In this document: piece by piece, positions 1 to 64,000 of the stretch
Numbering within the stretch: the first letter of the stretch is position 1
Layout of the letters: each line of letters opens with the position of its first letter
Source of the DNA: a virus
DNA length: 64,000 bases
Virus record (IMG/VR): IMGVR_UViG_3300030012_001865
Location: 30,286-94,285 of that record
Reading direction: 5' to 3' (one strand)
Made by a program: the position numbers and the translations under genes
The notes under the pieces: generated by a model
Databases searched by the model: none
Told to the model about the DNA's origin: nothing
What the model saw: the letters and a program-made list of their open reading frames with translations, nothing else

Positions 1-736
1 CTTCTTTAATTCTGTATACAGGAACACCTGCACCAGAAGTTTGACGAAGATACATACCTGCACTTAATTCGTGATCAGATGCAGATGCAACTACTTGATC
101 AGAACCACGAGTCCAAGTTAAAGTTGTAGAGTTAGCAGTATCTGCCTCACTAGTAGCTGCTGAGAAACGTTGAACTGCTATCTTAGCTCTGTTTTGACCA
201 ATTGTAGAACCGTCTGCAAAATCCATAGCTCCTATTTTTTGAACAATACCATTTGCAATTTCAATTTGACTTGCATCTGCGTCAGATACATACTCAAAGA
301 AATATTGATCTTTTTGTTCAGAATATAACTCGCTGTCATTAATAAAGTTTAATCGTAAAGTATAACGATTAGAGTTTATTGCGTCAATTGAGTTTCCAGT
401 ATTAACATCAGTGTACCCAATGTTAGAAATCTGCTCTGCCTCTGCAATAGCACCTGCACCATTTGAAGCATCACCATGCTCAACAACTGCGCCTTTTCTA
501 ATATCATCAAATTTGATAAAAGGAGAAGCTTTTAAAGAGCCATCAGTATTAAGTTGTACAACTCTAAATACATCACCTGTAGTTAAAGCTGTAGTGTTTG
601 CTAATAAACCAGATTCTAGTTCAATTGCAAACTCACTAGTGTCTGTAGTTGCAGCAGTTAAATCTGCTACAGTTTTAGACGAACCGTGAAAGAATTTTCC
701 GATAAATACATCGAAATTATGTCCGTAAATTGCCAT
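1..736 (-). CDS. Structural protein, probable auxiliary capsid protein (crAss 'gene 73' position); runs off the window edge
   Basis: Not in the ORF track. ATG at 736 (MAIYGHNFDVFIGK...) with an open frame to the window start and an A-rich leader. Lies downstream of MCP/gene75/gene74 as in crAss-like gene order. Confidence 0.6.
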   Translation of the reverse strand, partial: MAIYGHNFDVFIGKFFHGSSKTVADLTAATTDTSEFAIELESGLLANTTALTTGDVFRVVQLNTDGSLKASPFIKFDDIRKGAVVEHGDASNGAGAIAEAEQISNIGYTDVNTGNSIDAINSNRYTLRLNFINDSELYSEQKDQYFFEYVSDADASQIEIANGIVQKIGAMDFADGSTIGQNRAKIAVQRFSAATSEADTANSTTLTWTRGSDQVVASASDHELSAGMYLRQTSGAGVPVYRIKE

Positions 737-762
737 TTGTTTTCTATTTTAAAAATTAACTA

Positions 763-1299
763 TTAATTGTCTAATGTAATATCTGCTACATTAGTGCAGA
801 ATGCTTTCACAAACCATGAAGTACCATCAGATACTAGAGATACTCTATCTCCTTTCATAGCTGAAGTTGCGAAAGTAATCTTTGTATTTGCAGCCACACC
901 AGTGTCACCATCAGTAGCTGCAGCTTCGTGCTCAGAAGTAAAAACATGACCAAAGAAATCTTCCGACGCAGCAGCTTGAACAATAGTACAAGCAGTTGTT
1001 GAATTGTCTGATGTTAGAATGATTTCAAAGTTAAGTCCTTCTTCGCAAGAAGGTAAAGTAATATCAACTCCTGTAGGTCCCATAAGAATTATTTTACCAG
1101 AGTCACTTGATAGTAAAGTAGCGTCTGCAGTAACTGTTTTAGTTGCTACAACACCCATTCTACTAGCAGCAGTCTGACTAACATAATCCCCAACAAGATC
1201 ATTAAAATCTTGTACTCGAACTGGAGTGTTACCAACTAGTCCTCCTTTATTAAAAGAAGGAGCTACATTGGCATTCGTTATTTTTGCTGTTCTTGCCAT
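763..1299 (-). CDS. Small virion structural protein (head fibre/decoration-like)
   Basis: 178 aa, Thr/Ala/Ser-rich beta pattern (LLSSDSGKIILM..DITLP...GDRVSLVSDGTSWFV), inside the capsid operon. Confidence 0.5.
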   Translation of the reverse strand: MARTAKITNANVAPSFNKGGLVGNTPVRVQDFNDLVGDYVSQTAASRMGVVATKTVTADATLLSSDSGKIILMGPTGVDITLPSCEEGLNFEIILTSDNSTTACTIVQAAASEDFFGHVFTSEHEAAATDGDTGVAANTKITFATSAMKGDRVSLVSDGTSWFVKAFCTNVADITLDN

Positions 1300-1300
1300 T

Positions 1301-2074
1301 TTATTCTATTTCGTTAAGTTCTATTTTACTTGATTGGTATCTTGGTTGCTCTACATTTTCTAAAGCATCTAAGACAGCCATCCTTACAATCTCTCTATGT
1401 GTATGTTTAGCCAAATCACACTCTTGCCCAAGATCATCTCCTTGGGGAAGTTTTACAGCGTTAGCTGCTCGAATATATCTTATATTATAATCTTTTAATA
1501 CTACGTCTGGGTGATGTATCAGCTCTACTCGTTGTTGGCCCCCACCTTCACCTTCTGTAGTACCTCTATAATCTAATCTATACACAGTAGTAAGATCTGG
1601 TTTATTAAAAGGATCATTTATAACTTTATTGTATCTATCGTAAGTTAGAGGAGTTACATTTATAATACTTAAATTTTTATTATTAATGTTTTCGCTCTCA
1701 TAAATATTAGAAGCAACAATCCCTGTAAAACTAGGATGTTCTGCTATAACAAACTCAGATACCATGTGTCTATAATTTGCAGGTAAAGTTGCAAAGTTAC
1801 CGTTTGGTAAACTTCCATCATCTTCACCTAATTCGTCTGAAAGAACAACAATACGTTTATTCGTAATTAAATTACGAAGATCATCTCTACGTTTTGCGTC
1901 TTCTTCAAAACCTGTTCGATGTACATTAGCGCCATACATTCTTTTTGTAATAAATTTAGCAATTGCCATGTTAAGAAACATATCAACTTCTTCATCTAAA
2001 AACGAAGGAGCGTCAAAAGAATCTCCTTTGTCTAGCAATAATCTAAATTCTTCATGCATTTGCGCTACTGTCAT
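1301..2074 (-). CDS. Head-tail ring/connector protein (crAss 'gene 74'-like)
   Basis: MTVAQMHEEF...EEVDMFLN...GFEE..KRRDDLRNL...HREIVRMAV pattern; second gene after MCP. Confidence 0.7.
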   Translation of the reverse strand: MTVAQMHEEFRLLLDKGDSFDAPSFLDEEVDMFLNMAIAKFITKRMYGANVHRTGFEEDAKRRDDLRNLITNKRIVVLSDELGEDDGSLPNGNFATLPANYRHMVSEFVIAEHPSFTGIVASNIYESENINNKNLSIINVTPLTYDRYNKVINDPFNKPDLTTVYRLDYRGTTEGEGGGQQRVELIHHPDVVLKDYNIRYIRAANAVKLPQGDDLGQECDLAKHTHREIVRMAVLDALENVEQPRYQSSKIELNEIE

Positions 2075-2075
2075 A

Positions 2076-2942
2076 CTACTTACTTATAGATAATTTTCCT
2101 TTTAAATCTAAATACACTTCCTGATTGTCAGGATTTTGTAAATATTCAATCGTCTGCTCAAGTGTATACCCTACAATATCTCCGCCAGGAAGTTGGTATT
2201 TAGTACCATTCTTAACAAGAACTCTAGATGATAAACAATCATCAATAAATGCTCTCATTTTAAATGTTGGGTCATCTACAGTATTTAAAAATTCTTGAGG
2301 ATTATCAGTTACAATTTTATCAAGTTGAGCCTCAACAAAATCTACAGAAGCATTTTCTCCTGCTCTTTTACCCATAACCTTAAGAACATCTTTCATTTCT
2401 GAAGTAGACATATTACTAAATACTTTGTAAGCTTTACGCTTAAGTTTAGATTTTTGGTTTTCTACTTTAGCTTCTTGCTCATCAGATGTCATTACATATT
2501 CTGCAAATGGTGTGTCAAAACGTTCCATTTCTGAATTAGCAACTCTCTGGTGAGCTTTTAAAACAAAGTATTTAACCTCATCTTCTGGATTGTTTAAATC
2601 TAAAACAACACCTTCTTTAGGTACATCAATTTTAAAAGTTGCCCAATAATCTCTATTGTACTTTGACAATGTACCTGGAGACATATGCATTTTAGTTTCA
2701 AGACGAACTTCGTCGTCTTCAGTCATTCCAGTATTAAGGATACCCGTGCCTTTTGCTGCCTGAACAGTTAAACGCTCAAAACATTTAGAGTAACGGAGGC
2801 TCCCGTCATGATCGTCGGGAAGCCATCCGTGTCTCTTTATAGGTTTAAGTGTAACCTTATCTTTTACAACACGTTCTTTCTTCACTGGTGCAGTCTCTAC
2901 TACTTCTGGAGTAGCTTCTTGTTTAACTACTTTTTTTGCCAT
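2076..2942 (-). CDS. Conserved crAss-like protein ('gene 75'-like) following MCP
   Basis: 288 aa, LDLNNPED..KY.VLKAH motif; immediately downstream of MCP. Confidence 0.65.
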   Translation of the reverse strand: MAKKVVKQEATPEVVETAPVKKERVVKDKVTLKPIKRHGWLPDDHDGSLRYSKCFERLTVQAAKGTGILNTGMTEDDEVRLETKMHMSPGTLSKYNRDYWATFKIDVPKEGVVLDLNNPEDEVKYFVLKAHQRVANSEMERFDTPFAEYVMTSDEQEAKVENQKSKLKRKAYKVFSNMSTSEMKDVLKVMGKRAGENASVDFVEAQLDKIVTDNPQEFLNTVDDPTFKMRAFIDDCLSSRVLVKNGTKYQLPGGDIVGYTLEQTIEYLQNPDNQEVYLDLKGKLSISK

Positions 2943-2977
2943 CTTCTTTTGTGTTTATATTAATTTATTTTATTCCA

Positions 2978-4429
2978 TTATACTGCAGAAGAGTAAATCA
3001 ATTCAGCACAAGACATTGGGTTCTGAATAAGAACACCTTGTTGAGCTTGAGCAAATAATTGGTAACCATCTACAGGAGACGAAGAACCTGATGAGAACGA
3101 AGTGTTAGGTCCTAACGGTGAAGTTGAACCAGCAACGTGCCACATTAATTCTTTACGTCCTTTAGGATATACTCGTCGGATATTGTTTTCTCCACCAGAA
3201 GTACCCATGTTAAGGATAGTGTATCGGTAAGACTCAGTGTATCCACCTTTTGGATGTGGTACACGGTTACGGATTTCATCATCATACAATGGTAAGTGAA
3301 CTAGAGTAAACTTGATACCTTGTGGTCCCATGTATTCTCTGTACTGACCTTGGAATGATAAGTTTTGTCCTGAACCACCAATACGCTTAGAGTCTAATGG
3401 TTGGAATCTTGCAGCGTGGTTTTCAAGAGCTCTGTGGAATTGTACCATACCTCTTTCACCTGTAAACGCTACAAAGTGACGTTGATCTTCTGGAAGTAAG
3501 TTAATTGATAAGTTCAATAAAACATCTTCTAAATAATCAATTGTAAAGTCTGTATAGTGGAACTTGTAAGATGGAGAAATTTGCTCACGTAAACCTGCAC
3601 CTTCAACAATAGCAGATCCAGAAGCACCCATCATATCATAAGTACCATTAACTTGTTTGTTAGACTTAGAGAACCAAAGCATACGCTCTTTCTCTTTCAT
3701 CCACTGACACATGAATTCGTATTCAGCATACTGAGTCCAGATCTTTGTAGTCTTATTAGATTTAGGATCCATCATCTCAATAACTAAAGGACGTTGGTGC
3801 ATGTTACCAGGAATAGTGTAAGTCTTAGATAAGAAAGACATTGCATTACGCATTTTGAATGGAGAACTGTAATGAGTTTCACCGTAAGTTCTATTCAAAG
3901 TTCTTTCTTGTGGAGAGTATTCTTTACTTGCACGTGCTCCAGCAGAAATTAAACTTGGAGGAATAAAATCTGCAGCATTTGAAGTCATCAAAGAACAAGG
4001 GTATACATAAATAGACCCTTCCATGTAAGGCTCTTGCATTACACGAACAGAAGTTTCACCGTCATCTAAAACTAGTTTATCAGACATAGCGAAATATTTT
4101 TCTGCCATTCTAATGTTTACGATAGCTCCGTATTGTCCAGGTTTAGCAGAAAGTCCGCCTCCACTATAACCTTGTATAACAACTGCTTTTTCGTCGTCCC
4201 CTTTTAGGTACCACTCAAAATCGTTGTCTGTGTCAAGCTCTTGCTCTCCACCACCTACAGATAGGAAGTAATCCATACCTGCATACTGATTCATACCGAA
4301 TACTCTACTGATGATATTAGATACCAAAGTAGGCTCGGCAGCGAATACGCTTCCTAGGTGGTTCTCAGTTGTTAAGCCAGACCAGCTCTTAGGAGCGTAC
4401 AATTGTAATGAACTAATTGTGTTTGCCAT
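2978..4429 (-). CDS. Major capsid protein (crAss-like, HK97 fold)
   Basis: 483 aa with GLTTENHL, GAGLREQI, TGERGM..F and HLPLYDD motifs typical of crAss-like MCPs; follows portal and scaffold. Confidence 0.92.
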   Translation of the reverse strand: MANTISSLQLYAPKSWSGLTTENHLGSVFAAEPTLVSNIISRVFGMNQYAGMDYFLSVGGGEQELDTDNDFEWYLKGDDEKAVVIQGYSGGGLSAKPGQYGAIVNIRMAEKYFAMSDKLVLDDGETSVRVMQEPYMEGSIYVYPCSLMTSNAADFIPPSLISAGARASKEYSPQERTLNRTYGETHYSSPFKMRNAMSFLSKTYTIPGNMHQRPLVIEMMDPKSNKTTKIWTQYAEYEFMCQWMKEKERMLWFSKSNKQVNGTYDMMGASGSAIVEGAGLREQISPSYKFHYTDFTIDYLEDVLLNLSINLLPEDQRHFVAFTGERGMVQFHRALENHAARFQPLDSKRIGGSGQNLSFQGQYREYMGPQGIKFTLVHLPLYDDEIRNRVPHPKGGYTESYRYTILNMGTSGGENNIRRVYPKGRKELMWHVAGSTSPLGPNTSFSSGSSSPVDGYQLFAQAQQGVLIQNPMSCAELIYSSAV

Positions 4430-4473
4430 TTTTAATTAATTTAATTATTACTTGTTGTTTATATAAATAGCTC

Positions 4474-5625
4474 CTATCGTAGAGATTTTCTCATAGTGTC
4501 AAAATTAACAGCTTTAGAGGTACCTCTACTTGGTCTGGAACCAGTTTTTTTCGTACTCTTAATTGCGTTGGCCAACTTCCGTGTTGATTTAGTTGTTGAC
4601 TGACGTTCAAATGCTGAAAAATCCCACTTAAGGACTGTTGCTAAATATGCTATTTTTAAGTCAAACTCAGGATCTTTTTCTCTCATTCTCATGATTTCAT
4701 TTTTTCCGTTCTTATCTAACTTAGTTATACCTTTGTATAAATTATCTTTATCTTTTGGTGATAATTTAAACCCAGGTAAAATTTCTTCTTTTTTTCCTAT
4801 ATGATCTTTAAGATCTCCTAACCACTGTTCGTGTGCTTGGATTCTTTGTTTTTGCTCTTCTTTCTGCTGCTTAATAAGATTAGCTTTTTCTGCTTTTTGT
4901 ATCTCTTTTAAAGATGCTAAAGCTTCTTCTGCCTCTTCTTTTAATACACCAGAATCTTCGTAACGATTTAACTTACGTGTAATTCGTTCTTCAGACCAAC
5001 CGCTTTTAACTAGTAAATCTCTTACTAGCATTTTTTGTAGAGATAAATTATCTTCTAAACTTTCTTCTGCAATTGTAGCATATGACTGCTCACTAGCGCT
5101 TGCATTAATTAGATCATATATATTTACACCTGCTTCATAATTATCTAAAAGATATTTAATCTCTTCAGGCATGTTTTCTTTATATTCAGTTACTTTAGAA
5201 TCAATAGTATCTTGTACTTTGTTTAGTAACCAATCTTCAGAATCTTCAAACTCTTCATCGTTAAAATCAATTAAGCCCTGATCTCTTTGCATTTCTGCAA
5301 ATACTCGAAGTGGGTTATCACCTTCTTCTTCAACAGATTCTTCAGTTTCGCTTGCTTCAGTTGTTTCTGAAACTTGCTCCGCTGTATCCTCTTCAGTATT
5401 TGATTCTTCAGGCTCATCAGTAGTTTGCGGTTCTTCAGTTCTTTCTGGCAGCTCATCAACCTCTTGTATCTTTAACTCTGGGTTAAAAATACCAGGCTCG
5501 TTTTCTTCAGTTTTAGTTTCTTCACCTTCAGCTTTTGGCTGCTCTTTCTTCTCTTCTGGACTCGTTGTTAGATTATCCAACACACTTAAGTCCAATCCAT
5601 CTAAAATGTTATCTTCTATTGCCAT
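4474..5625 (-). CDS. Capsid scaffolding-like protein (crAss 'gene 77' position)
   Basis: Very acidic N-terminus, coiled coil, basic C-terminus; between portal and MCP. ATG 5625 (MAIEDN) preferred over TTG 5649, which overlaps the promoter -7 box. Confidence 0.7.
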   Translation of the reverse strand: MAIEDNILDGLDLSVLDNLTTSPEEKKEQPKAEGEETKTEENEPGIFNPELKIQEVDELPERTEEPQTTDEPEESNTEEDTAEQVSETTEASETEESVEEEGDNPLRVFAEMQRDQGLIDFNDEEFEDSEDWLLNKVQDTIDSKVTEYKENMPEEIKYLLDNYEAGVNIYDLINASASEQSYATIAEESLEDNLSLQKMLVRDLLVKSGWSEERITRKLNRYEDSGVLKEEAEEALASLKEIQKAEKANLIKQQKEEQKQRIQAHEQWLGDLKDHIGKKEEILPGFKLSPKDKDNLYKGITKLDKNGKNEIMRMREKDPEFDLKIAYLATVLKWDFSAFERQSTTKSTRKLANAIKSTKKTGSRPSRGTSKAVNFDTMRKSLR

Positions 5626-5646
5626 AGAGTTTTGTTTATTAAGTGA

Positions 5647-5676
5647 CAAAAATAATTATTTTAATATTCTGTGCAA
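5647..5676 (-). promoter_or_regulatory. Bacteroidota sigma70-type promoter driving scaffold/MCP
   Basis: - strand TTG-N19-TATTTTTG matches the TTG(-33)/TAnnTTTG(-7) consensus. Confidence 0.75.
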
Positions 5677-5740
5677 TACCTTGTCACTTGAGTATTGCGT
5701 AAAAATTTTATTTTTTATAGCTAAAATATAATTTTATAGA

Positions 5741-8179
5741 TTATACTTTTTTATTTTGTTTAGCTATTTTTGCTTTTTCTATTCTTTCTTTAGATGCTAA
5801 CTGCTCTTTTTCTAATTGCATTTTTTGTCTTTGCAGTTCACCATCTTGAGCTACTTTAGCTCTTTCAATATCTAGTTTAGCTAGATCCACACTATCTCTA
5901 ACACCATTGTCGTTCATATCTTGATCCACAGCTTTACCCATAAGATTCATTCTTGCAATCTGAACTTTGGTTTGATTATCTTCAGAGTTTCTTTGATCTT
6001 CACGATTCTCTTTCTCAATTTCTAATTGCAGCTTTTGTTGCTCTATTTGCTGCTGTTGTTGCATTTGCACTTCTTGCATTTGCAGTTGTTGTTGTTGAGT
6101 TTGTTGCGCTCGCTGCTGAGCTTCAGCTTCAGAACGTTTAAGATTTTGTCGTAAATCTGATATAGAGCTTGCATTATATATTTGTACCACATCTGATAAA
6201 GTCATTTGTTCGTTTTGTAGCGCAGCGTGCGTTAATTGTTTTAATGCTTCTATTGCCATATTATCTTTTGCAGAATTAGAAACAAACAATCCGTATTCAG
6301 ACTGTGCAAACTGATCTCCATTTAATTTAAAGAATACGTTAGCTAAATCGTCAGTCATGTAAGTTATGCGTTTAGAGTCTCCTTTGTATACATCTCTTGA
6401 TACATTTAACAAACTTTCTAAAACTCTAACTTTAGTTTGGTTATGAACTTCATACCATTTTTCTGTAATATGCGATGACTGAACAACAGCTCTTTCTGTA
6501 TTACCTACTAACTCAGATGTAGATATAGCACCCATTCTTTGCGGTGTAACACCTGATAAAGTATATATTTTTTGCTCTACAAAGTCTAAAAGCTGCACAT
6601 GTTGTTGGATATAATTACCAGTTTCCATATCTAACACTTTATTTTGTGTAGATATATTACCAGCAAGTTTACCAGTGGACTGTCCTTTTTTACCTTCGTT
6701 AAAAGAATCAACAAAACCAAACTTCATTGATTGTGCATAGTACATCCACTTTTCTACTTCCCATCCATCAGGAATTAGTGACAAATCTATTAATGATATT
6801 TTACCTTGGTTAGACGCTATAGCTAACTCTAACCTATACCACATAGTTATGTACATGTAAACCCAAGGCACTAATCTGTCCATCAAAGATACAGATTGTG
6901 AATTGTTTGCATTGTATATTGTTCCTACGTAACCAGAACTACACAAAGATAAATTATCCATGTGTCTAAATTGTTGAGGTCTAACTCTAATATTTATGTA
7001 AGTATTTTCTCCAATTTTGGTTCCTTCCCAATATTCGTTTACCCACATATACTCTATAGACTCACCAATACTTTCATTTATTTTGTAAGTTTCTCCTACA
7101 ATAGTTTCTTGCGGAAGACCTTGCTCATCAATATAAGTTAACTTGCCTATCTTACGCATAGATTTCCAAACTACTTTTGTAACACGTATGTTACCATCTT
7201 GATCATAGTAGTTAAAAATATTAGAGTCGTGATCTGTTCCTTCTCTATTCTCTATATAAAGTTTTTCCTGATTAGGAAAATTTAAAAGACTTTGACTATC
7301 TACAGAACCTCTGTGGCCTTGCTCTTTTTCTAATTTATCTATCTGAGCAGGGGTAAGATCTTCGTAAAAATTATCAATAACTGTATTAATAGACATAAAT
7401 GTATCTTCTACAATTACGTCTGCATTATCTACATAGTCTTCATTGTGAGGTAGTAGAACATAAAACTCTAAAGGATTAACTCTACGAACTGTAGGTTCGT
7501 TAGACACTTCTTCTATACAGTATATTTCTTCTCCTACTAGTAGTGCATCCTCCCACCCTTTTGCAAATTTTGTTTTTAATTTCTGCTCTCTTTCTAAATA
7601 ATTAAGAAGTTTGTTAGCAGTAGATTCATTCGTATCTTGAAAGTCGTAATCAAAATATTTCTGAACTCTTTTTAAATGCTCAGGTATACTAGCTTGTGCT
7701 TGCTGCATAAACTGTTGGGCCTCTTCTTGAGAAGTTGGTTGGCCCATAGATTGTAAAAACTGTTCTGTAGTTTGTTGTATTATAGTTTGAAATATACCTA
7801 CAACTTGTTTTTTCTTTTCCTCTTCTTTAGAAGATATAGATTCTTCATTAATAGATCTAACTACATAAGAAAAAGCTCTTTTAGCTTCTTCACCAAAAAG
7901 TAAATTGAATATAGGCGATACTACATCATAGTATTGCAAGGTAGCAGGAAGCTCTAGCGAACCACCTAACCCTAGAGGATCAGTTACATACTCTAGATCT
8001 TGCTTGTCAAACTTACCATTATAAAGATCGTAGTTCCGCTTTTTCTTAAAGCGAGAACTACGTCTTGTATTATCGTAAACACCTACTAAGCCTAATCCAG
8101 CTTCTATGCATTCTTCTCCCCACTTCTGAGTCTTTTTCCTCCGACTCAGTTTTTGTCTAGGAAAATCTAATCGAGGCAT
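5741..8179 (-). CDS. Portal protein
   Basis: 812 aa; P.QKLS..KK..KW, NYDLYNG, W.NEYWEG.KIG, SL.DRL.P, SGVTPQR.G motifs; Gln-rich C-terminal coiled coil; near TerL. Confidence 0.92.
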   Translation of the reverse strand: MPRLDFPRQKLSRRKKTQKWGEECIEAGLGLVGVYDNTRRSSRFKKKRNYDLYNGKFDKQDLEYVTDPLGLGGSLELPATLQYYDVVSPIFNLLFGEEAKRAFSYVVRSINEESISSKEEEKKKQVVGIFQTIIQQTTEQFLQSMGQPTSQEEAQQFMQQAQASIPEHLKRVQKYFDYDFQDTNESTANKLLNYLEREQKLKTKFAKGWEDALLVGEEIYCIEEVSNEPTVRRVNPLEFYVLLPHNEDYVDNADVIVEDTFMSINTVIDNFYEDLTPAQIDKLEKEQGHRGSVDSQSLLNFPNQEKLYIENREGTDHDSNIFNYYDQDGNIRVTKVVWKSMRKIGKLTYIDEQGLPQETIVGETYKINESIGESIEYMWVNEYWEGTKIGENTYINIRVRPQQFRHMDNLSLCSSGYVGTIYNANNSQSVSLMDRLVPWVYMYITMWYRLELAIASNQGKISLIDLSLIPDGWEVEKWMYYAQSMKFGFVDSFNEGKKGQSTGKLAGNISTQNKVLDMETGNYIQQHVQLLDFVEQKIYTLSGVTPQRMGAISTSELVGNTERAVVQSSHITEKWYEVHNQTKVRVLESLLNVSRDVYKGDSKRITYMTDDLANVFFKLNGDQFAQSEYGLFVSNSAKDNMAIEALKQLTHAALQNEQMTLSDVVQIYNASSISDLRQNLKRSEAEAQQRAQQTQQQQLQMQEVQMQQQQQIEQQKLQLEIEKENREDQRNSEDNQTKVQIARMNLMGKAVDQDMNDNGVRDSVDLAKLDIERAKVAQDGELQRQKMQLEKEQLASKERIEKAKIAKQNKKV

Positions 8180-8188
8180 AAATTATTT

Positions 8189-8578
8189 TTAGTCTACTTC
8201 TAGTAATAAAAATTCTACTGTAGGAGTATTAGCTGATGATTTAACTTGTATTTTAGTATTATCTGCTGTTGGGTAAAAGAAAAATTCTCCTGGAGATAAA
8301 CGAGCAAAAATTTGATCCCCGTCATCTGCAAAGATTAAATCATCTGTTGCGTCTGTATTTTTTGCATATACATATGCTTTTTTACCACCATCTGTTGATC
8401 CTGCTAAAGCATTCACGTTTATATCATCGTAAGATGTACTAGTTACCATAGTAGTTAAACCCTGACGGTTATCACCATTAATAGTTAGTGCATCTGTAAC
8501 TGTTTTGTTTAAAGATATTGTATTAAACAAATCAGTACTAGATATACTGAAAGTTACGTTTAAAGTTGCGTTTGCCAT
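8189..8578 (-). CDS. Small beta-rich virion protein, paralog A
   Basis: 129 aa; shares SSTDLF, AYV..N, L.PGEF.F.P, P.VE with 8597..9007. Confidence 0.6.
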   Translation of the reverse strand: MANATLNVTFSISSTDLFNTISLNKTVTDALTINGDNRQGLTTMVTSTSYDDINVNALAGSTDGGKKAYVYAKNTDATDDLIFADDGDQIFARLSPGEFFFYPTADNTKIQVKSSANTPTVEFLLLEVD

Positions 8579-8596
8579 TTTGTTATAATTTTAAGA

Positions 8597-9007
8597 TTAA
8601 GCTGCTTTTTCCATTAATACATATTCAACTACAGGATTACCTGCAGCTGCTTCAATATCTATATCCTGCATATCAGAGATAGGCATAAACATAAACTCGC
8701 CAGGGCCTAAAACTGCAAACCAGTCACCTGCTCCTGAGTCTGTACCATGAGTTGCGCATAATCCAATTTTAACGTATTCACCAGATGTAACACTTAAATT
8801 ATGTAAAAATACATAAGCTAAATCATTTGTTCCATCTAAAGCTTTTAATGCTATATTATCTTCTGTTCCTGAGCCTGTAGTTACTAATCGGCCTACAAGC
8901 ATTTGATCTCCTGCAGGAGAGAGTGCGTCTGTTTCTGTGAAACTTAAAGTTTGCTTTGCAAACAAGTCTGTGCTAGAAAGAGACAGTGTTACATTTACTG
9001 TTGCCAT
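8597..9007 (-). CDS. Small beta-rich virion protein, paralog B
   Basis: 136 aa; tandem paralog of 8189..8578 between TerL and portal. Confidence 0.6.
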   Translation of the reverse strand: MATVNVTLSLSSTDLFAKQTLSFTETDALSPAGDQMLVGRLVTTGSGTEDNIALKALDGTNDLAYVFLHNLSVTSGEYVKIGLCATHGTDSGAGDWFAVLGPGEFMFMPISDMQDIDIEAAAGNPVVEYVLMEKAA

Positions 9008-9042
9008 ATTTATATTATTTTTAAAATTCGCGAATTAAAGGA

Positions 9043-9073
9043 CAAAAATATAAATTTTAGTATTTTGTGCAAA
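9043..9073 (-). promoter_or_regulatory. Bacteroidota sigma70-type promoter upstream of the paralog pair and portal
   Basis: - strand TTTG-N19-TATTTTTG; near copy of the promoter at 5647-5676. Confidence 0.75.
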
Positions 9074-9115
9074 TAATAATCTGCGAAATTAGATTTTTAG
9101 TTTTTACGTTTATAG

Positions 9116-11233
9116 CTAAAAACGAGTTTTCTTTTTCTTAAATAAAGACTTATTCCAAAAACTCTGATCATATATAGTAGTAGTTTTGGTTTCTTTCTCT
9201 ACTTTTATTTTTTTAACTTCTTCTAGATGATACATTACCATCATTAGTGCCATGACCCTATCAAAGTTTCCTACATCATTGTAAGATATAAGTTCTTTCA
9301 ATAATGCTACACTTCTTATTTTATGCAGGTTTAGCAACCCTTCATTCTCATACGGATCTAGTAACCACATCTTGATTAACTCTTCACCGTACATTTTTAA
9401 AGGCTTTGACATGTGCATACCTTTTTGACGCTGCACTTTACTATGTTGTATTACATCTTTTATAATTTCAGGTTGATCTGAAAGTAAATATGTTTCGTGT
9501 TTATGTTCTAAATACTGAAACAATCCTTTACGTTCGTTCTCATACAAACACTTTGCGTTGTAGAACTTTAACAATCTTCTTACATTTTCATAATATTGGT
9601 TTGCTGTATCAGGTCTACCTGTGTACTCAGCTACAATACGATTTGTAAGTTTGTTTAATATAAACGTAGATCCTAAAGAAGAGGTGGTAGATTCATCATG
9701 ATCATAAGGGTCAGTACCTGCAAGATACATGCCATAAGGTATTTGGCCATCTCTATCTTCATAAGGCATCTCGTATATAATTACACATCCTGCTATGTTA
9801 TCATTACCTCTAATTGGAAACTCATAGATTGGTTGTAGCTTTGCATTAGGCTTCCAGTTTACTTTACCTGAGTCTGCATCTATATACAACTCTCCAATAT
9901 AATCATGATTGCGTTCTCTGTTAGATGCCTCTAACTCAGCAAGTCTTGTAAGTAAATCTGCCACTGGAAATAAGTTACCTGTACGTGTAAGAAATACTTC
10001 TGATGGTACAAGTGGTCTGTTTTGTAGCTCTGCATCTAGCGCACTCCTAGCATTTTTACCTTCTTTTAGTTTTTCTCTAAATTTATCTAGGTAATCTCTT
10101 GCAGGCTGCTCTTGTGTATTACCATTATCGTCTTTAAACTGATTCAGCCCTCTGTATGCAGGAACAAAATAAGATATTTTACCTTTGTCTTCCCACTCAT
10201 CGTCAAAAGAAATCATATCATAGACGTCAGGATTGTAAAACATATCTCTTGCATCTACAGTACCACCGCCTTCCATGTCACCACCTGTGCCAAGATACAT
10301 ACAGCTACCAAATTTGTAAGCCCCGTTTTTCATACATTCTACAGATGCTTCGTGTGACGCCTTTAGATTGTTAAACATACCAATCTCTTCCATAACCATC
10401 ACGGCAGGACGCGTACCATTGGCTGCAAATGGGTTATCTTTAAATGTTCTATGCTTAATTTTAGATTTAGAACCCATAACTTTCCAGGTTCCACCAAGTT
10501 TTTTCTTGTATTCTGCAATAATTTCTTTACCAGAGTACCAACTACCGCCATATTGCTTGGCAAAAGGTGAGGGAAAGAATTTATTTCCAATTTCTATGCC
10601 ACCAGGCAAGTTATCTAGCCCAAATTGCGTCTTTTTTAGTATATCACCTGAATATTTAGCGTCACCTGCGCCTACAACTATCTCTGTAGAGGGTGGATTT
10701 TTTATAAGCTCAGGATCATAAGACTTCATGCCGTCAAATACAAACTCGTGTCCTGCTACGCCACCTGCTACAGAGTATGACTTACCAAATCCACGGCTAC
10801 CCATCATCATAAAGTTCTTAGCTTCGTTTTCCCATAAAGGTTTTCCTAAGCTTTTTTTGTGTGTCCTACGCATATATTCTGCAGCAGGTACATAATTATC
10901 TTGTCCTATAAACTCTCTGTTACATGTAAACTCTTTATCATCTTCAAATCCAGAAAATCCGCGTGCTTCTACCCAATTGTAAAAGAATTCCCACTCAAGA
11001 TCTCGAAGAAATGGTTTACCAGGTGTTTTAGTTTTAGAATGTTGGGTTTTGTTAAGAAGTATTGTCCAAAAATTGACATAAAAATAAAGGTTACCTGGCA
11101 TCCATACTCCGCCCACCCAGTAACCTTCTATACAACGCTTTTTTTCTTCTCTCCAAAACAGTAAATATTCTTCACTGGCTGGATGAAGTTGAGGTATCTC
11201 TTTTAGTAAAAAAGCATCTTTGTTAATAATCAT
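9116..11233 (-). CDS. terL: Terminase large subunit
   Basis: Walker A GSRGFGKS, Walker B VMEEIG, GTGG coupling motif, nuclease GTDPYD ... YENE ... FDRVMA. Confidence 0.93.
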   Translation of the reverse strand: MIINKDAFLLKEIPQLHPASEEYLLFWREEKKRCIEGYWVGGVWMPGNLYFYVNFWTILLNKTQHSKTKTPGKPFLRDLEWEFFYNWVEARGFSGFEDDKEFTCNREFIGQDNYVPAAEYMRRTHKKSLGKPLWENEAKNFMMMGSRGFGKSYSVAGGVAGHEFVFDGMKSYDPELIKNPPSTEIVVGAGDAKYSGDILKKTQFGLDNLPGGIEIGNKFFPSPFAKQYGGSWYSGKEIIAEYKKKLGGTWKVMGSKSKIKHRTFKDNPFAANGTRPAVMVMEEIGMFNNLKASHEASVECMKNGAYKFGSCMYLGTGGDMEGGGTVDARDMFYNPDVYDMISFDDEWEDKGKISYFVPAYRGLNQFKDDNGNTQEQPARDYLDKFREKLKEGKNARSALDAELQNRPLVPSEVFLTRTGNLFPVADLLTRLAELEASNRERNHDYIGELYIDADSGKVNWKPNAKLQPIYEFPIRGNDNIAGCVIIYEMPYEDRDGQIPYGMYLAGTDPYDHDESTTSSLGSTFILNKLTNRIVAEYTGRPDTANQYYENVRRLLKFYNAKCLYENERKGLFQYLEHKHETYLLSDQPEIIKDVIQHSKVQRQKGMHMSKPLKMYGEELIKMWLLDPYENEGLLNLHKIRSVALLKELISYNDVGNFDRVMALMMVMYHLEEVKKIKVEKETKTTTIYDQSFWNKSLFKKKKTRF

Positions 11234-11751
11234 ATTAATCCTTTCTCGGACGCTGACTCTTCTGCTCCACCCTTTGTAGAACCTTCGTTAGTTTCTTTAT
11301 CCACGAGTTTAAGAAGACGTTCATAATCCTCAAACAATTTAACATTTGTTTTAAGTAATCCTTCGATAGTGTCTGCATTATCTTCATAAGTAAGCGTATC
11401 TAAGTATAACGTTTTTTCGTCCATCTTTTTATTCCACACCATTAGCTGTCTTTTAGCAGGAGTAACTAAAGTTGTTTCATAAAAATGGATTGCCTCTCTA
11501 TACTGATCCCAATCAAACTTTGTGTCTTTTAAATAATCTTTTGCTATCATATCCTTACGTGTATTGTAAGATATGTTAGAAAATTTAGAATCAGGATCTG
11601 CTAAAAGAGCAATAGCCCACATTATCTGTGAGCTTTTGCTTTTAGTTTTGCTTTTATCTTTTTCTAAGATAGAAGCAAAGGGGAGGGGGACTTTAAGTTG
11701 TGGATGTAACTTCCAAAAGTTTACATCTGTGTTAAATCCTTCTAATATCAT
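11230..11751 (-). CDS. Hypothetical protein, candidate terminase small subunit
   Basis: 173 aa helical protein overlapping the TerL start by 4 nt; DKSKTKSKSS..MWAI pattern seen upstream of crAss-like TerL. Confidence 0.45.
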   Translation of the reverse strand: MILEGFNTDVNFWKLHPQLKVPLPFASILEKDKSKTKSKSSQIMWAIALLADPDSKFSNISYNTRKDMIAKDYLKDTKFDWDQYREAIHFYETTLVTPAKRQLMVWNKKMDEKTLYLDTLTYEDNADTIEGLLKTNVKLFEDYERLLKLVDKETNEGSTKGGAEESASEKGLI

Positions 11752-12023
11752 TTTACAATGCCTAAAACATCAAACATGTTCATTTGAAAATATTCTATAC
11801 CGTCTACATTAACCATAAATCCTTGGCCTTTTGGTATTACAACATCTCCAACTTTTACATCTTTAACATCTTTACTGACTGCTACTACTTTAGCATGCCC
11901 ATCTCTTTTTTCTGCTTCTTCTTTTAACATAGACTCGGATTTAATAATTCCGCTCTCTGTTTCCTTCGCCACTTCTGGCATTTCAACAACAATATGTTGT
12001 CCTAAAGGTTCGTAATTAATCAT
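11748..12023 (-). CDS. groES: GroES/Cpn10-like co-chaperonin
   Basis: EPLGQHIVV, ETESGII mobile loop, AKVVAVS..VKDVKVGDVV, DVLGIV; ATG 12023 preferred. Confidence 0.85.
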   Translation of the reverse strand: MINYEPLGQHIVVEMPEVAKETESGIIKSESMLKEEAEKRDGHAKVVAVSKDVKDVKVGDVVIPKGQGFMVNVDGIEYFQMNMFDVLGIVK

Positions 12024-12025
12024 TG

Positions 12026-12253
12026 TTACCATTTTTTAAGTGGGCAGTGTGATTGCATAGATCTTGTTTTAGCAACCAAAGGACACCCACATTGTTTACA
12101 TCTATTTCTAACATTGTGTTCGCACTCTCCACATATTTCAACTCTAGCTTTTGCTATTTTCTCTACGTGTGGATTTGGAAACACTACATTCTTCCAACCG
12201 TTAAATATTTCAGCAACTTTACTCGCTGGACTTCTTTTGTCGTCTTGGGCCAT
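12026..12253 (-). CDS. Small Cys-rich Zn-binding protein (DUF6171-like)
   Basis: R.EICGEC...CKQCGC.L.AKTR....CPLKKW. Confidence 0.65.
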   Translation of the reverse strand: MAQDDKRSPASKVAEIFNGWKNVVFPNPHVEKIAKARVEICGECEHNVRNRCKQCGCPLVAKTRSMQSHCPLKKW

Positions 12254-12437
12254 TTTTATAATAATTTAATCTATTTTTCTTTACTGTAAACATCCCTAGA
12301 TGTTTTAATCTTGTCGATTTAAAATCTCCCTCTTCTATAGTGTTTTTTAAAAGACTAAATTGGGATTTAACAATAAGTTCTATTTTAAACTCACTTAACT
12401 TATGTTTTTTTGCTAGCTTTTTAATTATTTTGTCCAC
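12219..12437 (-). CDS. IHF/HU-like DNA-binding protein
   Basis: 72 aa basic protein; IIKKLAKK ... IEEG ... RLKHLGMFTVK resembles the IHF/HU fold. Confidence 0.65.
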   Translation of the reverse strand: MDKIIKKLAKKHKLSEFKIELIVKSQFSLLKNTIEEGDFKSTRLKHLGMFTVKKNRLNYYKNGPRRQKKSSE

Positions 12438-12772
12438 GCTAATTTATAAGTTACTTCTATCCCATCTTCTTTTATACCATTCAAAATTGTAGGGTTTATA
12501 GATTTATCTACAATCATTTTCTTCTTTCTAAGCATTGTAATATGATTATTAAAAGAAGCTTCTGACATACCTATTTGTTTTCTAACTAATTTTCTAACAG
12601 GAGTAGAAAACAGCATTTTGTTTAGCCCCTCTTTATCTCTGTTAGATTGCCATATAGATAAAAAACTAGAAAGCACTTCTATCTCTTTGTCTTTTAATTT
12701 TAACAAAGGATTTAGTATTTGAAGATATGCCTTCATAGATTTTGGTATGTCTCCTTTTATTGGTATTATCAT
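12425..12772 (-). CDS. Putative winged-HTH DNA-binding protein
   Basis: LKDKEIEVL ... RKLVRKQIGMSEASFNNHITMLRKKKMI helix-turn-helix pattern. Confidence 0.55.
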   Translation of the reverse strand: MIIPIKGDIPKSMKAYLQILNPLLKLKDKEIEVLSSFLSIWQSNRDKEGLNKMLFSTPVRKLVRKQIGMSEASFNNHITMLRKKKMIVDKSINPTILNGIKEDGIEVTYKLAWTK

Positions 12773-12776
12773 GCGT

Positions 12777-12784
12777 CAAATATA
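12777..12784 (-). promoter_or_regulatory. Putative -7 box (TATATTTG) just before the HTH gene
   Basis: Exact TAnnTTTG ending 4 nt before ATG 12772; -33 box not convincing. Confidence 0.45.
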
Positions 12785-12790
12785 ATAAAA

Positions 12791-13567
12791 TTAATTATAA
12801 TTTAACATGTCGATAATTTCTTTTCGATAATCTGCACACTTTATAAGTTTATAAGTGTCATTTTTTTCGTTGAACCAAACTATAAAACAATCTTTGATTC
12901 TAAGGTTTGTTTCGTACTCAATTATATATCTGTAAAGTGAAAGTTGTAAAGAGTATGTAGAAAATTCACACTCGTCTAGGTGAGATACAGGCCCAAGCAT
13001 CTTTTTTTGGTACCTGCTTTTGTAAGTCATTCTTTTGTTCGTTTTCCAGTCAAATATGACAAGCCCATCAAGAGTATTTGAATAGTAGAGCTGGTCAACC
13101 ATACCGCATATCCCAAGATCGCGAGAACCAACGCACAACTCAGAGCGAACAGGTATAAGATTTTCTTTCGATTCTTCATAAAATTCTAAAAAGTAGGATT
13201 CAATTTTGTCGTACGCTTCTTTATCTAAATCAAAGTCATACATTACATTAGTGAGCACCTTATTATTTATGTAGTTTTCCGCAAATGCGTGAAACTTACT
13301 ACCTTTATTACATGCGCGTAAACTAATCGAATCCCACCTATCTAGAATGTCCTGCAGTTTTACATTTTCTTTTTCTGCAGAACGTGCTGCCCAAAAGTCT
13401 CTCTCAAAAGTTTCTTTGAATTGTCCAATGAATGTGGTTACAGATATAGCTTCCTGCCCCCCGACAGTATACGTGTGTCCCTTCTCCGTAAATACCACAT
13501 CATTGAACTTGTTTAATTCTGTGTATAAAAACATAATATCAATCTTCTTCTCCTTCTCCTTCTTCAT
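12791..13567 (-). CDS. PD-(D/E)XK (Cas4-like) exonuclease
   Basis: SVTTFI, GSKFH, SEL.V, GMVDQL, IFDWKTNK, YSLQLSLY; true start may lie slightly downstream. Confidence 0.8.
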   Translation of the reverse strand: MKKEKEKKIDIMFLYTELNKFNDVVFTEKGHTYTVGGQEAISVTTFIGQFKETFERDFWAARSAEKENVKLQDILDRWDSISLRACNKGSKFHAFAENYINNKVLTNVMYDFDLDKEAYDKIESYFLEFYEESKENLIPVRSELCVGSRDLGICGMVDQLYYSNTLDGLVIFDWKTNKRMTYKSRYQKKMLGPVSHLDECEFSTYSLQLSLYRYIIEYETNLRIKDCFIVWFNEKNDTYKLIKCADYRKEIIDMLNYN

Positions 13568-13646
13568 AAACGGTTTCTTCCTCTATAGTAGAATCCGTTA
13601 TCCAAGATTCCCATATTATCTTTGCTTGTTCTTTTGGATCTGTCAT
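13539..13646 (-). CDS. Small acidic hypothetical protein (35 aa)
   Basis: MTDPKEQAKIIWESWITDS...; ATG 13646 preferred because the longer called ORF runs through the structured RNA. Confidence 0.4.
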   Translation of the reverse strand: MTDPKEQAKIIWESWITDSTIEEETVYEEGEGEED

Positions 13647-13662
13647 ATCACACTTAATTATT

Positions 13663-13812
13663 AAAACAAAAGTGGCCAAAAGAAAACCAAACTGAAATGC
13701 CACTAACTTTTCAATCGGGAGAGTCATTGCTGGTTCAACTCTCAAACATCAAACGAAGATACTTGTCTGTTCCAACAATCGTCTCTGATTGAAGTGCTAG
13801 TTCGGTAACTCA
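13663..13812 (-). ncRNA. Candidate structured small RNA (6S-like or antisense sRNA)
   Basis: Bounded by the TACGTTTG -7 box (13818-13825) and an AGTGGC-N22-GCCACT hairpin followed by TTTGTTTT; internal TTCAATC/GATTGAA and GAGAGT/ACTCTC stems. Confidence 0.5.
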
Positions 13813-13817
13813 GTTTG

Positions 13818-13825
13818 CAAACGTA
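13818..13825 (-). promoter_or_regulatory. Putative -7 box (TACGTTTG) at the head of the leftward block
   Basis: Matches TAnnTTTG at the divergence point; A/T tracts upstream. Confidence 0.55.
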
Positions 13826-13930
13826 AAAAAAAATTTTTTATAAAAAAAATATTTTCTGAGAAAATGAAAGAGTGGACCACCTATATCACGGCACCCCTTC
13901 TATCTTTTGCGGGCTAACACCCCCACAGTT
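13826..13930. other. Strand-switch region, probable genome terminus or packaging junction
   Basis: A/T tracts then GGACCACC, GCACCCC, ACACCCCC C-runs between the divergent late (-) and early (+) blocks. Confidence 0.4.
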
Positions 13931-13968
13931 GCAAATTATAAATTTATCAATCCTAAAAACAAGTTTTT

Positions 13969-14316
13969 ATGCTTACTAAATTCACAATTTACAAAGTGTC
14001 GCTTTCCGAAAAGAATAACACCACTATCGTCCTAAAGGCCGACAGTGCCGTATCCTTCGGAAATATGCGCCTACAGTCAGTCGTTATGAATAACTCCTTC
14101 TGTTGGCACACTTTCCGCGGAAAGCTTGACACGGAGTTTACTCAACTCCAACAACAGCAAGCTGTCATTGAAGTTGACAACCCCCAAATTTCCGTCGCTG
14201 ACGCTGACGGAAAAGGTGGTGGTAAACTCCTGCTCACACCTAACTCACACCTAAAGGTGTTCGTTAATGGTGTCGAGCAAACTGCTACGGTTGCTCCGCA
14301 ACCTGCACAGTCGTAA
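13969..14316 (+). CDS. First early gene, hypothetical (possible OB-fold/ssDNA-binding)
   Basis: 115 aa, A-rich leader, own terminator, visibly C-richer codons than neighbours. Confidence 0.65.
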   Translation: MLTKFTIYKVSLSEKNNTTIVLKADSAVSFGNMRLQSVVMNNSFCWHTFRGKLDTEFTQLQQQQAVIEVDNPQISVADADGKGGGKLLLTPNSHLKVFVNGVEQTATVAPQPAQS

Positions 14317-14317
14317 T

Positions 14318-14346
14318 AAGAGCCCTAACGGGCTCTTTATTTTTTT
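14318..14346 (+). terminator. Intrinsic terminator
   Basis: AAGAGCCC-TAAC-GGGCTCTT followed by TATTTTTTT. Confidence 0.88.
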
Positions 14347-14461
14347 GGTTGATCTGTTTACACTTGGTTACGTGATCTTTCGTGCACCAGTTAACATTCC
14401 CACTTATTCCCTTATAATTTACTTACACACTAATCCACTACATTATAACATATAGCTAATT

Positions 14462-14764
14462 ATGGACATTAACGACGAATTAAAGAAAGCTCAATTAGAT
14501 AAAGATTGGGATAGTATCAAAAGAATATTTGATAAGATAAACGACATCTGCCAACAAGAAGCAGACATGAATGTACTTGAGTTCTTAAAGTATAGAGATA
14601 ATACTTCAGAGTCTTGTAGATATTATTCTTTACACTCTAAGACTAAGATAGGACCGTATAAAAATAAACCTAATTGGAATCCAATAACTGTAAAGTATAA
14701 AACAAGTATTGAACGCAGATTTCAAGAAGATGCAATAAATGATATGGACATGGGAGAGCAGTAA
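14462..14764 (+). CDS. Hypothetical early protein
   Basis: 100-aa ORF, ATG, co-oriented with the early block. Confidence 0.6.
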   Translation: MDINDELKKAQLDKDWDSIKRIFDKINDICQQEADMNVLEFLKYRDNTSESCRYYSLHSKTKIGPYKNKPNWNPITVKYKTSIERRFQEDAINDMDMGEQ

Positions 14765-14790
14765 TATGCTCTCCTTTAATATAAATAGTT

Positions 14791-14979
14791 ATGAAAAACG
14801 CTACACTTACAGAATACTTACAAGCAAGGATACAAACGCTTGAGACAGAAAATAAAAAGCTTAGAAAAGATAACATTACTCTAAGTAATAATAATTCAAC
14901 TCTACTATGGAAATGTAGTGAGTTAGAACAACAAGTTGCTAACCTAAAACGAGAAAAGGTTGCAATGCAAACACGATAA
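14791..14979 (+). CDS. Small coiled-coil early protein
   Basis: 62 aa heptad pattern (LQARIQTLETENKKL). Confidence 0.6.
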   Translation: MKNATLTEYLQARIQTLETENKKLRKDNITLSNNNSTLLWKCSELEQQVANLKREKVAMQTR

Positions 14980-15044
14980 AGCATATGGTACAAGCACACT
15001 TATGTAATGGTGCTTGGCAGGTTCGATTCCTGCATGCTTTACTA
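14978..15044 (+). ncRNA. tRNA-like element lacking a D-stem
   Basis: 7-bp acceptor AAAGCAT/ATGCTTT, 6-nt linker ATGGTA, 7-bp stem CAAGCAC/GTGCTTG with 12-nt loop, perfect T-arm GCAGG-TTCGATT-CCTGC, 3' ACTA. Confidence 0.7.
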
Positions 15045-15100
15045 TGCGTAAGCATAATCAACAACAATTATTTATTAATCAGTTAAAATTTAAAAGAAAA

Positions 15101-15796
15101 ATGGCTGAACAAACTCAAACAACAGCAGTAGCTCAAGAAGTTACAAATGCAACACCAGTAAAGATTCATGGTATTGTACCAACAGTTAACCCATCAGTGT
15201 TCCAACTTATCTTACGTTCAGAGAACACAAAGCCTTCGGCAGCAGGTAGCGGACCAGAAGGATTCTCTATGTTCATGAGTACATATGCTCAAAATAATGT
15301 AGAGAAGAGAGTTAAGTATCACTCTGTAGATGCTAACTTCTTAGAAGCGTATGGTCTTGCTGAAGTTACACGTGACAACAATGGTAAACTAAAGAATGTA
15401 GAACTAAATGATGTTGACCCTGTATCAGGTGAGATGATTAGTGGTGCAGTAGAACTAAATAGTTTACTAAGAGTTAAGGATATTAAAAATCCTATCAATG
15501 GTAATTCTATTGTACCTGAGAAATTACCTGAACACAAACTAGTTGTTACCGAGACATTTACACAGAAGTTTAACAAAGATGGTAATGGTATAGTTACATG
15601 GTCTCAAAAGCCTAAGCAGAATCCTTCTACTAAAGAAGTATTGTGTAATCAAGGCAAGCCAATTTATCGCAATGTAGATCTTACATTTGATATGTCAAGA
15701 GAAGATGTATACATCAAGCATGATGGTACAGAACCTATGACACCAACTAGTAATGATCCATTTGCTAACGGTACTCCAGATGGATTGATGGGGTAA
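15101..15796 (+). CDS. Conserved crAss-like early hypothetical protein
   Basis: ATG 15101 after AAAAGAAAA (the called TTG at 15014 lies in the tRNA-like element); C-terminal NPSTKEVL...GKPIYRN motif. Confidence 0.7.
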   Translation: MAEQTQTTAVAQEVTNATPVKIHGIVPTVNPSVFQLILRSENTKPSAAGSGPEGFSMFMSTYAQNNVEKRVKYHSVDANFLEAYGLAEVTRDNNGKLKNVELNDVDPVSGEMISGAVELNSLLRVKDIKNPINGNSIVPEKLPEHKLVVTETFTQKFNKDGNGIVTWSQKPKQNPSTKEVLCNQGKPIYRNVDLTFDMSREDVYIKHDGTEPMTPTSNDPFANGTPDGLMG

Positions 15797-15808
15797 TTTG
15801 CAACTGAT

Positions 15809-15840
15809 AGACAGAGAGAGTAACATCTCTCTGTCTTTCT
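15809..15840 (+). terminator. Intrinsic terminator-like hairpin
   Basis: AGACAGAGAGA...TCTCTCTGTCT followed by TTCT. Confidence 0.7.
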
Positions 15841-15853
15841 AAAGCGATAAGTT

Positions 15854-16048
15854 ATGGCAAGTAGAATTAATATATCAATAGATGAGCTTACATCAATAAA
15901 AGCTCACACAGACGAAGATGGTGAAATCAAAAACTTTGACAACTTTATAGAGTGTCAATCACATTTTAGTAATGATATACTATCACAGTCTGAGTTAGAT
16001 GAAATCGATAAATTTTATAAAGAATCTATTAAAGAAGATAAACAATGA
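15854..16048 (+). CDS. Small acidic hypothetical protein
   Basis: 64 aa, stop overlaps next start (ATGA). Confidence 0.6.
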   Translation: MASRINISIDELTSIKAHTDEDGEIKNFDNFIECQSHFSNDILSQSELDEIDKFYKESIKEDKQ

Positions 16049-16287
16049 ACACATTTTTAATAATTGCAATTATGATATTGACTATTGTCAATATATTTAT
16101 ATCAAGTAAACTTAAAAGAGACTATCGTTTACATGAAATGAACATCACTAGTCTACAATCTGCAGAGTCATATGTTAGGACAAGACTAAACAAACTCGAG
16201 CAAGATGTATTTGAGTGTCAAACTAATCAGCTAAAGTTGACACCTGTGAAGAAGAAGCGTGGTAGACCAAGAAAAGATGGAAAGTAA
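16045..16287 (+). CDS. Membrane-anchored protein with C-terminal AT-hook-like motif
   Basis: N-terminal hydrophobic helix, coiled coil, KKKRGRPRK. Confidence 0.6.
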   Translation: MNTFLIIAIMILTIVNIFISSKLKRDYRLHEMNITSLQSAESYVRTRLNKLEQDVFECQTNQLKLTPVKKKRGRPRKDGK

Positions 16288-16600
16288 TAAAGAGTTTATA
16301 ACTCGTATGATGCTGTTTATCAACGAGTTACCACAAGATAAGAGGCGTGATATGTTCACGCTTCTTTCTTTTCTTGACTTTCAATTAACTATGCGAGATA
16401 ACTTGTTTATTACAGAATTATTTGATAAACTTGACCTCCATTTACTAAATAAAATCGATTGGTATGGTAGAGCAAAACTCAAACAAGAAATTAGACAAGC
16501 GCTTAGAGATTTCTGTAAGACAAGTCAATATTCTTTCACGTTTCATGACAGTAACGAAAAACAAATGCAACAAGTTATGGGCAGTAGAGAAGATAAATGA
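16277..16600 (+). CDS. Hypothetical protein
   Basis: ATG 16277 (MESNKEF) in the frame of ORF 16259..16600. Confidence 0.55.
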   Translation: MESNKEFITRMMLFINELPQDKRRDMFTLLSFLDFQLTMRDNLFITELFDKLDLHLLNKIDWYGRAKLKQEIRQALRDFCKTSQYSFTFHDSNEKQMQQVMGSREDK

Positions 16601-16629
16601 CATATTAAAAATACTAAATAAAGATCTAA

Positions 16630-18498
16630 ATGATAAAGTTCGTAGGAAATCCAAAACTTCTTGATTGTTGCGAAGTTGTAACAATACAAGACGTAGTAGA
16701 CTATTGCAATAGTATAGATATTATTGCTGTAGATACAGAAACAACGGGTCTTAATCATATAGATGATAGTATGATTATGTTACAGATTGGCGATGACGAG
16801 CAACAGTTTGTTATTGACACCAGATGTGTAGATATAGAACCACTTAGAGATATACTAGAAGGTTATACGCTTAAGATACTACACAATGTTAAGTTCGATT
16901 ATAAGTTCTTACGACAATATAATATCAGACTTAATAATGTGTGGGATACTATGCTAACATCACAAGTTATACATTGTGGTAAAGAGTTATCACATAGTTT
17001 ATCTAATGTATTATCTAGGGAGCTTGGTATAGAGATGGACAAGAGTGTAAGAACTAATTTTATCTCTAAAGGTAGTGATGAGTTTACAGAATCTGAGATA
17101 GTATATGGTGCTAGAGATATAGAACATCTTATACAACTGTATAATAATCAACAAATTACAGTTACAAAGCACAATCTTACAAACACTGCACAGCTTGAGA
17201 ACAGAGCTGCGCTAGCATATGCAGATATAGAATATAATGGTATTGGATTAGATAAAGATAACTGGCTTAGACTTGCAAAGCAAGCAGCATATAAAGTTAC
17301 AAGTATGTGTGATATACTTGACACATTTATAGAATCTAATCCAAAGCTTAATAAGTTTGTAGATGACTATGTGCAAGGTGATTTGTTTATGGATGTATCA
17401 CAGTTGAGAAAAGTAAATGTAAAATGGTCATCACCAAAACAAGTGCTAGATGTATTTAAAACATATGGGCTTGACATAACAGATGTGAATGCTAAGAACT
17501 TAAATGTGCATAGCAAGAATGATTTTGTCAAAACATATATTAAATACAAAGAGCAGGCCAAACTAGCTACTAGTTATGGTGATAAGTTCCTTGAGAATGT
17601 AGATAGTGACGGTAGAATCCGTACAAGTTTTAAACAAATACTAAATACAGGTAGGGTTGCATCAGGTAAACCTAACATGCAGCAGATACCTGCAGACAAT
17701 GATTATCGTAACTGCTTTGTTAGTGGTGAAGATGATTATGTATTTGTATCAGGCGACTACAGCTCACAGGAGTTATGTATTATAGCCACAGGGAGTAAAG
17801 ATCCTGTGTGGATTAAGGCGTTAGAAGATGGAGAAGATCTTCATAGCGTGTGTGCAGATTTAGTTTATGGTAAAGAATGGCAAGATGCAGCAGAGCCTGA
17901 CTGTGCTTACATGCAGTCAAAAGCTAAATGCAATTGCAGTAAACACAAGAAGCTGCGCACAAATGTAAAGAGTATAAACTTCGGTTTAGCCTATGGTATG
18001 GGCCCACACAAACTAGCTGACACATTGCTTATCAGTATCAAAGAAGCAGAGAGATTAATTGCAAAATACTTTACAGCATTTCCTGCAATCAAAAACTTTC
18101 TTGAGTCTCTTGGTAATTATGGTAAGCAGAATGGGCATATCAAAACATATGCACCATATCGTCGTATCAGATGGTTTGATGCGTGGGATGGTGACAAGAC
18201 AGACAAAGCTATGATGGGTAAGATAGAGCGTGCTAGCAAGAACACACCTATACAGGGTAGTGGTGCTGACATGTGTAAGTCTGCGCTTATTATGGTGCGT
18301 GATCACATTTATGAGAACGATTTGCCTGTTAAACTAGTTATGACTGTTCACGATCAGATCGACACTATTGTACATGAGAGCTATGCTCACACATGGTGCA
18401 AAGAGTTGCGTGAGATTATGGAGAAGTCTACACTAGATATTATACCATCAGGGCTACTAAAAGCAGAAACAGAAATATCAACAGTATGGAAAAAGTAA
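16630..18498 (+). CDS. polA: DNA polymerase family A with 3'-5' exonuclease
   Basis: Exo I DTETTG, Exo II HNVKFD, Exo III YGARD; TGRVAS, PNMQQIP, motif A DYSSQEL, motif B KSINFGLAYG (Phe at the 762 position), motif C TVHDQI. Confidence 0.95.
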   Translation: MIKFVGNPKLLDCCEVVTIQDVVDYCNSIDIIAVDTETTGLNHIDDSMIMLQIGDDEQQFVIDTRCVDIEPLRDILEGYTLKILHNVKFDYKFLRQYNIRLNNVWDTMLTSQVIHCGKELSHSLSNVLSRELGIEMDKSVRTNFISKGSDEFTESEIVYGARDIEHLIQLYNNQQITVTKHNLTNTAQLENRAALAYADIEYNGIGLDKDNWLRLAKQAAYKVTSMCDILDTFIESNPKLNKFVDDYVQGDLFMDVSQLRKVNVKWSSPKQVLDVFKTYGLDITDVNAKNLNVHSKNDFVKTYIKYKEQAKLATSYGDKFLENVDSDGRIRTSFKQILNTGRVASGKPNMQQIPADNDYRNCFVSGEDDYVFVSGDYSSQELCIIATGSKDPVWIKALEDGEDLHSVCADLVYGKEWQDAAEPDCAYMQSKAKCNCSKHKKLRTNVKSINFGLAYGMGPHKLADTLLISIKEAERLIAKYFTAFPAIKNFLESLGNYGKQNGHIKTYAPYRRIRWFDAWDGDKTDKAMMGKIERASKNTPIQGSGADMCKSALIMVRDHIYENDLPVKLVMTVHDQIDTIVHESYAHTWCKELREIMEKSTLDIIPSGLLKAETEISTVWKK

Positions 18499-19664
18499 GT
18501 AGTAGGACAGAGAGGCAGCTTGAGATAGTTCAAAAGTTTGCTGATAACAAAGGTAGAGGTACATTGCTAGCAGCTACAGGCTTCGGTAAGACATTTACAG
18601 CAATCATGGTTATTATACGATTGCTAAAGTCTAGACCAGAAGGCAAGGTTGTTATTGTTGTGCCTACAATTAACCTCAAGAATCAGTGGAAGAAAGAACT
18701 TAAGAAAAGCAAGGTGCACAAGAACTGTGATGTTATTGTAATTAATACTGCATACAAAACTAAGCAGTCATGTGATCTACTAATATGTGACGAGATACAT
18801 GCGTACGGTGCGGAACAGTTTATCAAGGTGTTTGACAAGATTACATATGATTATATCTTCGGCCTCACAGCTACGATAGAGCGTTCAGATGGTATGCACG
18901 AGGTGCTACTACAGTATGCACCTGTTATTGACGAGGTAGCTATTGACGAGTGTCATGCAAATGGCTGGGTTAGTGATTACCTTGTGTATAATCTAGCCGT
19001 GCCTATGTATGATGACGAGCAAGAAGACTATGACAAAGCCAATAAGCAGTTTAGATATGCTGCAGGTAGGCTAGGTTTTGGCGGCGCGCAGTCATTTAAC
19101 AATGCACGTAAGTATCTACAAGATAAAAGTGCAGACCCAGCAATGCGTGCTGTCGCAGCTGTATATTATAATTCCATGCGTAAGCGTGGTGATATATGTA
19201 AGAACTCTCAAGCAAAGATACCTGTTATTAAACAGTTGCTTGAGAAGTTTGACGATCGCAAGGCTCTATTGTTCAGTGCATCTACAGATTTTGCAGATGC
19301 TGTACAAGAAGAGCTAGGTGAGATGTGTTTGAGTTTCCATAGCAAGCGAACCAAGAAACAACAGGTAGAAATCCTCAAGAAATTTAAGGATGGACGTACA
19401 AAACAACGTGTAATCAGCAGTGTCAAAGCTCTGAATGCAGGTTTTGATGTACCTGATTGTTCTCTTGGTATCGTGGCTGCAGGTAATTCTAAGAAACTAG
19501 ATAACATACAGCGTACAGGTCGTATCATTCGTTATGTACCAGGCAAGACAGCAGTTATTATTAATCTCTATGCACCTAACACGCAGGAAGTCTCGTGGCT
19601 TAACAAGCGACAAGAAGGACAGAATGTAGTGTGGGCTGAGAGCATAGAAGAAATTACAGTATAA
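18486..19664 (+). CDS. Superfamily 2 (DExH) helicase
   Basis: ATGFGKT, DEIH, GLTAT, GFDVP, IQRTGRIIR. Confidence 0.9.
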   Translation: MEKVSSRTERQLEIVQKFADNKGRGTLLAATGFGKTFTAIMVIIRLLKSRPEGKVVIVVPTINLKNQWKKELKKSKVHKNCDVIVINTAYKTKQSCDLLICDEIHAYGAEQFIKVFDKITYDYIFGLTATIERSDGMHEVLLQYAPVIDEVAIDECHANGWVSDYLVYNLAVPMYDDEQEDYDKANKQFRYAAGRLGFGGAQSFNNARKYLQDKSADPAMRAVAAVYYNSMRKRGDICKNSQAKIPVIKQLLEKFDDRKALLFSASTDFADAVQEELGEMCLSFHSKRTKKQQVEILKKFKDGRTKQRVISSVKALNAGFDVPDCSLGIVAAGNSKKLDNIQRTGRIIRYVPGKTAVIINLYAPNTQEVSWLNKRQEGQNVVWAESIEEITV

Positions 19665-19807
19665 TGGAGGATAAATTAAAAGTGCTAATTAAAATTGTAG
19701 ATGCCCAGCAGAAACAATTAGAAATAAATCAGCAGCAGATAAGTGCAATGACAAAAGAATATGTCAAGCTTGCTGCTTTAATAGATAAATTAGGCAAGAG
19801 TGATTAA
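19664..19807 (+). CDS. Small coiled-coil protein (47 aa), not in track
   Basis: TAATG coupling to the helicase stop; MEDKLKVLIKIVDAQQKQLEINQQQ... Confidence 0.55.
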   Translation: MEDKLKVLIKIVDAQQKQLEINQQQISAMTKEYVKLAALIDKLGKSD

Positions 19808-19824
19808 CGGTTAAACTCAGATAA

Positions 19825-19974
19825 TCCCAGTTACCGAGCGTAAGACTTCGATACCAAACCTGGGAGCCTATTTTAATACGTGAGCAAGCTACGTGAACGC
19901 TGCATCGTGTTCTGATTAGGGGAGTAAAGGTTTTTAAACAAATCGTCTGAGGTTATACTTTGCTCCTCTAATCA
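19825..19974 (+). ncRNA. Cluster of four consecutive hairpins, candidate ncRNA or leader
   Basis: TCCCAG..CTGGGA, ACGT.AG..CTACGT, GAACGC/GTGTTC, and a 17-bp stem (19913-19929/19958-19974, two G-U pairs) with a 28-nt loop. Confidence 0.55.
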
Positions 19975-19992
19975 TTAACTAAACCATATATC

Positions 19993-20172
19993 ATGGAAGT
20001 ATTTATAGGAGTATTATGTGTCATATTATTATATGTGGCATACGAAACATTAAAATTAAAGCAAAAACAAAAAGAAAATGAGCGTAGAAGAAAACAAAGA
20101 AAGACTGGATCGCCACGAAAAGGTAATCGAAAAACTAATCGATCAAATAGCAAAGCTGCAAATAGCAAATAA
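19993..20172 (+). CDS. Small membrane protein (59 aa), not in track
   Basis: MEVFIGVLCVILLYVAYE hydrophobic N-terminus, basic tail. Confidence 0.5.
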   Translation: MEVFIGVLCVILLYVAYETLKLKQKQKENERRRKQRKTGSPRKGNRKTNRSNSKAANSK

Positions 20173-20258
20173 TATACAAAACTTTCTCAACGATGTTAAT
20201 TCAAAAGACACAGAGAAAGACATTTCTGATACGTCCCTCAGGTCGTAGCACAGATTTT
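20088..20258 (+). CDS. Small coiled-coil protein (56 aa), not in track
   Basis: A-rich leader AAAGAAAATG; MSVEENKERLDRHEKVIEKLIDQIAKLQ; overlaps both neighbours. Confidence 0.4.
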
Positions 20259-21050
20259 ATCTCCCCTTCCTTTGGCTATGGCTGCTTATATAATTGCTCA
20301 TATTGTTATATGAAGCGCCATAAGCCTGAAGGGTTGAGTGTAGCAACAAACATACATGATATACTTACAGAGCTTAACAACCATGCATACTTCACACCAG
20401 TGGAGAAACCCAACCAGACACATGCAGACTACACTACGTACGACATCAGTTGTAACGAAGACTTTGCACTGCATGCTAAATATTATGATTGGGAAAGGAT
20501 CTTTGAGTTTTTTAGAGATCATCCTATTGCAATGGGTAGTTTTGCTACTAAGTATGTCAACCCTAAATTACTAAACTTTGATCCGCAAGGTAAAGTACGA
20601 GTTAGATTTAGTTTGATGCCACAGTATATGTCAACATTGCACGAGCCAGGCACATCTAAGATCATAGATAGAATCAAAGCTATCAATGCATTTATAGAAG
20701 CAGGCTATGATGTGCATGTTAACTTTAGTCCTGTTATCGTAGAAGATAACTGGCTAGAGGATTACGAAGAACTGTTTAATATGCTCAACGATTATGTTGA
20801 GTATAAAGATCAGGTATTAGCAGAAGTAATATTTTTAACACATAATGAAAAGAAACATGAAGCGAATTTAGAAAAACACCCTGAAACAGAAGTACACCTA
20901 TGGAATCCTGTAATACAGGAAGAGAAAATCTCGCAATACGGTGGAACAAACGTAAGGTATGCTAGACATGTAAAGCATTTGTACATAGATGCATTTAAAG
21001 CTTTACATGACAAGATTATACCTTGGAACACAATAAGATATATATTTTAG
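20193..21050 (+). CDS. splB: Spore photoproduct lyase-like radical SAM enzyme
   Basis: GCLYNCSYCYM (CxxxCxxC), YDISCNED (H-donor Cys position), FATKY, RVRFSL, HEPGTS..IDRI. Confidence 0.8.
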   Translation: MLIQKTQRKTFLIRPSGRSTDFISPSFGYGCLYNCSYCYMKRHKPEGLSVATNIHDILTELNNHAYFTPVEKPNQTHADYTTYDISCNEDFALHAKYYDWERIFEFFRDHPIAMGSFATKYVNPKLLNFDPQGKVRVRFSLMPQYMSTLHEPGTSKIIDRIKAINAFIEAGYDVHVNFSPVIVEDNWLEDYEELFNMLNDYVEYKDQVLAEVIFLTHNEKKHEANLEKHPETEVHLWNPVIQEEKISQYGGTNVRYARHVKHLYIDAFKALHDKIIPWNTIRYIF

Positions 21051-21051
21051 T

Positions 21052-21264
21052 ATGAAGAAAGGATACCACGAGTATACTCCTGTAGTTAAAGAGGAGAAAG
21101 TTAAGAAAAAAGAGAAGGATACAACAGGATTAGTTACAACAGACGTATTCCAACTCCAGTTTGGGTTTGAATATCCAAAAGTAGCACCAAAATATAGTTA
21201 CGTTAAAACAATTAGATACCCTAAAACAGACGGAAGCAATGGCAAAATTAGTAGATTTCGCTGA
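21052..21264 (+). CDS. Hypothetical protein
   Basis: 70-aa ORF packed between neighbours. Confidence 0.55.
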   Translation: MKKGYHEYTPVVKEEKVKKKEKDTTGLVTTDVFQLQFGFEYPKVAPKYSYVKTIRYPKTDGSNGKISRFR

Positions 21265-21991
21265 TCTGGGCCACATAAAGGTACCAGAGAGAACAGAGAC
21301 TTACATACCAGTAAGTCATCAAGAATTAGTAACAAAAATTAAAGAAGCAGGTACAAAGCATTACAATACTGCACCTTTTGAAGAGAAGCTAGAGGTAAAT
21401 CATAGAGGCCAACAGATGTTTGGTAGTATGACATTCCATGATGGCTCTAATCTAAGGGCAGATGGTAGTGGTATGAATAGAAGTATTGGCTTTCGTAATT
21501 CTTATGACAAGACATTACCTATAGGTGTATGTGGCGGAGCATCAGTATATGTATGCTCTAACCTTATGTTTACAGGTGATATTATTAAGATGCGTAAACA
21601 CACGCAGAATGTAGAAGAAGATTTAGATATTCTTATACAAAAGTTATTTGATGACGTAGATAGACGTTATAACGAAGCTATTGCAGCTAGAGAGACTATG
21701 TCAGAGATACATTTTAGCGATATAGACGCAGGTAATTATTTTGGACAATTATTCGTAAATCAAGGTGTTTTGAATGGTTCACAGCTAAACAAAGCAACTA
21801 AAGAATGGTTTAAATCCCCTGTGTTTACTGAGCGTACAGCGTGGTCTGCATATAATGCATGTACAGAAGCACTCAAAGCTGCGCACCCTATGAATGCTTT
21901 GGAAAAGTATACCAAATTACATACATTTACAGAAGAATTTACGATAGACCCTTATCTTGAGATGTTAAATCACCAGAGTCTACCGTTCTAA
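21239..21991 (+). CDS. DUF932/DUF945-like phage protein
   Basis: TETYIPVSH, IGFRNSYDK, VYVCSNLMF, RKHT, TAWSAYNACT. Confidence 0.75.
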   Translation: MAKLVDFADLGHIKVPERTETYIPVSHQELVTKIKEAGTKHYNTAPFEEKLEVNHRGQQMFGSMTFHDGSNLRADGSGMNRSIGFRNSYDKTLPIGVCGGASVYVCSNLMFTGDIIKMRKHTQNVEEDLDILIQKLFDDVDRRYNEAIAARETMSEIHFSDIDAGNYFGQLFVNQGVLNGSQLNKATKEWFKSPVFTERTAWSAYNACTEALKAAHPMNALEKYTKLHTFTEEFTIDPYLEMLNHQSLPF

Positions 21992-22000
21992 TATAAATGT

Positions 22001-22228
22001 ATGAAGAAAAGTCCTTATAATGGTAAGCACGTAAATCTTAATGAAATAAGACATTTATACAACGTGTTAAAATTTTATTATGATGACTTAGAATCTCTTA
22101 ATATTGATGCAGTTACAGATATAATGCGTATGGAATTTGGTTGCAAAGTCAGCAGAAATGACGTATATTTATATCTTGTTACTGCGCAATATTGGGATGA
22201 TGACGGCAATTTATTATGTCATGAGTAA
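22001..22228 (+). CDS. Hypothetical protein
   Basis: 75-aa ORF, ATG, in operon. Confidence 0.55.
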   Translation: MKKSPYNGKHVNLNEIRHLYNVLKFYYDDLESLNIDAVTDIMRMEFGCKVSRNDVYLYLVTAQYWDDDGNLLCHE

Positions 22229-22397
22229 CTGTATTGAGTGTAATAACGAATTAAGATGTTTATCAGATGATGTGCTGATGAATTTAACTGAAGAGGAACT
22301 AGATAAATATTTAAACTGCGATGAAAGTGTCTTTAAACTTGACAAAGTTGAAGGGCAACAAACTGACTCCAAGCGAGTTTGTTTACATGTTAATTAA
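22221..22397 (+). CDS. Small Cys-containing hypothetical protein
   Basis: MSNCIECNNELRC...; internal ATG of ORF 22137..22397 overlapping the upstream stop. Confidence 0.35.
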   Translation: MSNCIECNNELRCLSDDVLMNLTEEELDKYLNCDESVFKLDKVEGQQTDSKRVCLHVN

Positions 22398-22860
22398 AAG
22401 CGAAAGCGGTAAACAACTCGAAAAATACCTAGAAATCCTACCTATAGACGAGAACAAATTAGAGAAGCGTGGCTTTGTTAAGATAATGCCCGATAACTCT
22501 CTTACGCTCCGTCAAAAAGCGTTGGATCTATTTAAGGTACGAGGATGTGAAGATTGTTGGAATCAATTTGCATTGGCCTACCCACGCAAGGACCAAGGCC
22601 GTCCACTACACAATGATATGAAGCGCAACAAGCTTAAGTACATAGCATTGATAGAGCGTAATCCAGATCTGCATGATACTATAATTAAAGCTATAGAAGC
22701 TGAACTAGAAGATAGAAAGCGTGCTAGTTGGTCTGGTGAATTCCGTCCTAGATGGAAGATGATGTCATCATACCTAAACCAAGAAGCTTGGACTATGTAT
22801 GAGAATGTTGAAATAGAGAAACCTAAAACAGATAATAACTATGGAGAAGACTTAATATGA
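22321..22860 (+). CDS. Replication initiator/helicase loader-like protein
   Basis: WNQFALAYPRK ... SSYLNQEAW motif; immediately upstream of DnaB. Confidence 0.65.
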   Translation: MKVSLNLTKLKGNKLTPSEFVYMLIKSESGKQLEKYLEILPIDENKLEKRGFVKIMPDNSLTLRQKALDLFKVRGCEDCWNQFALAYPRKDQGRPLHNDMKRNKLKYIALIERNPDLHDTIIKAIEAELEDRKRASWSGEFRPRWKMMSSYLNQEAWTMYENVEIEKPKTDNNYGEDLI

Positions 22861-23849
22861 GCGAAGAACACAAACCATTACCATGGAGACATATATCAAA
22901 AGCATCTAATGCAGCACTGCGCTACATAGATGGTAGACGTAAAGGTGAAATTAAATCTTTAACCACGCCGTGGAAGAAGTTTAATAACATATCTATGGGT
23001 GGTATAGAATGGCAGACTATCACAACTATTGCTGGTATGTCTGGTAGCGGTAAGACTGCAATACTCGGTCAGCTTGAGACAGGACTAAAAGACCTGAATC
23101 AAGAAGACGATTTTGCAATACTATCATTTAATTTCGAGATGTTATCCTCACGGCTGATTGGCCGTAAGCTTAGTAATAAGATGAATATTACTACACAGCA
23201 GCTGTATAGTGCGTCAGAGACATTTAAACTCAATGACAATTACTATATGAATGCAGTACAGGAAGCTCGTAAATTAAATAAGTATGATATAAACTATGTA
23301 GATATACCAGGTAGTGTCAAATCTCTAGAAGCTACAATACTAGCTTTTGCAAAAGAGAAAGACAAGCCTGTTATAATTATGCTAGATCATACTCTACTTG
23401 TAAAGAAGGCAGGTGGTGCACAAGACAGAGATCTGTTGTACGATTTGATGGCTATGTTCAATGGCCTCAAAAAGATTATTAGAGTTGCATTTATTCTAAT
23501 ATCACAGATGAATCGTAACATAGAAGCGTCAGAGCGCATACAAAACCCTGATTTACACTACCCTAAGAAACAAGACATTTTCGGTGCAGATGCATGCTAT
23601 ATGTATTCTGACATTGTTGTGGTAACACACAGGCCAGAGATGTTAGGTATTAGGGCATACGGACCAAAGCGTTGGCCTACAGATAATGCTATATTTTGGC
23701 ACTATCTAAAGGTACGCGAGGGTGAGCCATGCATTGCTCTTATGGAGAATGACTTGGCACACAATCAAATACTAGATGCTAAACCACCAAATTACTCGAG
23801 CAATGAAAGTAAAGAAGTACGAGAAGATAGTATCAAAGATACTACTTAA
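22857..23849 (+). CDS. dnaB: DnaB-like replicative helicase (RecA domain only)
   Basis: AGMSGSGKT, FNFEM, MLDH, ISQMNR, LKVREG. Confidence 0.88.
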   Translation: MSEEHKPLPWRHISKASNAALRYIDGRRKGEIKSLTTPWKKFNNISMGGIEWQTITTIAGMSGSGKTAILGQLETGLKDLNQEDDFAILSFNFEMLSSRLIGRKLSNKMNITTQQLYSASETFKLNDNYYMNAVQEARKLNKYDINYVDIPGSVKSLEATILAFAKEKDKPVIIMLDHTLLVKKAGGAQDRDLLYDLMAMFNGLKKIIRVAFILISQMNRNIEASERIQNPDLHYPKKQDIFGADACYMYSDIVVVTHRPEMLGIRAYGPKRWPTDNAIFWHYLKVREGEPCIALMENDLAHNQILDAKPPNYSSNESKEVREDSIKDTT

Positions 23850-24099
23850 CAAGTTTACTGCTAGAAATAGCGATTACGTTCTTTACGCATTTGTATTACT
23901 AGAGTATGGTGTCGACATTGACACGCTAAGCACTAAAGATTTTCTAAAAGGTTTGAATAACAAAACATACCCATCTTTCGAGGGCATAGGACGTTGTCGC
24001 CGTAAACTACAAGAAAATCATCCAGAGTTTAGAGGTACAAAATGGCATGCAAGGCACGCAGAACAAGAAAAAGTTAAAAACGATTTAAATTTATTCTAA
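23803..24099 (+). CDS. Hypothetical protein
   Basis: ARNSD..L ... PSFEGIGRCRRKLQE.HPE pattern; ATG MKVKKY preferred. Confidence 0.6.
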   Translation: MKVKKYEKIVSKILLNKFTARNSDYVLYAFVLLEYGVDIDTLSTKDFLKGLNNKTYPSFEGIGRCRRKLQENHPEFRGTKWHARHAEQEKVKNDLNLF

Positions 24100-24275
24100 T
24101 GGAAGAACAAGAAACCATTAAGTGGGGATTCTTTGATGGACACCCCCAATCAATTAGAAGTAAAGAGCATCAAGAGTATCTTATAAAAGAATACAACAAG
24201 AATAAGCCTCTTGAAGAACAAGTAGATAATATTACAGAATTTTTATTAGCTATAAAACAAGAAAAAGAAGATTAA
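24099..24275 (+). CDS. Small hypothetical protein (58 aa), not in track
   Basis: TAATG coupling at both ends; MEEQETIKWGFFDGHPQ... Confidence 0.6.
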   Translation: MEEQETIKWGFFDGHPQSIRSKEHQEYLIKEYNKNKPLEEQVDNITEFLLAIKQEKED

Positions 24276-24955
24276 TGGCACAAGAATTATTAGTAGTTGG
24301 CGCAAGTGGTACAGGGAAATCCACTTCAATAGAAAACTTAAACCCTGAGTCTACATTTATTGTTAACGTGGCGCGTAAAGCACTACCGTTCAAAGGATGG
24401 AAGACTAAATATCCTACATTCAACAAAGAGAACCCGCAAGGTAGATTTCATTCTAGCGATGTACCTGGTGAGATTCTTAAATGTTTGAATTACATCAATG
24501 AACAACGTCCTGAGATCAAGACGATTGTCATCGATGACTATCAATACACAATGGCAAACGAGTATATGCGTAGAGCTAACGAGACTGGTTTCAAAAAGTT
24601 TACTGAGATTGCTCAGAATGCTTGGTCGATAATCAATGCCGTTAAATCTATGCGTGACGATTTGCTTGTAGTATTCATGATGCACTCCGAGGTTACATTC
24701 GACGCACACGGTAACAAAGTAACTAAAGCAAAGACGATCGGTAAGATGATGGACAATGTGGTTACCCTCGAAGGTATGTTTACTATTGTATTGTACACAG
24801 ATGTCACAAAGAGTGAGACAGGTATGACGTACTCGTTTATTACACAAAACGACGGTACTAATACAGGTAAAACTCCAAAAGACATGTTTGGATCTGTTAA
24901 AATACCAAACGATTTAGCGTTGGTAGCACAAGCTATCGAAGAGTATAATAATTAA
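24275..24955 (+). CDS. AAA-family P-loop ATPase (Sak4/AAA_24-like)
   Basis: GASGTGKST, IVIDD, MH, KTIGKM, GKTPKDMF. Confidence 0.85.
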   Translation: MAQELLVVGASGTGKSTSIENLNPESTFIVNVARKALPFKGWKTKYPTFNKENPQGRFHSSDVPGEILKCLNYINEQRPEIKTIVIDDYQYTMANEYMRRANETGFKKFTEIAQNAWSIINAVKSMRDDLLVVFMMHSEVTFDAHGNKVTKAKTIGKMMDNVVTLEGMFTIVLYTDVTKSETGMTYSFITQNDGTNTGKTPKDMFGSVKIPNDLALVAQAIEEYNN

Positions 24956-24972
24956 TTTTAAAAGAGAGAAAA

Positions 24973-25527
24973 ATGTACGGAAGTAACGTAGAAAGTAACA
25001 GTACTGGCGGTGTAATGCCAGAAGTAGGTATCGTAGAGAACTGCGAGCTAACAAGTGTAACAATGAACACAGACAAAGGTGGTAGACTTGACTTCGAGTT
25101 TAAGCAGCCTAATGGTGCAACAGTAAAACATGCCGAGTTCCCTGCCAATCCAGACTATGGTGATGTAGAGAAACAAGCTACAGATGTATCACGTCGTGTA
25201 AAACATATTGCTACTAAATTTATGCCTGAGTCAGAGTTTGTGATTACAGATGTAAATAGTTTTGAAGAGTATGGCCACAAGGTTACAAATTTGTTTGGTC
25301 AGAAATATGCTGGTAAAAAGTTTAGAATGTTATTTATCTACAAAGGTAAATATGTGTCTCTGCCTAAGTATCCTAACTTTATCGAAGGTATGGAGACACC
25401 TGCAGAGAAGACTAATATCTATATTTCAGACTACAACAAGAAGAAACTTGTTAAGCCTGAACCAGATGCGGCTCCAGTAACACCAGAAACAGTAATGAGT
25501 ACAGGTGGTGCTGAAATGCCGTTCTAA
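24973..25527 (+). CDS. Putative ssDNA-binding protein
   Basis: Between AAA ATPase and primase; C-terminal tail ending EMPF, SSB-like. Confidence 0.55.
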   Translation: MYGSNVESNSTGGVMPEVGIVENCELTSVTMNTDKGGRLDFEFKQPNGATVKHAEFPANPDYGDVEKQATDVSRRVKHIATKFMPESEFVITDVNSFEEYGHKVTNLFGQKYAGKKFRMLFIYKGKYVSLPKYPNFIEGMETPAEKTNIYISDYNKKKLVKPEPDAAPVTPETVMSTGGAEMPF

Positions 25528-26600
25528 TGTACGGTAGCCGTGTAGTAGAACTTAGTGATGAGGAGATTCTAAGCAGGATTAGCTGCTTAGACATCTTCTC
25601 TTACTATATAGGTAAAGATTTTAAATATGGTAGAGCTATATGTTCTCCACTCCGTAAGGATAAATCACCTTCTTTTACTATCTTTAAGCACAATAGTGGT
25701 AAGTATTTTTTCAAGGATTTTAGTACAGGTGAATCAGGCGACTGTTTTACTTTTCTTACTAAGCTCTTTGGTTTGAGACGATTTGATACATACAGACTTG
25801 TAGATAATGACTTTCAGCTTGGAATATCTACTACAAACTTTAATACGCCTACCAGACAATATGTAGGTGAGCGTATGAAAGAGTTGCAGAATATAGAACC
25901 ATCTACTACTACTATACAAATTAAATCACGCCCTTGGAATGGGCAGGAGGATAAAAATTTCTGGTCTAAATATGGAATATGTTGTAACATCCTTAATAGA
26001 TTTCACGTCAGACCCGCAGAACACGTGTGGGTTAATGATCGCCTCATTGTTAGCGCTAATAGGTACAATCCTATATATTCGTATGATTTTGGGGAAGGAA
26101 AAATGAAAATATACCAGCCATATGGCAAATACAAATGGCTTAGTAACACTAGTGCGTCGGACCTACAAGGTTTGAGCCAACTGCCTGATAGCGGAGACAC
26201 ACTAGTGATTACTAAATCATTGAAAGATGTTATGTGTTTGAGTATATGGGATATACCTGCAGTGGCACCCTCGTCAGAAAGTTGTGTCATTCCTGCAGAT
26301 GTTGTCAAGAATTTATATGACAGATTTGCACGAATATACATATTATATGACTTTGACCGCACTGGCGTAGCTTTTGCTAATCAACATAGAAAGAGGTATG
26401 GATTTATACCATTATTTTTTACTAATGGAAAATTTAATACCTTTGACTACGGAGCGAAGGATTTGTCAGACTTTATAGCTAACAAAAGTCTTAGACATGC
26501 TGCAGAATTAATAGAACACACATGCCAAGAGGGATATTCATACCAGGAAACGTACCGTCAAGTAAGAACGGTAGAAGATGGACAGGAAGGTACTTTATAG
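25527..26600 (+). CDS. dnaG: DNA primase (crAss-type DnaG)
   Basis: N-terminal CSPLRKDKSPSF...FKDF..G..GD; TOPRIM ITKSLKDVM, YDFD..G, KDLSD. Confidence 0.88.
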   Translation: MYGSRVVELSDEEILSRISCLDIFSYYIGKDFKYGRAICSPLRKDKSPSFTIFKHNSGKYFFKDFSTGESGDCFTFLTKLFGLRRFDTYRLVDNDFQLGISTTNFNTPTRQYVGERMKELQNIEPSTTTIQIKSRPWNGQEDKNFWSKYGICCNILNRFHVRPAEHVWVNDRLIVSANRYNPIYSYDFGEGKMKIYQPYGKYKWLSNTSASDLQGLSQLPDSGDTLVITKSLKDVMCLSIWDIPAVAPSSESCVIPADVVKNLYDRFARIYILYDFDRTGVAFANQHRKRYGFIPLFFTNGKFNTFDYGAKDLSDFIANKSLRHAAELIEHTCQEGYSYQETYRQVRTVEDGQEGTL

Positions 26601-26908
26601 TTTCTAAACAAACTCAACGATACTACAAGAATAGTAAAAAGTATTGGGTCGAGTATAAGAAAGAATTCAAAAAATTATTAAAGGGAAAAGATTCACAAAA
26701 CAAAGCGCCGTATCGAATTACGTTTAAGTTTGTACGCAAGAGTAGACATAAGTTTGACTACATAAATCCTGCACAGACTGTACAAGATCAGATGGTAAAA
26801 TTCGGGTGGATAACTGATGATAATGCAGAAGAAATGATTCCTATATTCTTAGAGTTTGAATACAATAAAGATAACCCAGGAGTTTATATTAACGTTTTAA
26901 AATCATAA
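26522..26908 (+). CDS. RusA-like Holliday junction resolvase
   Basis: IPGNVPSSKN ... FDYIN..Q...D.MV..GWITDDN. Confidence 0.7.
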   Translation: MPRGIFIPGNVPSSKNGRRWTGRYFIVSKQTQRYYKNSKKYWVEYKKEFKKLLKGKDSQNKAPYRITFKFVRKSRHKFDYINPAQTVQDQMVKFGWITDDNAEEMIPIFLEFEYNKDNPGVYINVLKS

Positions 26909-26910
26909 TT

Positions 26911-27216
26911 ATGACAATACAATACACAGAAGAGTTTAAGACAAAGTGCTTTAACTATCTTAGACACTTCATGGATATTAGGTTACTGATGTCTGCTATA
27001 GATAATAGCAGAGATAGCGTTGTAAGATATTATCTCGAGAGAGCACTAGATGATCCAGAACTGTACGTGGATCATATGGCTGACGACGGAGATCGTATGG
27101 TTGCAAATGCTAAAATACATGCTCATGCACAGCGGCAAGAGCTATACAATGAATACATGGAATTATTAACTAAAACACTAGACAAACAAAATGTCCGAAG
27201 AAAATTACTACGGTAG
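26911..27216 (+). CDS. Hypothetical protein
   Basis: 101-aa ORF in operon. Confidence 0.6.
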   Translation: MTIQYTEEFKTKCFNYLRHFMDIRLLMSAIDNSRDSVVRYYLERALDDPELYVDHMADDGDRMVANAKIHAHAQRQELYNEYMELLTKTLDKQNVRRKLLR

Positions 27217-28183
27217 AGAAGAAATCTCTAACAGCGATTTAAATGAGTTAAAAGTATCTCCTCGCAGATTTGTTATGCGAAAACAAAGAGAGATGCAAAC
27301 AAAAAGTGCCGCTTTAGAACTTGGTACTCTTATTCATAGATTTACGCTAGAACCTGACACATTTATACTAGCAGACGTAGAGCCTGTTGGAGGTAAAATG
27401 GGTGAGTATATTAAATCTTATTATGAGTTAGAGAAAGTTGGTACGCCAGAAGATAAAATAGCTGAGATGGCGTATCAGATGTCTGGTTATAAACCATCTC
27501 ATTCTAAACCAGAAACTATTCTTAAAAGCTTTAAAAACAAAGAAGAAAATGTAAAGTTTTATGAGTTTCTAAAAAATGCAGAAGGAAAAATAGCGCTTAC
27601 ACCAAAAGATAAGCAAATTGTAGAAGGATGTCTAACATCTTTACGCGGTCATGTAGTATCTAATAAGTTATTATTTACAGAGTATAATGAAGAATCAAAC
27701 ACAGAAGCTTTTAACGAGCGAGAGATATTCTTTAAACAATATGATGTAGATTGTAAATCTAAATTAGATAGAATTATTGTAGATCACGATAATAAAACAG
27801 TGACTATTGTAGATCTTAAAACTACTAGTAGCCAAGTTTATGGTACATGCGAACCATTGCCAAAAAAGCTTAGAACTGGTGTACTAATTAGAGATTGGCA
27901 CGTTACAGGTTTTATGTATGCCTGCATAAACTACTCTTATTATAGACAACTAGCATTTTATATAAACGCTGCTATTGCTGAATACCCAGACTATGGGGTA
28001 GAAGCTTTTATTGTTGCTGTAGATACAAAAGGTTCGTATGATGTAGCAGTATATAAATTACCTCAAGAATGGCTTGATGAAGGTAATGAAGAGATAAAAT
28101 GTCTTTTAACCGAGTTAAAACATTATAAAGAAGCAAATAACTTTAGTGTAAAACAAGGATACGAAGAGGTTGTATCATATTAA
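27191..28183 (+). CDS. RecE/ExoVIII-like PD-(D/E)XK exonuclease
   Basis: ISNSDL, GTLIH...LEP, KSKLD, VDLKTT, YYRQLAFY. Confidence 0.82.
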   Translation: MSEENYYGREEISNSDLNELKVSPRRFVMRKQREMQTKSAALELGTLIHRFTLEPDTFILADVEPVGGKMGEYIKSYYELEKVGTPEDKIAEMAYQMSGYKPSHSKPETILKSFKNKEENVKFYEFLKNAEGKIALTPKDKQIVEGCLTSLRGHVVSNKLLFTEYNEESNTEAFNEREIFFKQYDVDCKSKLDRIIVDHDNKTVTIVDLKTTSSQVYGTCEPLPKKLRTGVLIRDWHVTGFMYACINYSYYRQLAFYINAAIAEYPDYGVEAFIVAVDTKGSYDVAVYKLPQEWLDEGNEEIKCLLTELKHYKEANNFSVKQGYEEVVSY

Positions 28184-28190
28184 GTAGATT

Positions 28191-28766
28191 GTGATGGGGA
28201 AGATTGATATTGTGCCGAAACAAATGCTTAACAAGAGCTATACCTACATTCTTCCTATGCTCAGCACAAAACTAGATGTTGTTAAACAGAATCTTATCAA
28301 TGCTTATATAGGCGCTGATGAGTATTCTGGATACGACAATCATATTTTTTTGCTGTATAGATATGTAGGTAATCCAAGATTTATAGAATACGAAGATTAC
28401 TTAGAACATACTGTATTGTTTAAAGCTAAATACGATCCTGATAAATATCATGTAATGTTTATTTTTGATGTTCCTAAAGATTATCAGAGAGAGTATGATT
28501 TATTTAAAAAAGGCAAATATTCTAAGTTTTCTCAAGAATATAAAATCTTGATATTTAAATTTCATCAAATTTTAGACGAAAATCATAAGGTGGCTAAAGT
28601 TCTTTATAGACATCCAGATCTTAGAGAAGAGATAGAAGACAGATTAGATACTGTACTTCCTGAAGACTCTGAGCTATCTTCTGTACCTGATCTTTCTATA
28701 GAGATGTATACAGAAGAGATGAAAATAACAGACCCTTTAGTTCCACCAGAAAATCCATTTGAATAA
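28191..28766 (+). CDS. Hypothetical protein
   Basis: 191 aa; YILPML ... DLFKKGKYSKFS motif. Confidence 0.65.
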   Translation: MMGKIDIVPKQMLNKSYTYILPMLSTKLDVVKQNLINAYIGADEYSGYDNHIFLLYRYVGNPRFIEYEDYLEHTVLFKAKYDPDKYHVMFIFDVPKDYQREYDLFKKGKYSKFSQEYKILIFKFHQILDENHKVAKVLYRHPDLREEIEDRLDTVLPEDSELSSVPDLSIEMYTEEMKITDPLVPPENPFE

Positions 28767-31175
28767 ATGAAACTACAACAACAACACCACGTCGACGAAG
28801 TTATCGGCGTACAGAAACAACACAAGTTCAAGATCACGGACGGTTCACAGGCTATCATTATGGATAGCCTGATTAATTTATACTCGGATCCTATTGGTTC
28901 GATTGTCCGTGAGATCACTTCTAATTGTATCGACGCAAATCGTGAGCGCGATCTTAAACTAGCTAAGAAGATTCCTATGGAATCCGAAGACGACACTAGT
29001 TTCTGGTCTGATAAGCAAACGGTTTGCATCGAATACATTACGAAGAACACCATCCTAGGCGTGGATGAGTGTATGATGTTCCACGATTATGGCTGCGGTC
29101 TATCTCAGAAGCGTGTGCAAGATGTATTTACTACATTCGGCGCATCTACAAAGAGAGACAACAACTATGAGATCGGTGGTTTCGGCCTCGGTGCAAAGTC
29201 ACCTTTGGCTTATGCAGATACCTTCTATGTATCTAGTAGACACAATGGTACTGAAACATATTATATGATTTATCGTAACAACGATAACGTTCCACATATG
29301 GATCAGGTATATCAGGCATCTACAGATCAGCAGAATGGTACTACTATTATTGTACCTATTAAACATCGATATGATGCTTCTGACTTTAGAGATGCTATTA
29401 GTAATCAGCTTGCATACTTTGACAATATTGTACTAAAGAATGTTGAAGAAGGTATAGGTGCAGTTCGTAACTATTATCATCATAAAAGTGTAATAGAAGA
29501 AACAGATTCTTATATTATTACTAATGAAGGTTCAGACCCATGTCTTCTTGTAGGTAGAGTTAGGTATCCTATTAACTGGGATTTACTAAAAGGTGTAGAC
29601 AAGTATGATTACAATGCTAGTGTAGCTTTTAAGTTCCAGATTGGTGTGCTTGATCTTGTACCTTCTCGCGAAGAGATACGATACACTCCTAAAACTATTA
29701 CACTTATTCAGACAGCTCTTAATAATGTGAGAAAACAGTTTAAGGACGATTTATCAAATAGGTACTCTGATCTTACAGACTATATTGAATATCTACTTGC
29801 TATATCTAATATAGGTAATGGTGGTTATCGATATTCATGTCTTACAAGTAGTGATCCATCAGCTGTAAAAGCTAGTATGGCACAACTAACAGCTTATGAT
29901 GTACCGTACAAGCCTAATGAAGATCTTACTCCTGGTGCTCAGTACAATGGTGGTAATGCCTTTCATCAAATCTTTGATGGTATATCTGTCTACCACTGTA
30001 AGAAAACTAGTAACTCTTCTGCTATAGGCGGCGAGACTATATACAACAAAGAGATATTTGACTGGCCTACTTTCTTTAATGCTATGAAAGAGGTGGAGCA
30101 TATGTATTATGTACAAGGTAACTTTAATAAACTTAAAAGTTATGGTATTATAAATGATAGAGAAGAGGGATCTTTTGTAGCATTTAAAGCAGACGTACAT
30201 AAGATAGGTGCTAAACTTGATGCTAAATCTCACAATCTTAGCGACTCTCGTACTGCAGATGTAAAACGTATGGTATTTAATATTGTGACTAGAGCCCTTG
30301 GCAGGTCTAAGTTTAAATTATCATATGATGATGTAGAAGATGCAGTGCTTGATGCGGCCCATGGTGATGTGGTTGATAACAAGACCCGTCGTAAGATAAA
30401 CAAGATGGTGTTTGCTCGCGATGCTTATGTTAAAAATACTGGTTATGAGGTAGGCATTAAGCATTCTAATAACGAGTATAAGATTTCTGATCTCCAGGAG
30501 AAGCTGCAGGCAGAAAATCCTACTTTAAAAGCTGTTGTCTATGCTGAAACTAAAGATATATGTGAACTTGATAAGGTTACTAAGATACTTAGCAGTGATC
30601 AAAATAATATCCACAATGCATATGGTGGTTATGATCAGTACTTCACTAAAGGACCTTACAGAGTTCTAAAAGTATCTAAAGATGTAGCAAAAGAGTTTAA
30701 AGATTTAGAAGGATTTATAACAGCACATGAGTTTATGAAAAGCCCAAAACACCTGCAGAGATTTATTACTGCACAGCAAATCGGTAAGTATATAGAAAGT
30801 TTTAAATTCTTATCTAACTATAAAGAGTATGATGGACCATTGTATGGTTTATATTGTTCTCTTAATAAGTATCATAATGACAATACCAACAGTTGTTGGC
30901 GTTGTGACGATGATATGAAACCTATAGTTAAAGAGATTATGAAACTAGATATACCAGACGATGTTAGGTATAGTATGAAGATGATAAATAAGCTAGAAGA
31001 AGTGATAGAATACTCACAAGGTTTAGACCTTTTGAATCATGTAGACTTTGTTCCAAAAGCTAGGAAATCTATAGAAGATTTCTTATCTTTAAAGGATAAA
31101 ATGCCTGACAATCAACAAGTTAAATTAACATTAACAGCTAAAAATCAAAATGAAAATGAACTACTTAGTAGCTAA
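28767..31175 (+). CDS. rIIA: rIIA-like protein with N-terminal GHKL/HATPase domain
   Basis: LYSDPIGSIVREITSNCIDA, DYGCGL, STKR..N..IGGFGLGAKSP, PSREEI.Y; followed by an rIIB-like gene. Confidence 0.85.
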   Translation: MKLQQQHHVDEVIGVQKQHKFKITDGSQAIIMDSLINLYSDPIGSIVREITSNCIDANRERDLKLAKKIPMESEDDTSFWSDKQTVCIEYITKNTILGVDECMMFHDYGCGLSQKRVQDVFTTFGASTKRDNNYEIGGFGLGAKSPLAYADTFYVSSRHNGTETYYMIYRNNDNVPHMDQVYQASTDQQNGTTIIVPIKHRYDASDFRDAISNQLAYFDNIVLKNVEEGIGAVRNYYHHKSVIEETDSYIITNEGSDPCLLVGRVRYPINWDLLKGVDKYDYNASVAFKFQIGVLDLVPSREEIRYTPKTITLIQTALNNVRKQFKDDLSNRYSDLTDYIEYLLAISNIGNGGYRYSCLTSSDPSAVKASMAQLTAYDVPYKPNEDLTPGAQYNGGNAFHQIFDGISVYHCKKTSNSSAIGGETIYNKEIFDWPTFFNAMKEVEHMYYVQGNFNKLKSYGIINDREEGSFVAFKADVHKIGAKLDAKSHNLSDSRTADVKRMVFNIVTRALGRSKFKLSYDDVEDAVLDAAHGDVVDNKTRRKINKMVFARDAYVKNTGYEVGIKHSNNEYKISDLQEKLQAENPTLKAVVYAETKDICELDKVTKILSSDQNNIHNAYGGYDQYFTKGPYRVLKVSKDVAKEFKDLEGFITAHEFMKSPKHLQRFITAQQIGKYIESFKFLSNYKEYDGPLYGLYCSLNKYHNDNTNSCWRCDDDMKPIVKEIMKLDIPDDVRYSMKMINKLEEVIEYSQGLDLLNHVDFVPKARKSIEDFLSLKDKMPDNQQVKLTLTAKNQNENELLSS

Positions 31176-32163
31176 AGTAACACCTAGTGATGTTACAGTA
31201 ATTATTGATGGAAAGCACAAGAGAATCCGAAAGGATTCTCCTGATGCTGAATTGGTTATTGCTCTCGTAAAGCAATACAATTCTTGTAAATTTCTTGAAG
31301 AGAGACAAGATATTATTACAAAGATAGAAGAACTTTGCAATCCTGCAAAGAAAATCGAATTTAATTCTGATGGTAGATTTGAATTCGATGGTAATTCAGC
31401 TATGTATCTTAAAGGTACAAGCGATCCGATACCTGAGTTTCTTGCTAAAAAGCTTTTGGAGTATATCGACAAAGGTTTGAATGTAGAAGCTCTGGTTAAC
31501 TTCTGGAAGAACACTTTGCTTAACCCTGATAAAGGTGTTAGACAACAGTTGTTCAGCTTCTTAGAACATAATGGTCATCCTATTACAGACAAAGGTTATT
31601 TCTTGGCATACAAAGCTGTTGCTGTCAAACGTAAGTTTGATGTAGAAACAGGTGAGGAGATAATTAATGTTCGTTATGATGAAGAGACAGGTGAACGTGT
31701 AGAAGAGAAACTATCTCAGTCTATGACGTTCAAGCCTTTTCATTCTGGCTCACACGGTATGACTATTAAAGTCGGCACGCCTATAACAATGCCGAGAGAA
31801 GAGTGTGACTCTGATCCTGATGTAACATGTTCAGCAGGTCTACACGTAGGTTCTATGGCGTATGTTCACGATTTTGGACATAGTGATAGAGTAGTATTGG
31901 AGGTTTTAGTTAGTCCTCGTAATGTTGTAGCGGTGCCATCTGACTACAATAATACGAAGATGCGTACTTGTGAGTACTATCCTATTGCTATTACAAATGG
32001 TGAGAATGAGAACATTTATCTCGAATCTGATTATGCTGCCCATGATCATGAAACTATGCAAGACGACATCGTTAAATACGAGGAGTCTAAGAGAGATGTA
32101 ATCAAGGAAATCGAGCGAGAGCTTGCAGAACGGAAAGCAATAGCTGAAGAATTGGTATCATGA
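31150..32163 (+). CDS. rIIB: rIIB-like protein
   Basis: LVNFW...LNP, ITDKGYFLAYKAV, MPR..CD.D...TCSAGLHV, VVAVPSDYNNTKMRTCEY. Confidence 0.85.
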   Translation: MKMNYLVAKVTPSDVTVIIDGKHKRIRKDSPDAELVIALVKQYNSCKFLEERQDIITKIEELCNPAKKIEFNSDGRFEFDGNSAMYLKGTSDPIPEFLAKKLLEYIDKGLNVEALVNFWKNTLLNPDKGVRQQLFSFLEHNGHPITDKGYFLAYKAVAVKRKFDVETGEEIINVRYDEETGERVEEKLSQSMTFKPFHSGSHGMTIKVGTPITMPREECDSDPDVTCSAGLHVGSMAYVHDFGHSDRVVLEVLVSPRNVVAVPSDYNNTKMRTCEYYPIAITNGENENIYLESDYAAHDHETMQDDIVKYEESKRDVIKEIERELAERKAIAEELVS

Positions 32164-32840
32164 GCCACACTGCAACTGATATGATTAATACTCGTAACAT
32201 TGCAGTGGATACTATTGGTGAATCCTGGGCCCAGCATTTGGGCTCAGAATTCTCCAAAGAATATATGAAGATATTATCTGCAACTCTTAAACGAGAAAGA
32301 ATGACGCATACTATATATCCTGAACAACAGGATGTATTCAATGCATACATTCATACTCCTTACGACAAAGTTCGTGTCGTAATACTGGGCCAGGATCCGT
32401 ATCACAATGGTGCGGCGGATGGTCTAGCATTTAGTAGTAAGAAGCCTGATTTTGTGCCTCAGTCACTACGTAATATATTTAAAGAGATCGGTTATGAAAC
32501 TAAATATCCTAGTCTAGAGAGATGGGCAAAACAAGGTGTGTTATTACTTAACACTTGTCTTACAGTTCGTAAAGGTTTGCCTAACTCGCATTCTAAAATA
32601 GGATGGCAGAATTTTACTTTTAAAACTATACAATCTTTAAATGATAAAGATCATGTAATATTTATGTTATGGGGTGCACATGCTCAGAAATATGATGAGT
32701 ATATCGATCCTAAACATACCGTATTAAAATGTGCGCACCCATCACCATTCTCCGCTCACAGAGGGTTTTTGGGTAGCGGACATTTTAAATGGATAAATGA
32801 ATATTATAAACAAACAAACCAGCCTACTATAGACTGGTAA
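32160..32840 (+). CDS. ung: Uracil-DNA glycosylase family 1
   Basis: VVILGQDPYH, GLAFS, SLRNIFKE, WAKQGVLLLN, LWG, HPSPFS. Confidence 0.95.
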   Translation: MSHTATDMINTRNIAVDTIGESWAQHLGSEFSKEYMKILSATLKRERMTHTIYPEQQDVFNAYIHTPYDKVRVVILGQDPYHNGAADGLAFSSKKPDFVPQSLRNIFKEIGYETKYPSLERWAKQGVLLLNTCLTVRKGLPNSHSKIGWQNFTFKTIQSLNDKDHVIFMLWGAHAQKYDEYIDPKHTVLKCAHPSPFSAHRGFLGSGHFKWINEYYKQTNQPTIDW

Positions 32841-32842
32841 AA

Positions 32843-32885
32843 ATCTAGCGTGTGTTGTTGATTACTTGTTGTTGTTGTGCTAGAT
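32843..32885 (+). ncRNA. Hairpin with GU-rich loop complementary to the MCP leader
   Basis: ATCTAGCG/TGCTAGAT stem; loop contains ATTACTTGTTGTT, identical to + strand 4447-4459. Confidence 0.45.
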
Positions 32886-32886
32886 G

Positions 32887-32916
32887 TAGGAAAGGGGCCT
32901 TGTGCCCCTTTTTCTA
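32887..32916. terminator. Probably bidirectional intrinsic terminator between the convergent blocks
   Basis: AAAGGGGC-CTTGT-GCCCCTTT with flanking A/T runs. Confidence 0.85.
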
Positions 32917-33363
32917 CTAATCTTGACAAGCTACAAATACTTCAATTTGTATTGTACCACTACTAGATTTTGCAGATATAACATCTATATTAGCTAAACT
33001 TTCTCCTGTACCAAGAGCAGTATCGCCGTCTTCGTGCCCATCCATCATGTTATTTCCTAGTAAGAAATGATCTTCTGATTCTAATTTTACAAAATATTCT
33101 GAATCTGACTGACTTACTCTTAATGTAATGTCTGCAGATCCATCTAAGTTTGTAATACGTAAGTATTGCACAGAGTTATCTTTAAATGTGCCTGCAGATG
33201 CAGCCGAATCAAATTTAACTACGTCTACATATGCTGTACCTACATCCATAATTCTATGTGATACCTCGTTTACAGTTTCAGTGTGTGTATTTGTTGTACC
33301 TCTATCAGTACTACCATCTCCCATAGAGACAGTTTCAGTCAGTGTTATCGTTAAGTTTGCCAT
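32917..33363 (-). CDS. Small beta-rich virion protein, distant paralog C of 8189/8597
   Basis: MANLTITL..., Y..ITNLD, FVKL...FLL, IEVFVA pattern. Confidence 0.55.
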   Translation of the reverse strand: MANLTITLTETVSMGDGSTDRGTTNTHTETVNEVSHRIMDVGTAYVDVVKFDSAASAGTFKDNSVQYLRITNLDGSADITLRVSQSDSEYFVKLESEDHFLLGNNMMDGHEDGDTALGTGESLANIDVISAKSSSGTIQIEVFVACQD

Positions 33364-33499
33364 TGTCTATAATTATATAAATTTGTATTAATCCTAAAAA
33401 AAATTGTACCTCATAATAAGGTGCATACTCTTCTGGTTGGAAGTGTCTTACTCCAAATAATAATCCTTTTGCCCAATTTATTCCAAAAGCGAATTTCAT
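33335..33499 (-). CDS. Small hydrophobic protein (54 aa), not in track
   Basis: TAATG coupling with the upstream cargo gene; MKFAFGINWAKGLLFG...FFLGLIQIYIII. Confidence 0.45.
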   Translation of the reverse strand: MKFAFGINWAKGLLFGVRHFQPEEYAPYYEVQFFLGLIQIYIIIDNGKLNDNTD

Positions 33500-36400
33500 T
33501 AATTGTTGTTACCGTATAAAAATTTAAGAGAGTTTTCTACATCTCTATCGAACTGTTTAAATATAGGTAGTATGTCTCTAAGTTCTTTACCTATCTTTGT
33601 TCTACCTTTTCTTTTACCTCTAGTATAAGTTTCAAAACCTCTTCCAGTTGCTAGTCTCGGTATCTCCTTTCCAAAAAATCTTAAAAATAATTCTATTGCA
33701 TTCTCAAGCATGCTTACAGATGCTGCAGGGCTTCTCATAATTCTTACTAGCTCTACAGGGTTTACATAGAAAGATAATTCAGAATATAATCTACGTACAA
33801 AAAATGATCCGTAAAGTAAAAGTTTTTTCTCATCGTCACTAGGCGCTGCTTTAGCTGCAGCTAGTAATAGTGCACTACTTACTCCTGATAAAATCATTTC
33901 TACAATATATATTGTAGCTCTACGTATATCGCCTCTTTCTCTTTCTGACAAAGTATTCCATCTATCTGCTTTTAGCTCTGCTTTTAAAAGTTCTCCTTGA
34001 CGTATTAGTGTTGACACGTACCTCACAGCTTCTGTAAACATACCAAACTGAAAGTCTTCAGACTGTCTACTATAATCTAGATCATCCATGCGTAGGTCTT
34101 CTCTAGGTGTAAACATTTTATCTGCACCTCTATATTTTTCTAATCCTCCAGGAATTAACCATCTACGCAGGGCAAATGCAGCTCTACCTAGTATATATCT
34201 CTGTGCTAGCGCATTATTTTTGCTAGTATAGTTACCGTTAACATAATAATTTAGTTCAAATAAATGTCGTGTTACTTTAAACTCTGCATCAGCTAAGTTA
34301 TTATTTTTTACATTTATAATCCTTCCTGTTTTAAATACTAGAGCTCCTATGTCTAGTCCTTCTCGAACTTTAAGTTTCTTTTCTTTCGCTTCGTAAATCT
34401 CGTCAAACGACATCGCTTGTTTTCTATCTTTTACGACTTTCCCCTCCTTATTTATATATTGCCCTTTACTGTTTTGTATTTTTATTGCATTTAAAAAAGA
34501 ATACATTAACAAATGTTGTACATAATGTTCTCCCATTTGGTGGAATGCATGCAGTGTACTTTTATCAGCGCTTTGACTAAGTTTAGTTGCAGCCATAAAT
34601 CTTTTTAACGCAGGACTCCAATCTTGCTCTGCCTGAAACCGTTCTCCTAATAAGTTTGTTAGAGCTCCAGGTCTCATTAAACCTATATCTCCTAGTATAT
34701 TAGGTAAATCAATTCCAAATTTGTATTCTGCATCTATTATGTCTCCAAATCCATACTCTACATCAAAGTACATACCGCTCATAGCGCGCATAGATTGTAT
34801 AGTTTTAGATTGAAACACGGAGGCAAGGGCAGAATAATGGTTAAATATAAGCATAGTATCAGATGTCCATGCCATCAAGCTGCTAGCTAATTTATTTAGT
34901 TTACCTGATCCTATATTTTTAACACCATACAATCTATCTTCTATTACAGATGATAGATTTTTGTATACGTTAGAAGCTACACCATCTTCCATTTCAAAAG
35001 ACAGTTTATCCTCACCTTTTACTTTTATTTTCTGCGCTTTCTTTTTTCCCCAATGTGATTTTCCTACTTTACTAGCTCCCACCACTTGTTTTAATGTTTC
35101 TAGTTCTGCTTGTACGTAAGAACTTTCTTCGTAGTTTACAGATCCCCAATAATCCATTAACAATATTGATGGTAAGTCATAAGACTGTTCAGACAAAGGT
35201 ACTTTGTCGTCCTGTCTATAGTATACAGGTATTTTTTGTTGCACTTGGCCGTATTCATTTAGTGTTGTATACATTAGTGCTTTTACCTGTTCCCATTTAC
35301 TTATGTCATCTGAGTTGTCTTGACCCTTTTCATAATAATCAATATCAGATGCTGTAAGTGTAAAGTTATCTTTGTATATTCTTTTTATAGCTGGTATCAG
35401 ACCGTCTTCAAAACTAGTCTCCATTAATGTTTTTTGTATTGCGGGTAATTTTAATCCTCTTCTGTTAGGATACATCTCATCTCTTTCTGTGATCATGTCA
35501 CGAAAGAACCAATACATTTTGTATTCTATTTTATTTTTATTTTTTTCATCAGCAAAGAATGCAAATCTAGGATCTATCCATTTGTCTGCTACATTATATT
35601 TACCAGACTCTTTATCTCTACTTTTTACATTTTCATTGTACCATTCTATGTATTCTTTTTTAGCTTCTATGTATTGGTAACTGTTTATACCATGCTCGTT
35701 CTGAGCTTTTATCATAGGATCTAAAAACTTTTTTCTTTCTGTCCAGAATTCAGGTTTGATTTGGTCTACTAAAAACTTTGTAAGTTTACCACTTTCTTCT
35801 CTACCAATCATGTCTCCCCACAAACTACGCATGTCTCTAGTATTTTTACCTTTAATATACTCAGACCACAATTTTTCTAGTTCTGTAACTTTTTCTACAG
35901 TTCTACGCATTGTTAGATAATCCTTCTTATCTAAAATCTCTGCAGCTAAAGATATTATATCATCTCCCATGTTACGAGCGTCAAGCATGTAGTGTGCAAA
36001 TCCAGATATATCTTTAGGATTATCTTTTAGTATACGCATATAGTTATCTACTTCTGCTTGCCTAATCATATCTGCATTACGCTCCATTTGATCTGCCACA
36101 AACTTAGCTCTAGCTTCTTGATATAGTTTACGTGTTTTAGTTCTACTACCGTCTAGCGCATTATCTTTTAGGCCTTTAGATTTTCTCCATTGTGTGTATG
36201 TTACACCACCTTTTTTAGGATTAGCAAAATCATCTGAGTACATTCTAAAATATGTCCTAGTTACTTTTCCAGGAATAGACCCCCATTTATTTGCAATGGC
36301 TTCTCTAGCTTTAAAATTAAATCTAGATTGTACAGATGCTTTGAGTGCTAGTATTTTTTCAAAATCTATACCTTTACCACCTGTATTATCTTTTGTAACA

Positions 36401-37089
36401 TACAAGTTTAGATCTCTTTCTTTAGATACAAGTTCTATTACTTCATCTACAGTATTTATAAACTTTAGTCTTTGATCATACTCATAGATTGTAGCTATAT
36501 CTAGTGCTCCATCTATTTTTAGAATCTGCTCTGCATTTTTTAGCAGCTGTTGTACAGTTTGCAAGTAAGATTTTAGAGCGACTCTATCATTAAATTTTTC
36601 TAGCTGCGCTGCTAGAGCTTCTAGATCTGCCACATATTTAGACCTCATGTAGTCTATACGTATTTTACGGGCTTCTTCTACAGACGTAGCATTTTCTATC
36701 TTACTCTGCAGCTCTTCGGCCCCCATCATTTGTATTTTCTTAGCAGTTCTTAAGTTTTTTACACGAGTCTTAACTCGTTTTACAAGATCTTCTATTATTT
36801 TATCCCGTGTTGCCTCCTGATATTGTGTTCCTAACAGTAATGTAGATTCTTGCTCTATTTCTATTGCAATCTCATTACTATCTATAACTTCAGCTACAGC
36901 TTTTATTGTAGGATAGCCAAACTCATCTAGTCTAGGGTCTTCTTTAGAGAATGTCCCTGCATTTACAGCAGATAACCAGTCACCAAACAAATCTATAAAC
37001 TGCGGCGAGTGTACAAAGTCAAATACAGCTTCTGCACTATCTTTAAATCTAGCGCTATTGTCTAAGTCTATTTTTAATTTACATGCCAT
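33499..37089 (-). CDS. Large ejected cargo protein following the virion RNAP
   Basis: About 1196 aa, helical; ATG 37089 (MACK); F...FGDW..LDE.G.P N-terminal motif; last of the three-gene RNAP block typical of crAss-like phages. Confidence 0.8.
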   Translation of the reverse strand: MACKLKIDLDNSARFKDSAEAVFDFVHSPQFIDLFGDWLSAVNAGTFSKEDPRLDEFGYPTIKAVAEVIDSNEIAIEIEQESTLLLGTQYQEATRDKIIEDLVKRVKTRVKNLRTAKKIQMMGAEELQSKIENATSVEEARKIRIDYMRSKYVADLEALAAQLEKFNDRVALKSYLQTVQQLLKNAEQILKIDGALDIATIYEYDQRLKFINTVDEVIELVSKERDLNLYVTKDNTGGKGIDFEKILALKASVQSRFNFKAREAIANKWGSIPGKVTRTYFRMYSDDFANPKKGGVTYTQWRKSKGLKDNALDGSRTKTRKLYQEARAKFVADQMERNADMIRQAEVDNYMRILKDNPKDISGFAHYMLDARNMGDDIISLAAEILDKKDYLTMRRTVEKVTELEKLWSEYIKGKNTRDMRSLWGDMIGREESGKLTKFLVDQIKPEFWTERKKFLDPMIKAQNEHGINSYQYIEAKKEYIEWYNENVKSRDKESGKYNVADKWIDPRFAFFADEKNKNKIEYKMYWFFRDMITERDEMYPNRRGLKLPAIQKTLMETSFEDGLIPAIKRIYKDNFTLTASDIDYYEKGQDNSDDISKWEQVKALMYTTLNEYGQVQQKIPVYYRQDDKVPLSEQSYDLPSILLMDYWGSVNYEESSYVQAELETLKQVVGASKVGKSHWGKKKAQKIKVKGEDKLSFEMEDGVASNVYKNLSSVIEDRLYGVKNIGSGKLNKLASSLMAWTSDTMLIFNHYSALASVFQSKTIQSMRAMSGMYFDVEYGFGDIIDAEYKFGIDLPNILGDIGLMRPGALTNLLGERFQAEQDWSPALKRFMAATKLSQSADKSTLHAFHQMGEHYVQHLLMYSFLNAIKIQNSKGQYINKEGKVVKDRKQAMSFDEIYEAKEKKLKVREGLDIGALVFKTGRIINVKNNNLADAEFKVTRHLFELNYYVNGNYTSKNNALAQRYILGRAAFALRRWLIPGGLEKYRGADKMFTPREDLRMDDLDYSRQSEDFQFGMFTEAVRYVSTLIRQGELLKAELKADRWNTLSERERGDIRRATIYIVEMILSGVSSALLLAAAKAAPSDDEKKLLLYGSFFVRRLYSELSFYVNPVELVRIMRSPAASVSMLENAIELFLRFFGKEIPRLATGRGFETYTRGKRKGRTKIGKELRDILPIFKQFDRDVENSLKFLYGNNN

Positions 37090-37091
37090 AA

Positions 37092-40000
37092 TTAACAAAT
37101 GTCTCTCTCAGGATTAATATTTGTAGGTTTTTTATCTACTTTAACTGCTATTTCTCTTAAGCTGTTTTTAAATTCTCTATAACTTGCTAATTGGAACTGT
37201 TTTAGTTCTATTTTAGGGTCATTTTGCTCAAAGATACTATAATTTACTTTCTTTTCTGCGTAACCATCAGGATCATATCTATACTCATTTACAGTATTAC
37301 CTTTAGAGTCTTTAAATCCTAGCGGAGATATAACTTCGTATACAGGATTTTTAATTGTTTGTCCTTCTACTGTTGAATATTTTAAACCAATTAATTTATA
37401 TGTCAAACTTCGTATAGCTCTAGTTTTTGTGTAGATAGGAGTTCCGTCGTCTTTGTATCCCATTATTCTAGTCTCTATTTCTCCTAGCACATTGCTTTTT
37501 ATAATAGGAGCATACACAACTTTACCATCTGCTCGTCTTCTTTTTACAGCCTCTTTGGCTCTACCTGTAAGAGTTATACTAAGTTCTTTTTTAAACGGTA
37601 CAAACTTACCTTTTGCATCTGTAAATCCACTATTTTTAATATCTCGCTGAACTTTTTTAGGCTTTGTACCAAGATCTGTAACCATTCTAGGGTTATCTGT
37701 GTTATGACGTAGAATTTGTTCTACCATATCATCTATAGATAATAAACTTAAGTCAGAAAGGTCTTGTTTTACATATTCTGCAAATCCGCTGCTTTTATTC
37801 CATGTCATAGGTATGTAAGAGTGGAAAGAATTTTTATTATTATTAAATCCAGACACAAAAAACGCCATATTAACTAGTTTTATTGCAAACTTTCTTGTCT
37901 TAGGATCTATATATAAGTCTTCCCATTCCTGCACAGCTAAGTTGCGTATCTCAGGCGGCACGCTCTTAAGTCCTCTAGCGTATACATAACTAGGTAGTTC
38001 ATTTTGTCCAAACGCCTGCAATTTACTGCTTAGTAATTTATTTAACAGTATATTATCAGGATTATCTTTTTGCATTTTTCTAAATTCTACTACAAAAGAA
38101 GCGGCTTCTGATTTAGAAAATAGTAAGTTTTGCATACCAAACTCTTCTGTACTTGCTAGCTGGAATCCAGAATACAAATACGTGTACATAGTGTCCACTA
38201 GTTTTTGTCTGTTTAGAACGTTATCTGTCATTAATGTTACATCTAGTAATTTATGTAACCCTTCTACCATAAAATCAGACTCTGATAAGAATTCGTCTTG
38301 GAATGTATCTAATATATAGTCTACGTACTGGTGCGCAACACCCATAAGAGTTAGCCCGTCCGCACTGTTGTTTTGGTACTTACTGCTAAAGTTTAAAAAT
38401 CTAGGATCTTTTTCTAGAGATTCTTTTTTCTCTTTTTTCATCCTAACTTCTGTAAGGTTTCTACCAAGGCCTGTAGATATAAGTCTAGAGCCTAGCATTT
38501 GTTCTAACACTGCTTCTCCATGCTCGTTTAGTCTTAAGAATTCATCAAGAATAAACTTTTGCATGTCAAAATAATTATTTTGTCCCTCACCAAAACGCAG
38601 CAAGTCTTCTAGAATTGGTATTGTTATTTCTTGTGTAGCATTTACTTCTTCTACAACTACATCTTGCTCTTCCACTTCTAGTGTAGTTTCATCTAATTCT
38701 GCTATCTCATCGGTCTCTTCTTCTACCTCTACAGGAGCTTCTTCTACTTCACGTGTTTTAGGGAAGAAATCTTTTTTAGTTTTATTTAATGCTTTTCTTT
38801 TTATTGCACTGTTAGTTAGCTGCCTATCTGTAAGAGCTTCACTATCTAGTGAGAATAAATTGTCTACATATTCTCTAATTACAGGTTGTGCTAGGAATCT
38901 ATTTACCCATTTGTAGTTTACACCTGCACGTAATAATAAGAATGCTACGTTTACAGTGTGTGTGTTAAAGTTTACATACGATATATACGGATCTTTTTCA
39001 ATATCCACGTTTGCGTTCATGTATGCAGATATAACTTGCGTAATAAGCATGTCGTCGCCTATAACATCATTTCTAGATAAATCTGTATATTGTACAAGTT
39101 CTTTGTTTTTAGTTCCTATACCTATGTGTCCGTATCCTATATATTCTGTCAGCTGTAATCCTGCAAGCGCAGATGGTATATGGTCTACAATATTATTTGC
39201 TACAGACCCTACCATTTTCTTACCCATTAAGAATCTAGTCTTTAGTGAGTCCTGGTATACAGGGCCAAAGAATTTAAGATTAGTCATAACCTTATCATCT
39301 CTTCCTGCAAATGCCATTTCGTATACAGCATTAGCGTCATTCTTTAAGAATCCCGTATCTGTAGGGAATAGTAACTCGCCGCTTTTTTCTGCGTTCTGCA
39401 GTATAGATTCCCATACTTGTATTCTTTTGTTTTCTAATCCTTCCTTAGTTTCGTCTACAACTTTTCTTCTTAACTTGCCTTCTGTAAACTCTAAGTGTGG
39501 CACTAGTAAAAATATTTTATCAATATCGAAGTCACTACCTGTTAATGTTGTCATACCGTCAAACACTACAATAGAGTCTCCTGATCCTTTAGGTAGTATT
39601 CCTGCTATTTCCATAGAGAATATAGATGCTATGGATTGGTTTGGTATACGATACCCTAACAGCTGTAATGCATCTTTATCTATTAATGACTGTAATTCTG
39701 TATCACTAAGTTCTTCTACAGATCTACCATCTTTAGGTTTTATTTTATCTATAAACTCATACGGTAGTAGTATTTGTCCAGGAATTATTTTTTTATTTTG
39801 TAAATCTAGTTGCGGCGCTTTTAGATTTTTTGTATCTATAATCCACCTGATTCTGTTTCTCTCATCCTTTTTTAACTCAGAGTACCTCGCAGAGTCTTGC
39901 CCCAGCCCGAATCCAGTTATCTGCACAAACTGTCCTCCAAGTGCCTTATATAGTATAGACTGTTTACTTAGTGCGTTTGTCAGTGCGCTTTGCAAACCTC

Positions 40001-43000
40001 TTCTGTCTTGGAACATAGCGTCTAGTGGTATAGTACCGTCTTCTAGACCTTTTATCATGTTATCATTTTGTGTATCTAGATAACGCTGCATTAATTTTGC
40101 ATGTAACTTAGAGTGATCTGCTATACCAGGATCTAAAAAGTCTTCGTTAAGGCCGTGTTGCTGTGCAAACTTTTGTCTACCTAGCTCTGCTATCTTAGCT
40201 TCATTAGTATAGTAATCCTGTAATAGTTCAGCACCGCTGTTGTATCCAGGATAAGCTGCATCTAAATCTATATTAGATAGCACAATTTGTTTAGGCTGAG
40301 AACCTACTATTGTAGATGTAAATCCTTTTGTAGGTAGCTCTTGTGCTAGGCCCATCATTTCATGATTCTCTAAAGAAAAGTCTAGGTCAAAGTCATCATT
40401 TATTACACCATCAGTATCTATTTTAGTTACACTTTTTGCTCCTGCTTTTATAGCACTAATTACAGCAACCTGTGCTCCTACAATACCTTCATCAGTTGTG
40501 TTCTCTTTTTCAAACGCCACCATTTTATCATACAGTGATTTTAGTGGTGTTGTTTCTACCAGATCAGGCCAGAGAACTACATATGCAGTTTTTTCTATTC
40601 TAGGTACATTATATTGCCCTTTAACATTAGTACCTCTAACTGTAAACTTTTGCGGTGTAAAATTAACTTTTTTATAGTCACCTTTTTTAGCTTTTCTACG
40701 CATTATACGGTCAAAAGCTTTTTCTCTAGCATCAGGCCATCTGCCTAGCCCTCTTTCTCTTTGTCTAAATAACTCAGGTGTTATCCATGTAGTACCATCG
40801 GTAAGATCTACTTCTTCAAACATCTGTGCTATGTCTTTTCCTAATGCTTTTGTCCATTTAGGATCTGTAAAGAATTCACCAGGACTAATTATATCAGTTA
40901 CAGTTGCATGGTAATATTTAGGATTTATAGCCCACTTACCTTTGTGCTTGTATATTCTAAATCTTTGTGTAGGTGTAGTAAAGTGTCCTGAACGTTTAGG
41001 TACATCCTCCATAGATTTATACATTGCAGGGTGTCCTACAAACATACCCATGGCTTCTCTTGCAGCTATAATACTGTTAAATACATAGTCACCAAATGCT
41101 CTTGCAGATATTTGTGTGCTAAGTGTATTACCGTCTTTACCTCTTCTAGATTTAAAAGATTGTATTAGATTACTATCGATTGCTTTTGCAATTAGTACAC
41201 CTTGTTTGTCTTCAGAATATACGTCGTATTTTTTAGCTAACTCTAAACTTTTTATAAACTCAGATTTAAAAGCATCTTCTATCATCTTTTTTACTTCAGG
41301 ATCGTTAAGAATCTCTTCTGTAAGATGCATAGGTAAATTACGAGTGTACTGTGTGTCTGATGCGGCTTTGTGGTAAAGTTGTAGCTTCTCTGCTAGCGGC
41401 GTACCATATGCTAAGTCGGGGAACATCATAGTCTCTCCTTTAAATACATTACCTGTTGGTAATTTAGTTTCAGGATCGATGAATTGCTTTGTCCCATCTT
41501 TATTTAACTTGTAATGGTAGTTTAGATACAACTCATCTTGAGGTAGTCTATCTCTACCAAACACGTGGTTCCAGGCCTGTCTTTGTGACTCTATGTCTGC
41601 TACTATATATCTTTGGAATGTAGAGATAACATTGGTGTTACTAAAAGTAACTTCGCCGTTTGCATACTCTACACCAGAGTCTATGTTTTCAGGGCCTTGT
41701 AGATAGTGTTGTGTGCTAGATGTACCTGTAGATACAGTTGTATACTGACCGTTTAATACTCTAGTTATATTATTTATCATTGCATCAGCCCCTGTAAGGT
41801 ATGTATTCTTTTTACCTTCAGATTTAGTAGCTACGTTTACCATATGAAGAAACTGCTTTATTGCAAAAGCGTTGTCTTCATTTTCTAATAACCAGTTTAT
41901 CCATACAGATGTTTCTGTGTATGGTAACTTTTTTAGTTGCTCTACATAAGACTTATCGCCTTTTTGTATTCTTAATACTGCTGTGTGCAGGTAAGAATAC
42001 ATACCGTATTTCCAATACAATGTAGCGCCAGGTCCTAGTACAGTAGTTTCTAGCAAGTCTGCGTCGTACACACCTTGTGCTGTAGAGAAAGGCCTAATAG
42101 ATTTCTCATCAAACATGATAGAGTTTATGTTACCCTCTTGGTCCTCTAGTACAGGAAACGATCTGCCTTCTTTTGTTGCTTTGTGTTTGTCTATAAGATT
42201 CTGTAAACCCAGCGAGCCTTTACGTGTACTACCTAAAAATACATATTTTAGACTTGACATTAATTTATTGGCTTCTATTGCAGGGTTATCAGACTGCTTA
42301 AATAAATACTCTAGCGCTACAGGGTCCGCCTGTATACCAATTGTATTCAATACTTTTGCAAACACCTGCGCTATAGGTTTTAACTGTATATCAGCTTCTG
42401 TAAGATCTTGTATGTTTGTTTTCTTTGCTTTAACTAGTGCCCGCTTGTAAACTTCTTTTAGTTTCTTATTAAATGCTGTGTAAGCGGCCACTGCTTTTTC
42501 TGCATTTCGTACATCTAATATTCTTTTACCTACTTGATTAGGTTTAGTCATCAGCTGCTCGTAGGCTATCTGCCAATTGTCTCTAATGTTTTTCTCACTA
42601 GATTGTACGTCAGGGCTTCCTATTCTTGTACCTGTTCTAGAAGTACCATCTACAAATGTAGTTGTATAGTCTAGCTCTGGCCGCATAAATGCTTGCACAA
42701 ACTGTGTCTTCTTATACTGCGGCGCTCTTTCTAGCATTGCTACAAGCTCGTTAAACTCAGGGTGGAATCCTTGCACATCTTTTAATCTTTCTATCATCAT
42801 CTCATATACATCTACAGTAGGGTCCGAAGAGTATATGTTACTTAGATACTGCATTATAGTTGCATATGTTTTTGTAAGATCTACTAAGGTAGGTTTACCA
42901 AGTGTCTTACTCATAACAGGTACAATTTTACCGTCTTCAAATGTAACGTTAAACAAACTTCTAATCATAAGCTTAACATTTGCTGTCAGCTTTTCTTTAG

Positions 43001-43784
43001 GATTACTAAAGTGTGCGTCTTTTACATTTAACGCTGCGGTTTTCTCATCTTCTTTTAGTTCTATTCTAGTTTCTCTACTCATTCTAGAGAATACCATTTC
43101 TAATAGTTGTGACGAGTTTACAGGATCTTTAGGATTGTATCTAGGCACAGGCATATTATTCTCATCAAGCAGAGGTACTCTGTTACCATCTTTATCCTGT
43201 ACATCTTTACGTAGATATACTATGTCTTCAAAAATTTGCTGGTATAATCTATATGCTTTAGTTCCTTTTAGCTGTGGATTTTTTCTTAGTTGTATCATGT
43301 GTGCTGCAGCCCACTCACCAAAAAATCTGTAGTCTAGGTTTTTAACATCGTCAAAGTCTTGTACCTGGTACCGTTTATTTTTTACAAATGCTGCAGACAA
43401 AACATCAACTGCTTCTTTTATTTCTGCAGGTGTCATTCCTGGTATACGGGTTAGGCCTACAGGATACATGGCTGTAGCAGACTCTAGGTTAGAATCAAAT
43501 ATATACCATCTCTTTGACTGTTTTGTTTCAGGATCTATACTTACATAAAAGTTTTTAAATATCTGCGGTTCTCCGTTTTCGTCTACGTTATTACCAGACT
43601 CACTCTCTGCAAACCATTTATTAAAATCTTCTTGTTGTGTTATAAGATATGTATTATATGCTCTCTGACCATCTTGATTATATATATCATAGAGTTTTCC
43701 AAACAGTAAAGATGTTTTACCATTAGGTGCTAATACGGATTCTTTACCGCTCTTAAACGATTCGTCTAGTAAATTACACTTCAT
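37092..43784 (-). CDS. Virion-packaged RNA polymerase (crAss-like, double-psi beta-barrel)
   Basis: 2230 aa; catalytic TGSDFDIDK (~39515-39545), GYRIPNQ, TDGTTWITP, A.VD..KDP. Confidence 0.92.
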   Translation of the reverse strand: MKCNLLDESFKSGKESVLAPNGKTSLLFGKLYDIYNQDGQRAYNTYLITQQEDFNKWFAESESGNNVDENGEPQIFKNFYVSIDPETKQSKRWYIFDSNLESATAMYPVGLTRIPGMTPAEIKEAVDVLSAAFVKNKRYQVQDFDDVKNLDYRFFGEWAAAHMIQLRKNPQLKGTKAYRLYQQIFEDIVYLRKDVQDKDGNRVPLLDENNMPVPRYNPKDPVNSSQLLEMVFSRMSRETRIELKEDEKTAALNVKDAHFSNPKEKLTANVKLMIRSLFNVTFEDGKIVPVMSKTLGKPTLVDLTKTYATIMQYLSNIYSSDPTVDVYEMMIERLKDVQGFHPEFNELVAMLERAPQYKKTQFVQAFMRPELDYTTTFVDGTSRTGTRIGSPDVQSSEKNIRDNWQIAYEQLMTKPNQVGKRILDVRNAEKAVAAYTAFNKKLKEVYKRALVKAKKTNIQDLTEADIQLKPIAQVFAKVLNTIGIQADPVALEYLFKQSDNPAIEANKLMSSLKYVFLGSTRKGSLGLQNLIDKHKATKEGRSFPVLEDQEGNINSIMFDEKSIRPFSTAQGVYDADLLETTVLGPGATLYWKYGMYSYLHTAVLRIQKGDKSYVEQLKKLPYTETSVWINWLLENEDNAFAIKQFLHMVNVATKSEGKKNTYLTGADAMINNITRVLNGQYTTVSTGTSSTQHYLQGPENIDSGVEYANGEVTFSNTNVISTFQRYIVADIESQRQAWNHVFGRDRLPQDELYLNYHYKLNKDGTKQFIDPETKLPTGNVFKGETMMFPDLAYGTPLAEKLQLYHKAASDTQYTRNLPMHLTEEILNDPEVKKMIEDAFKSEFIKSLELAKKYDVYSEDKQGVLIAKAIDSNLIQSFKSRRGKDGNTLSTQISARAFGDYVFNSIIAAREAMGMFVGHPAMYKSMEDVPKRSGHFTTPTQRFRIYKHKGKWAINPKYYHATVTDIISPGEFFTDPKWTKALGKDIAQMFEEVDLTDGTTWITPELFRQRERGLGRWPDAREKAFDRIMRRKAKKGDYKKVNFTPQKFTVRGTNVKGQYNVPRIEKTAYVVLWPDLVETTPLKSLYDKMVAFEKENTTDEGIVGAQVAVISAIKAGAKSVTKIDTDGVINDDFDLDFSLENHEMMGLAQELPTKGFTSTIVGSQPKQIVLSNIDLDAAYPGYNSGAELLQDYYTNEAKIAELGRQKFAQQHGLNEDFLDPGIADHSKLHAKLMQRYLDTQNDNMIKGLEDGTIPLDAMFQDRRGLQSALTNALSKQSILYKALGGQFVQITGFGLGQDSARYSELKKDERNRIRWIIDTKNLKAPQLDLQNKKIIPGQILLPYEFIDKIKPKDGRSVEELSDTELQSLIDKDALQLLGYRIPNQSIASIFSMEIAGILPKGSGDSIVVFDGMTTLTGSDFDIDKIFLLVPHLEFTEGKLRRKVVDETKEGLENKRIQVWESILQNAEKSGELLFPTDTGFLKNDANAVYEMAFAGRDDKVMTNLKFFGPVYQDSLKTRFLMGKKMVGSVANNIVDHIPSALAGLQLTEYIGYGHIGIGTKNKELVQYTDLSRNDVIGDDMLITQVISAYMNANVDIEKDPYISYVNFNTHTVNVAFLLLRAGVNYKWVNRFLAQPVIREYVDNLFSLDSEALTDRQLTNSAIKRKALNKTKKDFFPKTREVEEAPVEVEEETDEIAELDETTLEVEEQDVVVEEVNATQEITIPILEDLLRFGEGQNNYFDMQKFILDEFLRLNEHGEAVLEQMLGSRLISTGLGRNLTEVRMKKEKKESLEKDPRFLNFSSKYQNNSADGLTLMGVAHQYVDYILDTFQDEFLSESDFMVEGLHKLLDVTLMTDNVLNRQKLVDTMYTYLYSGFQLASTEEFGMQNLLFSKSEAASFVVEFRKMQKDNPDNILLNKLLSSKLQAFGQNELPSYVYARGLKSVPPEIRNLAVQEWEDLYIDPKTRKFAIKLVNMAFFVSGFNNNKNSFHSYIPMTWNKSSGFAEYVKQDLSDLSLLSIDDMVEQILRHNTDNPRMVTDLGTKPKKVQRDIKNSGFTDAKGKFVPFKKELSITLTGRAKEAVKRRRADGKVVYAPIIKSNVLGEIETRIMGYKDDGTPIYTKTRAIRSLTYKLIGLKYSTVEGQTIKNPVYEVISPLGFKDSKGNTVNEYRYDPDGYAEKKVNYSIFEQNDPKIELKQFQLASYREFKNSLREIAVKVDKKPTNINPERDIC

Positions 43785-46700
43785 TATTTACAAGGTGTTT
43801 GATCATCTTCTTCTAAATTACTCATATCTATATCGCTATCAATATCATCTAGCGCTTCTAAATCGTTCATCCAAGAAGGTTCGTTATTATCTTGCTCAGG
43901 TAAAGATTCTCTCTTTACTTCTACTTCTTCTACTATGTCATCTATCTCTGGAGTTACCTGCTCTTCTACAAGAGATGCAAACATTGCTGCATTAATAGCT
44001 GCTTCTGTTTCTTCTACAGACATAGTAGTATTAAGGTCTGTTACAATTTCATCTGCTGCTTCGCTTTCTTCTGCTTTAGTAATACCATCTTCTATCATTT
44101 CTTGTTTTACAGACTCCATTAGTATTTCTCCTGCATCATCGTCTTCAACACTTTGCAACTCAAGTATAGGAGGTTTCTCCTCTTTAACTTCTTTTGCATA
44201 CTCTGTAGGACTATTTATTACAGACATTCTAATACTAGGTTGTATAAACGGTGAACCTGTAGCTCTGTGTGTAAATGCACTAGTATTTACAACTAAATTT
44301 TCAACAAGCAAATCTACGTAATTAGGATCAGAAGTTCTAGACCGTTGTACATTAAATCTTTTATTTTCTACAAACCAGTCAATAATTTTTTCTTTATTAT
44401 TTTCTATGTCTTGCGCACTGTAAGATTCTACAGATATTATACCCTCGGTTTCATTAGCTATTTTTAATAAATTATTTTTTACATCAAATCTAAACATATG
44501 TTTGTCTGTAATTTGATCATTTTCATATACTAGCATGTTTAGTAGCTCAGAGAATGTAGGCGTTAGTTCACTATTACTTATGTAACTAAATAAGCTTTGC
44601 ATAAACTCTGCCTGATCTCCAAAGTCTCGTGTTTTTATATAGTCATTTATCCACGCTTCTGATACAATATCATTTAGTAATATTTTTTTAGATATTCTGT
44701 CTGTGTATATGGTATACAGCAACTCAGCAACTGGCCTGTTCAAGTTTTCTATAGATACACGTAGTGGGAATATAGAACCATTGTTCATTCGTATAGGCAT
44801 GTATACTGCACCTTTTGTATCAGGATTTGTAGCGTATAAACTTAACTCAGGATACGTTCTACCAAAAGCATCTACATATTCACTACCATCGTTAAATACA
44901 AATATAACTTTCTGATCTCTAACTCTAGGGTCACCATTGTTTAACACTGTAGCTAAGTTATTCTTTTGTCCCTTACGGGTATCTAAATGGCCGCCGCTCA
45001 TAGCTTCTATTTTTGCAGTGGCTTGTTTATCTTTTTGGTACAGATTATAAAAGTCTCTTCTAAAATCTTTTAACTCTTGCATTGCTTGATCCCATTTACT
45101 AGGGTCCATGTTACTAAATATGTACGGCTCTTCGTGCATATAAAATGTAAGAGTAGTTCCTTCATTTGTTGTAAGCGTACCTTTTATAGGTATTACTTTT
45201 AACTCTTCGTCTGTTAGATCTTGTTTATTTTTAAGTTTATTTACAGTTCCTCTAGGATACTGTCCGCCTTCACGTAGTTCTATATAATCAAAATCTATTT
45301 CCCATACAATATCTTTATCTTGTTGGGTTATGTCTCCTGTGTTAGGATTCTCTAAGTAGTTAGATGTAGTTGTATCTGTACCAGGAGTGTTGTTAAAAAA
45401 GTTTCTTACAGATTTCCACGCAGCTGTAAGTATGCTTTGTAGTTTTACAGGTTTGTCTTTTTCTATACCTGCCTGCAGAGTGTCATCTTCTTTAGATATT
45501 ATTACTTGTAAATTTTCGTTTTCTTCTGCAGCTGTGTCATTAGAAGGTACTTCAGGATCTCTTTCTGTAGCTTTATTAGTAGTCTGTATAGATTCGTTAA
45601 CTGTAGCAGATCTCTGCGCTTTTATTACATCTTTCTTTAGTATTCTACCATTCTTACCAGTACCCTGGATATTAGATATATCAATATTATTAGCATCAGC
45701 ATAGGCTTGGGCAGATGGTGTAATATTAAGCTGATTTGGTCTAGGAGATTCTTTTTTACCTTCAGCCTTTACCTCTGCATTGTAATATGCGTTAATTTTA
45801 TTATCATATTGACTAAGTAACTCTTTGTTTAGAATTTTATTAATACTTTCTTCAATTTGTGATAATTCAGCGGGACTGTAAGGTCCTCCTTCTTCTAAAA
45901 ACTTTTTAGCCATTATCCTTTCTGCTATAGTAGCATTAGGATCTAATAATTTTATTTGTGCCTTATATTTATTAACTATATTTTTTCCTTTTGCAGATTC
46001 ATTAGCAGCACGAATTAATTCTCTTCTATATCTTGCTTTATCTCTTTTCTTTACTGCATCCAACTTCATTTGAGTAGCTTCATCAAATGATAAAGTCTCA
46101 AGTTCTTCTTGCATTTTTTGCTCTAAATCAGATACATTATCTACTTGATTTGGCGTAGGAGGATCTTCTTTAGATCTTTCGTTACTCTCTTTATTCTCTT
46201 CATTTTTTGTTGCATTTTCAGCTGCTTCTCCGCTTTCTACAACAGATGCTATTTGTTCTTCAGCTTTTTTTATAGCCTCATCTCTTTCGTCTAATGCTTT
46301 TTTAGCTTGCTCAAATTCTTTTGCAGGATTATTATATATACCTGTAATCATTTCTTGGAATGCTTGCAGTTCTCTAGCTAATAATAAACCATCTGCAAAC
46401 AAATCAAACAGCTGTTGCATTTCTAAATCATTTAGATTTATTTCTGCACCACTCATTTGTTCTAGTTGTTCTACAAATTTGCTAAACACTTCTTGCAAAA
46501 CTTTAGAATCATTTAAATCTTTTTTAGTAAGTTCTAATCCTTTGAACCCTTCCATGTTTACAATACCAGCTGTAAGATTTAGAAGCGCCGTATTTATATC
46601 ATCACTACGTCTGTCAAAATCTTTAGACATGTAAGAATAGTATGCTAGCTTTTGTTCTATCAGCGCTAAAGTCTGTGCATTTACATTAGGATCGTTAGAT

Positions 46701-49333
46701 AGTTTACGTGCTATCTGCGGCATCATAGCTGCTATACCTTCTCTTATAGGCACAAGATTGTCTTCGTAGTCTTTTATTCTTTCTCTTAAAAAATTAACTT
46801 CTTTTTGTACATCTACTTTAGTTACAGGTAACCCTAGAGGATCGTTAGGATCTGTTTGCTCTCTACCAAAAGTTTCAGCAAATTGCTCATCAGACATATT
46901 AGATATGTCATCTAGCATTTCTAATAATATATCTATTTGCCCTGTTTCAGAAAACAGTTCTATAGTTTTAAATATTTTAAATGCCTCGTCTGTTTTTAAT
47001 TTAAATATATCATTTTTTTCTAGAGCTTCTCTTTGTCGTTGCTCTGACTTAGTTAGACTTGCAAGATGATGTATATGTTTTAAAACATCTCCTCCTTCCT
47101 GCACCGCATTTATATCATCAACAACTTTTTTAGTTCTTTCGTATTTTTCTTGATAATCTTGCCACTCTGTAGGTGTGCCTCTAAAATATGATCCACCAGC
47201 TTCACCTAGCTTACCTAATAATGCTCCTAAAAACATAGCTTGTTGACCGTGCAGTTCTTGTGGTGTTTGCCACCATCCTTTAGCCATAGATATTCCCATA
47301 CCTATACCACCGTCTATAACATCTGATATATCATTTAAATCAGGTGTGTATTCATGAGTAAAATAATCTTTTGCACCTCTTTCTAGCGCATACTGTATCC
47401 ACTCTTCGTTCATTTCTGCTAGCGGACGTTTCCACCAGTTCTTAGCCCATTCTTTTACCCATCCTGCTTTGCCTAATTCTTTAAATATAGTTTTACCGCC
47501 TTGAGTTGCTATTCTAGCCTTAAGGTATTTACTAAATAAATTAGTTGAGCCTCCCCCAAATAAATTTTTAAACATTATAAGGTTAGACGCTCCAACGACT
47601 ACAACATTTAAACCCCACGCTATATTAGCATAAGCCTCTGCTGTGTCTCTTATGTCTTGCTCAGACATACCTTGATACCTAGGGTCTCCTTCAGCTTGTA
47701 GTTTTGTAATAAGATCTATAGAGTTTTTAAGAATCATGTTAGCCTCAATAGAAGCTTCACCAGCTGCAGATATTAAACCTGCACCTATATAATTAGCCTT
47801 TGCTAATCGTGCAGACGTCATACCTGCTCCTTGTATGGATCTTCTAGCTAGTTGAAATCCGCCAGATATAGTAGACTTTCTAAACATAGCAGTTGCAGCT
47901 CTAGCGTAGTTTTTAGGATTAGCAATTTTCATCATTTTTGCTAATCCTTGTGCTACTTTTAATTCTGCAGCTACACCCCCTGTTGCAGCAGCACCTAATA
48001 AAAATCCTAAACCATCCATACCTTGGTCTGCCCAAAAGTTTGCTGTACCGATACTTTGTAACAAAGACATTTCTTCTTCAGCTGCAGATTTATGTATAGG
48101 GTATTCTTGCTTATACCATTGTTTAAACTCAGAAAATATTTCGTTACCAGGGTTATTAAATACACCACTGAATCTGCCTTGAGACCATGCAGAAGGTATA
48201 CCAACCATAAGTGTATTAGTTGTGCTTAAAGATACTTCAAGAAAAGAACTTAATAAATTACCAATACCTCTAATAAATTTATTAGCGTTTGTTTGTTTTA
48301 GCGCAGTCTCTTCTTTTATATTAGTACCTGGATATATATCTATACCGTAATCACCAAACAATGATAAACCTGTTCTAGCTTCTCTACGTATAGCAGCTTC
48401 AGACTTGCTTTTCCCTATAGGAAAATACATATCCATAGGGAATTCACTTGTTACCCCTACAGGCAATATTCCAAATATACCGTCTTTATCACTTTTTATT
48501 ACAAAGGGCGTTCTTTCGTTACTGTAGTGTTCGTAAGGATTATCTACATATCTACCAAAGTCTTTACCTTCTGTAACTTCAAAATTAGAAAAAGTATTTA
48601 AACCTGTTGTTTTAGGTTTTTCTACAATAGGAGACTCACTCATAGCCTCTTCATAGGTAGTACCATACTTTAAAAAGAATTGACTTTGTGGGCCTATTTC
48701 CATCATGCCATTTTCATCTACAAGATCGTCGTAAGCTTTAGAGTATCCTTCTGCAGTATTATAATCATTGTGTTTATAAGAATCTTTTACGCCATATATA
48801 GGAAACCCTTCTTTTTTAGTTACATCGCCTTCTTGATGAAAAGGCTGATCATCAGCAGGACCGTATACAGTATCAACTGTTTCGGGATTATTAAATTCTA
48901 AATGAAAATGTGCCTGCCCCTCGCGGGTTCTTTCGTCTATAAGCTCAGCGTTATGTCTTCTTAAAAAGTCTGCACCACGTTGACTTAATTTTGTAGCTTC
49001 TGCATCATCAAAGAAATAGTTTACAATATCTTTACCATCTCCTTCACTGTATCTAACACCAAAATCTATAGCGTTACCGTGGTTGTGATGTGAACCTTCA
49101 TCTCCATGTCTATGTGCACTAGTGATTGTAAAGTCTGTGCCTGCAGAAGATGCTAATTCCATCAAACCTAAGCCTGCGTATTTACCTACTTCTGGTCCAG
49201 TAACACCTCTTAAATTTATAGAAGATATTGGAGTACGAATATCTGTTTCAGGTAAATTAGTTAGAGGATCTAAAGTTTGCGTATTCTGTATTGGGTCCGC
49301 TACAGGTAAGTTTAAGTCACTTATTTTAACCAT
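43784..49333 (-). CDS. Large ejected cargo protein with N-terminal M15-like peptidase, hydrophobic helices and an E3-binding domain
   Basis: 1849 aa; ITSAHR..SHH.HGNAIDF...HFHLEF; Gly/Ala-rich membrane-like segments; ITPSAQAYADANNIDISNIQGTGKNGRILKKDV. Confidence 0.8.
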   Translation of the reverse strand: MVKISDLNLPVADPIQNTQTLDPLTNLPETDIRTPISSINLRGVTGPEVGKYAGLGLMELASSAGTDFTITSAHRHGDEGSHHNHGNAIDFGVRYSEGDGKDIVNYFFDDAEATKLSQRGADFLRRHNAELIDERTREGQAHFHLEFNNPETVDTVYGPADDQPFHQEGDVTKKEGFPIYGVKDSYKHNDYNTAEGYSKAYDDLVDENGMMEIGPQSQFFLKYGTTYEEAMSESPIVEKPKTTGLNTFSNFEVTEGKDFGRYVDNPYEHYSNERTPFVIKSDKDGIFGILPVGVTSEFPMDMYFPIGKSKSEAAIRREARTGLSLFGDYGIDIYPGTNIKEETALKQTNANKFIRGIGNLLSSFLEVSLSTTNTLMVGIPSAWSQGRFSGVFNNPGNEIFSEFKQWYKQEYPIHKSAAEEEMSLLQSIGTANFWADQGMDGLGFLLGAAATGGVAAELKVAQGLAKMMKIANPKNYARAATAMFRKSTISGGFQLARRSIQGAGMTSARLAKANYIGAGLISAAGEASIEANMILKNSIDLITKLQAEGDPRYQGMSEQDIRDTAEAYANIAWGLNVVVVGASNLIMFKNLFGGGSTNLFSKYLKARIATQGGKTIFKELGKAGWVKEWAKNWWKRPLAEMNEEWIQYALERGAKDYFTHEYTPDLNDISDVIDGGIGMGISMAKGWWQTPQELHGQQAMFLGALLGKLGEAGGSYFRGTPTEWQDYQEKYERTKKVVDDINAVQEGGDVLKHIHHLASLTKSEQRQREALEKNDIFKLKTDEAFKIFKTIELFSETGQIDILLEMLDDISNMSDEQFAETFGREQTDPNDPLGLPVTKVDVQKEVNFLRERIKDYEDNLVPIREGIAAMMPQIARKLSNDPNVNAQTLALIEQKLAYYSYMSKDFDRRSDDINTALLNLTAGIVNMEGFKGLELTKKDLNDSKVLQEVFSKFVEQLEQMSGAEINLNDLEMQQLFDLFADGLLLARELQAFQEMITGIYNNPAKEFEQAKKALDERDEAIKKAEEQIASVVESGEAAENATKNEENKESNERSKEDPPTPNQVDNVSDLEQKMQEELETLSFDEATQMKLDAVKKRDKARYRRELIRAANESAKGKNIVNKYKAQIKLLDPNATIAERIMAKKFLEEGGPYSPAELSQIEESINKILNKELLSQYDNKINAYYNAEVKAEGKKESPRPNQLNITPSAQAYADANNIDISNIQGTGKNGRILKKDVIKAQRSATVNESIQTTNKATERDPEVPSNDTAAEENENLQVIISKEDDTLQAGIEKDKPVKLQSILTAAWKSVRNFFNNTPGTDTTTSNYLENPNTGDITQQDKDIVWEIDFDYIELREGGQYPRGTVNKLKNKQDLTDEELKVIPIKGTLTTNEGTTLTFYMHEEPYIFSNMDPSKWDQAMQELKDFRRDFYNLYQKDKQATAKIEAMSGGHLDTRKGQKNNLATVLNNGDPRVRDQKVIFVFNDGSEYVDAFGRTYPELSLYATNPDTKGAVYMPIRMNNGSIFPLRVSIENLNRPVAELLYTIYTDRISKKILLNDIVSEAWINDYIKTRDFGDQAEFMQSLFSYISNSELTPTFSELLNMLVYENDQITDKHMFRFDVKNNLLKIANETEGIISVESYSAQDIENNKEKIIDWFVENKRFNVQRSRTSDPNYVDLLVENLVVNTSAFTHRATGSPFIQPSIRMSVINSPTEYAKEVKEEKPPILELQSVEDDDAGEILMESVKQEMIEDGITKAEESEAADEIVTDLNTTMSVEETEAAINAAMFASLVEEQVTPEIDDIVEEVEVKRESLPEQDNNEPSWMNDLEALDDIDSDIDMSNLEEDDQTPCK

Positions 49334-49336
49334 AGT

Positions 49337-52117
49337 TTATTGTATTTGTATTCCAGATAACAAACTCTGTACTTGTGCATCACCATCAAAGATTCTGTAT
49401 ATTAAAGCCTCTAAACTAGGAGCTTCTGTTTCACCATTTTCAAATTCTATTGGCGTTATATTACTTGCAACTCTCAAGTTTTTATCTGCATCACCTGTTG
49501 GTCTATAGAAATACATAGAATATGTTTCAGACATTGGCTGTGCAGTAACTGCTTCTCCAGCATCTATATCTCTACCTGCCATAAGTCTCTTACGTTCTAT
49601 ACGTAGTTGATCTGTAGTAGGATCAAATAATAATTCTCCAGTTTCTTTATTTCTTATAGGCCCTTGACTTAACATTTTAGGATCTAATACTCTAAACTCA
49701 AACTCATCATTGGTAGAAGTTACTATACTCGATGTAGCAGTTTCTATACCTGATGCCTGTAGCGTTGGCAAGTATTGCATGTTTAATCTCATCTGTACAC
49801 CTTGAGCCACTCTTTCTGCACCTATTTGCTGTGCTCTTTGAGTTGTCATACCTTGTGATCTAGCTTCATCTGGATTAGTATACAGCTGTTGCCCTTCAAA
49901 TATATATTGATCTGCTAATGAATTATAAGCGCTTACAGATTTATCAGCATCCATAGTTATAATCATTTTATCTAATTGATTTATATAATCACCTACATTT
50001 TTACCAACTGTTGCTAGATTGTTAAGCATAGAGAAAGGTATAGGTTGTGGCTCTTTGTTTCCAACTTTATACCATTTAGGATCTAATACAAAGTATGGTT
50101 TACCTTCAAACAATCCTTCACCTAAGTATAGCTGTGGAGCCCAAGAGGTAGATACTCTAACCCCTTCTGAATCTATTTGTTCTCCTGAAATTGCTCCTCT
50201 AATTTTCTCAAAAGCATCAGCGTAAAGTTCTTGAACAGATCCTGCATCAGGTTGTAACATGTCCATGTAAGGACCTCCTTGATTAGTTACAAAGTCACTA
50301 CTTCTTCTTTGTGTTCTATTATATTCTTGGTTATCTGTGTCTGCAGTAGGTTGATGATATGTAAACTGTCTATCTACATCTGTTATATTTTCAAAGCGCT
50401 CAAACTTATTTGCATAATCTTTATATAATCTTAGTACATCGCCAGGTATGTTAGCTCCTATTAACTCTTCAACACCAGTTACCGTATAATCTTCTATTAA
50501 TCTATCTAGATCTACTTCACTATAGTCAAATAGATACTGTGTAATAAGTTTAAAGTGGTTATGTAACGCTGCATATGCTGCAATATCATCATCAGAGAAC
50601 TGTGCTCTTTCATTGAATTCATCATAAAATGCTTTAGTCTCAGGAGATAATCTTTCCATTGCCTTTTCACCTATGGCTTTTCCAAACTTAGTGTAGTCTA
50701 ATATATTTTCCAAAATAGTTTTATCTTTTAAAGTACCTGTTTTTAGAGGGAACTCTAACTTAGCAAGGTTATCTAGATCTGTTTGTATTGCAGTTATCTC
50801 ATCGTTAAACGCTTGCGTTTCTTCAGGCCCTACATTTCCTTGTTCTAATTTGGTTTGTAAGTCTGTAAGTCTAGCTTTTTTGCTTCCTACTTCAGCTTGG
50901 TAGTCTTCATAATTAGTTACTCTACCTGTAGCATCTCCTAAAGGAATTTGTTGTGTGTCATAACTACCTCCTAAAGGTATACTATATCCTACTGTACTAG
51001 TTGATCCATCTTTACCACCTGCACCTGTCATAGATATTCTATCTACTGCGCTTACACCAGAACCAGCTGCAATCTGATCTAACAATGCTTCTCTTTGCAT
51101 AGTTCTAAATTGATTAGATGCCGCTTCATTTTCTCCTACACGTAAGATTTCATCTCTTATCATGTTTTGTTTTATAGGTAGATTCTGATTGTATTGCTCA
51201 GGACTATCTACGCCTGCCATTTGCATTTGCATAAGAGCTACCAAAGGGTCATCTGACAATGGCAGTACTGTAGGATCTTTTTGTGAGTACAATTCAAATG
51301 CGCTTCCGTGCATGTCAGGATTGTATTGTTCTACTAATCCTAAGTCGTATGCTTCATTTGCCCAGTCTCTATACTCAGGCATTGCATTTAAGAATCTATT
51401 TGTAAGTTCTCTAGCTCCTTCAGCTGTTGTATACTCTCTTTTTGTAATTACATCTTTGTATCCTACTATGGTTTGTCCATCAGGACCATATTTAGGTTCC
51501 ATGTTTACACTAGAGATTTGATTTTTATTTATCATCTCTTGTATCTTAAACATGTCATCAGTAACATTCTCAGGATGGAATTGTACAGGACCTCCTGTAA
51601 ATTCTGTTCCTTGTGGCATTCTATCTATTTCACCTGCTTTAAATGCTTCTAAGTTTTGATTATACATTTGTGTTTGCTTAGCAAGCATAGCGTTAGCTCT
51701 ATCTTGTGTATACAATTTTTTAGTTACACCGTCTTGTAAAGCTGCTCTCTGGTTTTGATATGCTTGACCAGCTTTCTTTAATCTTTTACCTGCGTCAGAC
51801 ATACCTGTATAATAATCGTATGTTAACTGTTGCATAGGAGCAGCCATTTGTGTAAGATCTCCGCCTGATGCTTCATATAACTCATTCATACGATCCATAT
51901 AAGGTTTTGTAAGAACAGACGCCTCGTCTTCTGTACCAGGTATTACTGAATACGAATCTAGTTCTTGCATAAATGCTATATTAGACTTAGCTGTTGCATC
52001 GAACAGTTGTTCTTGTGCCAAGTTTCTTTGATATACTTCCTGATAAGGGTAGGGAGAGATTTGTGTCTGCTCCATTGGCCCTGCCATCATCATTCCTGTT
52101 AGTCCTCGTACTGCCAT
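49337..52117 (-). CDS. Ejected cargo protein
   Basis: 926 aa, Cys-free, between the muzzle-adjacent cargo gene and the RNAP block. Confidence 0.7.
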   Translation of the reverse strand: MAVRGLTGMMMAGPMEQTQISPYPYQEVYQRNLAQEQLFDATAKSNIAFMQELDSYSVIPGTEDEASVLTKPYMDRMNELYEASGGDLTQMAAPMQQLTYDYYTGMSDAGKRLKKAGQAYQNQRAALQDGVTKKLYTQDRANAMLAKQTQMYNQNLEAFKAGEIDRMPQGTEFTGGPVQFHPENVTDDMFKIQEMINKNQISSVNMEPKYGPDGQTIVGYKDVITKREYTTAEGARELTNRFLNAMPEYRDWANEAYDLGLVEQYNPDMHGSAFELYSQKDPTVLPLSDDPLVALMQMQMAGVDSPEQYNQNLPIKQNMIRDEILRVGENEAASNQFRTMQREALLDQIAAGSGVSAVDRISMTGAGGKDGSTSTVGYSIPLGGSYDTQQIPLGDATGRVTNYEDYQAEVGSKKARLTDLQTKLEQGNVGPEETQAFNDEITAIQTDLDNLAKLEFPLKTGTLKDKTILENILDYTKFGKAIGEKAMERLSPETKAFYDEFNERAQFSDDDIAAYAALHNHFKLITQYLFDYSEVDLDRLIEDYTVTGVEELIGANIPGDVLRLYKDYANKFERFENITDVDRQFTYHQPTADTDNQEYNRTQRRSSDFVTNQGGPYMDMLQPDAGSVQELYADAFEKIRGAISGEQIDSEGVRVSTSWAPQLYLGEGLFEGKPYFVLDPKWYKVGNKEPQPIPFSMLNNLATVGKNVGDYINQLDKMIITMDADKSVSAYNSLADQYIFEGQQLYTNPDEARSQGMTTQRAQQIGAERVAQGVQMRLNMQYLPTLQASGIETATSSIVTSTNDEFEFRVLDPKMLSQGPIRNKETGELLFDPTTDQLRIERKRLMAGRDIDAGEAVTAQPMSETYSMYFYRPTGDADKNLRVASNITPIEFENGETEAPSLEALIYRIFDGDAQVQSLLSGIQIQ

Positions 52118-52121
52118 AATT

Positions 52122-55100
52122 TTAGCTTATAAATTTTCCTGTTTGTGTGTCAAATATTCTGTTGCCTGCCGTCATGTATCTACCACCTGTTCCTCCTGCT
52201 CCTGGAGAACTTGCAATTTGTCCTGGACTTACATTGTTTCCGTACATTTGTCCGAAATCAATATTGAAGTTTCCTTCTTTAAATCTAGCTGTGTTAGAAA
52301 GATCTCTAAATAAGTTATTTCTCTCTACTGCTAAAGCTGTATTAGCTGCTTGACCTATTCCTTCTTGGAACATTTGATATGGCATAGCTTGTATACCCAT
52401 ATTCATTTGATCAACTCTAGATTCTACACCTTTATTGTATCGATCAAGGCCAAAGTTAAATCTTTGTGCTTCATTTTCTAACTGTCTATTTAGATAATTA
52501 GTTCTTGCAAATTGTTGTCCTATATTAGGAGCCATGCTAGAAGCCATAGCCTGTCGTCTTCTTGGGTCTGGATTTGCGCCCAAAGCTGTTGCAGCTATTT
52601 GTAATGATGGTGATATTTGAGAATACGGATCTATTTTATTAGGACGCATTCTACCACTTAATTGATAATCAGAGGCGTTAAGTAATTCAGGCGGATTAAT
52701 TATACCTGCTATACCACCTACAGTATTATATATAGAAGATGCATAAGGAAGTAGATCTTTTAAACCGAACTTATTACCATCACCAGTATTATTAGTATTA
52801 GTATTAGTGTTAGTAGTGTTAGTATTGTTAGTGTTAGTATTATTAACAGTAGTATTAGTATTAGTATTAGTATTAGTATTATTACTAAATATATCTGTTG
52901 CTGGAGTATAATTTCCTAAATCTATTTGATTATCTCCCGTAGATGTACCAGAAGTTACTATTTCATCTTGCGGCATCGTTCCGAAAAGTGACATTGTTTG
53001 TGGATTATTAAATTGTGGAAACATATCCGTTTGCATAGTATCCTCATTTAATTGTCCTACCTGCATATCAAATGATCCTATGCCTTCAGGCATTCCTGGT
53101 AACATTGTTCCTCCACTCATCAAAGCTCCACTAGCAGTGGAGTAAGGCCCTGTTATAGGAAAATTAAAATTAAACATACCCTCTTGTGCTTTAGGAGGTT
53201 TATTTCTGAATCGTATACTCATTCTATCTTTTTGTTGTTCTATAGGAATCCTTGAATGTCCCCTATACCTACCGCCTATAAGATTTTGTGGCTGCATTAT
53301 ACTTCGATCTGGGAGAGAATATATACCTGTCATAGAATCAGGTATATTAAATCTTAATGCATCTCTAGAATATGTAGGCCCTTCACCTGTCATACCTACT
53401 AGACTATTTTTAGAGTAGTCAACATAAAAAGGAGGGTTTGTATTTATCATTCCATTTTTTGCTTTCATATATGTTCCCCCACGTTTTGCCATATTAGTTT
53501 TATTACCGTTATTTTTTTGTTGCTCATCTACCTCTTCTTGTACTTGAGCCATAAGATTTCTTTTCTCTAACTCACCTTGCTGTCTTTCTATAAAATCAGT
53601 GCTTTTTATTTTTTCATTTGCTTCTGCAATCTTTTTATATAAAGCTTTAACTCTACTAGATCTACCTTGTAAATTACTAACTACGGTAGTTTCTCCAGGT
53701 GGTAGCACCATGTCAACTCCTCCTTTAGAATGAGGTTGATCGCCTTTTATTTCATAAGCACCTTCACCTAAATTATTTAATCCTGCGTTAGGATTTAAAC
53801 TTTGTATCTGTCCTCCTTGAGTTAAAAGTAGTTCACCACTTTCTGCCTCTATGTCTGGGCTTTGAGTTATACCGCCCTCTTCATATTTGTACATCATAGT
53901 TCCGTATTTAGCATATGGAGATGGTGACCCCATAAATATTCCTGACATGTTTTGAACTGCTTGTGGGTTTTGCATTCCATATAAATTTCCTACAGCAGAT
54001 CCTATGTTTCCTGCAGTAGATCGTGGCTGTCCCACTCCTGACGCATTTAATGCTTGTCCTGCCGCATCTAAAGCCATACCAGATCCTGGTACAGCTACAT
54101 TTAATGCTTGTTTACCTACCTGTCCTACTGCAGAACCTATACCTTCTCCAATCGCACCAGCCGTTTCACCAAATTTTGTTCTGTATCCGTACTTTTCATC
54201 AAAGCCGAAGTCAGTTCCTAATGCTGATTCTATAGGTGATAGACCAGTGTTAACCGAAGCAACTGCTGCATCTCTAAGATGTCTACCTGCTTTAGTTCTT
54301 TTAAAAAAGCCTCCTCTTGCGTATTTATAAATAGTATCTTTCATAGGATCAAAGTTAGGGTTAAATAGTGAGTCTTCGTATCTACGAAAATTTTGGTATT
54401 CACTATCGTTATATGGGTCAAATGTTTCTGCTCCAGGCATACCCATTCTTATACCTCTATTTCTCATAGATTGAATAGTCATTGCCTCAGCTTCTTCAGG
54501 AGAAGGACCAAGTGAGTCTATCAAATTATATAAACCACGTCCAGCACCATAAGTAGCAAGTCCTGCGCCACCGTACAGGCCTGCTCCTTTTAATAGATAC
54601 CCGTAAGCATCATCTTTTATAGCTGCGTTGTATTGAGGAAAATTATATGCGCTCGGATTAGAAGGTATTGCTCTAAACTGTGGTGCATCAACCATAATTT
54701 TTTTAGTAGTTCCACTTCCTATAAATTTAGCCTTAGGAATTTGTATCATTGATTTAGGACTTTTTGCAGCAGTAGTGTTATATCTGTCAATTCTTTTATT
54801 TAGATTTTTTAATTCTATATTGTCTATATTATCTAACATTTTAAGACCAAAGTTGCTATCATTAAATAGCAGGCTTAGTCCTTCTTCTTCTGGATCAATT
54901 ACATTTGCTAAGTTTTTAATACCTTGGCCTCCTCTTAAATCACCTAAGTGTATTGCTGTCGCTTCTTTTGCTCGCCCTGCTGCAGTTATAGAACCATCAG
55001 CTCTAAACAAAGGTCCATCTCCTTTATACATTTTTAAAAGCTTATCTAGTTGAGTAGACTGTGTTTCAGTAAGTTTACCACCCTTTTTTAAATCTTTAAA

Positions 55101-56954
55101 ATATTCTATAGCAGCTTTTGCTCTACTGTTAATTCCAGATCTACTAAGATCTCTTGCTTGAGTTCCAACAACTGATAATATTCCATCAGGATTAGGCTTT
55201 AAACCTCTGGTTTGTGAAGCAAACCTTTGCGCTGACTGAAGATAACGCCCAAAAGAATCTAAACTCATTTGAGGCATGTTTAGTAAATTTCCAGGCTGAT
55301 CTTTTGCTTGTTGAATTACTTTATTAATGTTTTTATTCATTGCTGCTGTCCCTCTAACAGCATCTAATTTTGTAGGTATATCAAATTTTGGAATTGGGTC
55401 CTTATAACTTTTTTGTAAAGTCTCTGCTCCTTCTTGAACTCTTTTATTAAAACCTCTTCCTGTAAAAAAGTTTTGAGGTAAATAATCTGTGAGCCTATCT
55501 CGTTCACTAGCTATTTGTCTGTTTATAGGTTCAGACATTTTACCAAATATTTTTTCTGCACTTCTTCTAAATGGAGATACACCTCCTGACATCCCACCTC
55601 TTAAAGAAAATCCTTGTCCTTGTGCTTTAAAAGGATTAGTTATTGGGGGCAAACTAAATTTATTAGGATTATTGTTTTTTATATACTCACCCCAAACATC
55701 AAGTGCTTTTTGTTCAGTTTTATTAGTAGCTCCTCTTTCAGCTATTCTTGCAATACTATTATTGGCAGTTATTGGTCTATTTAAAATTTCATTAACACCT
55801 TTTCCTCTATAGAATTTTGCTGCATCAGCAGGATTATGTGTAAGAGCAAATGCATTTAGATTATTTCTTAAAGCAACTTTCTCACTCATAGTTACACCTG
55901 GAAGATTTCTACTATTGTAGTTGGCAGCATTTAAAAGTTCTTCTGGATTTTTATATCGATCCATTAAACTTAAAGAATGATCTATCCTATCTCCTATTAC
56001 TCTTTTAGATGCAGGAACTACTTTATTAAATCGGCTACCTATAGGTATACTTATATTTTTATTGTAGTAAACATTAGAAAGACTTCCTACATCTTTTACA
56101 AAGTCAAAAGGAGCATCATCAACACCTCTAGCAATATTTGCTATATTTAAATGAGGATACGCTTCTTGTAAAGCTGACAGGCTACCTGCTTGTCCAAGCA
56201 TATTATCTGTGCCTGCAAATGATTTTCCTGTAAGTAAACTATATCCAGAATCACCCACTTCATCAAAGCCAGCAATTTTTGCTTTTCCTTTTTGTCTTTT
56301 TCCTTGCGCCTCAACAGAATCAGAAATAAAATTTCTAACATTAGTTCTTAGCTGAGGATTTCCTTTTAATCCTCCTGTAGCATTAATATCTTCAAGCATT
56401 CTTAGCATTCCATCTTGAGTAGTGCCATACTCATCAAGATTTTTCAAACGTCTTTTAGCTTCTCTGTAAGGCTTACCTTTAAGAAGTCCTTTAGTTCCTT
56501 GAAAAGCGCTTTTAAGTGCTTTATACATAGGAGCAGATACAAATGGTAAAGATGCCATTGCAGTATACATAGCAGCTTCTTCTTTGTCTCCTCTGGCTAA
56601 TGCATCAGATACATAATAAGCATCTAGTGCTTCTCCTGTATAAGGAAGAGAACCCAGTAGCATTTCACCCATGAATTTTGCATTACCTTCAACATCGGTA
56701 AGCTGATCTAACATGCCTGTATAGCCTTGTATATTGCTGTACATTGGGTTTCCTCCAGGGTACATTCGATTAAAGAATCCTAATTGTGGGTTGTTTCTAG
56801 GAGCAACATCAGTAAGAGTTATTTCATTTAACATATTGCTTACAGGACCTGATCCGCCATAAGGCACTAATACATCATTTCCATAAAACTGATATGGAGG
56901 CTGTGTATTCTTACCGCCTTCTTGATATTTAAATTTTTTTCTTACTTTAGCCAT
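52122..56954 (-). CDS. Modular cargo protein with repeated K(Y/A)xxG(G/M) motifs
   Basis: ATG 56954 (MAKVRKKFKYQEGG); EAESGE...G..H.KGGV module typical of the crAss-like post-muzzle gene; Cys-free. Confidence 0.72.
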   Translation of the reverse strand: MAKVRKKFKYQEGGKNTQPPYQFYGNDVLVPYGGSGPVSNMLNEITLTDVAPRNNPQLGFFNRMYPGGNPMYSNIQGYTGMLDQLTDVEGNAKFMGEMLLGSLPYTGEALDAYYVSDALARGDKEEAAMYTAMASLPFVSAPMYKALKSAFQGTKGLLKGKPYREAKRRLKNLDEYGTTQDGMLRMLEDINATGGLKGNPQLRTNVRNFISDSVEAQGKRQKGKAKIAGFDEVGDSGYSLLTGKSFAGTDNMLGQAGSLSALQEAYPHLNIANIARGVDDAPFDFVKDVGSLSNVYYNKNISIPIGSRFNKVVPASKRVIGDRIDHSLSLMDRYKNPEELLNAANYNSRNLPGVTMSEKVALRNNLNAFALTHNPADAAKFYRGKGVNEILNRPITANNSIARIAERGATNKTEQKALDVWGEYIKNNNPNKFSLPPITNPFKAQGQGFSLRGGMSGGVSPFRRSAEKIFGKMSEPINRQIASERDRLTDYLPQNFFTGRGFNKRVQEGAETLQKSYKDPIPKFDIPTKLDAVRGTAAMNKNINKVIQQAKDQPGNLLNMPQMSLDSFGRYLQSAQRFASQTRGLKPNPDGILSVVGTQARDLSRSGINSRAKAAIEYFKDLKKGGKLTETQSTQLDKLLKMYKGDGPLFRADGSITAAGRAKEATAIHLGDLRGGQGIKNLANVIDPEEEGLSLLFNDSNFGLKMLDNIDNIELKNLNKRIDRYNTTAAKSPKSMIQIPKAKFIGSGTTKKIMVDAPQFRAIPSNPSAYNFPQYNAAIKDDAYGYLLKGAGLYGGAGLATYGAGRGLYNLIDSLGPSPEEAEAMTIQSMRNRGIRMGMPGAETFDPYNDSEYQNFRRYEDSLFNPNFDPMKDTIYKYARGGFFKRTKAGRHLRDAAVASVNTGLSPIESALGTDFGFDEKYGYRTKFGETAGAIGEGIGSAVGQVGKQALNVAVPGSGMALDAAGQALNASGVGQPRSTAGNIGSAVGNLYGMQNPQAVQNMSGIFMGSPSPYAKYGTMMYKYEEGGITQSPDIEAESGELLLTQGGQIQSLNPNAGLNNLGEGAYEIKGDQPHSKGGVDMVLPPGETTVVSNLQGRSSRVKALYKKIAEANEKIKSTDFIERQQGELEKRNLMAQVQEEVDEQQKNNGNKTNMAKRGGTYMKAKNGMINTNPPFYVDYSKNSLVGMTGEGPTYSRDALRFNIPDSMTGIYSLPDRSIMQPQNLIGGRYRGHSRIPIEQQKDRMSIRFRNKPPKAQEGMFNFNFPITGPYSTASGALMSGGTMLPGMPEGIGSFDMQVGQLNEDTMQTDMFPQFNNPQTMSLFGTMPQDEIVTSGTSTGDNQIDLGNYTPATDIFSNNTNTNTNTNTTVNNTNTNNTNTTNTNTNTNNTGDGNKFGLKDLLPYASSIYNTVGGIAGIINPPELLNASDYQLSGRMRPNKIDPYSQISPSLQIAATALGANPDPRRRQAMASSMAPNIGQQFARTNYLNRQLENEAQRFNFGLDRYNKGVESRVDQMNMGIQAMPYQMFQEGIGQAANTALAVERNNLFRDLSNTARFKEGNFNIDFGQMYGNNVSPGQIASSPGAGGTGGRYMTAGNRIFDTQTGKFIS
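52785..52886 (-). repeat. Imperfect hexamer microsatellite encoding an Asn/Thr linker
   Basis: (TTAGTA/TTAGTG)n on + strand; NNTNTNTNTNTTVNNTNTNNTNTTNTNTNTNNT. Confidence 0.85.
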
Positions 56955-56960
56955 AATCCG

Positions 56961-56968
56961 CAAATATA
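56961..56968 (-). promoter_or_regulatory. Putative -7 box (TATATTTG) for the cargo operon
   Basis: Exact TAnnTTTG in the short gap, ending 6 nt before ATG 56954. Confidence 0.5.
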
Positions 56969-56972
56969 ATAA

Positions 56973-59900
56973 TTATCTCTTAGAAACCCTAAATTTAGTT
57001 TTGACGTAATAGGTTTGTAATTTTCCCCCAGTCTTATTATCGTACCTTAAATTTATTTTTAAATATTTATCTCTTAATCTTAGTGGGGTACCACCTTTTA
57101 TTACTCTAGGTAAAGCAGCTTTCCAAGTTCGTTCTCTTCTTTTTATGTTTTGAATTACTTCTTCAGGTTCTTCTACCTCATCTACAGTAATGTCAGGTAA
57201 TTGCAAAGGTCCATATAAATCAGTGGCAACTATTTGGTACGAGTTTGTACACAGAAGTTTGTTCCAAGTGCCGTTTACATCACCCGATTGTCCTAAAATA
57301 TTTGTTAGTTTTGTATACATTTCTATATTATCAAATACTTTTGTTTCGGAAGGACCTTTATTTACTAAGAAAGTAATACTACTATCATAAACATCACCAT
57401 ACCAAGAAGCTCTTGGGGCTGTCAAGGATTCAATCTCATTGTGTATCCAAATTTCATTATCATGTACCCTAAATACTTCTTCTACTGCCTCATCAAACTC
57501 GTAATTTAATGGTCTTACACTTAACAATTTGTCTTGTGTATTTATAAACATAGGAGTAGCAAATGAATATTTAGAAGTAAATGAACCTGTAGTTTCACTG
57601 TAAACTAATGTTTCAGTTCTAAACAGTTCCCACCATCCTTTATCACCATCATCAACAAACTTTCTTTCTAAAAATGAGAATAATACTTCATTATTACTTG
57701 CATCGTATCCTGTAGTTATACCGTGGTATAAAAATGCATTGTCACCGTAATTAGTACCTTGTCCAGTATAACTATTATAGTTAGTAGCTGCAAACTGTTT
57801 GTTCTCTAACCTAGATTCAAAATAACTTTTTATACCTTTAACTCTAGACAATTCTAAAGTTCCCTCGTTACTAATTCTATAAGCAGCATTATTTAATATA
57901 TCTACCCAGTATAATCCTTTAGTTGTTGCTAGTACAGATCTTTGATGTTTACTACCAATTTCTGTAGACAGGTATCTATGATCTTGTATAACGTCACCTG
58001 TACCTAATATAAGAGAAGATTGGTCTGTAGTTGTTGTAACAGCTACAGGATTAATAGATAACATTCCTACACCCCTATCTTGTAAAAAGAACATGTTATC
58101 AGAAAAATTAATTATTTTATTTATAGGACCGTATTCTCCTTCTACATCTCTATAGTTATCAAGTCTAAATTCTTTCCAGCTATCTTTTAAATCTCCATTT
58201 ACTTTTATATCAGAGTATAAAACTCTAGAATCATACTGATCTGTTTCTACATAGTCTAATGTTCTAGGATAGAATTCTAATAAATCATTTTCTGCAGAAT
58301 ATACATTTTGATATATGTACTGATCTAACTGATGGTTATCAGTTTCGTTTCCTGTAAATCCTGTGTCTACATTTTTAGCTGCAAAGTGATAACCTTGTCT
58401 TAACCCTAAATTAATTGTACTCTCAACTGGTATAGCATAAGAAAAACTATGTCTCTTAGTTGGTCCACTAGTGTTATTACTATAATTATTATCAGGAGCT
58501 TGTCCACCTCTCCATTTTCGTAGTTTTTGAAAATCATAAAAACTAACAAAAATATCTCCGCCGTAAACTTCTACAGGCTCACCTTCTTGGTCTACTGGTA
58601 TAAAGCTATTTGCATTTATATATTTATTTCTACTTCTATTATCATATCCTCGTCCGCCATATTGAGTCTCCATAATATCTCTTCTCCAAGAAAGTAAAAG
58701 TTTTTCTTGCACTCTGTGCCTTTCATACGCAGCAGGATAGGCGCCGTTTGCGCATGTACATACATCTGCTGCAGTAGAACCGTCAAAATAACTTGTTGCA
58801 AGGTTGTTGTCTCCTACATCACCATCATTAAAATATATTTGATTTTGGTAAGTCTCGGCATTCCATCCTGGATCAGGTTGGTTATTAAATAATCCAGGAT
58901 TTATCCAGTAAGACCAATATGGAAAAGTTACAGCTATAGGGTTATCTTCAGTATTAGGTAAAATAACATCTCCTAACCATGTAGAACCTAACGATCCTAC
59001 GTAAGGTGTACCAGTATTAGCACGCGTACCATTACCATTAAATTGTATAAACAATGTATCACACCCAACACTATAAACATCTACATCTGTATTACCATTT
59101 ACTTCTACTCCTACGTTATTAATACCTCTAGGCAAGTTTGAGTCAAATGTTAATGATGCTCCTGAGGCCCAAAACCTAGCGTCGTTAGGTTTAAAGAAAT
59201 CTACACTTGCAAGATCATTCTCTAGAGTGTTTCCAGGGCCAAAAATATATGGCACATTTATATTTGTGTTAAAAGTAATCATTTGATGTGAGTACATTTT
59301 TCTATAATAATCATCATCTGTTCCTTCAGTCAGCCCTCCATGTAGAAAATGATTTTCCCATGCATTTCTAGAAGCACCATTAGTTAAATTACCTGCAACT
59401 TCTACCCAATCACAAGCACCTGCTGTAGGATACTCTCCTTTAAAAACAAAATCAGGAGAGTCCATACTCATATGAGTGCTCCATATCATACCATGATCAG
59501 TTCTTTCAGATGTGTCTCCATTATTATGTGCCCATGTAGCCATGTATGCACTGTGTGCTAATCTAAAAGTACTACCTATATTTTCTCCTTGGCTTGCAAA
59601 TAAATAAAGATAAGATCCCATTCCCTGCCCAAAGACAGATCTATCAATGTCAGTTCTTTCAACTCTAACTATACTATATCCTGAGACTTTATTTTTAATT
59701 GACTGCGGTAAATTAACAGTAAACTCTATACCTAAAACATATAAAGAGTGAGTGTCAATTGTATCATTTCTACCATAACCTGCGTTTAATGTTGTGTTAA
59801 TTCCTTCTGTAAAGGATACAAGCTCTCCCTCAGCACTCCAACCACTAAAAGCTGCACCGCTTTGTGATCCTGTTTCTTGATACGGCGTTCCTTGAGCAGC

Positions 59901-61619
59901 TTGTGTTTTACTTCTAGTTTGAGATAAAGTATAATTGAAAAGAGATCCGCTACCTGTTATATCAAAATCTTTAAATCTTGGAAATCTTATATCTCCTACC
60001 CAATTTACAAATCCAGGATTACCTTTTTTATCATACAATACAATACCAAATCTGTAAATTTCATCTCTTTGATACCCTTTATATTTTTCAACGGCAAGAG
60101 GATTTTTATAATCTAACCAGTCCACCCCTACACCACAGTCAGTAGCAGAAGATGGTTTTGTTTCTATAAACGGAGGAGTTGTTGCAGGATCTCCTGACAC
60201 AAACTCGTCTCCATCAAATTCTTTTTTAACAAATCTATAAGAAACATTAGGTCCCGTACCTCCAAGTATATATCCATTATCTTGATACACATATCTTTTA
60301 TCATTATCTGTAACCGCAAGTAAGTTTTCGTTATAAGGATTATCAGCATCTAAAAGTAATTGTAATTGTTCAGCAGTGTAATTCTCTTGATTGTAGTTTG
60401 TAGGATCAAACTCAGTATCACTTACATAAGTTGTAACATTACCTTCACCCATTGGGTGAGTATTTCCATCATCTCTTTTATACCTATATGCTCTAGCATT
60501 AAACTCTAACTCTTCTAAAGGAGTTATAACATTACCTAAAAATAATCTATTATCTTTTGATGTTATTGTTTTAGCTCTTTTTATATTGTAGGTAAATGAA
60601 GTTATTTCTGCTAAGCTTATTAAAGAAACAATGTCAGTGTTAGTACTGTGTAATGCTGTAATAGTAGGACTACCAATAGTTTTTCTACTAAATATGTAAG
60701 AGCTGCTAACTCCCTCAATAGAAGATTTATAAATAGCAGCAAATTCAATAACACTATAATCTGTGTCTACATTTTCTACTTGTAACCTTACACCTTTATT
60801 ACAAATAGTTCCTGGTGCTACACCTTCATACTGACTAATATCTTGTGGATCTTCTGTGTAAGTCCAGTAAGGATCTCCTAGTTCAGATGCTGCTACTACA
60901 TGTAAAAATCCTGTAAAAGGAGAGAATCTACTTTGAGATCCTGATTTAGTAACAAGTCTGTATGCATACTGATACATTCCTGCAGGAAGACTACCGCTGT
61001 TTACAACTTCTAATATTTCAGGTTTACTAAATGTAGTAGACGGAGATAACTGAAGATCGTCAGGCTGAACTGACATTACATTTGGGTCAGCTACATTAAT
61101 AGTTCTAACTGGATTAAAGTTATCTGTAAAATATAATCTTTGCACCCCTTGTGTTTCAAATCTACCCACAGCTTCTATAGGATGCTGCACACTAAGATTT
61201 AAAAATTGATTTTCATATATTAAATTTATGTTAGTAACTTCGTCTGTTACAAGATCAAAAGTTATTTTAAATATACCTCCTCCCGCCATAGATGTGGGAT
61301 TTAGTTCTCCTGTTCCAACTATGTTTCCTGGGTTTTTATCAAAATTATATGTAGCAAAAATATACAGATCATTTCTAATAGAAGCATGTCCTATAGGCAC
61401 TGCAGGAACAGGGTCATCTCCAGGAGTACGTGGAGGTAATTCTAAATCAAAAGAAAACAAATTACCTTTAACATTAACATTAATACCAGACTCTCCTGGA
61501 TTTTCGTTTGCTATAATACGTATATTTTTAGAGTCTAAGTAGCTCCCTTCTACAGGACTTAAATCTCCAGGGTCATTTAGTATACCTTTTGTAAATGTAT
61601 TTACTTGTTGATCTCTCAT
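56973..61619 (-). CDS. Tail muzzle/stabilization protein (P22 gp10-like)
   Basis: 1548 aa; NTFTKG..D, LYFTD..NP.R.IN, KDNRLF.GN, GYQRDEIYRFGIV, GGD.F, YGPIN, RERTW, RLRDKY. Confidence 0.85.
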   Translation of the reverse strand: MRDQQVNTFTKGILNDPGDLSPVEGSYLDSKNIRIIANENPGESGINVNVKGNLFSFDLELPPRTPGDDPVPAVPIGHASIRNDLYIFATYNFDKNPGNIVGTGELNPTSMAGGGIFKITFDLVTDEVTNINLIYENQFLNLSVQHPIEAVGRFETQGVQRLYFTDNFNPVRTINVADPNVMSVQPDDLQLSPSTTFSKPEILEVVNSGSLPAGMYQYAYRLVTKSGSQSRFSPFTGFLHVVAASELGDPYWTYTEDPQDISQYEGVAPGTICNKGVRLQVENVDTDYSVIEFAAIYKSSIEGVSSSYIFSRKTIGSPTITALHSTNTDIVSLISLAEITSFTYNIKRAKTITSKDNRLFLGNVITPLEELEFNARAYRYKRDDGNTHPMGEGNVTTYVSDTEFDPTNYNQENYTAEQLQLLLDADNPYNENLLAVTDNDKRYVYQDNGYILGGTGPNVSYRFVKKEFDGDEFVSGDPATTPPFIETKPSSATDCGVGVDWLDYKNPLAVEKYKGYQRDEIYRFGIVLYDKKGNPGFVNWVGDIRFPRFKDFDITGSGSLFNYTLSQTRSKTQAAQGTPYQETGSQSGAAFSGWSAEGELVSFTEGINTTLNAGYGRNDTIDTHSLYVLGIEFTVNLPQSIKNKVSGYSIVRVERTDIDRSVFGQGMGSYLYLFASQGENIGSTFRLAHSAYMATWAHNNGDTSERTDHGMIWSTHMSMDSPDFVFKGEYPTAGACDWVEVAGNLTNGASRNAWENHFLHGGLTEGTDDDYYRKMYSHQMITFNTNINVPYIFGPGNTLENDLASVDFFKPNDARFWASGASLTFDSNLPRGINNVGVEVNGNTDVDVYSVGCDTLFIQFNGNGTRANTGTPYVGSLGSTWLGDVILPNTEDNPIAVTFPYWSYWINPGLFNNQPDPGWNAETYQNQIYFNDGDVGDNNLATSYFDGSTAADVCTCANGAYPAAYERHRVQEKLLLSWRRDIMETQYGGRGYDNRSRNKYINANSFIPVDQEGEPVEVYGGDIFVSFYDFQKLRKWRGGQAPDNNYSNNTSGPTKRHSFSYAIPVESTINLGLRQGYHFAAKNVDTGFTGNETDNHQLDQYIYQNVYSAENDLLEFYPRTLDYVETDQYDSRVLYSDIKVNGDLKDSWKEFRLDNYRDVEGEYGPINKIINFSDNMFFLQDRGVGMLSINPVAVTTTTDQSSLILGTGDVIQDHRYLSTEIGSKHQRSVLATTKGLYWVDILNNAAYRISNEGTLELSRVKGIKSYFESRLENKQFAATNYNSYTGQGTNYGDNAFLYHGITTGYDASNNEVLFSFLERKFVDDGDKGWWELFRTETLVYSETTGSFTSKYSFATPMFINTQDKLLSVRPLNYEFDEAVEEVFRVHDNEIWIHNEIESLTAPRASWYGDVYDSSITFLVNKGPSETKVFDNIEMYTKLTNILGQSGDVNGTWNKLLCTNSYQIVATDLYGPLQLPDITVDEVEEPEEVIQNIKRRERTWKAALPRVIKGGTPLRLRDKYLKINLRYDNKTGGKLQTYYVKTKFRVSKR

Positions 61620-62518
61620 TATCTATTAAAGTTTCTTCTTAATTCTGGTTTACCTAATGATCTAAAAAATGTTTCGTGGTGATTTACTTTAGGAAGCAAT
61701 CTCATCACTTGATTTTTAATACCTTCCATTTGATCAATGTTAGGCATTTTAGCTTTATTACCTGCTTGGCCCACATACCATGTCCACTCTTGTTCTGAGT
61801 GTTGGAATACAGGTTGTGCAAGTTCTCCTCTTCTCCACGCAATGTAATCTATCTTCATTGTAAGATATTTTTTAACTGCTAATTGATAGCTTGTATCTTC
61901 TGGTATAAGAGGCAGACCTTCTTCATCTGTAGGTATTGCAAGATATGCCATACACACTTGCCCTTCTTTTACTGACAAAGTAAGATGGTTATTATTAATA
62001 TCAAATGTAATAGGGTTAAGACTAGTATCTATAGAAGCAGTAGTGTCGAATGACATTACACCTGTATGATCTAAGTTTAAATTATCCATTTCTTCTTCAT
62101 CTCTTTGCTCGTAACTAACAGTACCATCTAAATTTGTAGTTTTAACAATGCTACCCCAGTTTCTATCTTTTACTTCTGTAGCTAGATTAGTATAACCTTC
62201 TATACCACAACAAGCGCCATCAAGTAAATGGTGAAAAGTGTCTCCAGAATACTCTGCAGGCATACCATTTACAGCTACTTGCTCTAAGCTATAAAAGTCA
62301 CAAGGTAAATGAGCTCTGTAGTTTGTGATTTCTAAGTTAGGATTATCTCTGTGTCCTGTAACTTTTCTTACATACTGTCTAGGGTTACCTATTAAGTTAA
62401 GAGCTTCTTCTGTCCACTGTATACAATCTACCCACGGCAGCTCAAATTGATAACCGTTGTCAGCATATACTTGCTCCATGATTGCGTTTAATGATATATA
62501 TTTTCCGTTTAATGCCAT
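61619..62518 (-). CDS. Tail tubular/ring protein (P22 gp4-like)
   Basis: ATG 62518 (MALNGKYISL); W..EAL..IG, LPCDF, YLAIPTDEEGLPLIP, W.WYVGQA. Confidence 0.8.
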   Translation of the reverse strand: MALNGKYISLNAIMEQVYADNGYQFELPWVDCIQWTEEALNLIGNPRQYVRKVTGHRDNPNLEITNYRAHLPCDFYSLEQVAVNGMPAEYSGDTFHHLLDGACCGIEGYTNLATEVKDRNWGSIVKTTNLDGTVSYEQRDEEEMDNLNLDHTGVMSFDTTASIDTSLNPITFDINNNHLTLSVKEGQVCMAYLAIPTDEEGLPLIPEDTSYQLAVKKYLTMKIDYIAWRRGELAQPVFQHSEQEWTWYVGQAGNKAKMPNIDQMEGIKNQVMRLLPKVNHHETFFRSLGKPELRRNFNR

Positions 62519-62529
62519 GTTATTATTTA

Positions 62530-64000
62530 TTAAGGTGTTGATTCTATTTCTGCGCTTGTTGTTCCTAAGAATGTACTCCAATCGTATTCTACTACAGTAG
62601 TTACAAACCAATAATTAGAACCAGATATATCGGCAGAACTTTGTATAGATATAGAAACTAACTCAGATGATTCAAAATGTTTAGCGTTATCAAATGCAAA
62701 ATGTAGCACATGACTATCATCATCAGCAGTTACTGTTATAGTTTCTGTTTCTTCTTCTACCCAAGATGCTGTACTAAATGCACTTTGATTTACTGGTCTA
62801 GTATGTATTCCTATCGTTATATCAGCACCAGCAGAGATAAACATTAATCTAAGAGTTAGAGAAACAATTCTACCGTCACAAGGCATAACTACAGCTGTTT
62901 CTTCTTGATATATATAAATTTGTTCGTCTCTTGTTTTAAAAGGTAAATAATGTTTAGTAGTTCCTATGTCATCAAAAAAGTTTTGAAAAAACACTTCTCT
63001 TTGTTTACCTGTTACTATACCTGTAACATTTAAATCTTGAGATATAGTTACTTTATCATCTTCAAATGTAGCTACGGTTACTTCACCACCACCACCTGCA
63101 CTAGCTGTGTTAGCTCTAATCTCAACCGTACCATTTGCAGCTCTATTAGCTAACACTACTTTACCGCTATCAGCACCTAACATAATTCTATTTGTGCCAG
63201 AACCATCAGGATATTGTATAGAAGAAGAAAAGCTGCCTGAATTATTATCGGCTTCTAGTATTATATCAGAGCCAGAGTTCATGTTAAGGTTAGCATTACT
63301 ACCACCAACAGCTATATTACCTCCCGCCATAGTAACAACACCACTACCATCAGATGATATTATTGTATTACCTCCAGAGTCTTTTATGTCGTTACCTGCA
63401 ACAATTATATCTCCTCCAAAATAACTATCACCACCTTGCACATACATAGCATACGAATTAGTAATAGTTTGATTTGTACTTGCTACTGGTGCTCCTTTTA
63501 TATAAATTGTAGAAGCATTTGTAGTTGTTACAGATGAGTTTGTAGCTAATAATCTAGGATTTTCAAAAGTTATGTGATTATAATAACCAGCAGTACCAGA
63601 AGCAGAAGTACTACTATCTGTTATATCCATAGCATCTACGTGTATTGCTACGCCATCTCCACTTGCTGTTACACTTCTATCGCCATCCGTTATTAAACCT
63701 TTCATAGTTATAATACCAGCTAAAGTTTTATCACCTGCTGTTAGGTTTGTAGCTGTATCTGCATTACCTGTAGTATCTTGATTTAGTGTAGGTATATTAG
63801 CAGCATTAATAGTAGCTGTTGCACTTATATCTGTATCCCATCTGTAGTGTTCAGCTGCTACGAAGTTTGCAAGAGAGTCATGATCTATAGTTCCTTGTGT
63901 GGCAACTTGTATTACACCACTGCTATTAACAAACGATGTTGAACCAGTAGTGATACCACCATCTAATTGTAAATTACCTGCTCCAGTTATAGCAGCTATT
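62530..64000 (-). CDS. Tail fibre/receptor-binding protein, start outside the window
   Basis: Frame stays open from 63705 to the window end (IDHDSLANFVAAEHYRW, LNQDTTGNADTAT fibre motifs); Gly/Ser/Thr-rich. Confidence 0.72.
   Translation of the reverse strand, partial: IAAITGAGNLQLDGGITTGSTSFVNSSGVIQVATQGTIDHDSLANFVAAEHYRWDTDISATATINAANIPTLNQDTTGNADTATNLTAGDKTLAGIITMKGLITDGDRSVTASGDGVAIHVDAMDITDSSTSASGTAGYYNHITFENPRLLATNSSVTTTNASTIYIKGAPVASTNQTITNSYAMYVQGGDSYFGGDIIVAGNDIKDSGGNTIISSDGSGVVTMAGGNIAVGGSNANLNMNSGSDIILEADNNSGSFSSSIQYPDGSGTNRIMLGADSGKVVLANRAANGTVEIRANTASAGGGGEVTVATFEDDKVTISQDLNVTGIVTGKQREVFFQNFFDDIGTTKHYLPFKTRDEQIYIYQEETAVVMPCDGRIVSLTLRLMFISAGADITIGIHTRPVNQSAFSTASWVEEETETITVTADDDSHVLHFAFDNAKHFESSELVSISIQSSADISGSNYWFVTTVVEYDWSTFLGTTSAEIESTP

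What the first reader, a model, noticed from the sequence alone, without database searches (positions are those of the whole stretch)
13663..13825. Promoter- and terminator-bounded structured RNA at the start of the late block: candidate phage 6S-like RNA or anti-TIR sRNA
Seen (- strand): a TACGTTTG -7 box, then ~150 nt with nested stems (TTCAATC/GATTGAA at 13787-13793/13710-13716; GAGAGT/ACTCTC at 13738-13743/13719-13724), then a hairpin AGTGGC-N22-GCCACT plus TTTGTTTT. The loop region (CAUUUCAGUUUGGUUUUCUUUUG) is the reverse complement of CAAAAGAAAACCAAACTGAAATG, which reads like an A-rich Bacteroidota translation start ending in ATG. Inference: the size and long-looped terminator recall Flavobacterial 6S RNA, from memory only. 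It could sequester host sigma70-RNAP or block a specific mRNA start.
Basis: partly seen in the sequence, partly recalled or inferred. Interest (0 to 1): 0.72.

Follow-up and report, generated by a model that had tools for sequence, protein, structure and literature searches.

The report
Conserved structured leader RNA in marine crAss-like phages
A roughly 150-base stretch between a host-type promoter and the first genes of this marine crAss-like phage's leftward arm is a strongly conserved, folded RNA leader that matches no Rfam family and most likely works as a switchable stop signal; it is not a 6S-like RNA.

Summary

**Conservation.** The block from the TACGTTTG -7 box (13825) to the U-tract (13663) occurs once per contig in about 34 IMG/VR contigs and about 82 marine metagenome contigs, giving 59 distinct core variants. 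Core identity is 81-88%, while third codon positions of the neighbouring exonuclease gene are only 52-61% identical.

**Structure.**
- The hairpin GAGAGUU/GACUCUC covaries in four sequence backgrounds.
- A second helix, CCRAYUGAAA/UUUCARUUUGG, pairs the "terminator loop" with the segment that can also pair with TTCAATC. That gives a two-state or pseudoknot arrangement.
- One variant class adds a covarying 5'-terminal helix.

**Position.** The element always sits about 25 nt ahead of a small acidic ORF. The next -7 box on this strand is at 12784.

**Reading.** I read it as a cis-acting leader acting as an attenuator or riboswitch-like switch (confidence about 0.5).

**What is not supported.**
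- Rfam, including the 6S and 6S-Flavo models, gives nothing.
- The loop complement ends in ATG only in the window's closest relatives.
- The 68-aa ORF is not conserved, but a short hydrophobic uORF cannot be excluded.
- No transcript ends could be shown.

Another first-stage note of this scan on the same stretch (e1-6071485) also called it a two-state RNA.

The parts
13826..13860 (-). A+T-rich tract upstream of the promoter (UP-like)
   Evidence: Sequence. It is only partly conserved between variant classes, and it draws low-complexity reads in oligo-dT libraries.
13818..13825 (-). -7 box TACGTTTG (Bacteroidota sigma-A type, TAnnTTTG)
   Evidence: Present in essentially all variants for which upstream sequence is held, with TA and TTTG fixed and the two middle bases varying (CG, CA, GA, GC, TG). 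That this motif is a promoter box rests on established knowledge of Bacteroidota promoters.
13796..13813 (-). 5' arm CUGAGUUACCGAACUAGC; the predicted transcript start is about 13811-13813
   Evidence: Conserved in classes V1 and V2. In class V3 it is replaced by a 5'-terminal helix strand (GCGAGAAUA, GCAAG.., CUACGAAAUAC) that starts about 6 nt after the -7 box and covaries with its partner. The start site is inferred, not mapped.
13787..13793 (-). seg1 UUCAAUC, which pairs with seg2
   Evidence: ACUUCARUCA is kept in nearly all variant classes; the divergent L176 lineage has ACUUCAUCC instead. The core is 5 bp, UUCAR/YUGAA. One pair runs AU:8, GU:11, GC:2, and the outermost C-G pair exists only in window-type sequences.
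13767..13778 (-). Small hairpin YUG-UUGGAN-CAG with the invariant UGUUGG
   Evidence: Three base pairs, 100% paired, with change on one side only (CG:38, UG:20). UGUUGG could also pair with CCANCA in the loop of hairpin B: 98% paired, no covariation.
13719..13743 (-). Hairpin B: GAGAGUU (13743-13737) with GACUCUC (13725-13719), 11-nt loop; the AUG at 13727-13725 straddles loop and stem
   Evidence: Seven base pairs, 100% paired in 58 distinct sequences. Two pairs show compensatory changes (GC:49/AU:9 and AU:51/GC:7). The variants occur in four sequence backgrounds and no non-helix column shares the pattern.
13709..13718 (-). seg2 CCGAUUGAAA, the shared strand that pairs with seg1 or with seg3
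   Evidence: In L065 and L222 the U-to-C change in seg2 is matched by G in both seg1 and seg3.
13687..13697 (-). seg3 UUUCAGUUUGG, inside the 22-nt loop; pairs with seg2 to form helix S1
   Evidence: Ten base pairs with one bulge, 99.7% paired. Two pairs changed on both sides (CG:57/UA:2 and UA:46/UG:11/CG:2) and three changed on one side only. Prefix folding forms S1 in five of the seven distinct leaders folded, but not in the window-type (L095/L064) or L065, where seg2 pairs with seg1 instead.
13671..13704 (-). Hairpin T: AGUGGC (13704-13699) with GCCACU (13676-13671), 22-nt loop
   Evidence: The stem is invariant in 57 of 59 distinct sequences, so covariation says nothing for or against it. 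It scores -7.2 kcal/mol alone. The simple terminator scan does not call it because the loop exceeds 8 nt.
13663..13670 (-). U-tract (UUUUGUUUU when T13671 is included)
   Evidence: The Us are invariant and only the middle base varies (C, G, A).
13539..13646 (-). First gene of the unit: small acidic protein (35 aa here, 48-56 aa in relatives)
   Evidence: An ORF of this family starts about 25 nt after hairpin T in all loci examined except L039, which has one inserted ORF. No Pfam or PHROG match.
12791..13534 (-). Exonuclease (phrog_298); the likely true start is M12 at 13534
   Evidence: PHROG match at E = 2.6e-34. Relatives align from residue 12-14 onward. The next TAnnTTTG on this strand is at 12784.

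Best explanation
The stretch is the structured 5' leader (about 150 nt, roughly 13812 to 13663, - strand) of the first host-RNA-polymerase transcription unit of the phage's leftward arm. That unit holds a small acidic protein and an exonuclease here, plus PhoH and other small genes in relatives.

It most likely acts in cis as a conditional stop, in the manner of an attenuator or riboswitch expression platform. One strand (seg2, CCGAUUGAAA) can pair with an upstream strand (seg1), closing a conserved core that holds hairpin B and the UGUUGG hairpin. Or it can pair with a downstream strand (seg3) that lies inside the large loop of the AGUGGC/GCCACU hairpin, directly ahead of an invariant U-tract. 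Which partner seg2 takes would decide whether the hairpin plus U-tract stops the polymerase or lets it run into the genes.

Shown here: the conservation, the promoter box, hairpin B, the seg2:seg3 helix, the alternative seg1:seg2 pairing, the fixed 5'-UTR position, and the absence of any other promoter before 12784.

Inferred: that the hairpin plus U-tract terminates transcription, that the two pairings are functional alternatives rather than a static pseudoknot, the direction of the switch, and the signal (a metabolite, a phage or host protein, or a ribosome on the short uORF).
For: (1) Nucleotide-level selection: core identity to the window is 81-88% in relatives whose exonuclease third codon positions are 52-61% identical. 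The conserved block runs exactly from the promoter box to the U-tract.
(2) RNA on this strand: G-U pairs are used in the helices. Hairpin B covaries in four backgrounds. Class V3 has a covarying helix that starts at the predicted transcript start.
(3) Switch geometry: seg2 pairs with seg3 (10 bp, 99.7% paired, compensatory changes) and with seg1 (5-7 bp; AU/GU/GC series). The rare C in seg2 occurs only where both partners have G. Prefix folding forms seg2:seg3 first in five of the seven distinct leaders folded (not in the window-type or L065), and the full-length MFE then moves to hairpin T alone in four of those five. The states lie a few kcal/mol apart.
(4) Cis position: one copy per contig, always about 25 nt ahead of the first ORF on the same strand, and no other -7 box before 12784.
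(5) One marine RNA-library contig runs from 13807 through the U-tract to 13589, which is compatible with read-through.
(6) In the nearest cultured relative, phi14:2, the leftward genes are read by the host polymerase as middle and late classes (bioRxiv 10.1101/2020.03.07.982082).
Against: - No transcript start, end or level could be measured. Only assembled contigs were on hand, and they may derive from DNA.
- Hairpin T has a 22-nt loop and only 6 bp, unlike the canonical terminator of the same phage at 14318-14337, so it may not terminate at all.
- T never varies, so covariation is silent on it.
- seg2:seg3 and T are topologically compatible as an H-type pseudoknot, so the structure may be static rather than switching.
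- One of the two doubly changed S1 pairs comes from a single divergent lineage.
- Alignment A5 was fitted to a model that contained S1, which biases pair counts toward it.
- No ligand, protein partner or relative outside this phage clade was found.
Confidence: 0.5

Rival explanations
1. Small hydrophobic peptide gene or uORF. The AUG at 13727 opens MTLPIEKLVAFQFGFLLATFLL..., either a membrane peptide (type I toxin-like or holin-like) or a leader peptide whose translation melts seg2, hairpin T and seg3. The upstream 95 nt would then be its structured 5' UTR.
For: The ORF is in frame in 17 of 24 unique variants. Its variable sites fall 6:4:1 on codon positions 3:1:2, all third-position changes are synonymous, and the replacements are conservative (L/F, L/V/I, I/T). 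In L001-type sequences its stop overlaps the next start as ATGA.
Against: Seven of 24 unique variants break the frame while keeping the nucleotides: a 1-nt deletion gives MTLPIEI-stop, and another lineage shifts frame inside the loop. The C-terminus and length vary from 28 to 62 aa, and in the window it is fused to the next gene. Codons that could vary synonymously (UUU, GGU, GCC, ACU, GUG) never do, so RNA-level constraint dominates. The 6:4:1 split is not significant (about p = 0.08 for the deficit at position 2, my own calculation). No PHROG match.
Confidence: 0.15
2. Stand-alone trans-acting small RNA. Transcription ends at the U-tract and the roughly 150-nt RNA acts on host or phage mRNAs through its U-rich loop. 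It could equally be a by-product of the attenuator.
For: It is bounded by a promoter and a hairpin plus U-tract. The 22-nt loop is nearly invariant. U-rich loops could in principle pair with the A-rich start regions typical of Bacteroidota (general knowledge). A sister note of this scan proposes a similar loop-to-start-site logic elsewhere in this phage (e1-6071491, unchecked by me).
Against: The loop's 5' half is paired with seg2, supported by compensatory changes. The ATG complement is not conserved. No second site within 3 mismatches lies in the 64-kb window, and there is no exact match on either strand in 185,579 prokaryote genomes. It is always in the 5'-UTR position, and the downstream genes have no promoter of their own.
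Confidence: 0.12
3. Processive antitermination RNA, as with HK022 put. The folded leader binds the transcribing host polymerase in cis and makes it resistant to downstream terminators along the leftward arm.
For: It lies immediately downstream of the first leftward promoter. It has high sequence conservation in loops and helices alike, as expected for an RNA that contacts a protein surface. Read-through is needed.
Against: Further -7 boxes at 12784 and 9050 re-initiate the arm, so long-range antitermination is not obviously needed. There is no sequence or structural likeness to put that I could test. The element itself ends in a hairpin plus U-tract.
Confidence: 0.08
4. Phage 6S-like RNA that sequesters host sigma-A RNA polymerase.
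For: Only the size (about 150 nt) and the position behind a strong promoter.
Against: No Rfam match to 6S or 6S-Flavo at gathering score or at E<=10. The consensus folds show separate short hairpins, not a rod with a central bubble. It sits in a 5' UTR.
Confidence: 0.02

Closest known systems
Transcriptional riboswitches and attenuators with terminator/antiterminator expression platforms
   Same: A 5'-UTR position, a conserved folded core closed by a helix (seg1:seg2) whose 3' strand can instead pair downstream (seg2:seg3), then a hairpin plus U-tract just ahead of the first gene.
   Different: No match to any of the 4227 Rfam families. No ligand is known. The competing helix traps the terminator's 5' strand in its loop instead of sharing a strand with it. 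The terminator-like hairpin has a 22-nt loop. The element is confined to one phage clade.
Phage lambda PR'-tR' leader (the lambda '6S' transcript) with Q antitermination (from established knowledge)
   Same: A promoter, a short leader and a stop signal placed ahead of a phage operon that is read by the host polymerase and must be read through.
   Different: No Q-like protein or qut-type DNA site was identified. Here the conserved information is RNA structure with covariation. The downstream unit is short and is followed by further promoters.
HK022 put RNAs and other cis-acting antitermination leaders such as EAR (from established knowledge)
   Same: A promoter-proximal folded RNA in a phage operon, conserved in both sequence and structure, acting in cis.
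   Different: No likeness could be tested. The element carries its own hairpin plus U-tract and shows alternative pairings.
Bacterial 6S RNA (Rfam 6S and 6S-Flavo)
   Same: Size range only.
   Different: No covariance-model match and no rod-with-bubble architecture. It is a leader of an mRNA, not a separate gene.
Type I toxin mRNAs (hok, fst, ldr; from established knowledge)
   Same: A small hydrophobic ORF embedded in a highly structured, sequence-conserved RNA whose start codon is partly sequestered in a hairpin.
   Different: The ORF is frame-broken in about 30% of variants and runs through the hairpin plus U-tract. I did not look for an antisense RNA.

Membership tests
6S RNA (Rfam 6S / 6S-Flavo) | Match to the family covariance model | tested here: not met
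   cmscan of the whole window at gathering score gave 0 hits. Positions 13500-14000 at E<=10 gave five chance-level hits, none of them 6S.
6S RNA (Rfam 6S / 6S-Flavo) | Long, largely double-stranded rod with a large central bubble | tested here: not met
   RNAalifold consensus on 29 and on 19 sequences gives separate short hairpins.
6S RNA (Rfam 6S / 6S-Flavo) | Binds the sigma-70-type holoenzyme | not testable with these tools
   Needs an RNA polymerase pull-down.
Intrinsic (factor-independent) terminator | G+C-rich hairpin with a short loop directly followed by a U-tract | tested here: inconclusive
   The U-tract is invariant and the stem has 6 bp with 4 G-C pairs, but the loop is 22 nt. The consensus scan does not call it. 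It scores -7.2 kcal/mol alone.
Intrinsic (factor-independent) terminator | RNA 3' ends at the U-tract | tested here: inconclusive
   Only assembled contigs were available. One crosses the U-tract. Contigs cannot show transcript ends.
Transcription attenuator / riboswitch expression platform | Mutually exclusive helices that share a strand, upstream of the regulated gene | tested here: met
   seg2 pairs with seg1 or with seg3, and both pairings are kept across variants. The position is fixed in the 5' UTR. Whether the helices really alternate in vivo is inferred.
Transcription attenuator / riboswitch expression platform | A signal (ligand, protein, tRNA or ribosome) shifts the balance | not testable with these tools
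   Needs in-line probing or transcription assays.
Trans-acting antisense sRNA (anti-TIR) | Conserved, accessible seed complementary to target start regions | tested here: not met
   Half of the loop is paired in S1. The ATG complement is not conserved. No second site lies in the window, and there is no exact match in prokaryote genomes. Imperfect host targets were not searched.
Small protein-coding gene | Open frame kept across relatives with protein-level selection | tested here: not met
   Seven of 24 unique variants are frame-broken, the C-terminus varies, and synonymous sites are frozen. A short uORF of at least 7 codons is kept in all variants.
HK022 put-type antitermination RNA | Leader RNA makes the polymerase resistant to downstream terminators | not tested
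   No model or assay was available.

The most novel reading that the evidence does not exclude
The conserved core closed by seg1:seg2 (hairpin B, the UGUUGG hairpin and the invariant joining strands) is the aptamer of an orphan riboswitch. By sensing a host metabolite or signalling nucleotide, it would let a crAss-like phage decide when the host polymerase may enter its first leftward operon. This would be a phage-borne riboswitch class with no cellular counterpart.
Probability: 0.15. Interest if true: 0.85.

Novelty: new variant of a known kind. Interest (0 to 1): 0.5.

Why it matters
Gene timing in crAss-like phages is understood only in outline: a virion polymerase reads the early genes and the host polymerase reads the rest. 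No RNA-level control is described in the one crAss transcription study I read, and two broad literature searches turned up none.

This element is a ready-made, compact candidate: about 150 nt, 59 natural variants, one firmly covarying hairpin, and a testable three-strand switch at the entry to the host-polymerase-dependent arm of a widespread marine clade. If it responds to a small molecule or to a phage protein, it would show how these phages couple late development to host state, and it would add a new family to the catalogue of structured RNAs. If it is only a stabilising or translated leader, it is of local interest.

Tried and rejected
- **blastn against 50,697 phage records:** no match.
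- **Model R1 on distant relatives:** nothing significant in loci whose exonuclease is 41-48% identical, in 45 loci with distant copies of the small acidic gene, or in phi14:2. In phi14:2, g110 has only a short leader.
- **RNA evidence:** five marine RNA runs hold small shares of the stretch. What could be laid were only Logan contigs. The deep pile at 13825-13855 is A/T low-complexity sequence from oligo-dT libraries. Nothing shows a start, an end or a strand.
- **Long-range pairing of the 5' end with the loop, as in the window's MFE:** the partners do not co-vary (CUGAG/UUCAG against CUGGG/UUCAA).
- **AUUGUUGG with CCAGCAAU:** the pairing is possible but shows no covariation, and the Y position would give C-A in most sequences.
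- **Extension of hairpin T by AAAAG/CUUUU:** the variable bases do not correlate, and the seg2 U-to-C variants break it.
- **All-against-all column screen:** swamped by relatedness and not used.
- **tRNA or tmRNA:** none in the window.
- **Literature:** one crAss transcription study read, which describes no leader RNA of this kind; a second, broad search was uninformative.

Full report
**Setting.** The window is part of a 94-kb virus record with the layout of a crAss-like phage. A + strand replication block starts at 13969 and contains a family A DNA polymerase. A - strand block holds the exonuclease, a GroES-like gene, the large terminase and giant virion proteins. The nearest cultured relative by terminase is Cellulophaga phage phi14:2, at 40% amino-acid identity. 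In phi14:2 the rightward replicative genes are early and are read by the virion polymerase. The leftward genes are middle or late and are read by the host polymerase from sigma-70-like promoters (bioRxiv 10.1101/2020.03.07.982082). The finding lies in the divergent gap, at the head of the leftward arm.

On the - strand the -7 box TACGTTTG is at 13825-13818. The 161-nt RNA folds at -42.2 kcal/mol, z = -2.45.

**Conservation.**
- Relatives of the exonuclease were fetched from IMG/VR (63 loci). blastn shows that the block from about 13835 to 13651 is kept at 75-98% identity in about 33 of them. In some it lies more than 1 kb from the exonuclease, because PhoH and small genes are inserted between.
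- Two independent pattern scans of IMG/VR return the same set, one copy per contig. A metagenome scan adds 86 stretches, four of them false, many from TARA and other marine assemblies.
- A covariance model aligns 89 copies, 59 of them distinct.
- Core identity to the window is 81-88% in relatives whose exonuclease third codon positions are 52-61% identical. Selection therefore acts on the nucleotides themselves.
- Nearly every copy with upstream sequence has a TAnnTTTG box at the same distance. The two middle bases vary.
- No copy exists in 185,579 prokaryote genomes, in the public phage records searched by blastn, in more distant phages or in phi14:2.

**Structure.**
- Hairpin B (GAGAGUU 13743-13737 with GACUCUC 13725-13719) is paired in every sequence. 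Two of its pairs show compensatory changes (GC:49/AU:9 and AU:51/GC:7).
- The variants GAAGGU/ACCUUC and GAAAGU/ACUUUC occur in four different sequence backgrounds, and no column outside the helix shares their pattern. This helix is solid.
- A second helix, S1, joins seg2 (CCGAUUGAAA, 13718-13709) to seg3 (UUUCAGUUUGG, 13697-13687), which lies inside the 22-nt "terminator loop". It has 10 bp and is 99.7% paired. C-G changes to U-A in the most divergent lineage, and U-A passes through U-G to C-G in two backgrounds.
Its outer C-G pair exists only in window-type sequences. The rare C in seg2 is found only where both seg1 and seg3 carry G.
- Hairpin T (AGUGGC/GCCACU) never varies, so covariation is silent on it.
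- One variant class replaces the window's 5' arm with a terminal helix. That helix starts about 6 nt after the -7 box and covaries (GCGAGAAUA/UAUUCUCGC, GCAAG/CUUGC, CUACGAAAUAC/GUAUUUCGUAG). This fits a transcript that begins there.
- G-U pairs in several helices point to RNA of this strand rather than a DNA element.

**Position.**
- In all loci examined, a small acidic ORF starts about 25 nt after hairpin T. The one exception, L039, has an extra inserted ORF. The ORF is 35 aa here, at 13646-13539, and 48-56 aa elsewhere.
- On the - strand the next -7 boxes are at 12784 and 9050. The small ORF and the exonuclease therefore depend on the 13825 promoter and on passage through the hairpin and U-tract.
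- This makes a stand-alone sRNA gene unlikely, and it rules out a strong constitutive terminator.

**The ORF.** The 68-aa frame is a window-specific fusion. In the closest relatives the short frame MTLPIEKLVAFQFGFLLATF..IKCEI ends at an ATGA overlap with the next gene. Among 24 unique variants of this segment, 17 keep the frame, with variable sites at codon positions 3:1:2 in the ratio 6:4:1. Seven break the frame while keeping the nucleotides. Codons that could vary synonymously never do. I conclude that RNA-level constraint dominates, but that a short uORF, which is at least 7 codons long in all variants, may be part of the mechanism.

**Mechanism.**
- In prefix folds, seg2:seg3 forms as soon as seg3 is made in five of the seven distinct leaders folded. 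In the window-type and L065, seg2 pairs with seg1 instead.
- Of those five leaders, four have a full-length optimum with hairpin T and no S1, in some cases extended by the U-tract. In the fifth (L114) S1 is retained at full length.
- The competing states lie within a few kcal/mol of each other.
- This is the logic of an attenuator or riboswitch platform, with seg1:seg2 closing a conserved core.
- However, S1 and T could also coexist as an H-type pseudoknot with loops of 4, 1 and 10 nt. I therefore cannot say which state stops transcription, or whether the fold switches at all.
- I put 0.5 on a cis-acting conditional stop. The rivals are a functional uORF or peptide (0.15), a trans-acting sRNA (0.12), a put-like antitermination RNA (0.08) and a 6S-like RNA (0.02).

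**Known families.** Rfam gives no match at gathering score or at E<=10, and ARAGORN finds nothing. The consensus folds lack the 6S rod and bubble. The ATG that made the loop complement look like a start region is not conserved.

**RNA data.** Five marine RNA runs hold parts of the stretch, but only as contigs. One runs from 13807 to 13589 across the U-tract. Others span the promoter and may be DNA. No transcript end is shown.

**Verdict.** This is a real, clade-specific structured leader RNA that matches no Rfam family. The 6S and anti-TIR readings are not supported. Its function is plausible but untested.

Noticed in passing
window 13534-13567: The listed 258-aa exonuclease ORF starts with MKKEKEKKIDI. 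Most relatives (below about 85% identity) align only from residue 12-14, so the true start is probably the ATG at 13534. The upstream codons overlap the end of the small acidic ORF.
   Followed up: partly
window 13644-13652, compared with L001 2915-2925: In the window and in L010, a 2-nt difference fuses the leader's short ORF in frame to the small acidic gene, giving a 62/68-aa ORF. In L001-type relatives the two are separate and overlap as ATGA.
   Followed up: yes
L012 1990-2157, L096-L162: The small acidic protein (..DSWIxDLE..PEACSIDNPDCENCGS) has relatives in many other marine viral contigs in quite different gene contexts and without the leader. It has no Pfam or PHROG match. The C-terminal CxxxxxCxxC looks like a metal site.
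   Followed up: partly
L124 1394-1487, L126 1352-1445, L135 1393-1486: In some distant phages the small acidic gene is directly preceded by an unusually long (94-nt) tRNA that ARAGORN calls tRNA-Asp (GTC), with a long extra arm.
   Followed up: partly
window 12777-12784 and 9043-9050 (- strand): There are further TAnnTTTG boxes. TATATTTG lies just after the exonuclease stop and a few bases ahead of the next ATG, giving a near-leaderless unit. TATTTTTG lies at 9050, upstream of the next block. The leftward arm is therefore cut into several host-polymerase units.
   Followed up: partly
window 14318-14347 (+ strand): A canonical intrinsic terminator (8-bp G+C-rich stem, 4-nt loop, T-run) follows the first + strand ORF (13969-14316). 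It shows what an ordinary terminator looks like in this phage.
   Followed up: no
window 13825-13855: The A/T homopolymer tract upstream of the promoter attracts hundreds of short low-complexity contigs from oligo-dT RNA libraries. This is an artefact that could be misread as high expression.
   Followed up: yes
L176 749-873 and its upstream 5' part: A fourth leader class from a TARA contig has a different 5' part. It lacks ACTTCAR and instead has ACTTCATCCCGAT, which can pair with its altered seg2 (TTCGGAAA). This hints that the seg1:seg2 contact is maintained by co-change.
   Followed up: partly

Follow-up and report, generated by a model that had tools for sequence, protein, structure and literature searches.

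The stretch of DNA analysed here (the window, 64,000 nucleotides) forms the final 64 kb of a viral record of 94,285 bp, complete according to CheckV. The closest matches to its family A DNA polymerase come from crAss-like phages, and this similarity of 27-29% identity makes a Bacteroidota-type host likely. ARAGORN finds no tRNA gene in the window or in the whole genome, which also has no CCA-adding enzyme and no SmpB; any processing of a tRNA-like RNA must therefore use host enzymes. As read from its sequence, this marine crAss-like phage carries an armless tRNA-like element of 67 nt between a short upstream ORF and a series of same-strand features: a small hairpin, a leader, a gene for a 231-aa protein, three small ORFs, and then DNA polymerase A and a helicase (Table 1). 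The next start codon lies 56 nt after the element. On its other side the element overlaps the stop codon of the upstream ORF, as an earlier note on this DNA had claimed: the TAA covers the first two bases of the acceptor stem, and a cut by RNase P before A14978 would remove these two bases from it.

Table 1. Features of the locus and of related loci (plain positions refer to the window; positions after an L number refer to that locus).
Feature	Position	Strand	Description
Upstream ORF, 62 aa	14791-14979	+	from the ORF list; coiled-coil type, weak matches only
tRNA-like element	14978-15044	+	67 nt
Acceptor stem	14978-14984 / 15034-15040	+	AAAGCAT / ATGCTTT; 7 bp, no mismatch
Linker	14985-14990	+	ATGGTA; contains GG
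Third hairpin (variable third arm)	14991-15016	+	CAAGCAC 14991-14997 / GTGCTTG 15010-15016; 12-nt loop ACTTATGTAATG
T arm	15017-15033	+	GCAGG-TTCGATT-CCTGC; loop TTCGATT
Discriminator and 3' tail of the element	15041; 15042-15044	+	A15041, then CTA
Small hairpin	15043-15056	+	TATGC-GTAA-GCATA; 14 nt; starts two bases after the discriminator; unique in the genome
Leader	15057-15100	+	A/U- and CAA-rich, apparently unstructured; CAACAAC ... TTATTAAT ... AAAA motifs
231-aa gene	15101-15796	+	beta-rich protein of no known family
DNA polymerase A and helicase	16630-19664
Tandem array	L004:2547-2944		three copies within ~400 nt
Divergent copy with G3.U70 and A73	L034:1629-1725
Phage tmRNA	L101:790-1123; L103:926-1262; L104 and L105:686-1017		Rfam RF00023
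tmRNA-like tRNA domains of other phages	L106 and L149 (~2090-2190), L113, L138, L147		~85-90 nt; G3.U70, A73
Upstream block, ~200-250 nt	L015:985-1230(-), L019:434-680(-), L031:2260-2500(-), L032:2133-2380(-), L012:12239-12420(-), L087:1122-1300		CAGAGAGGTTGTC...GAAGGCTGCAGATACTTCGCCTCT...; two covarying hairpins
Second block, ~90 nt	L018:1730-1816, L020, L023:12150-12237, L024, L034:600-689		long-range pairing AAGTACAAC...GTTGTACTT
AATCCT hairpin motif	L003:2795-2845, L004:2625-2677, L029, L089:1370-1415, L090:505-550, L008:1570-1612		AATCCT, covarying 5-6-bp stem, loop TGATATAAAAC or TGATGACAAAC, then ATTTTA

The element has the parts of the top half of a tRNA. Its third hairpin takes the place at which a tRNA has its D and anticodon arms, and the third stem abuts the T stem with 0 nt between them. 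MFE folding of the element reproduces this structure in every part (-23 kcal/mol, z = -3.25); of 200 shuffled sequences, 1 folds equally well. The anatomy claimed earlier (acceptor, ATGGTA, a third stem of 7 bp with a 12-nt loop, T arm and ACTA end) is thus borne out by both the sequence and the fold.

Judged by the features that define these classes, the element is neither a tRNA nor a tmRNA nor a Y RNA. First, it shares with canonical tRNA (RF00005) a 7-bp acceptor on a 5-bp T stem with a TTCRANY-type loop, both helices covarying, but it has no D stem, and its third stem is not the 5-bp/7-nt arm of a cloverleaf. The earlier note expected weak or atypical calls from tRNA detectors. ARAGORN makes no call at the site; once its threshold is relaxed, a “tRNA-???” appears there among 43 evident false positives. 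Rfam has no match there at gathering thresholds, and the only weak one is to tRNA-Sec (22.8 bits, E = 0.03), which runs along the acceptor and T arm. Relatives score 17-22 bits on the Rfam tRNA model, against a cut-off of 29 bits. A reverse-strand Rfam match to Plastid-ycf2 (26 bits against a cut-off of 65.7) is a mirror image of the tRNA-like fold and was rejected as no real membership. Second, the tRNA-like domain of tmRNA (RF00023) is the known structure closest in form: it combines an acceptor and T arm with a D-loop analogue that has no D stem, and a variable helix stands in for the anticodon arm. The window element, in contrast, has A3-U70 with A73 rather than G3.U70 with A73, is only 67 nt long, and is without a tag reading frame, pseudoknots, the tmRNA D-loop and the GAC/GGAC motifs; the RF00023 model has no match in the window, nor around the site at E up to 10. 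Third, Y RNAs carry their tRNA-like module internally and have a Ro-binding stem made by the ends of the RNA, whereas here the ends form the acceptor stem; the Y RNA and YrlA models of Rfam match neither at gathering thresholds nor at E up to 10.

The same core is present in more than 20 related viral contigs, which were fetched with the 231-aa protein and with DNA patterns, and this recurrence, together with covariation, places the element beyond chance. About 15 distinct variants are known, and they differ only between the linker and the T arm: this interval holds nothing (44-46 nt in total), a 4-bp hairpin, a 7-bp/12-nt hairpin, a 7-bp/20-nt hairpin or inserts of ~45-60 nt. Because many relatives have the 44-46-nt form without a third hairpin, the third arm is an optional insertion. 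The earlier description of a 7-bp third stem with a 12-nt loop therefore stands for the window copy and not for the element at large, of which the stem is no defining part. Between classes, the third arm shows one compensatory change (C-G to A-U) and one change from G-C to G.U; its 12-nt loop has no antisense target in the phage genome.

A covariance model (R1) built from alignment A2 scores the window element at 88.9 bits and finds one true copy in the window as well as extra divergent copies in relatives; another, weak match at window 59242-59304 was discarded as spurious because no T loop is present there. In the family alignment (A5, 21 sequences) 95.5% of the cells are paired, against ~40-55% in slid controls, and 7 of the 12 pairs have changed on both sides. 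In a wider alignment (A6, 35 elements) 96% are paired against 65% in shuffles, every one of the 12 pairs has changed on both sides, and the covariation score is 0.80 against 0.21. Both alignments were fitted to a covariance model and are biased towards structure; the pairing signal is argued to be real all the same, since the slid controls pair much less. The alignments thus indicate a fold that is real and under selection. The earlier note had named two outcomes that would count against its reading, a structure that is not conserved and a full tRNA at this place in relatives: compensatory changes are present in both alignments, and ARAGORN finds a canonical tRNA at this place in no relative. 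The proposed non-decoding tRNA mimic with an acceptor/T elbow is upheld. The family escapes ARAGORN and has no entry in Rfam, yet it can be defined by alignment, covariance model and covariation.

Contigs of the narrow family that share only ~55-64% identity in their flanks have cores with 96-100% identity. An identical core within unrelated flanks could also reflect conservation at the level of DNA: a recombination joint for the exchange of modules (compare the promoter-stem-loop joints of T4-type phages), or the remnant of a decaying tRNA or tmRNA. The slot is indeed a hot spot, with cassettes that differ between near-identical phages (the window, L002 and L003); the end of the 62-aa ORF is kept in L002 and L003, and a different non-coding sequence follows it there. 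A full tmRNA stands at the same place in a distant lineage. But the compensatory changes and the G.U pairs on the coding strand show selection on the RNA fold and not on the DNA sequence, the canonical T loop is kept throughout, and decay would not leave 96-100% identity across diverged phages, all of which makes either form of this explanation improbable.

There was no DNA similarity among 50,697 phage records in near or distant mode, and a core-pattern scan of 185,579 bacterial and archaeal genomes gave no true copy; its hits were 3' parts of Bacteroidales tmRNA and a coding stretch for W-F-D-S-G. In the Bacteroidales tmRNA genes (L035, L038, L041, L042, L046 and other loci), AAAGCATATGGT is found ~14 nt 5' of the T arm; this 12-mer is identical to the acceptor plus linker of the phage element. 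This resemblance is not used as evidence of descent, as the number of hits is about that expected by chance for the pattern.

A wider class, the source of alignment A6, emerged from a pattern scan in which only ATGGTA and the T loop were fixed: in 16 of the 116 hits there is a 7-bp acceptor with a 5-bp T stem, both unrelated in sequence, where ~1.5 would be expected by chance. The wider class keeps the shape rather than the sequence of its stems, as one would expect if it is recognised by enzymes that read shape, such as RNase P. The four bases after the acceptor in the wider class (L168, L183, L199, L205, L222, L237, L256 and others) are mostly N-C-(T/A)-A (ACTA, ACAA, CCTA, TCTA, GCAA), differing from NCCA by one base, position 75. 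As to placement, the gap from the end of the previous same-strand ORF to the element is often 0-20 nt, and that from the element to the next start is often 6-69 nt; in L176, L247 and L261 the stop of the previous ORF abuts or overlaps the acceptor, as it does in the window.

The element is linked to one family of downstream genes. At most loci it ends 18-100 nt before a homologue of the 231-aa gene, even where the proteins are only ~25-35% identical, and in 11 of the 15 loci fetched via the 231-aa protein an R1 match lies directly upstream; some copies of the family precede unrelated small genes. The protein itself belongs to a small family (25 clusters among 1.8 billion representatives). Neither Pfam nor PHROG matches it or any of 27 relatives, a PDB profile search with it returned nothing, and so did tblastn against the 50,697 phage records. 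Its AF2 model (pLDDT 79) is beta-rich and has weak OB-type matches (SSB, LEF-3, RPA, EF-P), with Foldseek PDB E values no better than 0.17, VIA-align Z no higher than 3.1 and a single unnamed BFVD match at 4e-4; Atlas gives only a DUF669 lead on 25% of one cluster. Some homologues end in ...EDIPF, which we take to resemble the tail of bacterial SSB. From its position, the OB-type matches and these tails, it is a reasonable guess that the protein may bind ssDNA. Two marine metatranscriptomes share words with the region in three short contigs, all inside the 231-aa gene and none over the element; contigs of this kind cannot show transcript ends.

What follows the element is conserved as well. 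Relatives have the small hairpin with a changed upper stem and loop (TATGC-ATAA-GCATA, TATGCA-TAA-TGCATA, TATGCA-ATAT-TGCATA, TATGC-AATTCA-GCATA), the variation is compensatory, and the hairpin is present only on copies that adjoin the 231-aa gene family or its leader. The leader motifs recur before homologues with only ~30% protein identity and before the homologue that is linked to tmRNA. A switch in which the 3' acceptor strand would pair with the downstream hairpin (AAGCAT is present three times) was rejected, as it is not kept in relatives.

The tight, conserved linkage of a structured element, and of the unstructured A/U-rich leader after it, to one gene family is also what a cis operator would give. 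Here the downstream protein would bind the element, spread over the leader and repress its own translation. T4 gene 32 protein autoregulates in this manner from a leader pseudoknot, as does ThrRS on a tRNA-like leader, and there is a likeness to the T4 operator in the succession of structured RNA and unstructured A/U-rich leader ahead of a replication-module gene for a possible ssDNA-binding protein; the weak OB-fold and SSB-type matches and the ...EDIPF tails fit as well. The T4 element is a pseudoknot, however, whereas the phage element is tRNA-like, and nucleic-acid binding by its 231-aa protein, for which there is no Pfam, PHROG or PDB sequence match, is only putative. Moreover, the same element stands ahead of unrelated genes, and the slot is filled by a tmRNA, a 140-nt form or an unrelated hairpin in relatives whose protein is 97% or remotely identical. 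An operator is on this evidence doubtful.

These other occupants of the slot deserve attention. In a distant lineage (L101-L105) a bona fide tmRNA, with 95-107 bits on RF00023 against a cut-off of 47 bits and a tag frame that ends ...ALKAAA (read by eye), lies upstream of a 164-aa homologue of the 231-aa protein (hhalign probability 98.6%), which is followed by DNA polymerase. The tmRNA adjoins the homologue directly in L101 and L103; in L104 and L105 one small ORF lies between. Among closer relatives, G3.U70 with A73 occurs only in two divergent copies, that in L034 and a ~140-nt form in L002. Ahead of the homologous gene in L089 and L090 the slot is filled by an unrelated hairpin. Judged by sequence, the slot ahead of this gene family holds RNase P-type substrates of differing size: the mini element, larger tRNA-like forms and tmRNA. 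The comparison with the tRNA-like domain of tmRNA made in the earlier note gains some weight from the full tmRNA in the same slot, but the window element itself is without G3.U70. The mini element may descend from tmRNA; the window copy has A3-U70 and no tmRNA-specific motifs. Phage tmRNAs as such are known, from 2.3% of phage genomes (PMC9004378).

Several further structures were seen in related or other phages. Five loci (L106, L149, L113, L138 and L147) have tmRNA-like tRNA domains, with GGUUUCGAC...GGAC motifs in L106 and with no tag frame, no pseudoknots and no ARAGORN call in any of them. They look like “TLD-only” mini-tmRNAs, and the 231-aa family follows none of them; TLD-only tmRNAs exist in some mitochondria. 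A conserved non-coding block of ~200-250 nt upstream of the element matches nothing in Rfam and is possibly a structured RNA in its own right. The idea that such conserved upstream regions of 200-300 nt form one divergent tmRNA together with the element is unsupported, the Rfam tmRNA model having no match there. A second block of ~90 nt, immediately 5' of the element, is closed by long-range pairing and likewise has no Rfam match. Finally, a recurrent hairpin motif that begins with AATCCT precedes the element, or replaces it in L089 and L090, and is absent from the genome of the window.

The reading that we favour is that the element is an intercistronic cutting signal for RNase P and RNase Z, which would leave the downstream mRNA with a 5' hairpin; we give it a probability of roughly one half. 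The earlier note had suggested such an RNase P/Z signal, and the position of the element and of its relatives, wedged between same-strand ORFs shortly before a start codon, agrees with it. The element would be transcribed within the rightward early/replication message, and its RNA would fold as the top half of a tRNA, with a coaxial acceptor/T-arm helix and a linker whose GG is able to form the elbow contact. Cuts would then be made by host RNase P at the 5' edge, between U14977 and A14978, and by RNase Z or an equivalent 3' nuclease after discriminator A15041. Bacterial RNase P prefers U at position -1, and the base before the acceptor, U in most copies and otherwise C, counts for the 5' cut. 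The two cuts would uncouple the message of the small ORF from the mRNA of the 231-aa gene. The freed mRNA would start two bases before the stable hairpin at 15043-15056, which should protect its 5' end: stable hairpins near the end guard bacterial mRNAs against 5'-end-dependent decay. The A/U-rich leader behind it would suit translation in a Bacteroidota-type host. As a by-product there would be a free tRNA-like RNA of ~64 nt, which may receive CCA. Three further observations point to processing. First, the placement is punctuation-like, and it goes together with the features common to all occupants of the slot. Second, the substrates found in that slot in different phages differ and are all of the RNase P type. 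Third, a covarying hairpin and a conserved leader come directly after the copies that are linked to the gene.

A cutting signal as such does not explain everything. A core that is 96-100% identical amid diverged flanks and ~30% identical proteins goes beyond what mere cutting requires, and so do arrays of the element: ahead of the homologous gene in L004, and likewise in L005-L007, L009, L011, L021 and L026, there are three tandem copies, of which copies 1 and 2 end in an encoded ACCA and copy 3 ends in ACTA, followed by the leader hairpin. The unrelated hairpin in the slot of L089 and L090 also implies that the gene can be expressed without a tRNA-like shape ahead of it. The core conservation, the tandem arrays and the ACCA ends keep a trans-acting role alive. 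The released mini tRNA-like RNA could sequester, as sponge or decoy, some host factor by which the top half of tRNA or tmRNA is read, or it could be a scaffold that displays the variable hairpin. Candidate factors are the CCA-adding enzyme, EF-Tu, SmpB, a tRNA-modifying enzyme and, as the earlier note had suggested, a defence that senses or cleaves tRNA. Such a role would accommodate the copies ahead of unrelated genes, the variable cargo hairpin at a fixed point, and the tmRNA and G3.U70 tmRNA-like domains in the same slot or in similar settings. Against it, the window copy, with A3-U70 and without the tmRNA D-loop and GGAC, is not predicted to be charged by AlaRS or to bind SmpB. It offers no anticodon loop to anticodon nucleases, nothing in the genome is complementary to its third-arm loop, none of the neighbouring genes codes for a partner protein, and the stem sequence varies freely in the wider class. 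We consider a decoy or scaffold unlikely, although both the operator and the recombination joint are weaker alternatives than a trans-acting role. A more elaborate version, in which the mini tRNA-like RNAs arose by reduction of a phage tmRNA or tRNA gene and were kept as trans-acting, CCA-tailed top-half mimics, mRNA processing being secondary, seems somewhat less probable still. Such mimics may occupy an elbow-reading host factor or blunt a tRNA-directed defence, with the third arm as exchangeable cargo on a “tRNA scaffold”.

Processing of the kind favoured here, by RNase P and RNase Z, has counterparts in other systems. In mascRNA/MALAT1 and in the TMERs of murine gammaherpesvirus 68, a tRNA-like fold lies in a longer transcript, tRNA-processing enzymes define the ends of the neighbouring RNA, and a small CCA-tailed by-product is released. 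These are eukaryotic nuclear RNAs with full cloverleaf-like folds and no sequence relation to the phage element. Synthetic minihelices of acceptor and T arm are minimal substrates of RNase P, the CCA-adding enzyme and synthetases. They consist of a 12-bp coaxial acceptor/T helix and a T loop, and the 44-46-nt relatives are essentially the same plus an 11-nt bulge; the minihelices, however, are laboratory constructs, whereas the natural phage elements keep the GG linker and are mostly without an encoded CCA. Closest in function are the t-elements of plant mitochondria, tRNA-like structures in mRNA precursors that keep the acceptor and T arm and do not decode (Forner et al. 2007, PMC1920247). 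They adjoin coding regions and have been described as RNase P/RNase Z signals that form mRNA 5' and 3' ends, with processing mapped by experiment (PMC1920247). Like them, the phage element is a non-decoding acceptor/T-arm mimic in an untranslated part of a presumed mRNA precursor, lying between same-strand ORFs. The t-elements are organellar and unrelated in sequence, and their processing is mapped, whereas the phage element is viral and its processing is inferred; a fixed GG linker and an optional cargo hairpin set the phage family apart, as does its much higher sequence conservation. A search of the literature found no paper on armless tRNA-like elements in phage leaders.

The element family is well enough defined to be catalogued and searched for, and because it alternates with tmRNA in one genomic slot, it gives a concrete way into the question of how tRNA-like genes shrink into signals or decoys. 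To our knowledge, a tRNA-punctuation mode of gene expression is little documented for bacterial viruses. If host tRNA-processing enzymes do cut at this element, the “tRNA punctuation” logic of mitochondria would be splitting phage messages and building a stable mRNA for a major gene of the replication module.

What the first reader, a model, noticed from the sequence alone, without database searches (positions are those of the whole stretch)
32843..32885. Hairpin at the 3' end of the early transcript displays a loop antisense to the major capsid leader
Seen: after the ung stop and before the terminator is a stem ATCTAGCG(TG)/(TG)TGCTAGAT whose G-U pairs favour the + strand RNA. Its loop contains ATTACTTGTTGTT (32861-32873). 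The same 13-mer occurs at 4447-4459, inside the 44-nt gap before the MCP ATG. The + strand RNA loop is thus perfectly complementary to the MCP mRNA 18-30 nt upstream of its start. Inference: a 3'UTR-derived trans-acting sRNA that holds back capsid translation during the early phase, suited to SD-less Bacteroidota initiation.
Basis: partly seen in the sequence, partly recalled or inferred. Interest (0 to 1): 0.72.

Follow-up and report, generated by a model that had tools for sequence, protein, structure and literature searches.

The report
Conserved phage hairpin mirroring start-site tags
A marine crAss-like phage and its relatives keep a small RNA hairpin at the end of the early operon whose G/U-rich loop is the mirror image of C/A-rich tags next to the start codons of several phage genes, the capsid gene among them, so it is probably an untested RNA brake on protein synthesis.

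Summary
The hairpin (32843-32885), its 13-mer (32861-32873) and the second copy 18-30 nt before the capsid ATG (4447-4459) are all there.

The hairpin is real and selected. About 15 related contigs carry it with five different, compensated stems. The loop is almost unchanged although synonymous sites are only 53-85% identical. It always sits just before a + strand terminator.

The capsid match alone is weak evidence. This genome holds 326 exact repeats of 13 nt or more, and the match is (UUG)n against (CAA)n plus five unique bases. It is kept in 7 of 8 genomes; in G001 the loop drifted while the leader did not.

The loop is complementary to more than the capsid leader. It matches C/A-rich tags at 6-9 start regions here. 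Such matches are enriched at start regions in all 7 hairpin-bearing genomes tested in full and absent from 3 genomes without the hairpin. The tag at the rIIA-like gene start varies together with the loop in 13 loci.

My reading is a 3'UTR antisense RNA with several targets. Capsid repression is plausible but unproven, and no transcript was seen.

This scan earlier noted analogous hairpins in other crAss-like phages, on other DNA.

The parts
32843..32885 (+). Stem-loop in the 3'UTR of the early (replication-module) operon
   Evidence: Folds as predicted. Kept in about 15 related contigs with five different, compensated stems. No ORF on either strand, read directly from the sequence.
32851..32877 (+). 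27-nt G/U-rich loop, the proposed antisense seed region
   Evidence: 100% identical in relatives whose UDG third-codon positions are 68-85% identical.
32861..32873 (+). 13-mer of the loop that is complementary to the MCP leader
32886..32917 (+). Intrinsic terminator shared by the hairpin
   Evidence: G+C-rich stem followed by a T-run. In relatives the T-runs of 8-9 lie on the + strand only.
32160..32840 (+). Uracil-DNA glycosylase gene, last gene before the hairpin. It is an optional cassette in this clade.
   Evidence: PF03167, E 4e-19. Absent in G001, G004, G006 and G008, where the hairpin follows the rIIB-like gene directly.
4430..4473 (-). 44-nt leader of the major capsid protein mRNA
   Evidence: 41-44 of 44 positions are identical in most relatives whose MCP third-codon positions are about 68% identical; some lineages keep 35-39.
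4447..4459 (-). AACAACAAGUAAU in the MCP leader (-30 to -18). This is the longest complement of the loop, at 13 nt.
2978..4429 (-). Major capsid protein gene
   Evidence: phrog_11589, E 7e-102. About 34% identical to crAss-like phage MCPs.
28775..28786 (+). C/A-rich tag at +8 to +19 of the rIIA-like gene (28767-31175), a 12-nt complement of the loop
   Evidence: Present and varying with the loop in 13 loci.
15055..15066 (+). Tag at +11 of a 250-aa early gene, just 3' of a tRNA-like T-arm. It is a 12-nt complement of the 5' half of the loop.
61601..61610 (-). Tag at +9 of the 1548-aa virion gene, a 10-nt complement that includes the unique AAGUAA part
33503..33510 (-). AACAACAA at -11 of a 54-aa ORF. 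It is part of the one-mismatch copy of the 13-mer (33498-33510).
62555..62563 (-). AACAACAAG at -45 of the 299-aa gene

Best explanation
The hairpin is an RNA element at the very 3' end of the early (replication-module) transcript. It may act as part of that mRNA or as a fragment of about 75 nt protected by the hairpin and the terminator.

Its open G/U-rich loop works as an antisense seed against C/A-rich tags of the CAACAA or CACACAA type. These tags lie within about 45 nt before to 25 nt after the start codons of a handful of phage genes.

In this genome the best partners are:
- the capsid leader (13 bp, about -14 kcal/mol);
- the first codons of the rIIA-like gene of its own operon (12 bp);
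- a 250-aa early gene (12 bp).

The hosts are Bacteroidota, which do not use Shine-Dalgarno pairing. Masking an unstructured A/C-rich stretch there would lower initiation. The RNA would then damp or delay the synthesis of capsid and some other proteins until their mRNAs outnumber it.

Shown: the structure, its strand, its conservation, the complementarity and its enrichment at start regions, and covariation at one target.

Inferred: that the RNA accumulates, that pairing happens in the cell, and the direction and timing of the effect.
For: 1. Structure under selection.
- There are five stem versions: the CTAGC type, TTCTCACAAAG/CTTTGTGAGAA, TCCTCACAAGT/ACTTGTGAGGA, CCTCACAAGT/GCTTGTGAGG and TTGGGTA/TACCCAG.
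- Changes on both arms compensate each other, around a nearly fixed loop.

2. Loop under selection.
- 26 nt are identical where synonymous sites are about 70% identical. Neutral expectation is about 1e-4.

3. Strand.
- G-U pairs and T-runs of 8-9 lie on the + strand.
- There is no ORF and no Rfam family.

4. Complement of the loop concentrated at start regions.
- In G000, 9, 6 and 3 of 76 start regions carry a perfect complement of at least 9, 10 and 12 nt.
- Shuffled loops give means of about 1.6-1.8, 0.5 and 0.04. None of 1000 shuffles reaches 6 or 3.
- Only 6 of 916 interior windows carry such a complement (Fisher p 2e-7).
- The same enrichment holds in all 7 hairpin-bearing genomes tested in full (p from 2e-7 to 0.026). 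It is absent in the hairpin-less relatives G002, G003 and G020 (0/72, 1/94 and 1/71).
- k-mers in the sense of the loop are depleted at starts (1 of 132 and 0 of 39). This argues for pairing rather than a shared protein site.

5. MCP leader.
- It is the top or second hit in six of seven genomes. It is exact in G000, G011, G012, G006 and G008, and 12 nt plus one G-U in G004 and G007.

6. rIIA-like start.
- A complement of 9-15 nt is present in all 13 loci.
- Cognate pairs are longer than non-cognate pairs (11.0 against 9.7 nt; permutation P 0.0004).
- Loop and tag are both new in G018 (12 nt), extended in L233 (15 nt), and GG pairs with CC in G001.
- The outgroup clade has neither tag nor hairpin.
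Against: - No transcript evidence. Metatranscriptome contigs stop inside the UDG gene, before the hairpin.
- Both partners are low-complexity. A reversed loop keeps about half of the genome-wide signal and most of the length of the rIIA match. Duplex energy does not single out the MCP leader.
- In G001 the loop changed while the MCP leader did not. Pairing at that site falls to 6 contiguous bp, and G001's own loop shows no excess of targets.
- In G018 only the rIIA-like tag matches.
- The whole 44-nt MCP leader is conserved, not the 13-mer in particular.
- The permutation tests are not corrected for phylogeny. Perhaps 2-3 independent events underlie them.
- Gene starts were called by a crude ATG rule.
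Confidence: 0.45

Rival explanations
1. The hairpin acts only in cis. Its loop pairs with the start region of the rIIA-like gene 3.4-4.1 kb upstream on the same early transcript. This would be a 3'UTR-to-start-site contact, as in the icaR mRNA of Staphylococcus aureus (from my own knowledge). The capsid-leader match would then be incidental, a by-product of (UUG)n meeting a (CAA)n-rich leader.
For: - The rIIA-like tag is the only partner present in all 13 loci and the only one that covaries with the loop.
- In G018 it is the sole strong match.
- In G001 the rIIA match (10 nt) survives while the MCP-leader match does not.
Against: - The MCP leader carries the longest match in most genomes. It includes five non-repeat bases and is kept in lineages with only 84-87% MCP identity.
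- Complements of the loop are enriched at many start regions, not one.
Confidence: 0.2
2. The loop is a protein-binding or polymerase signal at the 3' end of the early transcript. Examples are a stability element, a site for an RRM-type RNA-binding protein that prefers G/U-rich RNA, or a pause/termination signal for the virion RNA polymerase. The complementarity to start regions would then be a coincidence of low-complexity sequences.
For: - Both halves of the loop are conserved and look like two copies of a UGUUGUUG-type motif.
- Early genes of crAss-like phages are transcribed by an unusual virion polymerase whose signals are unknown.
- The reversed-loop control shows that much of the complementarity is repeat-driven.
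Against: - The motif occurs once per genome, and loop-sense k-mers are not found at other operon ends.
- C/A tags at starts occur only in genomes that have the hairpin.
- Loop and rIIA tag change together.
- phi14:2 ends its early operon with a plain terminator.
Confidence: 0.2
3. The element works as DNA or on the other strand. It could be a cruciform or single-strand hairpin used in replication, recombination or packaging at the convergent junction. Or it could be a minus-strand RNA loop that has the same sense as the tags and acts as a decoy for a factor that binds them.
For: - It sits exactly at the strand switch between the early and virion operons.
- The terminator in this genome is partly bidirectional.
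- One relative (G008) has a C-A mismatch that would be a G-U pair on the minus strand.
Against: - G-U pairs in five stem versions and the long T-runs favour the + strand.
- On the minus strand the hairpin lies behind the terminator.
- No second copy or origin-like repeats lie nearby.
Confidence: 0.07

Closest known systems
GcvB sRNA of enterobacteria and Pasteurella (G/U-rich seed R1)
   Same: - A single-stranded G/U-rich seed pairs with C/A-rich elements in or upstream of ribosome-binding regions of many mRNAs. These elements act as translational enhancers (PMC5900567).
- The loop here even contains UGUGUUG, which is the central GcvB seed.
   Different: - No homology: no Rfam match.
- GcvB is a free-standing chromosomal gene with its own promoter and depends on Hfq. 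Its seed lies in a linker, not in a hairpin loop.
- Here the element is in the 3'UTR of a lytic phage operon, in hosts that, to my knowledge, lack Hfq.
3'UTR-derived base-pairing sRNAs (CpxQ, SroC, DapZ, MicL: my own knowledge; CisR, which acts on CTX phage, PMC13250501)
   Same: - Located between a stop codon and the mRNA's own intrinsic terminator.
- The seed is more conserved than its surroundings.
- The targets are start regions of other mRNAs.
   Different: - No processed RNA species has been seen here.
- The element is phage-encoded and appears to target the phage's own genes, including one in the same operon.
c4 antisense RNA of phages P1 and P7 (Rfam RF01695: my own knowledge)
   Same: A phage-made RNA whose hairpin loops pair in trans with sites at the ribosome-binding region of a phage operon.
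   Different: - No Rfam match.
- c4 serves immunity in temperate phages and pairs through two loops with one operon.
- Here there is one large loop, a lytic crAss-like phage, and several candidate targets.
Anti-leader hairpins noted earlier in this scan in other crAss-like phages (e1-5986661, e1-6051901, e1-6025169 and others; AI notes)
   Same: - A hairpin at an operon end by the strand switch.
- A nearly invariant loop that mirrors short tags beside the start codons of several phage genes.
- In one case UUGUG loops face CACACAAC leaders.
   Different: - Those are described mostly at the end of the tail-fibre or virion operon. This one lies on the early-operon strand.
- Look-up by sequence found no similar stretch, so homology is unknown.

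Membership tests
3'UTR-derived, terminator-sharing base-pairing sRNA | Lies on the mRNA strand between the stop codon and the intrinsic terminator | tested here: met
   The stop codon ends at 32840, the hairpin is 32843-32885 and the terminator 32886-32917. Relatives have the same layout, with + strand T-runs.
3'UTR-derived, terminator-sharing base-pairing sRNA | Seed more conserved than the flanking sequence | tested here: met
   The loop is identical in relatives with 68-85% third-position identity, while stems and terminators vary.
3'UTR-derived, terminator-sharing base-pairing sRNA | A discrete, stable RNA species exists | not testable with these tools
   Only assembled metatranscriptome contigs were available, and none covers 32600-33000.
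3'UTR-derived, terminator-sharing base-pairing sRNA | Complementarity to target start regions is conserved or covaries | tested here: inconclusive
   The MCP match is kept in 7 of 8 genomes and lost in G001. The rIIA-like tag covaries with the loop (P 0.0004, not phylogeny-corrected), but a reversed loop does nearly as well.
GcvB (Rfam RF00022) | Match to the family covariance model | tested here: not met
   cmscan of 32500-33200 up to E = 10 lists only chance hits, none of them GcvB.
c4 antisense RNA (Rfam RF01695) | Match to the family covariance model | tested here: not met
   No hit.
Intrinsic (Rho-independent) terminator, for 32886-32917 | G+C-rich hairpin followed by a U-run on the transcribed strand | tested here: met
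   GGGGC/GCCCC stem followed by TTTTT. Relatives have 8-9 T.
Anti-leader hairpins of crAss-like phages (earlier notes of this scan) | The loop is the complement of tags beside the start codons of several phage genes, and hairpin and tags are kept together | tested here: met
   Hairpin-bearing genomes have the tags. G002, G003, G020 and the L385-L391 clade have neither.
Anti-leader hairpins of crAss-like phages (earlier notes of this scan) | Sequence or structural homology to those hairpins | not testable with these tools
   Their sequences are not shown, and the look-up by sequence found nothing.

The most novel reading that the evidence does not exclude
A clade of marine crAss-like phages uses one 3'UTR hairpin as a global 'anti-enhancer' RNA. 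Its (UUG)n/(UG)n loop pairs with phage-private (CAA)n/(CA)n tags that replace Shine-Dalgarno-type signals at a dozen start sites. The sites include the capsid gene and the rIIA-like gene of its own operon, and loop and tags co-evolve. Together with the analogous hairpins noted in other crAss-like phages, this would be a widespread, undescribed layer of translational timing in Crassvirales.
Probability: 0.35. Interest if true: 0.8.

Novelty: new variant of a known kind. Interest (0 to 1): 0.6.

Why it matters
Crassvirales are among the most abundant phages in gut and sea. Their temporal gene control is known only at the level of two polymerases, and no riboregulator has been described for them.

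Their hosts initiate translation without Shine-Dalgarno pairing, and it is still largely open how initiation is tuned there. A phage RNA that masks C/A-rich start-site tags would offer a simple, testable handle on both questions through loop and tag swaps in a Flavobacterium reporter.

It would also extend the GcvB principle, in which a G/U seed acts against a C/A enhancer, to a lytic phage.

If the element turns out to be a polymerase or protein signal instead, it is still a clean conserved marker for the end of the early operon in this clade.

Tried and rejected
- DNA searches of the cultured-phage collection with both regions found nothing.
- Rfam gave only chance hits.
- RNA evidence: six metatranscriptomes held small parts of the stretch, and I laid four of them. 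Their contigs cover 31500-32610 only and none reaches the hairpin, so nothing can be said about expression of the hairpin.
- RNAalifold on MAFFT alignments failed because the different stems were put out of register. I listed stems and compensations directly by script instead.
- Duplex-energy ranking did not discriminate. Long imperfect G-U-rich duplexes form with many leaders.
- I looked for more genomes holding both the hairpin and the MCP leader. Contigs G013-G017 lack the MCP gene, and G018 ends before it.
- I considered that TATAAA before the 13-mer might be a T4-like late promoter, so that the leader would begin inside the target. I found no support and did not pursue it.
- I looked for an antisense partner of the variant leader of G002 (AACAATCGATTAAT). 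There is none.
- Genome-wide cognate specificity is weak. The loops of G000, G008, G004 and L261 score similarly on each other's genomes, and G001's own loop scores worse on G001 than G008's loop does.
- phi14:2 has only a plain terminator at the equivalent junction.
I repeated it from the stored loci.

Full report
**What the window is.**
- The window is bases 30286-94285 of a complete 94,285-bp IMG/VR phage genome.
- Its capsid protein is about 34% identical to those of crAss-like phages (phrog_11589).
- The + strand block 13969-32840 is the replication module. It ends with rIIA-like, rIIB-like and UDG genes.
- In the crAss-like phage phi14:2 this whole module is the early class and is transcribed by the virion RNA polymerase. 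The leftward gene-expression and capsid modules are middle and late, and the capsid mRNA is the most abundant transcript (bioRxiv 10.1101/2020.03.07.982082).

**The observation.**
- All coordinates hold.
- The hairpin 32843-32885 has an 8-bp stem, which two more G-U pairs can extend on the + strand only, and a 27-nt loop.
- The intrinsic terminator follows at 32886-32917.
- The 13-mer at 32861-32873 recurs once, at 4447-4459, in the 44-nt gap before the capsid ATG. The + strand loop is therefore complementary to -30..-18 of the capsid mRNA.

**Is the match more than chance?**
- A repeated 13-mer means little here. The genome has 326 maximal exact direct repeats of 13 nt or more.
- For this loop specifically, composition-matched shuffles reach 13 nt against any of 73 leaders in 0.85% of trials and never against the capsid leader.
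- By duplex energy the capsid leader is second of 73, and 70% of shuffles do as well somewhere.
- Eight of the 13 bases are (UUG)n against (CAA)n.
- Taken alone, the match is marginal.

**The hairpin is real and selected.**
- About 15 related contigs carry it at the same place. It follows the UDG gene, or the rIIB-like gene where the UDG gene is absent, and it always lies just before a terminator.
- The stems come in five versions with compensated differences. TTCTCACAAAG/CTTTGTGAGAA against TCCTCACAAGT/ACTTGTGAGGA differ at three positions per arm and both have 11 Watson-Crick pairs. There are also a CTAGC type, a TTGGGTA/TACCCAG type and the G001 type.
- The loop is unchanged over 26 nt in relatives whose UDG third-codon positions are 68-85% identical.
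- G-U pairs in five stem versions and T-runs of 8-9 put the element on the + strand.
- There is no ORF and no Rfam family.
- phi14:2 has only a plain terminator at the equivalent junction.

**The capsid leader in relatives.**
- The whole 44-nt leader is highly conserved, not the 13-mer in particular. In most relatives 41-44 of 44 positions are identical where synonymous sites are about 68% identical; some lineages keep 35-39.
- Eight genomes hold both sites.
  - Five have the exact 13-mer at both sites: G000, G011, G012, G006 and G008.
  - Two have GUUAC in the loop, giving 12 bp plus a G-U pair: G004 and G007.
  - In G001 the loop has changed while the leader has not. Six contiguous pairs remain at that site, plus a different 9-nt match at +4..+12.
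- Across the family the bases just 5' of the invariant CTTGTTGTTG vary: ATTAC, GTTAC, GTTAAC, GATGC and GTAAGC. Only a 9-10-nt core of the capsid match is generally kept.
- A sister lineage (G002) has a different leader and no hairpin.

**The wider pattern.**
- A note from this scan on other crAss-like phages prompted me to ask whether the capsid leader is the only partner. It is not.
- In G000, 9, 6 and 3 of 76 start regions (-50..+30) hold a perfect complement of at least 9, 10 and 12 nt.
  - Shuffled loops give means of about 1.6-1.8, 0.5 and 0.04. None of 1000 shuffles reaches 6 or 3.
  - Only 6 of 916 interior windows hold such a complement.
- The partners are:
  - the capsid leader (13 nt);
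  - the rIIA-like start (12 nt);
  - a 250-aa early gene (12 nt);
  - a 70-aa gene (11 nt);
  - the 514-aa and 1548-aa genes (10 nt each);
  - three more at 9 nt.
- The same enrichment holds in all seven hairpin-bearing genomes tested in full (Fisher p from 2e-7 to 0.026). It is absent in hairpin-less G002, G003 and G020.
- k-mers in the sense of the loop are depleted at starts.
- A reversed loop keeps about half of this signal. Much of it is therefore (UUG)n meeting (CAA)n tags, which are themselves confined to start regions of hairpin-bearing genomes.

**Covariation.**
- The first codons of the rIIA-like gene carry a C/A tag in all 13 loci that contain both the gene start and the hairpin. 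The tag changes with the loop:
  - the CAACAACAACAC type goes with UUGUGUUGUUGUU loops (11-13 nt);
  - the CAACACACAAAC type goes with UUUGUGUGUUG loops (11 nt, and 15 nt in L233);
  - CCAACACACA goes with UGUGUGUUGG in G001;
  - a new ACAAACACACAA goes with a new UUGUGUGUUUGU in G018.
- Cognate pairs average 11.0 nt against 9.7 nt for non-cognate pairs (permutation P 0.0004).
- The outgroup clade has neither tag nor hairpin.
- Caveats:
  - The test is not phylogeny-corrected, and perhaps 2-3 independent events underlie it.
  - Reversed loops give 8-13 nt.
  - In G018 the rIIA-like tag is the only strong match.
  - G001's loop has no excess of targets.

**Conclusion.**
- The best reading is a 3'UTR antisense hairpin whose loop pairs with C/A-rich tags at start regions. 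The rIIA-like start is its most constant partner, and the capsid leader is its longest partner in this genome.
- The closest functional analogue is GcvB, a G/U seed acting against C/A enhancers (PMC5900567), without homology.
- No transcript was seen. The direction and timing of any effect on the capsid are inferred.
- Rivals are a purely cis contact with the rIIA-like start, a protein or polymerase signal, and a DNA-level or minus-strand role.

Noticed in passing
window 15015-15043 (+): A tRNA T-arm-like motif (GGTTCGATTCC inside TGGCAGGTTCGATTCCTGCATGCTTTACT) is conserved in G001, G004, G011 and G012. ARAGORN calls no tRNA there. One of the C/A tags lies 12 nt downstream of it.
   Followed up: partly
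window 32160-32840 and relatives G001, G004, G006, G008: The UDG gene is an optional cassette. In relatives without it the hairpin follows the rIIB-like gene directly. The distance from the rIIA-like start to the hairpin is 3.4 kb without the cassette and 4.1 kb with it.
   Followed up: partly
window 32818-32838 (-): A terminator-like hairpin of 9 pairs, with G-U pairs only on the minus strand, followed by TTGTTTGTTT. It lies inside the last codons of the UDG gene, and the CCAG...CTGG ends are kept in relatives.
   Followed up: no
window 52790-52875: A tandem array of the hexamer TAGTAT/TATTAG lies inside the 1613-aa virion gene.
   Followed up: no
L034, L036-L041, L055 (G002), L019: MCP leaders: A sister lineage replaces AACAACAAGTAAT in the capsid leader with AACAATCGATTAAT, which contains the palindrome ATCGAT. 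It has no hairpin and no intergenic gap at the convergent junction.
   Followed up: partly
window 31500-32610: Contigs of four marine or aquatic metatranscriptomes from three studies cover the rIIB-like gene and the start of the UDG gene at 85-100% identity. Phages of this clade are therefore present in RNA libraries, although DNA carry-over is not excluded.
   Followed up: no
window, many minus-strand gene starts (e.g. 4429, 1299, 52117, 62518): A striking share of virion genes begin ATGGCA (Met-Ala). I saw this in the start-region lists.
   Followed up: no

Follow-up and report, generated by a model that had tools for sequence, protein, structure and literature searches.

Facing terminal cysteines suggest that three cargo proteins of crAss-like phages are tied end to end

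Three consecutive cargo proteins of an uncultured marine crAss-like phage, here called A, RNAP and B, carry no cysteine other than those at the ends by which they face each other in gene order. This pattern is kept among relatives in which the three are encoded by separate genes, and the facing pair is lost on fusion, which suggests, from sequence comparison, that the proteins are tied end to end. In our view A, RNAP and B are probably joined head to tail covalently in the virion by two disulfides and might be ejected as a thread.

The cargo block and its four cysteines

The window analysed is a stretch of 64,000 nucleotides (positions 30,286 to 94,285 of IMG/VR record IMGVR_UViG_3300030012_001865), and the features of its cargo block are listed in Table 1. 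An earlier note on this DNA had counted four cysteines in the five minus-strand cargo proteins, at residue 1848 of the 1849 in A, residues 3 and 2230 of RNAP, and residue 3 of B. The recount returned the same number, 4 in 7,811 aa, and all of these sites were found again; the two proteins that the note had called cysteine-free, at 926 and 1613 aa, likewise held none (0 in 926 aa, and 0 in 1610 aa when read from the ATG). At a cysteine frequency of 0.5–1.5%, 39–117 would be expected in 7,811 aa, with a probability of at most 1e-12 of seeing four or fewer. If four cysteines were placed uniformly, they would occupy the four facing 3-residue ends with a probability of about 2.5e-12. The depletion does not extend to other giant virion proteins encoded by this genome, which have 7 cysteines in 1548 aa, 14 in 1127 aa and 55 in 2054 aa. 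Two candidates for inclusion were rejected. The tail-cluster proteins upstream of the window carry 7–55 scattered cysteines and are therefore not part of the terminal-cysteine pattern, and the 148-aa ORF after B (32917–33363), whose sole cysteine is at −3, was rejected as a chain member because this cysteine is not conserved.

Table 1. Features of the cargo block, in coordinates of the window
Feature	Coordinates	Strand	Remarks
Cargo protein, 1610 aa from ATG	52122..56954	-	Cysteine-free; upstream of the chain, not a member
Cargo protein, 926 aa	49337..52117	-	Cysteine-free; tight junctions on both sides, without terminal cysteine
Protein A, 1849 aa, first member of the proposed chain	43784..49333	-	Sole cysteine is the penultimate residue, 1848 (..TPCK*)
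TGT codon, Cys1848 of A	43790..43792	-	
Virion RNA polymerase (RNAP), 2230 aa, middle member of the proposed chain	37092..43784	-	Cysteines only at 3 and 2230 (MKC...DIC*)
TGT codon, Cys3 of RNAP	43776..43778	-	
TGT codon, Cys2230 (last residue) of RNAP	37095..37097	-	
N-terminal module of RNAP, about residues 1–77	43554..43784	-	Homologous to the B N-terminus (hhalign)
Protein B, 1196 aa from ATG at 37089, last member of the proposed chain	33499..37089	-	Sole cysteine at 3 (MACK)
TGT codon, Cys3 of B	37081..37083	-	
N-terminal module of B, about residues 1–64	36898..37089	-	Paralogous to the RNAP N-terminus

A, RNAP and B are three separate ORFs with stop codons, no fused A-RNAP-B ORF being present in the window, and the RNAP start overlaps the A stop by one base (TAATG). 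The RNAP carries the catalytic DFDID at 1418–1422, which is invariant (D1418-F-D-I-D1422), and matches PDB 6VR4 with an E value of 2e-86 and phi14:2 with 25.6% identity over 64% of the query (tblastn). By these matches it is a Crassvirales virion RNA polymerase of the two-barrel, phi14:2 gp66 type. HMM searches indicated Phi14:2_gp078 and crAss001 gp47 as the equivalents of A, and Phi14:2_gp076 and crAss001 gp49 as those of B. PHROGs and Pfam returned almost nothing for any of the five cargo proteins, and what might be a LAS-type peptidase motif near the start of A was set aside for want of Pfam or PDB support.

The phi14:2 proteins (Phi14:2_gp078, gp077 and gp076; the RNAP is gp66 of Drobysheva et al., PDB 6VR4) are homologous and in the same order, and crAss001 gp47, gp50 and gp49 are homologous to A, RNAP and B. 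In both phages the cargo proteins are packaged in the virion, and the RNAP enters the host, where it transcribes early genes; judged by homology and by its place among the genes, the window RNAP would likewise be packaged and delivered to the host. The literature on these two phages describes the three proteins as fused in some phages and suggests proteolytic cleavage. Cargo is not resolved in the crAss001 maps, and the crAss001 atlas says of the order only that packing and mutual interactions likely control it. Public mass-spectrometry data on crAss001 virions include a non-reduced sample (PMC10172136). The cysteines of the A, RNAP and B equivalents are unmentioned in the phi14:2 and crAss001 papers, including the phi14:2 RNAP preprint, and our literature search found no paper describing a terminal-cysteine pattern for Crassvirales.

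Conservation of the terminal cysteines across Crassvirales

In an alignment of 20 RNAPs with 19–42% identity, C3 and C2230 fell within the 49 invariant columns, alongside DFDID, and C1848 of A (alignment A3) and C3 of B (alignment A2) were also invariant. By these alignments, the four terminal cysteines equal the catalytic motif in conservation. RNAPs unfused to A or B carried a cysteine within 10 residues of the N-end and within 20 of the C-end in 105 of 112 cases, with internal cysteines at about 0.015%. Exactly one cysteine, at −1 to −4, was present in 10/10 A homologs, and a single cysteine at residue 3–4 in 17/19 B homologs, the N-terminus being short or doubtful in the remaining two. The same layout was observed in phi14:2 (~25% identity) and crAss001 (Cys2339 of gp47, Cys5 and Cys2404 of gp50, Cys5 of gp49), was kept in nearly all table 11-readable loci among 80 IMG/VR loci, and was also kept in gut loci read with TAG=Q. 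The A N-end and the B C-end never carried a cysteine, in homologs and IMG/VR loci alike, and the polarity of the cysteines is precisely what a linear chain of three members would have. The cargo ORFs upstream of the chain in related loci were cysteine-free in 55 of 61 cases. Two of the checks on which the earlier note had let its proposal depend, namely additional internal cysteines and non-conservation in homologs, were run, and the proposal withstood them.

The rare RNAPs lacking one of the cysteines are P0001, P0118 and P0161. In P0001, a close relative with 95% identity, Phe replaces Cys3, which counts against a chain, as do the single internal cysteine and the C-side cysteine at −9 of crAss001 gp50 and the 3–8 internal cysteines tolerated by gut A-RNAP fusions.

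It is extremely improbable that the cysteines have no function in the protein, TGT being a nucleotide signal at the junctions (translational coupling) or cysteine being tolerated at disordered ends. The four codons of the window do lie within 10 bases of stop/start overlaps (TGTAAA, TGTAAT, TGTTAA and TGTAAA), and TGT outnumbers TGC by 137 to 16, but the background TGT:TGC is already 67:20. Moreover, crAss001 gp47 is encoded on the opposite strand and away from gp50, and yet has a single cysteine at −3; RNAP-B gaps of 356–915 bp retain both cysteines, with TGT and TGC both occurring; and the tight 1610|926 and 926|A junctions are without cysteine. The absence of cysteine from the A N-end and the B C-end argues in the same direction, as do the variable position of the cysteine and its variable neighbouring codons. 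The nucleotide-motif reading was rejected on these grounds and, judged by these comparisons, the terminal-cysteine signal acts at the protein level. An open-codon metagenome scan for both cysteine codons of the A|RNAP junction returned two contigs; both retain TGT/TGT and thus provide no natural covariation data.

The N-termini of RNAP and B share a ~70-aa module starting at the cysteine (hhalign probability 93%, E 3e-7). Its family pattern is MxC...FGDW...GEP, the FGDW letters being absent from the window RNAP. The module was detected in 26/32 free RNAPs and in 0/17 A-RNAP fusions; its detection in only 9/46 B proteins counts against the chain.

Loss of the facing cysteines in fused proteins

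The N-terminal cysteine was absent and the C-terminal one present in 28/28 A-RNAP fusions and in 9/9 A-RNAP-X fusions. Neither terminal cysteine was found in 5/5 A-RNAP-B fusions, a group that includes P0059, P0110, P0115 and P0136, and four of these five contained zero cysteines in ~4,700 aa. RNAP-B fusions carried the N-terminal cysteine only, and B encoded downstream of an A-RNAP fusion still had its N-terminal cysteine. A single cysteine within 250 aa of the junction was present in 2/42 A-fused and 0/8 B-fused proteins. Mapped on the RNAP tree, switches between the fused and the free state number at least 11 for A and at least 4 for B, and in independent pairs the cysteine moved opposite to fusion in 7–8 of 9 for A (p about 0.008) and 4 of 4 for B. 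The proposed chain may also be longer: locus L012 encodes an extra middle member of 1167 aa with both Cys 4 and Cys −2, and P0162, which resembles in architecture the A-RNAP of the L012 chain with an extra C-terminal part fused to it, has no internal cysteine.

Sequence alone is silent on which cysteine bonds which, and the RNAP N-end could in principle pair with its C-end and A with B, or like ends could form homo-oligomers. Such a pairing is very unlikely: A-RNAP fusion removes exactly the A C-terminal and RNAP N-terminal cysteines while the other two stay, RNAP-B fusion does the converse, only head-to-tail pairing gives complete pairs in every architecture, and the extra member of L012 has both cysteines.

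Collectively, a head-to-tail link in the gene order A, RNAP, B, which is the part of the earlier note's three-protein disulfide chain that stood, is strongly supported by conservation, polarity, loss on fusion and the precedent of phage A4 described below. These data are best read as a covalent head-to-tail chain, and the bond in crAss-like virions would most likely be a disulfide. The sequence data do not distinguish what the note had proposed about ejection, namely that the proteins might traverse the tail as a single thread and be released when reduced in the cytoplasm, from a purely structural staple within the capsid.

The nature of the joint and its possible role

The cytoplasm in which virions assemble is reducing, and many of the hosts are gut anaerobes, which counts against a disulfide. 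The facing thiols, being all that the sequence gives, might instead be joined through a shared metal ion (bound by two thiolates or by all four ends) or through other covalent thiol chemistry, and Lys often flanks the cysteine (CK). We regard such a joint as improbable: one cysteine per end makes a poor metal site, with no conserved His, Cys or Asp partner adjacent, a single four-cysteine site does not agree with the pairwise loss of cysteines on fusion, and the sole structure of such a pair is a disulfide. In the 94-kb genome, a search for a sulfhydryl oxidase of the Erv/ALR kind gave no match (control genomes gave none either), no glutaredoxin was found, and the search for an active thioredoxin yielded one sub-threshold thioredoxin-fold ORF with a signal peptide and no CxxC. 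Inter-subunit disulfides are contained in crAss001 virions, which counts for the chain.

The structure in question is that of the cyanopodophage A4 (Anabaena phage A-4L), where a gp27-gp26 disulfide is seen in the cryo-EM map (PNAS 2025, PMC12002296). As in the window, the A4 proteins are giant ejection proteins encoded by consecutive genes, gp27 (1717 aa) with its sole cysteine at 1715 and gp26 (1114 aa) with its sole cysteine at 5, and this layout, an upstream sole C-end and a downstream sole N-end cysteine, is found in the window proteins. A4 differs in being a T7-like podophage of another family, and in having one link, not two or more, in a chain without an RNA polymerase; its bond was described as a local stabiliser, and neither a conserved rule nor loss on fusion was described (PMC12002296). 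A phmmer comparison of A4 gp26-29 with the window proteins gave nothing at E <= 10, A and B profiles found nothing relevant among PDB sequences, and Foldseek with the B model, a weak AlphaFold model (pLDDT 63, pTM 0.34), gave no significant match in PDB, the hits being generic helical repeats with E values above 0.009. By these searches neither A nor B detectably resembles A4 gp27 or gp26 in sequence or fold, and the precedent is one of analogy, not homology. N4-like phages (N4 gp50; DEV gp71, gp72 and gp73; PMC11445570) resemble the present case in having a giant virion RNAP with companions and near-total cysteine exclusion, which has been ascribed to passage through the periplasm (PMC11445570). 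However, their ejection proteins lack cysteine even at the ends, whereas the crAss-like ones retain exactly the junction-facing cysteines; the complete absence of the N4 gp50 type is not seen in the window proteins, which are cysteine-free inside and conserve four terminal cysteines.

In a disulfide chain, the predicted bonds would be A Cys1848-RNAP Cys3 and RNAP Cys2230-B Cys3. Since the cargo, like other ejected phage proteins, is otherwise kept free of cysteine, only these pairs could form. The ~70-aa module after the N-terminal cysteine of RNAP and B probably docks the C-terminal tail of the preceding protein, and the bond would form once the particle meets oxidising conditions. The product would be a pseudo-polyprotein of about 5,275 residues, with the topology of the genuine A-RNAP, RNAP-B and A-RNAP-B polyproteins of relatives. 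With cysteines within a few residues of the chain ends, the joint would be almost as thin as a peptide bond, and exit through the tail as a single thread would thus be possible, in a fixed order and a fixed 1:1:1 ratio. The reducing host cytoplasm could then part the three proteins and free the polymerase.

Alternatively, real disulfides might only staple a folded cargo complex in the capsid, serving stability, stoichiometry or co-packaging, with no role in thread ejection or redox release. The A4 bond lies where the gp27 C-terminal helix enters a folded gp26 cleft and was described as stabilising the pre-ejectosome (PMC12002296), and the N-terminal module common to RNAP and B would suit a docking site that is folded. 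We nevertheless think this unlikely, since a folded interface would not require cysteines so close to the termini (−1 to −6 and +3 to +6), and the ease with which separate proteins and true peptide fusions replace each other, with at least 15 transitions in total, shows that the proteins act as one continuous chain.

More tentatively, the thread ejection of disulfide-linked proteins might be extended to a terminal-cysteine code by which split polyproteins and fused ones would be interchangeable. A disulfide-linked thread exceeding 5,000 residues (A, RNAP and B, with further members in some phages) might pass N-end first through the tail and be cut by cytoplasmic reductants, so that reduction would both release the early-gene polymerase and switch it on.

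If true, a covalent end-to-end link would provide a simple physical basis for ejection as one thread whose order and ratio are fixed, with reduction in the cytoplasm as a natural release trigger, and would explain the free fusing and splitting of these genes. It would also give annotators a rule by which chain members may be recognised and wrong start or stop calls spotted.

Cysteine layout of the cargo block

The source record of 94,285 bp is complete by CheckV, and its nearest cultured relative is the Cellulophaga phage phi14:2 (Crassvirales, Steigviridae), with an RNAP protein identity of about 25%. Five large cargo genes are arranged head to tail on the minus strand, and the virion RNA polymerase (RNAP) among their products carries a DFDID motif and matches PDB 6VR4 (E 2e-86). 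The earlier note had claimed that these products hold only four cysteines, at the ends where protein A, the RNAP and protein B face each other, and a recount of the 7,811 residues agreed exactly (A-1848, RNAP-3, RNAP-2230 and B-3). At ordinary frequencies 39–117 cysteines would be expected, and the probability that four randomly placed ones fall one in each facing 3-residue end is ~2.5e-12. Giant virion proteins encoded elsewhere in this genome hold 7–55 cysteines, which makes the scarcity a specific trait of the cargo block.

Features of the window and of the compared loci (window coordinates unless a locus is named)
Feature	Coordinates	Strand	Remarks
1610-aa cargo protein		-	first of five cargo genes
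926-aa cargo protein		-	second of five
Protein A, 1849 aa	43784-49333	-	third of five; Cys 1848 (penultimate)
Virion RNAP, 2230 aa	37092-43784	-	fourth of five; Cys 3 and Cys 2230 (last)
Protein B, 1196 aa counted from ATG at 37089	33499-37089	-	fifth of five; Cys 3
E3_binding match in A	45626-45724		A residues 1204-1236
Histidine-rich motif in A	48890-49120		A residues about 72-148
148-aa ORF	32917-33363	-	directly after B; single Cys at -3
Thioredoxin-fold ORF, 111 aa	G000:C1:5383-5718		94-kb genome, outside window
Four-member chain	L012:4778-23876		A-RNAP fusion, 3890 aa, Cys -2; then 1167 aa; then 1308 aa
Interrupted RNAP gene	L049:7430-15466		~940 bp inserted
RNAP pieces	L071:7556-19550		1161-aa ORF intervenes

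When cysteine positions were examined across Crassvirales RNAP blocks, the layout proved conserved in close relatives, distant relatives and database homologs. It is identical in four IMG/VR relatives at 85% identity. In phi14:2, Phi14:2_gp078 (1797 aa) ends in its sole Cys, the 2180-aa polymerase has Cys 3 and Cys 2179, and the sole Cys of Phi14:2_gp076 is residue 3. In crAss001, gp47 has a single Cys at -3 (negative numbers count from the C-end), gp50 has Cys 5, Cys 1334 and Cys 2404 (-9), and gp49 has a single Cys at 5. Exactly one Cys was present in all 10 database homologs of A, at -1 to -4, and in 17 of 19 homologs of B, at residue 3-4, the other two having a short or doubtful N-terminus; nearly all RNAP homologs have two, one per end. 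In an alignment of 20 polymerases of 19-42% identity, C3 and C2230 are within the 49 invariant columns. The cysteine layout is thus real, conserved and far beyond chance. A natural variant, Cys3 to Phe (MKF..), occurs in P0001, an RNAP 95% identical to that of the window.

Other features were observed in A and in further ORFs. The variable middle of A carries a peripheral subunit-binding domain (Pfam E3_binding, PF02817, E 4e-11), which is odd for an ejected protein. Near its N-end, A has the motif ..SHHNHGNAIDF.. then ..HFHLEF.., which recalls the zinc site (H-x-D / H-x-H) of LAS/M15 cell-wall peptidases and is a candidate for such a site; no match to it was found in Pfam or PDB searches. The conserved 148-aa ORF after B is probably not a chain member, because its Cys is absent or displaced in two relatives (L007 and L008). 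The thioredoxin-fold ORF was ruled out as a reductase or oxidase of the chain because it has a signal-peptide-like N-end and lacks a CxxC motif.

Loss of the facing cysteines upon gene fusion

Searching the whole library with the polymerase core yielded 3,273 matches; the best 150 representatives and the earlier set were analysed, each protein being assigned an architecture class according to where the core lies and to an HMM of B. Of 107 polymerases without an added part, 97 carry a Cys at each end, no more than 8 residues in, and the remaining 10 mostly have it slightly further in or are truncated calls. When the window was relaxed (≤10 residues from the N-end, ≤20 from the C-end), 105 of 112 polymerases lacking fusion to A or B showed both terminal Cys. 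The N-terminal Cys is absent and the C-terminal Cys kept in all A-RNAP (28/28) and A-RNAP-X fusions (9/9). Both are absent in all five A-RNAP-B fusions, four of which have zero Cys in ~4,700 residues each, and in RNAP-B fusions the N-terminal Cys is the only one retained. In fusions of RNAP with an SF1 helicase, the C-terminal Cys sits at the new C-end. Near the projected junction (within 250 residues), just 2 of 42 A-fused and 0 of 8 B-fused proteins have even one Cys; the facing pair is really gone at fusion junctions. A FastTree phylogeny of 157 cores requires no fewer than 11 changes of A-fusion state and no fewer than 4 of B-fusion state. In comparisons of phylogenetically independent pairs, fusion and the terminal Cys change in opposite directions in 7-8 of 9 pairs for A (p ~0.008) and in 4 of 4 for B.

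Several proteins of this set have features of their own. The polymerases P0018, P0019 and P0022, with a C-terminal SF1 helicase domain, are Cys-free save at the ends, and P0018 has an additional weak, sub-threshold match to 2OG-Fe(II) oxygenase. Two are outliers: P0133, a full A-RNAP-B fusion with 10 internal Cys, and P0183, in which 7 Cys lie close together at 4189-4252 and may form a zinc site.

Eighty IMG/VR loci were examined including their flanks, and nearly all that can be read with table 11 obey the rule of one Cys at each partner-facing end; a separate B after an A-RNAP fusion retains its N-terminal Cys. Stop-codon recoding is known in gut crAss-like phages, and the TAG usage of twenty gut loci (L055-L084, mostly from sample 3300045988), which are fragmented under table 11, fits it. 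We chose to read TAG as Gln, the only sensible reading because each ORF has 30-70 in-frame TAGs, and obtained A-RNAP fusions of 4,000-5,000 aa with Cys at -3 or -4; where B lies inside the fetched DNA downstream, it has an N-terminal Cys. In the L012 chain, the extra member, placed after the A-RNAP fusion and before B, has Cys 4 and Cys -2, and the last protein has Cys 4 only; P0162 (5456 aa) is built like the L012 A-RNAP with an extra C-terminal part fused on, and lacks internal Cys. In L049, the insert, which could be an intron or another element, interrupts the RNAP gene exactly within the catalytic motif (..GSD / FDVD..), and no Cys is found at the break. L071 may be a true RNAP split with one newly gained Cys, its C-terminal piece (871 aa) having Cys 3 and Cys -1 and its N-terminal piece Cys 4 and internal Cys 1656.

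Pairing and nature of the putative link

The four TGT codons of the window adjoin stop/start overlaps, so that a nucleotide signal at gene junctions needed consideration. Against this reading, crAss001 gp47, whose gene is on the opposite strand and away from gp50, retains its Cys without the gp50 junction, and both Cys are kept in eight loci with 356-915 bp separating RNAP and B. Moreover, both codons are in use (TGT 137, TGC 16; window background 67 and 20), Cys position ranges over -1 to -9 and +3 to +7, and the 1610/926 and 926/A junctions are just as tight without Cys.

At the protein level, the head-to-tail pairing proposed earlier is specifically supported by comparison across architectures, as any other pairing would leave some observed architecture with an incomplete pair. 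RNAP and B are homologous over their first ~70 residues (profile-profile comparison, probability 93%, E 3e-7), with the family pattern MxC...FGDW...GEP. An HMM of this module matches 139 N-termini, 136 with a Cys among the first 8 residues; it detected the module in 26 of 32 free polymerases and in 9 of 46 B proteins, the latter count probably reflecting a sensitivity limit, and in 0/17 A-RNAP fusions, 0/30 A proteins and 0/61 upstream cargo proteins. Of 115 unfused polymerases, 43 show an FGDW-type motif where it is expected; none of the 42 A-fused ones does. The module may be a docking site receiving the C-terminal tail of the preceding protein.

Cysteine exclusion from ejected proteins is known in N4-like phages (PMC11445570). 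According to the crAss001 atlas, proteins of the tail and portal vertex contain disulfides; the atlas does not mention cargo cysteines and leaves gp47, gp49 and gp50 unresolved. The phi14:2 polymerase preprint describes the three proteins as fused in some phages, with no mention of Cys. Literature searches turned up no account of the terminal-Cys rule in Crassvirales. A direct physical precedent for a terminal-Cys link is the gp27 Cys1715 - gp26 Cys5 disulfide of the cyanopodophage A4 (PMC12002296). In the Anabaena phage A-4L genome these are the sole Cys of gp27 (1717 aa) and gp26 (1114 aa), encoded by consecutive genes. The precedent holds by analogy only, because sequence and fold comparison of the A4 ejection proteins with A and B found no similarity.

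The putative link between facing cysteines is most likely a disulfide; a non-disulfide thiol link is possible. The link may serve as a purely structural staple, or the cargo may be ejected as one thread and the chain released by reduction.
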